Below, one piece after another: positions 1 to 32,000 of a stretch of 32,000 nucleotides of DNA. Every line of letters starts with the position of its first letter. Positions within the stretch are counted from its first letter, which is position 1. The notes under the pieces are model-generated. The model saw only the letters and a list, made by a program, of their open reading frames with translations. It was not told where the DNA came from and did not search any database. The DNA is from Legionella bononiensis (lineage in GTDB: Bacteria; Pseudomonadota; Gammaproteobacteria; Legionellales; Legionellaceae): assembly GCF_016786415.1 (NCBI RefSeq), contig NZ_JADWVN010000013.1. One strand, written 5' to 3'. Both the position numbers and the translations under genes were made by a program.

Positions 1-8620: not shown

Positions 8621-8855
8621 CAAAATTGGGTCATTCTGATCCAACAAGCCCCATCTCAGTCATACACCAAAATGACTTGTAATCGATGCGGGCTTCCAGG
8701 TAAATCTCCTGATTTAATCTATTGATGAATATTTTGGGTAAGGCCACGATGCCCAATTCGTTTTTGATATTTTTATTTGAATGAATCAGATGCATTACCT
8801 ACGGGCCAAATGGGCGACCCTGTAGAAGGGGTTATTTATTTGCAATAGTCATAAT

Positions 8856-8896
8856 ATGTGATATATTTCTCACATAAAGTTATAAATACATCACAT
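8856..8896. promoter_or_regulatory. Candidate XRE operator: ATGTGA-N8-TCACAT plus a third TCACAT half-site next to the start codon
   Basis: Inverted hexamers at 8856-8861 and 8870-8875, with another TCACAT at 8891-8896, 2 nt before ATG 8898. Confidence 0.35.
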
Positions 8897-8897
8897 T

Positions 8898-9113
8898 ATG
8901 AACATTCATTTTGAAACCAAAATCAAAGAATATAGAGCGAAGCTTAATTTAACCCAGGAATCATTGGCGCAACGAGTTGGCGTTAGTCGTGAAACGATTA
9001 ATTATTTAGAAAAGGGTAAATACAACCCATCCTTAAAATTGGCATTTTCTGTAGCACATGCGCTGCAAACGACCATTAATGAGTTATTTTTATTTAAATT
9101 TGAGGAGTTGTAA
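8898..9113 (+). CDS. XRE/Cro-type helix-turn-helix transcriptional regulator
   Basis: 71 aa. '[41 protein letters not shown]' is a canonical HTH_XRE pattern. Confidence 0.9.
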
Positions 9114-9550
9114 TGTTAGCTAATCCAAAATGGTTTAGACGTCGTAAGTACACAGGTTGGGGGTATACCCCAAATACCTGGCAAGGTTGGCTTTATGTGA
9201 TCGCATGGGTGAGTACCTTATTACTTTGTGCCTTAATAACGCGATGGCTAGGGTTTTCTACCCAGTCGCAACTCATTGCGATAGTGATTTTACTGGCCAT
9301 AATGATTGCTGATGCGTTAGATATGGCACGGAGAATGCCAAAAGATGAAAGGGAACGTATTCATGAAGCTTATGCTGAACGAAATGCTTGTTGGGTTATG
9401 ATTGCTGCTCTCTTGATTGGGCTTGTCTATCAATTGGTTGTAGGCTTAATCAATCATAACACTATTGCAATTGATCCCTTCATTCTTATAGCTTTACTAG
9501 GTGGCACAATTGCCAAGGCAATCACGAATTGGTACTTGATAGATAAATAA
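9113..9550 (+). CDS. Membrane protein coupled to the XRE regulator
   Basis: 145 aa with 4 predicted hydrophobic helices. The start overlaps the XRE stop (TAATG). Confidence 0.7.
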   Translation: MLANPKWFRRRKYTGWGYTPNTWQGWLYVIAWVSTLLLCALITRWLGFSTQSQLIAIVILLAIMIADALDMARRMPKDERERIHEAYAERNACWVMIAALLIGLVYQLVVGLINHNTIAIDPFILIALLGGTIAKAITNWYLIDK

Positions 9551-9784
9551 GCCATTGATGCATGTTTGAGAGCATCATAATCCAAAACAAGTCATTTGAA
9601 TCACAAGTGCCCGTATTAGACGAAGTCGTAATACGGGAATAACTTCAGCAACATCTCAAATTTATATTAAAAATCTAAGAATCAAATTAATTGGTGTAAC
9701 CTATTAAAATAGAAGCCTTAACTTTCATAATTCCTATCTATAGCTCATAATTGGCTATAACTCAGTTCGTGTTGGATAGATTAC

Positions 9785-10834
9785 ATGCAAGCTAAAAAAC
9801 AGATGCAATGGGCCGTTGTAGGTGCAGGCCCAGCCGGTATAGCTGCAGTAGGCAAATTGCTGGATAATGGTATTGCTCCTGAGAACCTGTTATGGATTGA
9901 TCCTCATTTTCACGTCGGTGATTTGGGTGGTCTTTGGAAGAACGTGTCCAGTAACACAACAGTTGCACTTTTTACCAACTTTTTGCGCAGCACTAATTCT
10001 TTTTCTTATCACGAAGCGCCAAATCAATTTCCAATCAATCATCTACCTTTGGACGAGACTTGCCTATTGAATGAAGTGGTGCAACCTTTGCAATGGATTT
10101 CCGATAAGCTTCGTCAACAAGTCGTCAGTGTGGAAGGCCGAGTTAACCGCATGGATCTGGTCGAGCGAGTCTGGAATTTGTCTACTGACACGCACAGCTT
10201 TAAAGCGCAAAACGTGATTTTGGCCACTGGCTCTGTTCCGTCCACTCTGAGTTATCCTGGTGTTGACGTCATTCCCTTTGAAACAGCCATAGACAAGGAG
10301 CGATTGTCACACATCATCAACAACAACGGCACCTACGCCGTATTCGGCTCTTCTCATTCGGCCATCATCATTGTGCGGCATCTGGTCGAATTGGGAGTTA
10401 AAAAAGTCATTAACTTTTACCGCTCCCCCTGTCGCTATGCAATCAATATGGGGGACTGGATTTTGTTTGACAATACTGGCCTAAAAGGTCAAACCGCTGC
10501 CTGGGCACGAGAACATATTGATGGCCGCTTGCCAGCCAATTTGCTTCGCTACAATACCCACGAAGATCATATAACCCGCTATCTTCCTGAATGCGACAAA
10601 GTCATTTACGCGGTGGGATTTCAACGTCGCAACACACTGATCATCGGTGATTACGAACACGCTGATTATAACCCCCATGTCGGTATCATAGGCCCAGGAC
10701 TATTCGGTTTTGGCATTGCCTACCCAGAATTGAAAACCGATCCCGCGGGTAATGAAGAGTTACAAGTGGGGTTGTGGAAATTCATGGTCTATCTGAACAG
10801 AGTATTGCCTATTTGGTTAAAGTACAGTACTTAA
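9785..10834 (+). CDS. FAD/NAD(P)-binding oxidoreductase (pyridine nucleotide-disulfide oxidoreductase-like)
   Basis: N-terminal dinucleotide-binding motif 'WAVVGAGPAGIAAVGKLL'. A second Rossmann-like motif 'YAVFGSSHSAIIIVRHL'. 'ILATGS' ATG-type motif. Confidence 0.8.
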   Translation: MQAKKQMQWAVVGAGPAGIAAVGKLLDNGIAPENLLWIDPHFHVGDLGGLWKNVSSNTTVALFTNFLRSTNSFSYHEAPNQFPINHLPLDETCLLNEVVQPLQWISDKLRQQVVSVEGRVNRMDLVERVWNLSTDTHSFKAQNVILATGSVPSTLSYPGVDVIPFETAIDKERLSHIINNNGTYAVFGSSHSAIIIVRHLVELGVKKVINFYRSPCRYAINMGDWILFDNTGLKGQTAAWAREHIDGRLPANLLRYNTHEDHITRYLPECDKVIYAVGFQRRNTLIIGDYEHADYNPHVGIIGPGLFGFGIAYPELKTDPAGNEELQVGLWKFMVYLNRVLPIWLKYST

Positions 10835-11228
10835 ACGGCCCTAGTATTTTCCTTGCTGGAACAATTATACTGAGGCAGGTGAGCCTCGAAGCGGTTAATT
10901 TCAGTACATAATAAAAATTGAGTCGTCCGTATCTTTGAATCACTAATTGGCCTATTTTGCAAGTACAGATCAATCCCTGTGATCCACAGTCTCTGAATTA
11001 TTGGTCATCAAAACTGGTGGACTCGCCGCTCTCGCTCCGTAGTCCACCCTATTGTAGCTCTCTGTTCGTGAAGTGAAAAATGAGCCTAACTATGGGAAAA
11101 GATGTGGCTAGTCCAGCTTTTTTTCGGATCAAATCCACTAAATCTGAATTCAATCCAAATACCCACCCGAAGAGTAAAGGGTGACAAGGCACGAACAGAG
11201 CCGTAAATGCAACTAATCCAAGCACTTA

Positions 11229-12011
11229 TCAGGCATACATTTTATATGCTAATGTAACAAATACTTCATTAGCAGTAATTGAGCCTTTCCAGGGTGTTGC
11301 AAAAGCTGGGGGAGCATCAAAAGTATTGTTATCACTTTTATAATCACCGCCATCAAAGTAGCGATAGCCTACAGCTAAATCAAAGTTGTGTGGCAGGGCA
11401 ACTTCTATTCCAGCAGAGGCTTGCCAGGCAAAGGATGCATTAGTTTTTTCAAATGCTGTGGCAACAGCTTGATCATCAATTGCTCGAATGGAATAAAAAC
11501 GACTAATTTTATTATAACTGACGCCAAGCCCAGCACCAATAAAGGGTTGAAGGGTTACATTATTCCCCGCATGCATTACAAAACTGGGAGATACTCCTTG
11601 ACCGTGAAGGTACATGTTCGCTAAGAAGGTATTAGTCTGTAAGTCAAAATAACGTGTTTTCGTACCATTAAAATTGATTGTGCCTGCTGCGGATGATGTT
11701 TGAAATTTAGAATAGGTAAAAGAAGGTCTATAAGTATAATCAACATCGACACTAACTAACGGTGAAAAATTATATCCAAAGGCTAATGAAAAAAGTGCGC
11801 TATCACCTAATGTAGAATTATATCCTTGCGGCGACTCATCCCAATAAAGTGGATCGATTTCAAGATGAGAGGTGTTAGAAAAACTTCCACCGCTTCCTAC
11901 TTTAATATAAGCACTTCCCTTAAAAGGTTCTTCAATTGGACCCATAGTACCTGCAATTGCAATACTACTCGTTAATGCAATAATACCTGTTGCAATTTTT
12001 TTTAAAGCCAT
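11229..12011 (-). CDS. Outer-membrane beta-barrel protein (OmpA-like/opacity-type porin family)
   Basis: Signal peptide 'MALKKIATGIIALTSSIAIAG'. Alternating aromatic/Gly beta-strand pattern ('AVGYRYFDGG', 'VFVTLAYKMYA'). AGGAG RBS. Confidence 0.8.
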   Translation of the reverse strand: MALKKIATGIIALTSSIAIAGTMGPIEEPFKGSAYIKVGSGGSFSNTSHLEIDPLYWDESPQGYNSTLGDSALFSLAFGYNFSPLVSVDVDYTYRPSFTYSKFQTSSAAGTINFNGTKTRYFDLQTNTFLANMYLHGQGVSPSFVMHAGNNVTLQPFIGAGLGVSYNKISRFYSIRAIDDQAVATAFEKTNASFAWQASAGIEVALPHNFDLAVGYRYFDGGDYKSDNNTFDAPPAFATPWKGSITANEVFVTLAYKMYA

Positions 12012-12464
12012 GACAGAAATATCTCCTTTTATTTCAAATTTATATTTGGTGATCTTTCCGGAACAGTGGTTAACCTCAAGATTTCACCAGATTGAATTCG
12101 CCGCTTGAACAAGATGTTTGGGCAATTCTAATTAGAGTGAGACAGTCACAATAGTTGATTTCATGTTTTTGGAAAACGTGAAAGCAGGAATGGAGACTGC
12201 AGCGCGAGACAGTATACTCAATTAGCAGTAACTGATCGACGTCGTTTATATACATTTTTGACCTGGAATTATCTGTATGTGAGATGTGACGTGCAATGCC
12301 TTGATAATGATACGATGTCTAATTAAAAGAAATGGGTAGGGTGGCTGTTTCAAAGTCAATAAAGTGGCGAGGATATTACCTGGAGTCAATTTCGGTTTTA
12401 TTACTTGAAGTTAAGATTATACTCCTTCATAGTAGACTTTTTTACTATTTAAGGTATATGAATT

Positions 12465-13163
12465 TTGGCACGATATTTAATTATTGCAGCAAGTAGCGCC
12501 ATTGGTCAGTCAGTGGTTGAACTTTTAAAAAAGCAGGGAGCAGAGGTTCTGACTACTGCGCAAAGCAAGGACAAAATCATTCCGGATTTTATACTGGATG
12601 CATCTGACTTTGATGCAGTTGATAGAGTATTTGAGCAAGCAGGCCCCCTTGATGGAGTGGTTAATTGCGCGGGCTCTTTATTACTTAAGAGTGCTCACGC
12701 GACAAATTTTGAGGAGTTTCAAAGGACAATCAATGCCTCGTTGACCACGTCATTTGCGGTTGTGCGTGCTGCCGGAAAGAGAATGACGAAAGGCGGCACG
12801 GTGGTGCTTATTGCCTCGGCAGCAGCCTTAACCGGACTGGCTAATCATGAGGCTATTGCCGCGGCCAAAGCGGGTGTTATTGGCTTAGCGCAATCAGCAG
12901 CCGCGAGCTATGCATCGTTTAATTTACGAATCAATGTAGTTGCGCCTGGGATGGTTAAATCGTCTTTGACTGATTCATTACTCAAGAATGAATTGGTTGC
13001 TAAAGCATCTACTGCAATGCATGCTTTGGGGCGAATTGGTGAGCCATCTGATGTAGCACAGGCCATCGTGTTTTTTCTTAACCCAGAGAACAGTTGGATA
13101 ACCGGACAGGTGCTTGCAGTGGATGGAGGCCTAAGCTGTATACGCCCTAAGCTTAAAATTTAA
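12465..13163 (+). CDS. Short-chain dehydrogenase/reductase (SDR) family oxidoreductase, TTG start
   Basis: 'LIIAASSAIGQS' (variant of TGxxxGIG), 'NCAGS', 'ASYASFNLRINVVAPG' and 'GQVLAVDGG' fit the classical SDR pattern. Confidence 0.85.
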   Translation: MARYLIIAASSAIGQSVVELLKKQGAEVLTTAQSKDKIIPDFILDASDFDAVDRVFEQAGPLDGVVNCAGSLLLKSAHATNFEEFQRTINASLTTSFAVVRAAGKRMTKGGTVVLIASAAALTGLANHEAIAAAKAGVIGLAQSAAASYASFNLRINVVAPGMVKSSLTDSLLKNELVAKASTAMHALGRIGEPSDVAQAIVFFLNPENSWITGQVLAVDGGLSCIRPKLKI

Positions 13164-13185
13164 ATTTTTTCTTTTAGGACGTGTG

Positions 13186-14724
13186 ATGACGAAATTGTGT
13201 TTTCTTTTGGGCGACCAGCTGAGTGAGTCAATTTCCTCACTCTCTGCAATCGACAAACATGGTGATCTGGTTTTTCTTTGCGAAGTGATGGAAGAGGCCA
13301 CTTATGTGGCACATCATCCTAAAAAAATTGCTTTTTTATTTTCAGCGATGCGTCATTTTGCAAAACGATTAAAAGAGCTTGGCTATCGAGTACGCTACAC
13401 TAAATACGATGAGGCCTGTAATACTGGTTGCTTTGAGGAGGAACTGTGTCGGGTACTAGATGAAGAAAAAATTTCGGAGGTACATGTAACTCACCCCGGC
13501 GAGTGGCGTGTTCTGCAAAAAATGGAAACATTAAAAAAACACGTGTCGATCCCCCTCATCATTCATGAAGATACTCGATTTTTATGTTCTATAGACGAGT
13601 TTAACTATTGGGCACAAGATAAAAAGCAATTACGCATGGAGTTCTTTTACCGAATGATGCGTCAAAAGCATCATCTTCTCATGGATAACCGAGGGAAGCC
13701 TGTAGGCGGGGCTTGGAACTATGATGAACAAAATCGAAAAAATGCCAATCACATTGAAACATTTCCTAATCGTTTTGTACATCCCGTAGATGAACTGACT
13801 TCAGAAGTTTTAAGCTTGGTAGAAAAAGAGTTTTTCAATCATTTTGGCCAATTGCAGCCGTTTAATTTTGCGGTGACTCGGGAGCAGGCTCTTTGTGAAG
13901 CCAGCTATTTTATAGAGCATTGTTTAGTGTATTTTGGTGATTACCAAGACGCCATGCGCTCCAATGAGGTTAATTTATATCACTCCAAATTATCTTTTTA
14001 TCTGAATGCAGGGCTTTTATTGCCTTTAGAGTTATGCCGGATGGCTGAGGACGCTTTTGAGCAGAAACTGGCACCTTTGAATGCTGTCGAAGGATTTATT
14101 CGTCAAATTTTAGGATGGCGAGAGTATGTGCGTGGTATCTATTGGCTTTTGATGCCTGCATACAGAGACAGAAACTATTTAAATGCTTCCAGACCTTTGC
14201 CTTCACTATTTTGGGGAAAAGAAACGCAGATGTTTTGTATGAAAGAAGTCGTTCGACAGACGCAAGTTGAAGCTTACTCCCATCATATTCAGCGTTTGAT
14301 GATTACCGGTAATTTTGCGCTCTTGGCAGGCATTAATCCTAAAGAAGTATGTGAGTGGTATTTGGCTGTCTATGCCGATGCCTACGAATGGGTCGAATTG
14401 CCAAATACATTAGGGATGGCGCTGTATGCTGATGGTGGCGTTATGGCAAGTAAGCCCTATGCTGCAAGTGGGAAATACATTCAAAAAATGAGCAATTTTT
14501 GTAAATCATGTACTTATAATCCCGGAGAACTGTTGGGTGAACAAGCATGTCCATTTAATTCCCTTTACTGGAATTTTATAGGTCAACACCAAGAGTTACT
14601 TAAAAATAATCCGCGTCTTCATTATGCTTATCTCAATTGGGATAAAATGGACCAGGAAAAGAAAAAGGCTATTTTCGTTAAAGCAACTGAAGTGTTGACC
14701 TCATTAGATGCAGGGCAATTATAA
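13186..14724 (+). CDS. Cryptochrome/photolyase-family protein of the FeS-BCP / (6-4) photolyase type (COG3046-like)
   Basis: 'LCFLLGDQL' N-terminus and 'GWREYVRGIYW'. Four Cys (C352, C440, C443, C456 in ORF-track numbering) have the C...CxxC-x12-C spacing of the [4Fe-4S] site in Agrobacterium PhrB and Rhodobacter CryB. Confidence 0.85.
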   Translation: MTKLCFLLGDQLSESISSLSAIDKHGDLVFLCEVMEEATYVAHHPKKIAFLFSAMRHFAKRLKELGYRVRYTKYDEACNTGCFEEELCRVLDEEKISEVHVTHPGEWRVLQKMETLKKHVSIPLIIHEDTRFLCSIDEFNYWAQDKKQLRMEFFYRMMRQKHHLLMDNRGKPVGGAWNYDEQNRKNANHIETFPNRFVHPVDELTSEVLSLVEKEFFNHFGQLQPFNFAVTREQALCEASYFIEHCLVYFGDYQDAMRSNEVNLYHSKLSFYLNAGLLLPLELCRMAEDAFEQKLAPLNAVEGFIRQILGWREYVRGIYWLLMPAYRDRNYLNASRPLPSLFWGKETQMFCMKEVVRQTQVEAYSHHIQRLMITGNFALLAGINPKEVCEWYLAVYADAYEWVELPNTLGMALYADGGVMASKPYAASGKYIQKMSNFCKSCTYNPGELLGEQACPFNSLYWNFIGQHQELLKNNPRLHYAYLNWDKMDQEKKKAIFVKATEVLTSLDAGQL

Positions 14725-14899
14725 AGTCATGTCTGCAACTTAAATGAAAATAAACCTGAGCAGCGATTATTAATGCATAAAATGTTATTTTGTCTTCGGT
14801 CATATAAAAATAACATGTGATTTTCAGCCTGTTCAAAGACATCCTTAAAACTAACTATGCTACAATTATATTGATTCATTCATACGATTGAGGCCCTTT

Positions 14900-16270
14900 A
14901 TGCTTGTAGAAATTCTGTCTCGCGTTCAATTTGGTTTTAGTATTGGTTTTCATATTTTGTTTCCCACTTTAAATCTTGGTCTTGCGGTATTTCTTGTGAT
15001 TATGGAAGCAACCTGGTTGAAAACAAAAAATCCAATTTATCTCGAGATATGCAAGCTTTGGACTAAAATTTTCGCTTTGACTTTTGGAATGGGGGTAGTG
15101 TCTGGAATTGTTTTAGCCTATCAAATTGGCACTAATTTTGGACCCTTCATCACTCAGTTTGGCAACGTCCTGGGAGCTTTATTTGCTTACGAAACCTTGA
15201 CCGCTTTTTTTCTCGAAGCCGGTTTTTTAGGCGTGATGCTCTTTGGTTGGAAAAGAGTTCCACCGACGCTTCATTTTATTGCCACTCTTTTGGTAACTAT
15301 AGGTACCACCATCTCCGCATTTTGGATCATGTCAGCTAATTCTTGGATGCAAACTCCGAGTGGTTATCAGTTGATTGATGGAAAATATATTGTTGATAGC
15401 TGGTGGGCCGTCGTATTTAATCCGAGTTTCATTCCGCGTTTTATTCACATGCTATTAGCCTCTTATGTGACGACTTGTTTTGTCATCATGGCTGTTTCTG
15501 GATATTATTTGTTAAGAGAGAAGTTTTACGCGATTGCCCAAAAATGCTTATCGTTTAGTTTATGGGCAGCGTTGATTTTAGTTCCCTTGCAAATAGGTGT
15601 TGGTGATGTAGTGGGTGTCAATGTGCATCACTATCAACCTTTAAAAACGGCGGCAATGGAAGGAGTTTGGCAGACCCAAAAAGGGGCGCCCCTTGTATTA
15701 TTTGCTATTCCATCGCAAGAAAAGCAAAAAAACTTTTATGAAATTGCAGTGCCAAAACTTGCAAGCCTGATTAATACTCATGAATGGGATGGTGAACTTA
15801 TCGGCTTGAGTTCAGTTAACCCTGTTGATCAACCGCGCATGCTCCCCGTATTTTTTTCATTCCGCATTATGGTAGGTATTGGACTTTTGATGTTATTTAC
15901 GGCCATAGTAGGGGTTTCTCTGTATTTAAAAGGCACTCTTTTTAAACATCGCTGGTTTCATCGTTGGTGCCTTGCGATGGCGCCATTAGGATTTATTGCC
16001 AGTATTGCGGGATGGTTAACTGCTGAAATTGGCCGACAACCTTGGGTGGTCTATAATCTTTTGAAAACAAAGGATGCGGTATCTTCGGTAGGCTATGAAG
16101 AGGTGTTGATTTCCTTTACTTTGCTTATTCTCGCTTATGGGGTTGTTTTTGGGTTTTATCTCTATTATTTACTCAAGCTCATTGCTCATGGACCAGAGAC
16201 ATTAACAGAAGATGAAATCGAGCATCATGCATTCCAGTACATGACTGACAATCCTAAGGAGAAAAAATAA
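14900..16270 (+). CDS. cydA: Cytochrome bd-type ubiquinol oxidase subunit I (short Q-loop, CIO-like)
   Basis: 'GFHILFPT' (heme b558 His), 'FIHMLLASY', 'GWLTAEIGRQPWVVY'. The start is taken at ATG 14900 rather than TTG 14888. Confidence 0.9.
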   Translation: MLVEILSRVQFGFSIGFHILFPTLNLGLAVFLVIMEATWLKTKNPIYLEICKLWTKIFALTFGMGVVSGIVLAYQIGTNFGPFITQFGNVLGALFAYETLTAFFLEAGFLGVMLFGWKRVPPTLHFIATLLVTIGTTISAFWIMSANSWMQTPSGYQLIDGKYIVDSWWAVVFNPSFIPRFIHMLLASYVTTCFVIMAVSGYYLLREKFYAIAQKCLSFSLWAALILVPLQIGVGDVVGVNVHHYQPLKTAAMEGVWQTQKGAPLVLFAIPSQEKQKNFYEIAVPKLASLINTHEWDGELIGLSSVNPVDQPRMLPVFFSFRIMVGIGLLMLFTAIVGVSLYLKGTLFKHRWFHRWCLAMAPLGFIASIAGWLTAEIGRQPWVVYNLLKTKDAVSSVGYEEVLISFTLLILAYGVVFGFYLYYLLKLIAHGPETLTEDEIEHHAFQYMTDNPKEKK

Positions 16271-17259
16271 TGTTGCCCTTTATTTTTGCGGTACTTCTTG
16301 GGTTTATTATTTTAATGTATGTTATTCTGGATGGTTTTGATTTAGGCATTGGCATTCTCTTTCCTTTTACTTCCAATGAAAAGGAACGTGATACCATGAT
16401 GAATTCCATAGCGCCAGTTTGGGATGGCAATGAAACCTGGCTCGTTTTTGGTGGTGCGATGCTTTATGGCGCATTCCCTAAAGTGTATGGAGTTCTATTG
16501 CCCATTCTTTATATGCCCATCATGCTGATGTTGATTGCGTTAATATTTCGCGGTGTAAGCTTTGAGTTTCGCTTCAAGGCAAAGAAATCAAAACCCATCT
16601 GGAATTGGTCCTTTTCAATCAGCTCGGTTGCTGCAACATTCTTTCAAGGTGTTATTCTAGGAGCGTTTGTGCAGGGTTTTTCTATCGATGAATCGTCAAT
16701 GACCATTAATAATCCCGATTGGTTAACTCCTTTTAGTCTTTCTACAGGGATTGCTTTGGTCTGTGGATATGCACTTTTAGGGGCGACTTGGATGATTATC
16801 AAAAGCTCTGGAAGGCTTCAACGTACAATGATTCATCACGCACGAGGGTTGTTAGTATTAGTCAGTTTATTTTTGATTTTTGTGAGCATTTGGACCCCGT
16901 TACATAGTGATGAAATTTTTCATCGTTGGTATAGTTTCCCTAACGTGTTTTTATTAAGTCCGCTACCTTTGCTTGCGGCAGTTGCTGTTTATCAAATTTG
17001 GAACAGCTTAAATGCAGCAAGTGAATACAAGCCATTCATTTACAGTATCGTTTTATTTTTGTGTGCTTATATAGGAATAGGGATTAGCGTTTATCCTTAT
17101 TTAATTCCGCATCAGGTGACTATTTGGGAAGCTGCAGCCCCTGATTCAACGCTGATTTTTATTCTGGTTGGTGTAGTCATTATGCTTCCTATACTTATAG
17201 CTTATACGCTTTATGCCTATCATCTATTTCGAGGAAAATCGTCAGGTCACTATCATTAG
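16270..17259 (+). CDS. cydB: Cytochrome bd-type ubiquinol oxidase subunit II
   Basis: 'ILDGFDLGIGIL', 'APVWDGNETWLV' and 'FRGVSFEFR' are characteristic CydB motifs. The start overlaps the cydA stop (TAATG). Confidence 0.9.
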   Translation: MLPFIFAVLLGFIILMYVILDGFDLGIGILFPFTSNEKERDTMMNSIAPVWDGNETWLVFGGAMLYGAFPKVYGVLLPILYMPIMLMLIALIFRGVSFEFRFKAKKSKPIWNWSFSISSVAATFFQGVILGAFVQGFSIDESSMTINNPDWLTPFSLSTGIALVCGYALLGATWMIIKSSGRLQRTMIHHARGLLVLVSLFLIFVSIWTPLHSDEIFHRWYSFPNVFLLSPLPLLAAVAVYQIWNSLNAASEYKPFIYSIVLFLCAYIGIGISVYPYLIPHQVTIWEAAAPDSTLIFILVGVVIMLPILIAYTLYAYHLFRGKSSGHYH

Positions 17260-17303
17260 ACATACTCATTTGAGGTGATTGATTAATACAGTACCAATAA
17301 ATT

Positions 17304-17330
17304 TAAATGCTCCTGTAATGAGAGCATTTA
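17304..17330. terminator. Candidate bidirectional terminator hairpin between convergent cydB and tspO
   Basis: 9-bp stem 'taaatgctc'/'gagcattta' with a 9-nt loop, flanked by A/T-rich sequence on both sides. Confidence 0.45.
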
Positions 17331-17342
17331 TGATTTAGTTCA

Positions 17343-17813
17343 TTAATTCATTAATGCAATGACCACGTTGAGATATGAAGCAAAGACCAGCCAAAGTAGG
17401 TAAGGAGTTAATAACCAGGCAATGGTTTTGTGCGTTTTTTTAGCCTCGATGATTAAGATCAAATTCAAACACGTTAAGCTAACAAGCCAAAGAGCGCTTA
17501 GCATAAACCAGTGTAGCCCAAAAAAAAGTGGCGTCCAGACCCAATTCATCAGCATTTGTAATGCGAAGAGAACTGTAATTTTTTTAGAAGACTCTTGATT
17601 TTGGTTTGTTAAAATCCAGGCAATGAGTGCAAGAAGCACATATAATAAGGTCCAAACGACCGAAAAAACAAACCCGGGAGGAGTTAAGGACGATTTGTTA
17701 AGATGTTCGTACCAGGGATAAATATTCGCCTGAGTGAGTAAACCCAGTAAAAAACCTATGCTTTCAAAAAGCACAATCCAGAATACTAATTTCATTAACT
17801 TATGTAAGCGCAT
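17343..17813 (-). CDS. tspO: TspO/MBR family tryptophan-rich sensory protein
   Basis: 'WYEHLNKSSLTPPGFVFSVVWTLLYVLLA' and the Trp-rich 'NWVWTPLFFGLHW' fit the TspO pattern. The start is set at ATG 17813 (GGAGGA 6 nt upstream) rather than 17855. Confidence 0.85.
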   Translation of the reverse strand: MRLHKLMKLVFWIVLFESIGFLLGLLTQANIYPWYEHLNKSSLTPPGFVFSVVWTLLYVLLALIAWILTNQNQESSKKITVLFALQMLMNWVWTPLFFGLHWFMLSALWLVSLTCLNLILIIEAKKTHKTIAWLLTPYLLWLVFASYLNVVIALMN

Positions 17814-17993
17814 AATCATTCCTCCAAATTGGGGTTCGAGTGGAAGCGAAATCAATAAAATTGATGTCTAAATCATTTTGTTCTTGCACACCAGGAGTGC
17901 AAGAGGTTTCAATCACCCTAATTCCCTGAGCTATCCGTTTGGGGGCGCACGTCTTGTCAGGGAAACTAAAGCCAAAAATCAAAGTATAAGGAC

Positions 17994-19421
17994 TCATGGG
18001 GTATTACTTTTCTTTAATTGACTGTAATATTCCAGGGCCTTAGAACGTGATTCGCTGTGATTAATGATGGGTTTGGGATAATTGATTCTACTATAAATTC
18101 CTGCTGCATTAGAGGATTCCCATGGCGCATGAATTATATCATTATTTAATGCAAGGAGCTCAGGGATCCAACGGCGTATATAAACACCATTGGGGTCAAA
18201 TTTTTGGCTTTGAAGCACTGGATTAAAAATACGAAAATAAGGTGCCGCATCAGCCCCACAACCTGCTACCCATTGCCAACTGGCACTATTATTTGCTAAA
18301 TCAGCATCAACTAAAGTATCTAAAAACCAATCAGCCCCCAATCGCCAATCAATGAATAAGCCTTTGGTGAGAAAGGAGGCGACTATCATTCTTACTCTAT
18401 TGTGCATGTATCCGGTGGCCCATAGCTCCCTCATGCCTGCATCGACGATTGGGTAGCCCGTCATTCCTTTCTGCCAGCATTTTAATAATGACTCATCATT
18501 ATGCCAAGGAAAGGCATCAAACTCTTTTTTAAAGTTATCATAGGGCAAGGAGGGTACATGGTAGAGTAAATAATATGAAAATTCGCGCCAGCCAAGTTCT
18601 GATAAAAAGTGTTCCGCTCCTGCTAAATCACAGTGTGGGTTGAGCTTGGCGTATTCAACGGCTCTTAAAATAGTCCATGGACTGATTTCGCCAAAGTGTA
18701 AATGCGGGGATAGATGTGACGTGGCTTGCTTTTCGGGAATATCCCTATTTATTTTATAACCATTAAGATGGTGCGTAATGAATTCGTGCAGCCGTCGTTG
18801 AGCCCCTTGTTCTCCCGGTGTCCAAAAATCAGGAAATTGTGATGCCCAATCGAGGCGTGGTAGAAGTCTCCACTCGTCAATTTCATCACTCCTTACATCA
18901 ACGGAACCAATAGTATGATTATGGGAAATTAATTGTTCTGGTTGAGGAGTAAGTGCTTGTCGACAGGTTTTCCAATAAGGAGTAAAGACTTTAAAAAAAT
19001 CACCGGTTTTATTACTTATGGTCCAGGGCTCATTCAATAAGCTTCCATTAAAACTAAAGACATCAATCCCATGTTCTTGAAATGTTGCTTTGATTTTTTT
19101 ATCACGCTCAATACTCTTTGGTTCATAGCATCGATTCCAATATATACTGTTAATACCTACAGTGTTGACCAGGTCTGAAATGATCTCTAATGGGGTTCCC
19201 TTGCGTAGAATAAGATTTATTCCATGCTGAGTGACCAGAGCATTATTTAACGTTTTAAGGCTGTGATGAAGCCACCAGGCTTGTGCTTCACCAAGGACAC
19301 TGCTTTTTTCATCTAAAATATAGATTGGAATCACTGTTTCGTTGTTTGTGCAGGCTTCAAAAAATGCAGGATTATCAGCCAATCGTAAATCCTGTCTAAA
19401 CCAAACTAGTGCGGTACTCAT
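17994..19421 (-). CDS. phr: Class I CPD deoxyribodipyrimidine photolyase
   Basis: 'LVWFRQDLRLADNPA', 'LSPHLHFGEIS', 'GWREFSYYLLYH', 'TGYPIVDAGMRELWATGYMHNRVRMIVASFL' and 'ASWQWVAG' are canonical photolyase motifs. Confidence 0.92.
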   Translation of the reverse strand: MSTALVWFRQDLRLADNPAFFEACTNNETVIPIYILDEKSSVLGEAQAWWLHHSLKTLNNALVTQHGINLILRKGTPLEIISDLVNTVGINSIYWNRCYEPKSIERDKKIKATFQEHGIDVFSFNGSLLNEPWTISNKTGDFFKVFTPYWKTCRQALTPQPEQLISHNHTIGSVDVRSDEIDEWRLLPRLDWASQFPDFWTPGEQGAQRRLHEFITHHLNGYKINRDIPEKQATSHLSPHLHFGEISPWTILRAVEYAKLNPHCDLAGAEHFLSELGWREFSYYLLYHVPSLPYDNFKKEFDAFPWHNDESLLKCWQKGMTGYPIVDAGMRELWATGYMHNRVRMIVASFLTKGLFIDWRLGADWFLDTLVDADLANNSASWQWVAGCGADAAPYFRIFNPVLQSQKFDPNGVYIRRWIPELLALNNDIIHAPWESSNAAGIYSRINYPKPIINHSESRSKALEYYSQLKKSNTP

Positions 19422-19428
19422 GTCATCC

Positions 19429-20856
19429 TTATTTACTTTGTTTTGTATAGTGATTTATTCTGTGCGTTGAAGCGAAAAAGCGAGCCCTAGCCTTTAATTC
19501 CTCCAATTGGACTTGAGCATGCAAGGTGTTAAGTTGTACTTGGGTGGTCATTTGTTCGCGTTGATTGACTAAAAATAAAGTACTGTCTCCTTGATGAAAC
19601 TTTTTTGATTCCCCTTGTTGCACCTTTTGCGCCAAACTTAATTCTTTTTTTAATAGGCTGACTTGTCGCCTACTTCTCTTTATGCCAATTAGCATATTGG
19701 AAAATTCATTGTTGAGTTGTTCGTACAAAAATCTCTTTTCAACTCGAACTTGGCGTAACTCGCTTTCTGCTTGAATGAGGTTTCCTTTAGCTTGTCTTTG
19801 CAACAATGGAAATTTAAACGATACACCAACCATTGCCGCTTGTGGAATCAGTAATGGGTAGCCTCCTGTTCCATTTTGTTTAAAGGTGTAGGCGGTAGCA
19901 TCTAATTGAGGTAGTAGCTCGTTACGTGCCTGATTTCGTTTGAGCTTCATCATATTGACATAATGGTTAAGCTTTTTAATCGCTGGATGTTCACTGAGTG
20001 ATGCCTGGGTTCCTGCGATGGTCTTTGAGGTACTGGTCAAGACCGGTAAAGACCGTGCATCAGGAATTAGCGGTTTACCTTTGGAGTCTCGAAAATAAAG
20101 AGATAAATTAACACCTGCTTGTTCAAATATCATTTCACCTTGATTGAGTAGTTGTTCTCGTTGAATGATTTGTTGTAAATTTTCACTGATGGCAAGCTTT
20201 GCCAAATCCCCTTGATTCGCCTGTTGTTCAATAGCGTGTTGACGTTTTTGCGCTAAGTGCAGGAATTGTTTAAATGTGTTTAATTGAAGGCCAGCTTCAA
20301 CCCATTGCCAATAGGCTTTAATCGCTTCTTGGTAAATTTTTAATTTAACCGCTTCAGTATCTTGCTTTTTCATGAGCATCAATTGAGCAGAGGACAGTAA
20401 TCCGGTTCGCTCTTTATCAATTAATCGGTCGCGGAGTAAGGGAAGAGATAATCCGGCTCTATATTCCCCACCGGAGTTTGTTAAATAGTTTTGATAGTAA
20501 ATTGGCCAGTTGCCTTCCCCATTGCGATAGCCTGCAAAAAGCTTCACGCCATTATAGAGCGTGGGGATGGTTAGTTGTGTATCGCCATAATTATTAATAT
20601 AACCCCCTGCAGGTTGCGAGCGAGTACTAGCCTCCAATGCAGGGTCAAATTGTCCTTTTGCATTAATCAACGCACCACTGGCTTTTGCTACTTCAAGACG
20701 TGCGATTTTTACCTGAGGATAATGAGAGTCGATACTTTGCAGTACCTGCATTAAACTTAATTCTGGTGTTTTTGGAGAGGCATAGGATGCTGAATACCCC
20801 AATAGGGCGCTTACTCCGATAGGTATAATGAATAGCCCTCGTAACACGCTTTTCAT
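19429..20856 (-). CDS. TolC-family outer membrane efflux protein
   Basis: 475 aa. Signal peptide 'LFIIPIGVSALLGYSASYA'. Two coiled-coil-rich halves typical of outer membrane factor proteins. ATGA overlap with the upstream HlyD gene. Confidence 0.85.
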   Translation of the reverse strand: MKSVLRGLFIIPIGVSALLGYSASYASPKTPELSLMQVLQSIDSHYPQVKIARLEVAKASGALINAKGQFDPALEASTRSQPAGGYINNYGDTQLTIPTLYNGVKLFAGYRNGEGNWPIYYQNYLTNSGGEYRAGLSLPLLRDRLIDKERTGLLSSAQLMLMKKQDTEAVKLKIYQEAIKAYWQWVEAGLQLNTFKQFLHLAQKRQHAIEQQANQGDLAKLAISENLQQIIQREQLLNQGEMIFEQAGVNLSLYFRDSKGKPLIPDARSLPVLTSTSKTIAGTQASLSEHPAIKKLNHYVNMMKLKRNQARNELLPQLDATAYTFKQNGTGGYPLLIPQAAMVGVSFKFPLLQRQAKGNLIQAESELRQVRVEKRFLYEQLNNEFSNMLIGIKRSRRQVSLLKKELSLAQKVQQGESKKFHQGDSTLFLVNQREQMTTQVQLNTLHAQVQLEELKARARFFASTHRINHYTKQSK

Positions 20857-21839
20857 GAGCTCGCCTTTTGTGCCAAGCTTTCAGGAGGAAAGCCGTTAAA
20901 CTGACGCCATAGCTCATACCACAAGGGTACCTCTCCTAATTGCACCCAGCCATGTACGCGTACTCCTTGCCTTAAAAATGTCGGATCCGGCCAGGGTTCA
21001 TCAGGGACAATCACGGCGCGAAATAACCCCATGCCATTATCTGTAGGATCGATAAAGGCTACTTTCCCACCAAAGGTACCTACAGCGATTTGTGGCCAAC
21101 CCCTAAATTGAATTGCAGGCCATCCTTCAAATTGAAGGCGTGCTTTTTGATTCAAATGAACGAATGGAATGTCATTGCCATCAATCCAAAGCGCTACAGC
21201 TCTTGATTCGGTTACAGGTATAATCTCCGCTAATATTTCTCCTTCTTTAACTACTACGCTTTGTTGTCCCGTTAGGCGTTTAAAAATCACTCCTGGAACA
21301 TGGGCTTTGATCAGTTGGGTTTGCTGTCTGGCAATGCGAACATCGATACTGATTTTATCAATATTGGCTTGGGCTAGTTCGTTTTGGTATTTGGCGTATT
21401 CAATTTGAGCTAATTCGTATTGACGTTTTGAGTTGATGCCTTGTTGGTATAAGTTCTTTTGGCGTTCCACATTGGCTTTTCCTGCAATTAATGATTGCTG
21501 TGCGGCTTCGATGCGAAGCAAAATGGCCTTTTGTTCCAGCTCCAATCGTTTGAGTAACTCTGGGTCATTGTCGGTAATCTCTACAATCGGGTCGCCCGCT
21601 TTAACCCGGACGCCTTCGTCAACGTACCATTTTTTAATTCTGCCATAAATAGGTGAATTAACGGTATGCAGTCGCTCAGTGGGTGAAAAAGCAATGACTT
21701 TGCCACTTCCAAGGGCAAATTGTTGCCAAGGGGTAAAGCTCAAAAATACAATTAAAATCAGGAGTACTAAAAAAATAATCTTAGCAATTTTGCGTGGATT
21801 GGGTAATTTGCCAATCATCTGATAGGCGTGTAGCTTCAT
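20853..21839 (-). CDS. HlyD-family periplasmic adaptor (membrane fusion protein), short coiled-coil
   Basis: N-terminal TM anchor, lipoyl-like 'GRIKKWYVDEGVRVKAGDPIVEI', a ~90-aa coiled coil and a beta-barrel C-terminus. ATGA overlaps on both sides. Confidence 0.85.
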   Translation of the reverse strand: MKLHAYQMIGKLPNPRKIAKIIFLVLLILIVFLSFTPWQQFALGSGKVIAFSPTERLHTVNSPIYGRIKKWYVDEGVRVKAGDPIVEITDNDPELLKRLELEQKAILLRIEAAQQSLIAGKANVERQKNLYQQGINSKRQYELAQIEYAKYQNELAQANIDKISIDVRIARQQTQLIKAHVPGVIFKRLTGQQSVVVKEGEILAEIIPVTESRAVALWIDGNDIPFVHLNQKARLQFEGWPAIQFRGWPQIAVGTFGGKVAFIDPTDNGMGLFRAVIVPDEPWPDPTFLRQGVRVHGWVQLGEVPLWYELWRQFNGFPPESLAQKASS

Positions 21840-23416
21840 GAGAGCACCAAGCGGTTAGATAGTGGAATAAGATTTGGGTATTGAGTGATTGTAATTAAAA
21901 GCGTCTTATTGAGCGTTGCTAAATGGAGAAGCAGTAACTCAATGTCTTTTGTGGACAGTCTATCAAAGATGCGATCAATTATAATAAGCTGCGGTTTTGC
22001 AAGTATCGCACGAATCACCATGAGTTGTATGAGCTCGAGCTCAGTGAACACTTGCTCCCAATCATAAATCATGCTTTTTAGACCATTAGGTTGGCTCATG
22101 ATTTTATCCATCAGCCCGAAAGATTTGAACAGCTCTTTTAATTGCTGTATGGAAAAGGCGGGTTGATTGAGGCGTAGATTGTCATAAATGCTGCCAGAAA
22201 ACCATTCTATATCTCTAAGTAACAGGGTGTGGTCACGAAGAGAACGCCTGTATTCTTCATTACACAGGGTCTCATTGATATATACTGTGAGGTCAGTACT
22301 GTTTTTAAAACCCAAAATAAAATCGGTACATGAATCTTGTTTTTGTGTTTCATTCACGCAAATAACCAAAGGAGTTTCTGGGGTGCTCGATGCTTTTTCT
22401 TGATTTTGAGTCACTAGCGTGATGTTTTTTATGGGAAGAATCAGTTCACTTAACTCTGTGTTGATGGATTCAGTTGGGAGATTTAATACCATGTCAATTT
22501 TGTGCTCTGAGGCAACTAAGTCGTAATAATTCTCCAAAAGAACACTAAAGCGTTTAAAAGCGTAGATTAACGCGCCAAGCACAATCTCTGCTGCAACCAG
22601 CTGACCTAAACTCAATTGGTTATTAATCACGAGATAGCCTCCCAAACCGAGTAAGAGACTACTGGCGATTGCCGAGAGGAGATAAAAACCAATCTGATGT
22701 TTAATGAGTTGTTTAAAATGCATATTGCGTGCTTTTAAAAATGAAATTAATCGCTTATCCGTTTGTTGGGTCGCATAGTGATGATAACGATTAAAGCGAA
22801 ATAAAAAACGATTGGTAAGCAATTCCTCTAGCCACGCGCCTATTTGATGCTTTTCAGTGCATTCTTTTTCAGCGCTTGCTAGTCCTTTACGATAAGGTAA
22901 AAATACAATCAAAATAATACTTAATATAATGAATCCATCAAATACGAGAAAGAGTGGATGATAAAAAAGAAGCAAGATTAAGCCAAAAAACAGTTGCAAA
23001 CTTAAATTCACTCCATAAAGTAAAAGACTTGCTAAAGCCTTGTTTACAGTGACCACTTCGAAAAAACGATTAACAAGCTCTGGCCCATGATGTGAAGAAA
23101 AATTATCTAATGATAAATGAGTAAATTGTCGAGTTAGGCTAAGACTTATTTTAACCATTAATTTCTGTTGAATGACTTCGATGATAATACTTTGCCATAT
23201 ATTTAAAGCTCCAAGCGCAATCATTAATACAAGGACCATGATACTTAGAGTTACCACCGGTTGAAGTAATTTACCAAAGGCAATCAGATTAACTAATGTT
23301 TGAGCTGCAATAGGAATACTTAAGGTAAGTAGACTCACAATTACGCTTATCATGACTATTGATGCAATGGTGGCTTTATCTAATACCTCAACAATCGAAT
23401 TCATTTCTTGTTTCAT
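21836..23416 (-). CDS. ABC-exporter-like protein: type-I exporter transmembrane domain fused to a degenerate (motif-less) nucleotide-binding domain
   Basis: aa 1-310 look like an ABC_membrane 6-TM domain. aa ~325-526 align colinearly with an NBD, but Walker A, Q-loop, LSGGQ, the Walker B glutamate and the H-loop are all substituted (see finding). GAGGA RBS. Confidence 0.8.
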   Translation of the reverse strand: MKQEMNSIVEVLDKATIASIVMISVIVSLLTLSIPIAAQTLVNLIAFGKLLQPVVTLSIMVLVLMIALGALNIWQSIIIEVIQQKLMVKISLSLTRQFTHLSLDNFSSHHGPELVNRFFEVVTVNKALASLLLYGVNLSLQLFFGLILLLFYHPLFLVFDGFIILSIILIVFLPYRKGLASAEKECTEKHQIGAWLEELLTNRFLFRFNRYHHYATQQTDKRLISFLKARNMHFKQLIKHQIGFYLLSAIASSLLLGLGGYLVINNQLSLGQLVAAEIVLGALIYAFKRFSVLLENYYDLVASEHKIDMVLNLPTESINTELSELILPIKNITLVTQNQEKASSTPETPLVICVNETQKQDSCTDFILGFKNSTDLTVYINETLCNEEYRRSLRDHTLLLRDIEWFSGSIYDNLRLNQPAFSIQQLKELFKSFGLMDKIMSQPNGLKSMIYDWEQVFTELELIQLMVIRAILAKPQLIIIDRIFDRLSTKDIELLLLHLATLNKTLLITITQYPNLIPLSNRLVLS

Positions 23417-23437
23417 CAGAGTCCTCGAATCCTTTAC

Positions 23438-24289
23438 TTAATGTTTTAATTTATCCATGATAAAAAACTCCAGAGAGTCAATTGCTTTATTCGCCACCTC
23501 CTTTTTAATTAACGACACATGGATGTCTTTTAAAGAGGGGAGGAAATAATCATCCAGTTTATCCAGATAATTAGGAATCATACTGCGTTGTATGGCTGTA
23601 ATTCCCAAGCCTGCTCGAACTGCAGCCATTTTACCCGCGTAACTTGGGCTACTAAATGCCAATCGCCATTTTAAGTGATGTTTATTGAGAGACTCGATAA
23701 CGTTGCCGCGATAAACGCAAGGAGTAGGGGAAAGAATCAGTGGAATGGTGGATTTTTCATTAAGAATGGGGAGCAATTCTTTTTTCCCCACCCATTCCAC
23801 GGGTTCATTCCATACATTAACTCCTTCAGTTATTTGCTTTTTTTCAGTGGTTTTTATCAGGATTAAATCAAATTCGTCTTGATGAAATCGCTCAATTAAA
23901 TTCAGGGTTAAATCACACTCTACATTGAGCATGATTCGGGGGTGAAGTCTTGAAAACTCAACCAAGACCTCGGAAAGCATCATGGAGGCAAAGTCTTCTG
24001 GCAAACCAAAACGAAGTTCGCCTTGAAGCTCTGGCGTTTTAAAACGGTCAAGGGATTCTCGATGCAGCTCATAAATTCGTTTAGCATAACCTAAAAAAAG
24101 CTCCCCATCTGGGGTTAAGGACAATTCTCGTCCACGAGTAATTAACTGTTTTTCAATCAAATTTTCAAGTTTAGCAATTTGCTGACTTATTGCTGATTGA
24201 GTTCGGCCCACTCGCGCGGCTGCTTTAGTGAAGCTTTGAGTTTCCGCCACCGCTAAAAAGCATTGTAAGGTTACTGTATCTAGTGACAT
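23438..24289 (-). CDS. LysR family transcriptional regulator
   Basis: N-terminal HTH 'LQCFLAVAETQSFTKAAARVGRTQSAISQQIAKLE' plus a substrate-binding domain of typical length. Divergent from dabB and 21 nt upstream of the ABC-like gene. Confidence 0.9.
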   Translation of the reverse strand: MSLDTVTLQCFLAVAETQSFTKAAARVGRTQSAISQQIAKLENLIEKQLITRGRELSLTPDGELFLGYAKRIYELHRESLDRFKTPELQGELRFGLPEDFASMMLSEVLVEFSRLHPRIMLNVECDLTLNLIERFHQDEFDLILIKTTEKKQITEGVNVWNEPVEWVGKKELLPILNEKSTIPLILSPTPCVYRGNVIESLNKHHLKWRLAFSSPSYAGKMAAVRAGLGITAIQRSMIPNYLDKLDDYFLPSLKDIHVSLIKKEVANKAIDSLEFFIMDKLKH

Positions 24290-24302
24290 TAGAATTCCTA
24301 AT
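24288..24302. promoter_or_regulatory. LysR-type T-N11-A box (ATTAG-N5-CTAAT) in the LysR/dabB divergent region
   Basis: Perfect 5-N5-5 inverted repeat 'attagaattcctaat'. The T-N11-A core is 24289-24301. It overlaps the LysR start codon (24287-24289). Confidence 0.45.
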
Positions 24303-24377
24303 AGAAAACATAATTATTTTTAATTTCACTTATATCAGCATATCTAATATATTTCCATTGTAGCAAAACAATTTCTA

Positions 24378-25907
24378 ATGGGGAATGATGTGAATACAAT
24401 AGTCCTGATTTTTTTATTTATGATGTTAGCCTGCCCGATTATAGCGCTTGTCTTTAACTGCTTTTTAATATCCAGACCAATTATAGCAGCGCGCTGTGCG
24501 GGATATTGTATCGGAATTGGGTTTTTGATGGGGGTAGGGCTACTTTCTTATTTATCTTTAGCACAAAATCCTACAGTGTACTTATTAATCAGTCTTAATA
24601 CCCTGAGCCTTTTATTATGCAGTTTAGTGTTACTGGTCAGTTTTGTTGTGCATCGATTTTCACTAAGGTACATGCAGGGAGATAGACTCTACAGACGGTT
24701 TTTTCTACTTTTGTCGCTACTGACATTAGCCGCGTTACTCATGGTTCTTGCTGATAATTTATTTTTATTTTGGGGGGCTTGGTCGTTCTCAAATGTATTC
24801 CTAGTACTCTTGATGGTGCATAAGAAAGAATGGATAGCCTCCAAAAACTCCGGGCTGTTGGCCTTTTATACGTTTGCATCGGGAAGTGCCTGCTTATTAG
24901 TAGCCTTTATTCTTTTAAGTTTAGGTTACTCAATGAACTCTATTGAGGTGTTGACAAAGCTATCCCACCCGGTCCACGGGTCATTACTTACTTTATCTAT
25001 GGGTCTTATCTTGGTTGCAGCATTAACTCAGTCTGGTATAGTCCCTTTTCATCGTTGGCTTATCAGTTCGTTGAACTCCCCAACCCCAGTCTCTGCTTTA
25101 ATGCACGCAGGTCTTGTTAACGGTGGAGGAATTCTCCTCGTTAAATTTGCACCACTGATGATGCTTTATCCAGGTTTGCTCACTGTACTGTTTCTAGTCG
25201 GTTCTATATCCGCCTTACTGGGTACTGTTTGGAAGTTGATGCAGCATGATATAAAAAAAATGTTAGCTTGCTCTACTATGGCGCAAATGGGTTTTATGAT
25301 GATGCAATGTGGTGTGGGTTTATTTGCTGCGGCCATCGCTCATCTTTGTTGGCATGGATTATTCAAAGCCTATCTCTTTTTAAGTTCAGGCTCTGCGGTG
25401 AAACAAAAAAAATCAATGGTTAATGCTTCGCAAACCACCCCAATGATGCTCATCATCTCTCTTGTTGGTGGCATGGTCGCGATGACTTCCTTTGCTTTTG
25501 CCACTAATAAGATGATTTCCTTGTATGAGGCCAGTGCCTTTGTCTTGTTCTTTGCCTTCATAGGTGGATCGCAACTCATGCTCACTTGGGTTCGTAGTCA
25601 CCAAAGCGCTTTTAGTTTGGTATCAGGGCTAGTACTCGCGTTGTTTTCTGGTTTGATGTATGGCGCAAGCATTCAACTGATTCAGTGGTTGATTCCGAAT
25701 ATATCGATACTACAGGCACCCCAATTATCGTTAATCCATTGGACCGTAATGATTTTATTTGGTGCCTTATGGGCAGTATTTAATCTTGGAATACATCAAA
25801 GAATCGGCCAATCAAAACTAGGCTTTTGGCTTTACATGACCTTATTTAATTCAAGCCAGCCTTCCAAAACAACGGTTACTGCTTTACGAAACGATTACAA
25901 CTACTAA
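24378..25907 (+). CDS. dabB: DabB/MpsA: NuoL/MrpA-like proton-conducting membrane subunit of a DAB inorganic-carbon pump
   Basis: 509 aa and polytopic. 'PFHRWLISSLNSPTPVSALMHAGLVNGGGILLVKF' matches the PF00361 (NADH-quinone oxidoreductase chain L/M/N) core. It lies directly upstream of a DUF2309 gene. GTG 24390 is an alternative start. Confidence 0.85.
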   Translation: MGNDVNTIVLIFLFMMLACPIIALVFNCFLISRPIIAARCAGYCIGIGFLMGVGLLSYLSLAQNPTVYLLISLNTLSLLLCSLVLLVSFVVHRFSLRYMQGDRLYRRFFLLLSLLTLAALLMVLADNLFLFWGAWSFSNVFLVLLMVHKKEWIASKNSGLLAFYTFASGSACLLVAFILLSLGYSMNSIEVLTKLSHPVHGSLLTLSMGLILVAALTQSGIVPFHRWLISSLNSPTPVSALMHAGLVNGGGILLVKFAPLMMLYPGLLTVLFLVGSISALLGTVWKLMQHDIKKMLACSTMAQMGFMMMQCGVGLFAAAIAHLCWHGLFKAYLFLSSGSAVKQKKSMVNASQTTPMMLIISLVGGMVAMTSFAFATNKMISLYEASAFVLFFAFIGGSQLMLTWVRSHQSAFSLVSGLVLALFSGLMYGASIQLIQWLIPNISILQAPQLSLIHWTVMILFGALWAVFNLGIHQRIGQSKLGFWLYMTLFNSSQPSKTTVTALRNDYNY

Positions 25908-25925
25908 ACGTATGAAGGGGTATTT

Positions 25926-28214
25926 ATGACTACTGCAAAAATATTATCGAAACAAGATAGAGATAATAACGCAATTAAAAAATCAGAAATGGTCTATTAT
26001 CCGGCAAAAAATAAAGACCTTGAACTACAGGCTTTGGTGCACAATGCCGCCAAATGTATCGCGCCAGTCTGGCCGCTTGAAACTTTTATCGCTTGCAATC
26101 CATTACAAGGGTTTGAAGCACAATCGTTTGAAGAGGCATTAGCTCAAGGTGCTTTTAGGCGCCAAAGAGCCGAGCGTAACCTGCAACTCGAAGAGGTTAA
26201 TCTGCAAATGATTAAATGGTGCGGCGGCTTTTTTGATGCAGGACAAGGCAGCATTTATATGCCCAATCGTGAGAAAGGTTTTTATTTTGGATTCTTAAAA
26301 TTAGCTTATTTTGATAAGCAATTACACCACAATAAAAAACAAGCAAAAGAATTTCTGCAACAATTACCTGAATCGGCAGAAGAGGCACTTAAAATGTGTC
26401 TGCAAATACTTCATGTCCCTCAAGGTCAAGAAGAAGCCTTTCTTTCCCAAACACTTCGCTATTTACCGGGCTGGGCAGGGTTTGTTAAATGGAAGACGGA
26501 TTGGCAGAATTCAAAGAAACCAGAAGAAACGCAAGTCACTCTCACAGATTTTCTGGCAGTGCGCTTGGTGTTAACTTGCATCCTTTGGCCTGATGCGGCG
26601 AAGGAAAAAAAAAGCATCGACGATGGCTCTTTGGTTAAAAAAGTGCTGACGAAATTAAAAAGTAATGAGGATTCCTATCGGCAAAAGTTATTAAGTCTGC
26701 TTTTGCCAGAGGTAAAGAAAGGAGAAGATCATCTTCCGCGCAGAAATGCTCAGTTGGTTTTTTGTATTGATGTGCGTTCCGAGCCATTTCGCCGTGCTAT
26801 AGAGTCTTTAGGATCTTATGAAACCTTTGGTTTTGCCGGATTTTTTGGACTTCCTGTGCGTATCGATGAATTTGATACCAATAAAAATAAAGAGTGTTGT
26901 CCGGTCTTGTTAAAACCAAAATATGCGATTAAAGAAATGTCGGCTGCTGCAAATAATGACGATTTTGAACGTTATCAGCGAGGAAAGGCATTCATTAATC
27001 GTTGTAAAAGCCTTTATACGCAACTCAAGAACAATGTGTCGACCCCTTTTGCCTTAGTGGAGTCTTTAGGGCTTTGGTGTGGTTTGAATATGATTTTAAA
27101 ATCGTTATCACCGGAATTAAGTCATCATTCAGTATCAGCCATCACGGGTTGGCTGAAACCTGCGATTCCGACCAAAGTAGCTTATGAATTAAGTGAAACG
27201 GATGCGGAGCAAGGTTTATCATTACACGAGCAGATTAGTTATGCTGAAACGGTATTGCGCCTTATGGGGCTGACTTCAGGTTTTGCAAAACTCATTATTC
27301 TCTGTGGTCATGGAAGTACTACCGAAAACAATCCTTATGCTTCAGCTCTGGATTGCGGCGCCTGCGGTGGGAATCATGGAGGTATAAATGCGCGATTATT
27401 GGCGTCCATTCTTAATAAACCTGAAGTTCGACGAGGCCTGGAAGACTGTGGCATGCACATCCCCTTGGATACGGTATTTTACGGAGCACAACATAATACA
27501 ACTACGGATTCAGTCGAACTTTACACACAAGATGTAGCCAAACCTATCTACCCTGAGCTTATAAGCCAACTGCAAAACGATTTAAAGGAAGCAAGGCTTA
27601 TAACCAACCAAGAGCGGAGAGTACAATTGCAGAGTTGCTCTTCTCATAAAGACATCACAAGAAGAAGCATGGACTGGTCTGAAACACGACCTGAATGGGG
27701 CTTGGCACGCAATGCTGCCTTTATTGTTGCTCCTCGGCACCTAACAAAAAATATCTCTCTTGATGGTCGCTGTTTTTTGCATTCTTATCGGTATGAGCAA
27801 GACAGTGAAGGCACATTTCTCGAGACCATTCTGACAGCGCCCATGGTGGTGGCTGAATGGATAAATACCCAATATTTATTTTCTACTTTAGATAATGTTG
27901 CCTTTGGAAGTGGAAGCAAAATTACCCACAATGTGGTTGGAACCATTGGCGTGATGCAGGGGAATGGAAGTGATCTCATGCATGGTCTTCCTCTGCAATC
28001 GGTCATGAGTTCTGATATGGAACCCTATCATGAGCCACAGCGTTTATTGACCCTTGTTTATGCCCCTAAAGAGATGGTTTCTCAAGTGATTGAAAAACAC
28101 TCCATCTTAAAAACCTTATTTTTTAACCAATGGGTGCACTTGATAGTTATCGACCCGAAGAATCAAGGAGTTTATCAACTCACCCAATCGGGTGAGTGGA
28201 TTTTAGTTGAATAA
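25926..28214 (+). CDS. dabA: DabA/MpsB: DUF2309 family, beta-carbonic-anhydrase-like subunit of the DAB inorganic-carbon pump
   Basis: 762 aa. 'PLETFIACNPLQG', 'FCIDVRSEPFRR' (CxDxR; C280, D282) and 'CGHGSTTENNPYASALDCGACGG' (H462, C477) are hallmark DUF2309 motifs. GAAGGGG RBS. Confidence 0.9.
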   Translation: MTTAKILSKQDRDNNAIKKSEMVYYPAKNKDLELQALVHNAAKCIAPVWPLETFIACNPLQGFEAQSFEEALAQGAFRRQRAERNLQLEEVNLQMIKWCGGFFDAGQGSIYMPNREKGFYFGFLKLAYFDKQLHHNKKQAKEFLQQLPESAEEALKMCLQILHVPQGQEEAFLSQTLRYLPGWAGFVKWKTDWQNSKKPEETQVTLTDFLAVRLVLTCILWPDAAKEKKSIDDGSLVKKVLTKLKSNEDSYRQKLLSLLLPEVKKGEDHLPRRNAQLVFCIDVRSEPFRRAIESLGSYETFGFAGFFGLPVRIDEFDTNKNKECCPVLLKPKYAIKEMSAAANNDDFERYQRGKAFINRCKSLYTQLKNNVSTPFALVESLGLWCGLNMILKSLSPELSHHSVSAITGWLKPAIPTKVAYELSETDAEQGLSLHEQISYAETVLRLMGLTSGFAKLIILCGHGSTTENNPYASALDCGACGGNHGGINARLLASILNKPEVRRGLEDCGMHIPLDTVFYGAQHNTTTDSVELYTQDVAKPIYPELISQLQNDLKEARLITNQERRVQLQSCSSHKDITRRSMDWSETRPEWGLARNAAFIVAPRHLTKNISLDGRCFLHSYRYEQDSEGTFLETILTAPMVVAEWINTQYLFSTLDNVAFGSGSKITHNVVGTIGVMQGNGSDLMHGLPLQSVMSSDMEPYHEPQRLLTLVYAPKEMVSQVIEKHSILKTLFFNQWVHLIVIDPKNQGVYQLTQSGEWILVE

Positions 28215-28230
28215 TAGTGAGGAGAAAAAA

Positions 28231-28596
28231 ATGAGTGTGATTAAAGTTCAAGAACGAAAAGATATTGGGATTAACCTGCATCCAATGAAAAAAATTGAGA
28301 TTATTGTTGCTGGAGAACATGAGCACCTGATAACGTCTATGATGGACGAGGCATCAGTGACAGGGTATACATTGATACGAAATGTTTCTGGAAAAGGGCA
28401 TCATGGTTTTCATGAAGGAAAAATGATGTTTAATGACAAATCCTCATTAGTCATGTTTATCGCCGTTGCACCTGAAGAAGTGATCGTAACCTTGGCTTTA
28501 GGCATGAAAACCTTGTTTCAGAACGAGTCTGGGGTGATGTTTGTTTCCGATGTTTCGGTTGCAAGGCTTGATTATTTTCACATTATGAATACTTAA
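28231..28596 (+). CDS. PII-like (GlnB-fold) small signalling protein
   Basis: 'MKKIEIIVAGEHEHLITSMMDEASVTGYTLIRNVSGKGHHG...' has the beta-alpha-beta PII layout with a T-loop-like 'SGKGHHGFHEG'. GAGGAG RBS 6 nt before ATG 28231. The ORF-track TTG at 28207 overlaps the dabA stop. Confidence 0.7.
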   Translation: MSVIKVQERKDIGINLHPMKKIEIIVAGEHEHLITSMMDEASVTGYTLIRNVSGKGHHGFHEGKMMFNDKSSLVMFIAVAPEEVIVTLALGMKTLFQNESGVMFVSDVSVARLDYFHIMNT

Positions 28597-28598
28597 TC

Positions 28599-29432
28599 AT
28601 GTACTATAAAAATCAACATGTTTTATTAGCATCCAAGCATGAAAAGGAACAAGCAATAGCTGAACCTTTTATGAAAAGGCTGTCGTGCACTTTAAATGTG
28701 CACGATTTTGATACCGATCAGTTTGGAACGTTTACGGGAGAGATTGCACGGACTCTGAGTCCCTATGAAACCTGTCTCTTAAAGGCTAAAACAGCGGCAA
28801 AACGTTATAACTATAGGCTTGCTGTAGCCTCTGAGGGAAGTTTTGGGCCTCATCCCGCATTTCCGTTTGTACCAAGCGATCATGAGTTGATGGTGTTTAT
28901 TGATAGAGAGCATGACTGGATTATTGCAGAGCAACTAGTAAGTCAAAAAACAAATTATGCGATGTTAACGGTTAACAAGAATACAGATATTGATGCTTTT
29001 CTTAAACAAGTTCATTTTCCGACTCACGCACTCATTGTACAAACAAGTTCTGATAATCGTGTTGTGGCTAAGGGCATTAATAATTTAGAACACTTGACCC
29101 ACCATCTCGCTCTTGGTTTTAAAAATGAGAAAGAACTTCTTCTAGCAACGGATATGCGAGCTATGATGAATCCTACTCGAATGACAGTGATTGGTGAGTT
29201 GGCTGATAAACTAACGCAACGAATTGCTAACCTTTGTGTTCGATGTGAGTGTCCAGGTTTTGGATTCAAGTCAACTAAAGGCACTTTACCTTGCTCGCTT
29301 TGTGGTTCCCCAACTTCATTATATGAGGAAGAAGTGTGGGGTTGTATTGCCTGTCAACATCAAGAGTACAAAATGAGAAAAGATGGTTTGTTAAAAGCCG
29401 ATCCAGCTTATTGTGATTATTGTAACCCTTAA
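28599..29432 (+). CDS. Uncharacterised protein with C-terminal double zinc ribbon (4 x CxxC)
   Basis: 277 aa. The start is 2 nt after the PII-like stop. Candidate conserved blocks 'DTDQFGTFTGE', 'ASEGSFGPHP' and 'ATDMRAMMNPTR'. C-terminus 'CVRCEC...CSLC...CIAC...CDYC'. Confidence 0.8.
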   Translation: MYYKNQHVLLASKHEKEQAIAEPFMKRLSCTLNVHDFDTDQFGTFTGEIARTLSPYETCLLKAKTAAKRYNYRLAVASEGSFGPHPAFPFVPSDHELMVFIDREHDWIIAEQLVSQKTNYAMLTVNKNTDIDAFLKQVHFPTHALIVQTSSDNRVVAKGINNLEHLTHHLALGFKNEKELLLATDMRAMMNPTRMTVIGELADKLTQRIANLCVRCECPGFGFKSTKGTLPCSLCGSPTSLYEEEVWGCIACQHQEYKMRKDGLLKADPAYCDYCNP

Positions 29433-29615
29433 TGAGCGCCTTTCCTTAAAGCTCTGCTGTTAAGCGAACTGAACTCTAATTTCTTGTTTAAATACTAATA
29501 AATTTGGGGTAGAGGTCGGTGCTCAATTAGTTAAATCTTAAATTAAAACAGAAACACAGCTTATACTGTATCTTAAATAAAAAAGCCTGATAAAGAGGCC
29601 TTTTATATTATTCTT

Positions 29616-29837
29616 CTACACTGATTTCAATTTTTTCTCAGTTGCAGCCTCTCTTTTGGGAATTCTGATTTCAAGAACTCCATGAGCGTACCGTGCAGTG
29701 ATTTTTGCATCATCCGCAGTTTGAGGAAGACTAAAGCGACGATAAAATTGCCCAAAGGGTACGATTCCAACATCAATAGATGTAAAGACAAAGAATTCCA
29801 ATCTAATTATTACCTTTAAATAACAGGCTGTATCCAC
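29616..29837 (-). pseudogene. Truncated or internally deleted Hsp20/alpha-crystallin small heat-shock protein remnant
   Basis: Only the C-terminal third of an alpha-crystallin domain is recognisable ('FGQFYRRFSLPQTADDAKITARYAHGVLEIRIPK'). The upstream 30 codons do not fit the fold. GTG start with no RBS. Confidence 0.5.
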
Positions 29838-29870
29838 TGTTTTAAAGATCTGAAGTTATGACTTCTGAAT

Positions 29871-29906
29871 TGACATCGATGCAAGCAAATTGGTGCATCG
29901 ATGTCA
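29871..29906. repeat. Perfect 13-bp inverted repeat with 10-nt spacer
   Basis: 'tgacatcgatgca'-agcaaattgg-'tgcatcgatgtca', 34 nt upstream of the hsp20 remnant. Confidence 0.8.
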
Positions 29907-30084
29907 TTAATATAGCCTGTATCTCTTGTTAATCTAAACGACTTCCTCTCATCAGGATAACGATTTTGATTGGGGATGAGCTGATGATGCGATATAAGCC
30001 TTCAGGAATCGATTCAGTCGGATTTAACCTAAAGCCCTTTTCAAGGCAGTATCTTCGCTTGATAAGATTTTCCATAAACGTCAA

Positions 30085-30103
30085 TGCCCCTTGCAAAGGG
30101 GCA
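30085..30103 (-). terminator. GC-rich hairpin, possible terminator downstream of the 252-aa ORF
   Basis: 'tgcccctt-gca-aaggggca' (8-bp stem), ~110 nt past the stop at 30213. The T-tract is weak on both strands. Confidence 0.3.
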
Positions 30104-30212
30104 ACACAATTTATTGGTTCTTAGGGTCTTGGAAGTGTATTTCTATTGGTGTAATTATGCTTCCTTAGGGGGAATTGTTGCTTCACTTCATGCATGGTGT
30201 CTTCTCTAATAT

Positions 30213-30971
30213 TTAGACACATCCATAGCTTGACGTTGCTTGAGTTGTCAACTCATCTAATCTTGAGGGAAATAGATGAAACATTGAACCCTGAGCAGCC
30301 ATACAAGATAAGTGATAATTATGTGCTTCACTTACATCAACTATGTTGAAGTATTTTATATAACGCTCTTCGCAATCCACATCTGGAAAAAAAATAGCCG
30401 ATAATTTATCTTCTAGATGACGAAACTGACAATTTGATTCAGAAGTATCATATTCTTCAGCCGAACTTCCTTTATAAAGTAAGTATAAATATTGTTTGAT
30501 AACTACATCGCGGATTTCCTTGGGTAGGAATTCATTGTAATCGATAAGTAACTGACCATAACCGCGCAAAAAGGAGAACTTTTCTGAGTCTGCCTCTAAT
30601 TTATAATTATTTTTTTCAGATTCAAGCATAATGTAGGTTGATTGGAGCAACCCTTCACCAAGTATTCGTTGAATAATATAATTAAATAATGAGGTTTCAG
30701 CCTGAGTCAAATTTTTTAGGTCAAGTTTAGGGTTTGATTCTATATTCGCTATAACCTGGAATAAAGGCTTCTGCAAATCAATCAATGAATCTTCATTTTG
30801 TGTTTGTGATTTAATGGACCTGCTCGTACTAAATAAATTCTTTAGTTTATTTTTATATTCTGAACTATTTGTATTAAATCCTAGCCTTAATCCTACTTGG
30901 ATTATTAAGTCCCAAAGAGAATTATGGGTACTCTTGCTAGAGCCCATTTTATTATCGAATAACTTAAACAT
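30213..30971 (-). CDS. Hypothetical protein, orphan, effector-like
   Basis: 252-codon ORF with a strong AAGGAG RBS 7 nt upstream. Very AT-rich. No recognisable domain. Polar, acidic C-terminus. Confidence 0.7.
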   Translation of the reverse strand: MFKLFDNKMGSSKSTHNSLWDLIIQVGLRLGFNTNSSEYKNKLKNLFSTSRSIKSQTQNEDSLIDLQKPLFQVIANIESNPKLDLKNLTQAETSLFNYIIQRILGEGLLQSTYIMLESEKNNYKLEADSEKFSFLRGYGQLLIDYNEFLPKEIRDVVIKQYLYLLYKGSSAEEYDTSESNCQFRHLEDKLSAIFFPDVDCEERYIKYFNIVDVSEAHNYHLSCMAAQGSMFHLFPSRLDELTTQATSSYGCV

Positions 30972-31075
30972 ATACTATCTCCTTAAATACTTTATAATAA
31001 ATGAAATTATATTTGCACCAAGATAATCCATATAAATCACTAGCTGAATCATCTTTTCATAAAGCTTCTGATCAA

Positions 31076-32000
31076 CTAAAAACTTAAACTCATACTTGAA
31101 GATCTCTTTAAATCATCCTCGTTATCCAAGACATTCTCCTTCTCATTTTCCCTTAGCTCAAACATCATTTTTCTATAATTTTTAATTTCCGCGTGCTTTG
31201 ATTTCTCCAGATTTTGTTTCATTTCCATGTGTTCTGCATCTGGTTTTGTTGGTTGCCATATTACCCCGTTTTCCTTTAATTGATCAGTTGCTATTCGATC
31301 CATATTTATTTCTTCTTGAGTTTGATCGATAAGAAATTCTTCACCCCAACGGCCACGAAGATCTTCTAATTGCATTTGCTTCAAACTTTGAAACTCAATA
31401 CCTGTATGCCCCACGCGTTCTATCCCCAATGGATCCAATGTGGTTTCATTAATTGTTCGAAAGCGTATATTTAGGAACTCTTCTAATTGATGATAATGCA
31501 TTAATTGTCTAGGTAATGGTGCCTGATTATCGAAAAAATCACCTCGAAGTATTGCAGCAGCATGTCCTAATTCATGGAGGAATGTGACATAGGTTTCAAC
31601 AAGATAACTTTGAGCCTTCCCGTCTTTATCTACTGTATATCCAAATGGCACACTACCTTCTTGAGCGTAGGCAAGGGTAATATTTCCCAATGCTTCCGGA
31701 GATCCTGGTTTCATTTGCTTCTGAAGTTGAACAAAAAATTCATCGACTGATAAATTTGCCCAATCATCAAAATCATTATAACTCCAACCGGTTTGCGCAC
31801 TTAAATCGGAAATGTTAAAGCCGTCTTTTGGAGTTGGTTCAACTTGAATTGCGTTTCCATGTTTCACTTTAAAATCTACTCCATGTCGTTCGATACCTGT
31901 TAGGAGCTCGGCCATTAAGACTTGACCTTGATCATCATGAAACGCTAAAAAAAAGTCTGCATCTAATGTTTCGAATCGTTCATCTTCTGGGGACTGGAGT
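31076..32000 (-). CDS. Hypothetical HExxH (zincin-like) protein, effector-like; N-terminus may lie beyond the window
   Basis: 'FLHELGHAAAIL' (HELGH is the reverse complement of 31562-31576). The frame stays open from ATG 31915 to the window edge (28 more codons without a stop). C-terminal Lys/Glu coiled region and a Ser-rich tail. Confidence 0.65.
   Translation of the reverse strand, partial: LQSPEDERFETLDADFFLAFHDDQGQVLMAELLTGIERHGVDFKVKHGNAIQVEPTPKDGFNISDLSAQTGWSYNDFDDWANLSVDEFFVQLQKQMKPGSPEALGNITLAYAQEGSVPFGYTVDKDGKAQSYLVETYVTFLHELGHAAAILRGDFFDNQAPLPRQLMHYHQLEEFLNIRFRTINETTLDPLGIERVGHTGIEFQSLKQMQLEDLRGRWGEEFLIDQTQEEINMDRIATDQLKENGVIWQPTKPDAEHMEMKQNLEKSKHAEIKNYRKMMFELRENEKENVLDNEDDLKRSSSMSLSF

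Follow-up and report, generated by a model that had tools for sequence, protein, structure and literature searches.

A tripartite exporter module of Legionella bononiensis whose ABC-fold subunit has lost its ATP-site motifs

The window analysed here, a 32,000-nucleotide stretch of the Legionella bononiensis genome, encodes on its minus strand a three-gene module that, judged from its sequence, is a functional, envelope-spanning tripartite exporter maintained by selection. An ABC-exporter-fold dimer in the inner membrane, an adaptor of the HlyD/MacA type, and a TolC-type channel make up the complex. The inner-membrane protein keeps the fold of a nucleotide-binding domain (NBD), but every ATP-site motif of that domain is lost. 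No description of such a system was found in a literature search, in agreement with an initial sequence-only reading of the window, which knew of no characterised equivalent.

Gene organization and fold of the subunits

The module and its regulator comprise the following features:
23438..24289, minus strand: LysR-family regulator (PF00126 and PF03466)
21836-23416, minus strand: open reading frame of the ABC-fold inner-membrane protein, 526 aa
22472..23416, minus strand: transmembrane domain (TMD), aa 1-315 (PF00664 at aa 20-276; six long helices in the AlphaFold2 model)
21839..22471, minus strand: pseudo-nucleotide-binding domain (pseudo-NBD), aa 316-526, NBD fold kept and every ATP-site motif lost
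21836..21839, minus strand: ATGA stop/start overlap of the ABC-fold and adaptor genes (ctcATGAagc, read directly)
20853..21839, minus strand: periplasmic adaptor (membrane fusion protein, MFP), 328 aa (PF13437, PF13533, PF16576)
20853..20856, minus strand: ATGA stop/start overlap of the adaptor and outer-membrane factor genes (ctcATGAaaa, read directly)
19429..20856, minus strand: TolC-like outer-membrane factor (OMF), 475 aa (two PF02321 (OEP) repeats, E=4e-26)

The genes are tightly packed in the order LysR regulator, ABC-fold protein, adaptor, and outer-membrane factor. The LysR gene is located 21 nt 5' of the exporter genes, as read directly from the sequence, has the same direction, and is oriented divergently to the DabB gene. 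It is kept in every Legionella exporter locus examined. The coordinates and lengths of the open reading frames given by the sequence-only reading were reproduced exactly, and domain calls and PDB matches agree with its three-component ABC-fold/MFP/OMF operon. Both ATGA overlaps are present; however, overlaps alone indicate co-translation, not the fixed stoichiometry that had been deduced from them. As had been claimed, a second ABC gene, a C39 domain, and a cargo gene are all absent from the L. bononiensis operon, and neither a cargo gene nor a second ABC gene is conserved nearby across the ~80-82 related loci.

The AlphaFold2 model of the ABC-fold protein has a pLDDT of 90.2, and its pseudo-NBD, mostly at 83-96, has an alpha/beta pattern. 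The top PDB structural match of the model is HlyB (8dck_A; TMq (TM-score) 0.87 over 531 columns), and the fold also matches those of PCAT1 and TM287/288. The profile check suggested for the protein found PF00664 (ABC transmembrane domain) as the sole Pfam call, and PF00005 has no match anywhere in the protein. NCBIfam models span the C-terminal region (full-length PrtD at aa 14-522; CydC at aa 378-508, E=1.4e-5), and PDB chains are colinear with it (HlyB at aa 20-508; isolated NBDs at aa 390-499, E ~1e-10). By these alignments, the C-terminal ~210 aa are homologous to and colinear with ABC nucleotide-binding domains. The PF00664 match, the colinear NBD alignment, and the HlyB-like model bear out the proposed combination of a normal type-I exporter TMD with a retained NBD fold.

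The adaptor has a single N-terminal membrane anchor preceded by ~18 cytoplasmic residues, its domain calls include HlyD_3 and Biotin_lipoyl_2, and its closest PDB sequence matches are HlyD (8dck_C), MacA, and EmrA. The outer-membrane factor begins with a signal-like N-terminal sequence.

The architecture and gene order of the module (ABC-fold protein, MFP, OMF) are common to the HlyB-HlyD-TolC and LssB-LssD type I secretion systems (T1SS). The module could secrete a protein or peptide encoded at an unlinked site, with a driving force other than ATP hydrolysis by this subunit, for example extracellular folding of the substrate or proton-motive force, but we consider this distinctly improbable. 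The closest sequence and structure relatives of the ABC-fold protein are indeed T1SS and PCAT proteins (HlyB and PCAT1, together with LssB, HlyB, and PrtD as the top NCBIfam similarities), and HlyD is the top PDB match of the adaptor. Furthermore, long-form relatives have an N-terminal domain of ~150 aa at the position of the C39 or C39-like domain of HlyB and the PCATs. However, no Pfam or PDB sequence match to this long-form domain was detected, the Legionella protein has neither a C39 nor a C39-like domain, and there is no RTX or GG-leader cargo nearby, nor is any cargo-like gene conserved around the 82 loci. The adaptor is short, with a minimal cytoplasmic tail in place of the long cytoplasmic N-terminus of HlyD, and model scores are far, about ten-fold, under the family cut-offs (70 versus 693 bits).

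Tripartite ABC-type efflux through a short MacA-like adaptor is also the design of MacAB-TolC and of the Lit transporter of Legionella (lpg2922-2925), but MacB and LitI have a canonical ATPase and a four-helix MacB fold with a periplasmic domain, whereas the protein described here has a six-helix exporter fold and no ATPase motifs.

Residues of the former ATP site

The positions of the ATP-site motifs are occupied as follows:
22325..22348, minus strand: former Walker A/P-loop, TQKQDSCT (aa 357-364), in the family-alignment columns of GxxGxGK[ST]
22199..22225, minus strand: former Q-loop, LLLRDIEWF, with Arg replacing Gln and the nearly invariant WFxGxIYDNL next to it
22034..22048, minus strand: former LSGGQ signature, FTELE, aligned to HlyB LSGGQ and family PLSxGQ
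21971..21988, minus strand: Walker B remnant, LIIIDR, with Asp kept and the catalytic Glu changed to Arg, followed by the D-loop-like Asp D485
21878..21889, minus strand: former H-loop, ITQY, with Gln replacing His

Alignments to PDB chains and to the family confirm the earlier proposal that all catalytic motifs are gone while the scaffold is kept. In contrast to the HlyB/PrtD/PCAT group, the Legionella protein is without Walker A, the signature, the catalytic Glu, the H-loop His, and the Q-loop Gln; the Walker B Asp and the D-loop Asp are the sole ATP-site residues left. The motif strings are located where the sequence-only reading had placed them, except that its range for LIIIDR (21965-21991) was slightly wide. 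The string that it gave for Walker A, PLVICVNETQKQDSCTDF at 22319-22372, includes TQKQDSCT. An intact Walker A or signature elsewhere in the protein was searched for with the regular expressions G..G.GK[ST] and SGG, which had zero matches in the L. bononiensis protein and in 115 full-length homologues.

It is very improbable that nucleotide is still bound and hydrolysed by means of non-canonical residues. The conserved Walker B and D-loop aspartates and the intact fold of the predicted structure would be in keeping with such cryptic activity. However, the former P-loop segment, devoid of Gly and Lys and hypervariable in close relatives (top-residue frequency 0.3-0.6 within Legionella), cannot be a conserved phosphate-binding site, and the protein has lost its signature, catalytic base, H-loop His, and Q-loop Gln together.

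ABC proteins sandwich ATP between Walker A on one NBD and the signature contributed by its partner NBD. Because the Legionella subunit has neither Walker A nor the signature, it follows from the established ABC mechanism that no dimer containing it, whether a homodimer or a heterodimer, can form a consensus ATP site.

The same argument weighs against the supply of energy in trans, either by pairing with a canonical ABC half-transporter whose gene lies elsewhere or by recruitment of a separate ATPase, which we regard as improbable. Heterodimeric ABC exporters with a single degenerate site are common (PMC7756269), and canonical ABC genes are present within 6 kb of the module in 8 of 82 related loci. 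Nevertheless, these eight neighbours are unrelated MacB-/LolD-like genes at scattered, non-conserved positions, and the operon itself offers no partner. The heterodimeric exporters TM287/288, TmrAB, and BmrCD, as well as CFTR and SUR, have the fold in common with the Legionella protein, and their degenerate sites contain similar single substitutions: the catalytic Glu may be lost, for example, or the signature non-consensus (PMC7756269). They always retain one consensus hydrolytic site, however, and the degenerate site binds ATP, whereas the Legionella gene product is without both halves, and each of the two composite sites of a heterodimer would be short of one. In the predicted structure, moreover, the pseudo-NBD already sits where a separate ATPase would have to dock onto the coupling helices.

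Selection in Legionella and conservation across the family

All 115 full-length Legionella-type homologues (54-100% identity) are without Walker A and SGG, and the reading frame is intact and full-length in these proteins, which span the genus. The adaptor has a dN/dS ratio (omega) of 0.03 and the TMD one of 0.03-0.05; the outer-membrane factor is at 0.10-0.13 and the pseudo-NBD at 0.14-0.17. The absence of the motifs throughout and the low omega of the pseudo-NBD argue for a conserved pseudo-ATPase fold, as the sequence-only reading had suggested, and against strain-specific decay. Of the three components, the adaptor is the most conserved (76-83% identity across Legionella species versus 57-64% for the ABC-fold protein), and the TMD is the best-conserved part of the ABC-fold protein. 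Within Legionella, the residues of the coupling groove and the dimer interface are at least 90% conserved.

The pseudo-NBD evolves ~3-4 times faster than the TMD, and transposon mutants of the L. pneumophila orthologue (lpg0224-0226, assigned by synteny) show no clear loss of fitness in either macrophages or mice. Both observations would fit a non-functional relic heading for loss. That explanation is effectively refuted by the intact frame in 115 homologues and an omega far below 1; the confident model and the conserved operon structure and overlaps also contradict it.

The family that includes the Legionella protein comprises at least 1,100 clusters at 50% identity from many phyla. The same three-gene module is kept across these phyla, in many cases with 4-nt overlaps. 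In nearly all related loci, the adaptor gene is followed by the outer-membrane factor gene. In a census of 229 family members, Walker A is present in 141 (62%), the catalytic Glu in 57 (25%), and the H-loop His in ~34, while the Q-loop column is Arg in 165; Walker A, Asp-Glu, and His occur together in 25 (11%). In an approximate tree of the family, the Walker A state switches dozens of times. By this count, loss of the hydrolytic residues is the rule in a multi-phylum family, of which the Legionella protein is an end-point, and the census indicates that ATP hydrolysis is dispensable family-wide. Since Walker A survives in 62% of the members and the full catalytic set in ~11%, nucleotide binding must still matter in parts of the family, as must hydrolysis in some members, and the Legionella clade may differ from these relatives.

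Compared with normal ABC proteins, the conservation pattern is reversed: the TMD is more conserved than the NBD. The most conserved parts are the adaptor and the motifs at the periplasmic face of the TMD (LLQP, FYHP, and GGxLV...LGQLVAAE). The coupling-helix residues N116, F118, and F119 and the NBD groove that touches them are strongly conserved, as are the Walker B and D-loop aspartates. Six residues (E80, K189, G259, G271, L273, and E277) are invariant in 229 of 229 members, a set that includes 80 genome loci retrieved with a pattern containing E277. The charged residues E80, K126, K189, R230, E277, and K306 are fully or nearly invariant.

Proposed transport mechanism

The family's pumps are probably not run by ATP hydrolysis. 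Our preferred interpretation of the Legionella module, tentative and slightly less likely than not, is an ATP-independent, probably ion-gradient-coupled small-molecule efflux pump in which the pseudo-ATPase serves as a structural clamp. ATP hydrolysis would no longer power the pump. The pseudo-NBD would be retained to join the two half-transporters through the D-loop, the Walker B Asp, and the former signature region, with its conserved WFxGxIYDNL docked against the coupling helices. An ion gradient, most likely of protons, would drive alternating access of the TMD by way of the family-invariant charged residues. The main candidate for the coupling residue is located in TM6:
22586..22588, minus strand: codon of Glu277, candidate ion-coupling residue, an invariant acidic residue of TM6 in the motif LGQLVAAE

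Glu277 is invariant in all 77 representatives of set A1 and falls in the hydrophobic segment 268-294, where HlyB has Asn. Helix boundaries and hydropathy suggest that it is buried within the membrane part of TM6. The cargo would most likely be a small molecule or ion, not a secreted protein, and its export would be under a local regulator, LysR in L. bononiensis; LysR, NhaR-like, ArsR, and MarR regulators recur beside the module in related loci.

We infer proton coupling from the invariant charged residues and by analogy; these charges could alternatively form structural salt bridges or substrate sites. The truncated membrane domain of LmrA reportedly carries out proton-coupled transport. The best precedent for the proposed energisation is the SbmA/BacA (SLiPT) group of proton-driven peptide transporters, in which an ABC-exporter-type TMD acts, without ATP, as a secondary transporter (PMC13316013). 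SbmA differs in having no NBD, in being an importer, and in acting outside any tripartite MFP/OMF complex, and the Pfam scan gave no SbmA_BacA match for the Legionella protein. EmrAB-TolC and the RND pumps, which are tripartite, use proton-motive force, and have local regulators, correspond to the working mode proposed here, and the adaptor matches EmrA; their inner-membrane component, however, has an MFS or RND fold, whereas that of Legionella has the ABC exporter fold.

CFTR is an ABC protein turned channel. By a parallel change, the Legionella complex might not pump at all: the ABC-fold subunit, free of any energy coupling, would be a scaffold or gate that fixes the adaptor and TolC-like channel in place as a regulated passive conduit or envelope tether, or would itself be a signalling device. 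We consider this unlikely. It is consistent with the loss of all energy-transducing motifs, with the lack of a fitness phenotype in the L. pneumophila mutants, and with the conserved periplasmic TMD face and adaptor, which fit a role in docking or gating. On the other hand, the conservation of N116, F118, F119, and the NBD groove suggests that inter-domain conformational coupling is still used, an invariant Glu buried at position 277 would be more usual in an ion-coupled transporter, and the local stress-type regulators suggest inducible efflux.

Whatever drives it, the Legionella module is the extreme case in a large, unstudied family in which the motor has decayed repeatedly.

Gene organization of the exporter module

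The ABC-fold protein, the adaptor (a membrane fusion protein, MFP) and the TolC-like outer-membrane factor (OMF) are encoded together, which is the gene set of a type I secretion system (T1SS). ATGA overlaps join the ABC-fold gene to the adaptor gene and the adaptor gene to the OMF gene by direct reading, and together with the ORF listing they bear out the three coupled minus-strand genes described in the sequence-only reading. A 21-nt gap, also read directly, separates the LysR gene from the ABC-fold gene, and a 7-nt gap separates the OMF gene from the photolyase gene. The protein search returned an L. bononiensis database entry that is 100% identical to the ABC-fold protein.

Genes of the module and its minus-strand neighbours, with supporting evidence
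23438-24289, minus strand: LysR regulator (ORF listing and direct reading)
21836-23416, minus strand: ABC-fold protein, 526 aa (Pfam: PF00664 at aa 20-276 only)
20853-21839, minus strand: adaptor, 328 aa (Pfam: HlyD_3 and Biotin_lipoyl_2)
19429-20856, minus strand: outer-membrane factor, 475 aa (Pfam: two OEP repeats)
17994-19421, minus strand: photolyase, following the exporter genes
17800-17997, minus strand: 65-aa ORF, following the exporter genes
17343-17855, minus strand: TspO, following the exporter genes

The photolyase, 65-aa ORF and TspO genes form a string with overlaps or gaps of at most 7 nt, which spans 17304-19421 including the terminator-like hairpin (17330-17304) that closes it 3' of the TspO gene. 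In the promoter/terminator scan, promoter-like sites in 17000-24600 were fewer than in shuffled sequence. An amino-acid permease gene follows the exporter in L. parisiensis and, by annotation, in L. pneumophila (lpg0228). Because the permease takes the place of the photolyase/65-aa ORF/TspO light/stress module in these two species, the latter is a lineage-specific addition.

Divergent from the LysR gene lies an operon (24378-29432, plus strand) encoding DabB (similar to proton-pumping subunits), DabA (DUF2309), P-II and DUF6671 proteins. The divergent layout of this operon and the LysR-exporter genes is kept in L. quateirensis, L. parisiensis, L. pneumophila and L. steigerwaltii, and LysR may act on either the CO2-uptake operon or the exporter, or on the two together. 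Genes for a photolyase-related protein of the DPRP family and for cytochrome bd oxidase subunits I and II, named from the syntenic L. quateirensis locus, adjoin the cluster at 13183-17259 (plus strand).

By synteny and annotation, the L. pneumophila orthologue of the module is probably lpg0224-0226, next to lpg0223 (LysR), lpg0222 (DabB) and lpg0221 (DabA). According to an InSeq supplement (PMC11559062), transposon mutants of lpg0224-0226 are viable and seldom count as fitness hits (0/5 for lpg0224 and 1/8 for lpg0226). We found no mention of lpg0223-0226 in the main texts of the literature searched.

Fold and ATP-site motifs of the ABC-fold protein

The membrane domain of the ABC-fold protein is a six-helix ABC exporter domain (PF00664, E=3.9e-10, aa 20-276), in agreement with the helices of the AlphaFold2 model and with Foldseek matches to HlyB, PCAT1 and TM287/288. 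The nucleotide-binding domain (NBD) profile PF00005 does not match the protein even at E<=1, so that only the first of the two Pfam profiles proposed for checking the domain assignment was recovered. Nevertheless, full-length ABC models align colinearly through the C-terminus (PrtD aa 14-522, CydC aa 378-508), as do PDB chains of HlyB (aa 20-508) and of isolated NBDs (aa 390-499); this identifies the final ~210 residues as an NBD homologue. Computed from 77 family sequences, the AlphaFold2 model has a mean pLDDT of 90.2 and a pTM of 0.81, with C-terminal blocks mostly at 83-96. Its best structural matches in the PDB are the full-length exporters HlyB (8dck_A, TMq 0.87, 531 columns), PCAT1, TM287/288 and PrtD. 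The alignments and the model thus agree with the earlier claim of a colinear C-terminus with a retained scaffold, and the C-terminal domain is an NBD homologue with the predicted NBD-like fold of the ABC superfamily.

The protein has this fold, yet lacks every catalytic motif by which ABC proteins are recognized. The motif strings reported previously were all correct in the family alignment, and so were their coordinates, except that for Walker B the nucleotide range assigned to the string was a few bases too wide.

Residues at the ATP-site motif positions of the ABC-fold protein, from the family alignment
Walker A (columns of GxxGxGK[ST]): TQKQDSCT
Q-loop: LLLRDIEWF, with Arg for Gln
Signature (LSGGQ, C-loop): FTELE
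Walker B: LIIIDR, with the Asp kept and Glu replaced by Arg
H-loop: ITQY, with Gln for His

An intact Walker A or signature elsewhere in the protein would have contradicted the loss of the site, and none is present in the whole sequence: neither G..G.GK[ST] nor SGG occurs anywhere in the ABC-fold protein or in the 115 full-length homologues among the matches listed. In ABC proteins, ATP is sandwiched between two NBDs, one contributing Walker A and its partner the signature. A subunit with neither motif therefore forms no consensus ATP site, either as a homodimer or with any partner. Several database entries name the family "ABC transporter ATP-binding protein", a label that the sequence does not support. 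A cryptic ATPase, in which the NBD-like domain would still bind and hydrolyse a nucleotide, has the retained fold, Walker B Asp and D-loop Asp on its side and the loss of Walker A, signature, catalytic Glu, H-loop His and Q-loop Gln against it, and we regard it as very improbable.

Conservation in Legionella and in the wider family

The protein search listed 120 close homologues among its matches, all from Legionella/Legionellaceae, the full-length ones among them being 54-100% identical to the ABC-fold protein; PF00664 alone was recorded wherever precomputed Pfam domains were available. Selection was measured by codon comparison with three close species (L. quateirensis, a brunensis-like assembly and L. 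parisiensis; dS 0.2-0.8), as dS was saturated in farther Legionella species (57-64% identity), which made them unusable for dN/dS (omega).

Omega in the codon comparison with three close species
Membrane domain: 0.03-0.05
Pseudo-NBD: 0.14-0.17
Outer-membrane factor: 0.10-0.13
Adaptor: 0.03, with the adaptor of the brunensis-like locus L084 left out

The pseudo-NBD is under clear purifying selection, relaxed ~3-4-fold. The proposed check of orthologues and dN/dS came out in favour of conserved degeneracy: all 115 of 115 full-length homologues are motif-less, and together with the omega of 0.14-0.17 they rule out a pseudogene or strain-specific decay. That the gene is a decaying relic, as the relaxation might suggest, is hardly credible. 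At L084 (Logan assembly SRR3187985), DabA and DabB are in fragments, the adaptor is called at 256 aa and the photolyase is missing, which could stem from faulty assembly, a frameshift error or genuine decay of the genes.

Among members of the Legionella clade, aa 353-366, the site of the lost P-loop, are hypervariable. At least 90% conservation is found for WFxGxIYDNL (405-414), F457/E461, D481 (the Walker B Asp) and D485 (D-loop). By analogy to established ABC structures, these residues would form the canonical coupling-helix groove and the NBD-NBD interface.

Searched exhaustively with HMMER, a set of 1.84 billion cluster representatives yielded 1,154 matches at E<=1e-30; canonical HlyB scores far weaker. 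The genome scan placed relatives in Planctomycetota, Acidobacteriota, Myxococcota, Bdellovibrionota and Leptospira, and also in methanotrophs, Francisellaceae, Candidatus Kuenenia and Candidatus Uabimicrobium. The order ABC-fold gene, adaptor, OMF is kept in nearly all of 82 loci, often with 4-nt overlaps, and the adaptor is the best-conserved part of the module in these loci.

Motif census over 229 family members (the nearest 150 representatives plus genome loci)
Walker A intact: 141/229
Walker B Asp: 220/229
Catalytic Glu: 57/229 (Gly in 87, Arg in 30)
H-loop His: about 34/229
Q-loop Arg: 165/229
Walker A, Asp-Glu and His together: 25/229

The family signature is PLSxGQ at best in the census. 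Large planctomycete clades keep GxxGxGKS but have LLLIDG and ATGR, a combination predicted to bind ATP and not hydrolyse it. By parsimony, a neighbour-joining membrane-domain tree gives ~49 changes of Walker A state; rough as it is, this number clearly points to many independent losses of the motif. Walker A is still present in P0129, P0131 and P0146, the nearest short-form relatives of the Legionella clade. Long-form relatives of ~700-770 aa also occur (P0139, P0144, P0152, P0162, P0166, P0167, P0202, P0215, P0217 and others). Their N-terminal 240 aa include a domain of ~150 aa. The N-terminal extension (~150-190 aa) had no significant match in Pfam or in a profile search of PDB sequences, and a C39-like fold for it is only a guess. 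A His-rich, often His/Gly-rich, linker precedes TM1 in 14/79 long-form relatives; such linkers, together with ArsR-family neighbours, are a hint that some family members handle metals.

The usual ABC pattern of conservation is reversed: the membrane domain varies less than the NBD. E80, K189, G259, G271, L273 and E277 are invariant in the family, and K126, R230, Y152, H153 and K306 nearly so; E277 was part of the pattern by which 80 genome loci were retrieved, and is also invariant in 77 HMMER-derived representatives.

Energy source, cargo and comparison with known systems

The closest relatives are the HlyB, LssB, PrtD and PCAT exporters with HlyD-type adaptors, and the best PDB sequence matches of the adaptor are HlyD, MacA and EmrA. 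The cytoplasmic tail of the adaptor before its anchor comprises only ~18 residues. The gene set is like that of the HlyB/HlyD/TolC T1SS. The ABC-fold protein falls about ten-fold short of the curated T1SS models, and none of the curated ABC and MFP models is passed (bit score/cut-off: TIGR03375 70.5/693, TIGR01846 57.6/726, TIGR01842 38.6/510, TIGR01843 53.1/209). Clustering of all other ORFs of the 82 loci revealed no conserved cargo-like gene. The module's neighbours in the window are LysR, photolyase, TspO and DabAB, with no linked secreted substrate, and Pfam found no C39 domain in the ABC-fold protein, so that the absence of this domain and of an adjacent RTX or GG-leader substrate held. 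A protein T1SS with unlinked cargo would account for the gene set and is, given these scores and neighbours, quite improbable.

One-component regulators recur beside the module: LysR in Legionella, NhaR-like LysR in 10 of the 82 clustered loci, ArsR-family proteins directly upstream in 10 loci and small MarR-type proteins in 7. Regulators of this kind typically surround inducible efflux pumps, not systems dedicated to protein secretion. In planctomycete loci, an S30AE-like small protein recurs beside the module. Most of seven loci from planctomycetes and relatives (L010, L012, L019, L025, L036, L045, L062) encode a protein of ~107-159 aa at ~400-900 bp 5' of the ABC-fold gene; the L045 copy matches Pfam S30AE (ribosome hibernation factor-like) and the L012 copy has no Pfam match.

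The operon holds no second ABC gene, as had been noted, and no conserved one lies within 6 kb of related loci; canonical ABC genes in 8/82 loci are of unrelated types at scattered positions. In heterodimeric ABC exporters with one degenerate site, a second half-transporter supplies the consensus site, and such a partner is absent near the Legionella module. An ATPase supplied in trans from elsewhere in the genome is improbable, because a subunit lacking both Walker A and signature can form no consensus site with any partner.

We propose, at slightly less than even probability, an ATP-independent pump in which the pseudo-NBD acts as a clamp and ions drive the membrane domain to export a small molecule or ion. 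The pump would run without ATP, and the pseudo-NBD would be kept for dimerization and coupling. The conformational cycle would be powered by way of the membrane domain, most likely by protons or some other ion; the site of action would be Glu277, which is invariant and buried, together with its charged partners. The isolated membrane domain of LmrA reportedly performs proton-coupled transport. A further precedent is SbmA, described in PMC13316013 as a proton-driven ABC-type membrane domain. The same membrane domain and the same lack of an ATP site would also suit a passive or gated conduit, which we consider unlikely.

Other systems differ from the proposed pump in their architecture. SbmA/BacA (SLiPT) proteins have no NBD and import their substrates, whereas the Legionella protein has a predicted NBD-like domain and no Pfam match to SbmA_BacA. 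In MacB-type pumps, the permease has four helices and a periplasmic domain, and the ATPase is canonical; the exporter found here has six helices. Lit, the "atypical ABC transporter" of Legionella (lpg2922-2925, PMC11559062), was rejected as the module: it is MacB-like, has a canonical ATPase and lies at a different locus.

ABC transporters are defined by ATP-driven NBD dimerization, and to our knowledge degenerate ABC sites always coexist with one working site. Reviews on degenerate ABC sites and tripartite systems (including PMC7756269) discuss only exporters that keep one active site. Our search of the literature on degenerate or pseudo-NBDs, ATP-independent ABC exporters, and Legionella T1SS and efflux found the system described nowhere, in line with the initial impression that no characterized counterpart exists.

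The exporter with a dead ABC subunit is real, conserved and surprising to a specialist, and its energy source and substrate remain proposals. Lpg0224-0226 would be a core-genome efflux system whose current labels, "ATP-binding protein" or "toxin secretion" transporter, are wrong, and the module is common and unstudied in Planctomycetota, Acidobacteriota, Myxococcota, Bdellovibrionota and Leptospira. A conserved homodimeric exporter, maintained by selection and with no possible ATP site in a TolC-coupled machine, would show that another energy source can drive the ABC exporter membrane fold in nature. It would thereby open a direct way into the long-standing question of secondary transport by ABC membrane domains. 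The graded loss of motifs could be used to dissect the share of each NBD motif in binding, hydrolysis, dimerization and coupling. More broadly, and only tentatively, a widespread homodimeric family with the ABC exporter fold, always accompanied by an adaptor and a TolC-like channel, may have dropped ATP hydrolysis to become ion-gradient-driven or otherwise ATP-independent tripartite pumps with the NBD as a pseudoenzyme. Its living members would cover all stages: canonical forms, forms that bind ATP but are hydrolysis-dead and, in Legionella, forms unable to bind nucleotide. If true, this would be a natural series in which primary transport gives way to secondary transport.

Follow-up and report, generated by a model that had tools for sequence, protein, structure and literature searches.

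The last gene of a predicted LysR-controlled dab operon in Legionella bononiensis encodes a DUF6671 protein, and members of this family sit next to inorganic-carbon genes in many unrelated bacteria. On balance we favor reading the protein as a soluble accessory of inorganic-carbon supply, made of an ITPase-like domain and a zinc-ribbon tail, that binds a nucleotide and most likely hydrolyses it. The operon was found in a window of 32,000 nucleotides, by which we mean the whole stretch of DNA that was analysed.

Current accounts of the bicarbonate accumulation systems DAB and SbtA give them two or three proteins. With their help pathogens and other heterotrophs can grow in air-level CO2, and both are being transferred to crops and industrial strains as minimal parts for carbon concentration. 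The repeated joining of DUF6671 to these systems, its exchange between transporters, and its fusion to DabA point to an unrecognised need during bicarbonate accumulation.

The operon and its last gene

The features of the region are collected in Table 1. The DUF6671 gene reads as an intact open reading frame, and that it is a real gene is virtually certain. The earlier note had placed its ATG 2 nt past the stop of the PII-like gene, and the sequence bears this out: the TAA at 28594-28596 is followed by the two nucleotides tc and then by the ATG. By inspection, no Shine-Dalgarno sequence of its own is visible upstream of this start. Because of the 2-nt spacing and the missing ribosome-binding site, DUF6671 is likely to be co-transcribed with the PII-like gene and translationally coupled to it by termination-reinitiation. 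Co-transcription and possible coupling had been proposed before, and the proposal gains from the relatives of this gene, whose junctions are equally tight or overlapping.

Table 1. Features of the dab operon region of L. bononiensis (positions in the window)
Feature	Position	Strand	Remarks
LysR-family regulator	23438..24289	-	divergent from dabB; Pfam HTH_1 and LysR_substrate
Candidate LysR box	24289..24303	.	lysR-dabB spacer; dyad ATTAG-N5-CTAAT (T-N11-A type), read from sequence
Promoter-like site	24325..24353	+	lysR-dabB region; predicted by consensus scan
dabB	24378..25907	+	NuoL/MrpA-like proton-translocating subunit; Pfam PF00361, PF00662
dabA	25926..28214	+	beta-carbonic-anhydrase-like subunit of the DAB pump; Pfam PF10070 (DabA), 787 bits
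Terminator-like hairpin	28178..28197	+	8-bp stem with 5 G-C pairs; within the dabA 3′ end, just before the PII-like gene; consensus scan
PII-like gene	28231..28596	+	GlnB/SbtB fold; Pfam P-II PF00543, 77 bits
DUF6671 gene	28599..29432	+	277 aa and stop codon
DUF6671 N-terminal domain	28599..29234	+	residues 1-212; predicted ITPase-like alpha/beta fold, invariant charged pocket
DUF6671 C-terminal Cys-rich module	29235..29432	+	residues 213-277 and stop codon; four invariant CxxC pairs

From this arrangement, dabB, dabA, the PII-like gene and DUF6671 appear to form one operon under LysR control, with DUF6671 as its final cistron. Orthologs of the LysR regulator, with 52-87% identity, hold the same place in the dabBA-DUF6671 cassettes of other phyla. 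The ATG of the PII-like gene stands behind a GAGGAG ribosome-binding site, and there is an alternative TTG start at 28207. The hairpin at the end of dabA is a candidate attenuator or processing site that could set the ratio of dabBA to PII-DUF6671. A second DabA, of the long type, is encoded elsewhere in the L. bononiensis genome, with no DUF6671 beside it.

Family membership, conservation and fold

The protein had seemed not to be assignable to any family, which turns out not to be the case. It matches Pfam PF20376 (DUF6671), a catalogued but unstudied family, with 198.9 bits for a cut-off of 23.8, over residues 63-277 and profile positions 2-217 of 217. A search of NCBIfam returned no match, and a literature search found no paper naming DUF6671. 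A word-indexed search with the protein collected 3260 homologs, and an exhaustive search 1616 clusters at 50% identity (both at E ≤ 1e-3), which supports a conservation of the reading frame and its motifs far beyond chance. The nearest relatives are other Legionella proteins (up to 86% identity), and the family is known from at least eight phyla.

We measured conservation in an alignment of 61 sequences with 35-86% identity to the query. It has 23 invariant columns, all of them present in the L. bononiensis protein. Eight are cysteines, conserved in 61/61 sequences; the others are H14, K16, G43, F45, R51, K62, E79, E96, D185, M186, R187, A188, N191, R194 and P277, and E48 is nearly invariant. 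The motif blocks and the four CxxC pairs quoted in the earlier note are all there: DTDQFGTFTGEIAR at residues 38-51, VASEGSFGPHPAFPF at 76-90, LATDMRAMMNPTR at 182-194, and the pairs C213/C216, C232/C235, C249/C252 and C272/C275. The protein, of about 31 kDa, lacks a Walker A motif. Its Kyte-Doolittle hydropathy averages at most 0.61 over any 19 residues, no membrane segment is predicted, and the protein is expected to be soluble. In all this it is a typical member of a family without a described function.

An AlphaFold2 model built from the 61-sequence alignment has pLDDT 95.8 and pTM 0.89. We compared it with the PDB using Foldseek, as had been suggested, with the understanding that the query is a predicted model and not a solved structure. 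The best matches are to YjjX (1u14 and 1u5w; E 5e-4, probability 1.0, TM 0.52-0.54 on the target), and the next ones to VC0702, to HAM1 TM0159, and to Maf YceF and BsMaf (4jhc, 1ex2). Together these matches span E-values of 5e-4 to 5e-3 and probabilities of 0.9-1.0 (0.93-1.0 for YjjX, HAM1 and Maf), with a moderate TM of 0.37-0.54 on the target. A second group consists of CinA C-terminal/PncC domains (6l19, 5kvk, 2a9s), with probability 0.9-1.0 over about 124 columns and TM 0.33-0.40.

At the level of sequence profiles the relationship is much harder to see. None of ten family members matches the Pfam models for HAM1 (PF01725), Maf (PF02545) or YjjX (PF01931), even at E ≤ 10. Because sequence HMMs miss the relationship, we used profile-profile comparison with hhalign, with alignments for HAM1, Maf, YjjX and controls built from genome loci. 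DUF6671 and HAM1 pair with P = 1.6e-4 (probability 51%), while nine unrelated families taken from the same loci as controls score P of 0.21-0.53. For reference, the accepted pairs YjjX-HAM1 and HAM1-Maf score 5.9e-4 and 0.009, and accepted member pairs overall range from 6e-4 to 0.54. The comparisons of DUF6671 with Maf (P 0.086) and with YjjX (P 0.28-0.31, with a YjjX alignment of 6 sequences) are not significant.

The HAM1 pairing places the DUF6671 motif 'laTxHxKE' opposite 'lATgNxGKxxE' of HAM1, in the first strand-loop-helix, and the second helix of DUF6671, which carries K62, opposite the 'NAxxKA' helix. Residue equivalence is reliable for about the first 75 residues or columns and of low confidence beyond. 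With that reservation past column 75, K16, K62 and E79 lie within one or two positions of the HAM1 catalytic residues, which are a phosphate-binding Lys after strand 1, a Lys in helix 2 and acidic residues closing strand 3. The low-confidence extension sets E79 at the HAM1 catalytic Asp pair, where the third strand ends, and T193-R194 at the C-terminal His-Arg.

Taking the model and the profiles together, we hold with good confidence that residues 1-212 adopt the ITPase-like fold, which is that of three groups of nucleotide pyrophosphatases (HAM1/RdgB, Maf and YjjX). At most, this domain would represent a new family within the ITPase-like superfamily, strongly diverged and outside HAM1, Maf and YjjX. 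The earlier impression that the N-terminal motifs look like an enzyme site or ligand pocket is well matched by a conserved charged pocket in a domain that both Foldseek and hhalign relate to nucleotide enzymes. The fold assignment also turns DUF6671 into a concrete biochemical hypothesis, that of nucleotide binding or hydrolysis.

In the model, the Cys-rich module at residues 213-277 forms short beta-hairpins. Sequence searches of the PDB, with single sequences and with profiles, gave only marginal zinc-ribbon matches for it, such as eL37 (E 0.03) and Rpb12, and one family member has a weak match to Pfam Zn_Ribbon_YjdM (E 9e-4). The simplest reading is that the module makes two Cys4 knuckles of zinc-ribbon type, with a metal that is presumably zinc. 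The two zinc ribbons that had been proposed from the four CxxC pairs are thus compatible with the eight invariant cysteines.

Linkage to inorganic-carbon genes

Among 101 Legionellaceae genomes, DUF6671 is present in 42, DabA in 48, and both in 38 (Fisher p = 6e-14 for the co-occurrence, in kin that are not independent of each other). In 38/38 genomes having both, dabA is followed directly and on the same strand by DUF6671, at a distance of ~650 nt if the PII-like gene stands between them and ~300 nt otherwise. Since the PII-like gene intervenes in only part of the Legionellaceae, and is absent from the rest of the sample, the partner that DUF6671 keeps in this family is dabA and not PII. Across phyla, the PII-like gene of this operon type appears in 7 of 80 loci, all from Legionellales records.

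Four of the 42 genomes with DUF6671 are exceptions to this arrangement. In three of them the gene is at a contig end or the genome is incomplete. The remaining one, a Legionellaceae genome 97% complete, has no DabA, and its DUF6671 gene overlaps a beta-carbonic anhydrase gene at the latter's end, with an ArsR-type regulator ahead; this adjacency was seen once among all loci examined, and should be taken as an anecdote. Conversely, 10 of the 48 DabA-bearing genomes have no DUF6671.

For a broader view, we compared the neighbourhoods of 80 loci, out of roughly 580 genome loci, from at least eight phyla. As the earlier note had suggested looking for, homologs do recur beside DabA across phyla: DabA is within 24/80 loci, plus 3 others cut by contig ends, and it is usually directly upstream with a tight or overlapping junction. 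The dabA-linked lineages include Melainabacteria, Berkiella, Thiotrichales, Haliea, Aestuariivirga, Parvibaculum, Bradyrhizobium, Prosthecobacter and Sulfobacillus; the order dabA then DUF6671 is thus also seen in Verrucomicrobiota and in Alpha- and Gammaproteobacteria. In another 10 of the 80 loci, all without Dab, the gene is adjacent to or near SbtA (PF05982), a bicarbonate transporter unrelated to Dab. Linkage to SbtA is seen in Bacteroidota, cyanobacteria and proteobacteria, and in cyanobacterial loci an SbtB-like PII stands beside SbtA. We left out of the count of carbon transporters a cyanobacterial ABC transporter of the NrtABCD/CmpABCD type that adjoins DUF6671, since it may carry either nitrate or bicarbonate.

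Homologs in neighbourhoods with no link to dabAB had been named in advance as the finding that would speak against a connection. Many homologs do lie away from dabAB, which bears out half of that objection; a large share of them, though, lie beside another inorganic-carbon gene.

We also looked at random samples of genomes. DUF6671 is rare in Pseudomonadota, with 4/401 genomes over the cut-off, L. bononiensis included; one of the three other carriers has SbtA directly upstream. In Bacteroidota, the gene is found in 10/251 genomes, and all ten full-length copies are in clusters of isocitrate dehydrogenase (IDH), DUF6671, Sua5, SbtA and PyrC genes, with SbtA itself in the cluster in 5/10. SbtA is encoded in 8/10 Bacteroidota genomes with DUF6671 and in 63/241 without it (p = 8e-4, with related genomes that are not independent). 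Seen from the other side, 63 of the 71 SbtA-bearing Bacteroidota genomes do without DUF6671. Since DUF6671 is missing from most genomes with DabA or SbtA, the pumps are not dependent on it, and it is an optional accessory, not a core subunit.

The other recurrent neighbours in the 80 loci are PyrC (17), a long IDH (12), Sua5/TsaC (11), PurE-PurK (3), and LysR regulators. Sua5 is directly downstream of DUF6671 in 9 loci, from Gammaproteobacteria and Bacteroidota; dihydroorotases of two different types adjoin it in Alphaproteobacteria and Bacteroidota; and PurE-PurK is downstream in its three loci. Genes for BioA and for an M20 amidohydrolase were found nearby as well. Some genomes carry two type-II-like copies of PyrC, so that the one beside DUF6671 need not be the housekeeping copy.

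This company, BioA and the amidohydrolase included, would suit an enzyme that works with Sua5/TsaC, PyrC or PurEK in a bicarbonate- or carbamoyl-dependent pathway, on an intermediate of the carboxy- or carbamoyl-adenylate type, with transporters nearby only since such pathways consume bicarbonate. However, many dabA-linked loci, that of L. bononiensis among them, have none of these enzymes, and where DUF6671 is fused to another protein the partner is always DabA, never Sua5, PyrC or PurEK. No enzyme with an ITPase-like fold is known to act on substrates of that type. We consider such a pathway enzyme quite unlikely.

The fusion is a stable one. One locus has a single open reading frame of 1035 aa joining DabA and DUF6671, and a search among long proteins found 23 with a DUF6671 domain, of which 23/23 are DabA plus DUF6671, with 64-100% identity. 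The DUF6671 domain is C-terminal to DabA, one of the fusions is named Parachlamydia, and the lineage is Parachlamydia-like. An AlphaFold2 model of the natural fusion, built from an alignment that mixed paired and unpaired sequences, has both domains well folded. With a pTM of 0.69 and a disordered linker, it shows no confident docking between them and speaks neither for nor against it.

Could the protein be a sensor instead of an enzyme? SbtB regulates SbtA, and by analogy DUF6671 could be a non-catalytic nucleotide sensor that attaches by its zinc ribbons to DabA from the cytosolic side, or to a different partner, and so switches inorganic-carbon uptake on or off. The stable fusion in the chlamydial lineage and the tight or overlapping dabA-DUF6671 junctions fit with it, as does the pairing with a PII-like nucleotide sensor in Legionellaceae; and the KomBC complex, in which dITP is sensed by a HAM1-like domain, is among the Foldseek matches of the model. 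But all the acidic and basic residues of the pocket are kept without variation from phylum to phylum, a pattern seen more often in catalytic sites. Moreover, the same orthologs are found at SbtA, beta-carbonic anhydrase or transporter-less loci, making a DabA-specific docking surface unlikely, and the model of the fusion offers no confident interface. Overall we find the sensor unlikely.

A shared neighbourhood could also simply be inherited. To see how often the linkage has changed, we followed it on a tree of 95 family members inferred by maximum likelihood, with 94 loci classed by their neighbours. The label 'Dab-linked' changes at least 13 times on this tree, and at least 7 of the changes are forced by well-supported branches. 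Most direct of all are two sister orthologs from Aestuariivirga (64% identical, branch support 99): LysR-SbtA precedes one, and DabB-DabA the other! Because of the label changes and of this transporter swap, we conclude that DUF6671 tracks inorganic-carbon supply as such, and not the structure of one transporter, which argues against both a DabA-specific subunit and zinc delivery to DabA.

The same tree bears on whether DUF6671 is a housekeeping nucleotide 'house-cleaning' enzyme, with carbon-gene synteny inherited by transfer of whole cassettes and no functional link. In its favour, this fold family is noted for house-cleaning enzymes, and about a quarter of the classed loci (25 of 94) have none of the recurrent neighbours. 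The LysR-dabB-dabA-DUF6671 cassette also looks mobile, because its LysR and DabA share 47-57% identity between Legionella and Prosthecobacter. Inheritance of this kind does not easily give linkage to two unrelated transporter families and a beta-carbonic anhydrase, nor the well-supported independent label changes and the swap between sister orthologs, nor a DabA fusion kept over the whole range of identities observed. We give this explanation little credence. The suggestion of an unrelated passenger gene is likewise not supported, in view of the recurrent independent linkage and the stable fusion.

The swap weighs as well on the earlier suggestion of a metal delivery factor, by which the protein would insert zinc (or another metal) into the beta-carbonic-anhydrase-type site of DabA, or store it. 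There are eight invariant cysteines to consider, and zinc enzymes among the neighbours (DabA, one beta-carbonic anhydrase, dihydroorotase). Still, orthologs within one genus stand beside SbtA, which has no zinc site, and the SbtA-linked loci are without a zinc enzyme. Four CxxC pairs make, most simply, two closed structural Cys4 sites; the GTPase/Walker A motif of the COG0523 zinc chaperones is missing; and the conserved N-terminal pocket looks like that of a nucleotide enzyme. We regard zinc delivery as highly improbable. A pump subunit, a zinc chaperone and a passenger gene are then all unlikely descriptions of DUF6671, and its linkage to inorganic-carbon genes is very probably functional.

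Proposed role and comparison with known systems

From the fold and the linkage we infer the catalysis, the class of ligand, the zinc and the physiological role of the protein, in the following way. The N-terminal ITPase-like domain would bring together basic and acidic residues that do not vary in the family (H14, K16, R51, K62, E79, E96, D185, R187, N191, R194), several of which seem to fall roughly at the phosphate- and metal-binding places of the HAM1, Maf and YjjX enzymes. With it, DUF6671 would bind in the cytosol a nucleotide, or a nucleotide-like phosphorylated compound, and would most likely hydrolyse it with a divalent metal. The zinc-ribbon tail may be a structural or a docking module. 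The level of the compound would matter while bicarbonate accumulates, and the accessory role would be independent of the transporter used, whether DabBA or SbtA. Taken alone, nucleotide hydrolysis by the protein is a putative activity that we find quite possible but somewhat short of probable.

More specifically, and tentatively, we propose that DUF6671 is an inorganic-carbon-linked nucleotide hydrolase required for normal growth in air-level CO2, which either destroys a nucleotide that turns harmful at high cytosolic bicarbonate or cleaves a signalling nucleotide. The harmful species could be, for instance, carbonate-radical-oxidised, carboxylated or carbamoylated nucleotides. The signal, cleared by DUF6671, could be a nucleotide that tells the pump and the PII-like partner about carbon status. 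We hold this specific proposal with rather low confidence. If true, it would make DUF6671 a general, transporter-independent third player of bacterial bicarbonate accumulation.

How does the protein compare with what has been described? It resembles the ITPase-like superfamily in its alpha/beta fold (by Foldseek), and its beta1-loop-helix and Lys-bearing second helix align with those of HAM1. Where HAM1 has Asn, Lys and Asp, DUF6671 has His, Lys and Glu. It also has a larger second lobe and the 65-residue double Cys4 tail, absent from HAM1, Maf and YjjX alike, and its context is carbon uptake, whereas theirs is general nucleotide sanitation. The CinA C-terminal/PncC NMN deamidase domain binds a nucleotide, as DUF6671 is proposed to do, but it aligns with lower coverage, and the likeness should be read as one of fold neighbourhood, not of membership.

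With zinc metallochaperones of the COG0523 type, which are marked by a P-loop GTPase domain and a CxCC metal motif, the protein has no match in Pfam or NCBIfam. With SbtB, and with the PII-like protein of its own operon, it has in common that it is small, apparently soluble, placed beside an inorganic-carbon transporter, and expected to bind a nucleotide; the fold and the family are unrelated, and this operon carries both a PII-like gene and DUF6671.

Among DAB components themselves, the protein has no Pfam match to the subunit models PF10070 and PF00361. DabA, DabB and DabC, a small membrane protein, are the only components described in two cryo-EM preprints of 2026 on DAB1 and DAB2. DabC is the third DAB1 subunit of Thermocrinis albus and Halothiobacillus neapolitanus, a small transmembrane protein packed on DabB (bioRxiv 10.64898/2026.05.01.722082). 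The earlier statement that no such component belongs to the described DAB or MpsAB systems therefore agrees with the literature search and with DabC being a membrane protein. We considered whether DUF6671 might be DabC and rejected it, as DabC is transmembrane and DUF6671 has no hydrophobic segment. Both are extra genes in a dab operon, but DUF6671, by prediction a soluble protein, is encoded after dabA, and it is found with SbtA as well.

DabA copies in Legionellaceae

The genome that contains the window carries a second DabA, of the long type, which lies outside the window (contig C27, 241598-244027) and is an 890-aa open frame with a full-length Pfam match. This copy has no adjoining DUF6671 gene, and DUF6671 is single-copy in the genome. 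In five Legionellaceae genomes (G032, G033, G057, G060 and G078), the DabA match is broken into two or three reading frames, and some of these split matches contain internal stops, a pattern that suggests a frameshifted or decaying dabA. DUF6671 is still found 3′ of 4 of the 5 split genes.

Sequence elements in and around the operon

The predicted hairpin listed in the table sits within the final dabA codons, immediately 5′ of the PII-like start, and it may leave PII and DUF6671 less strongly expressed than dabBA. Upstream of dabB, the perfect dyad is a candidate LysR binding box. At the other end of the operon, the Hsp20 remnant appears to be what is left of a small heat-shock gene.

Features of the window operon and of Bacteroidota DUF6671 loci (L, locus; G616, genome; C, contig)
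Feature	Position	Strand	Description
Perfect dyad	24289-24303		ATTAG-N5-CTAAT (T-N11-A type), lysR-dabB spacer, abutting lysR start codon
Promoter-like site	24325-24353		For dabB
Terminator-like hairpin	28178-28197	+	8-bp stem, 5 G-C pairs, weak T tail
Hsp20/alpha-crystallin domain	29616-29855	-	C-terminal part only; 3′ of DUF6671, convergent
Small ORF	L074:7682-7981		IDH-DUF6671 intergenic
Small ORF	L078:7451-7993		IDH-DUF6671 intergenic
Small ORF	L084:7040-7351		IDH-DUF6671 intergenic
DUF6671 copy	G616 C9:526004
DUF6671 copy	G616 C3:90273
DUF6671 copy	G616 C3:67679

Neighbors of DUF6671 in other genomes

The stretch separating the IDH gene from DUF6671 in Bacteroidota operons repeatedly holds small ORFs, 82-103 aa long; those at the positions in the table have no family match in Pfam or NCBIfam. 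The Bacteroidota genome G616 has two full-length DUF6671 genes plus one partial, divergent copy.

In three loci, from two Legionella genomes and a Berkiella genome (L036, L037 and L046, at about 8860-10470), the gene directly 3′ of DUF6671 encodes PurE (AIR carboxylase, by Pfam), and a PurK-sized gene comes next. In Hyphomicrobium, CysD, the sulfate adenylyltransferase small subunit, is encoded immediately 5′ of DUF6671 (L086:7024-7929), and CysD relatives are found within a few kb in loci L053 and L071. CysD is a further ATP-pyrophosphatase-type neighbor of the carbon-uptake region.

Of the two type-II-like PyrC copies in Methylocystis rosea, one adjoins DUF6671 and the other is about 12 kb from DabA. 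In Bradyrhizobium (L087:2821-8849) the gene order is dabB-dabA-pyrC-DUF6671, which places a dihydroorotase gene inside a DAB operon.
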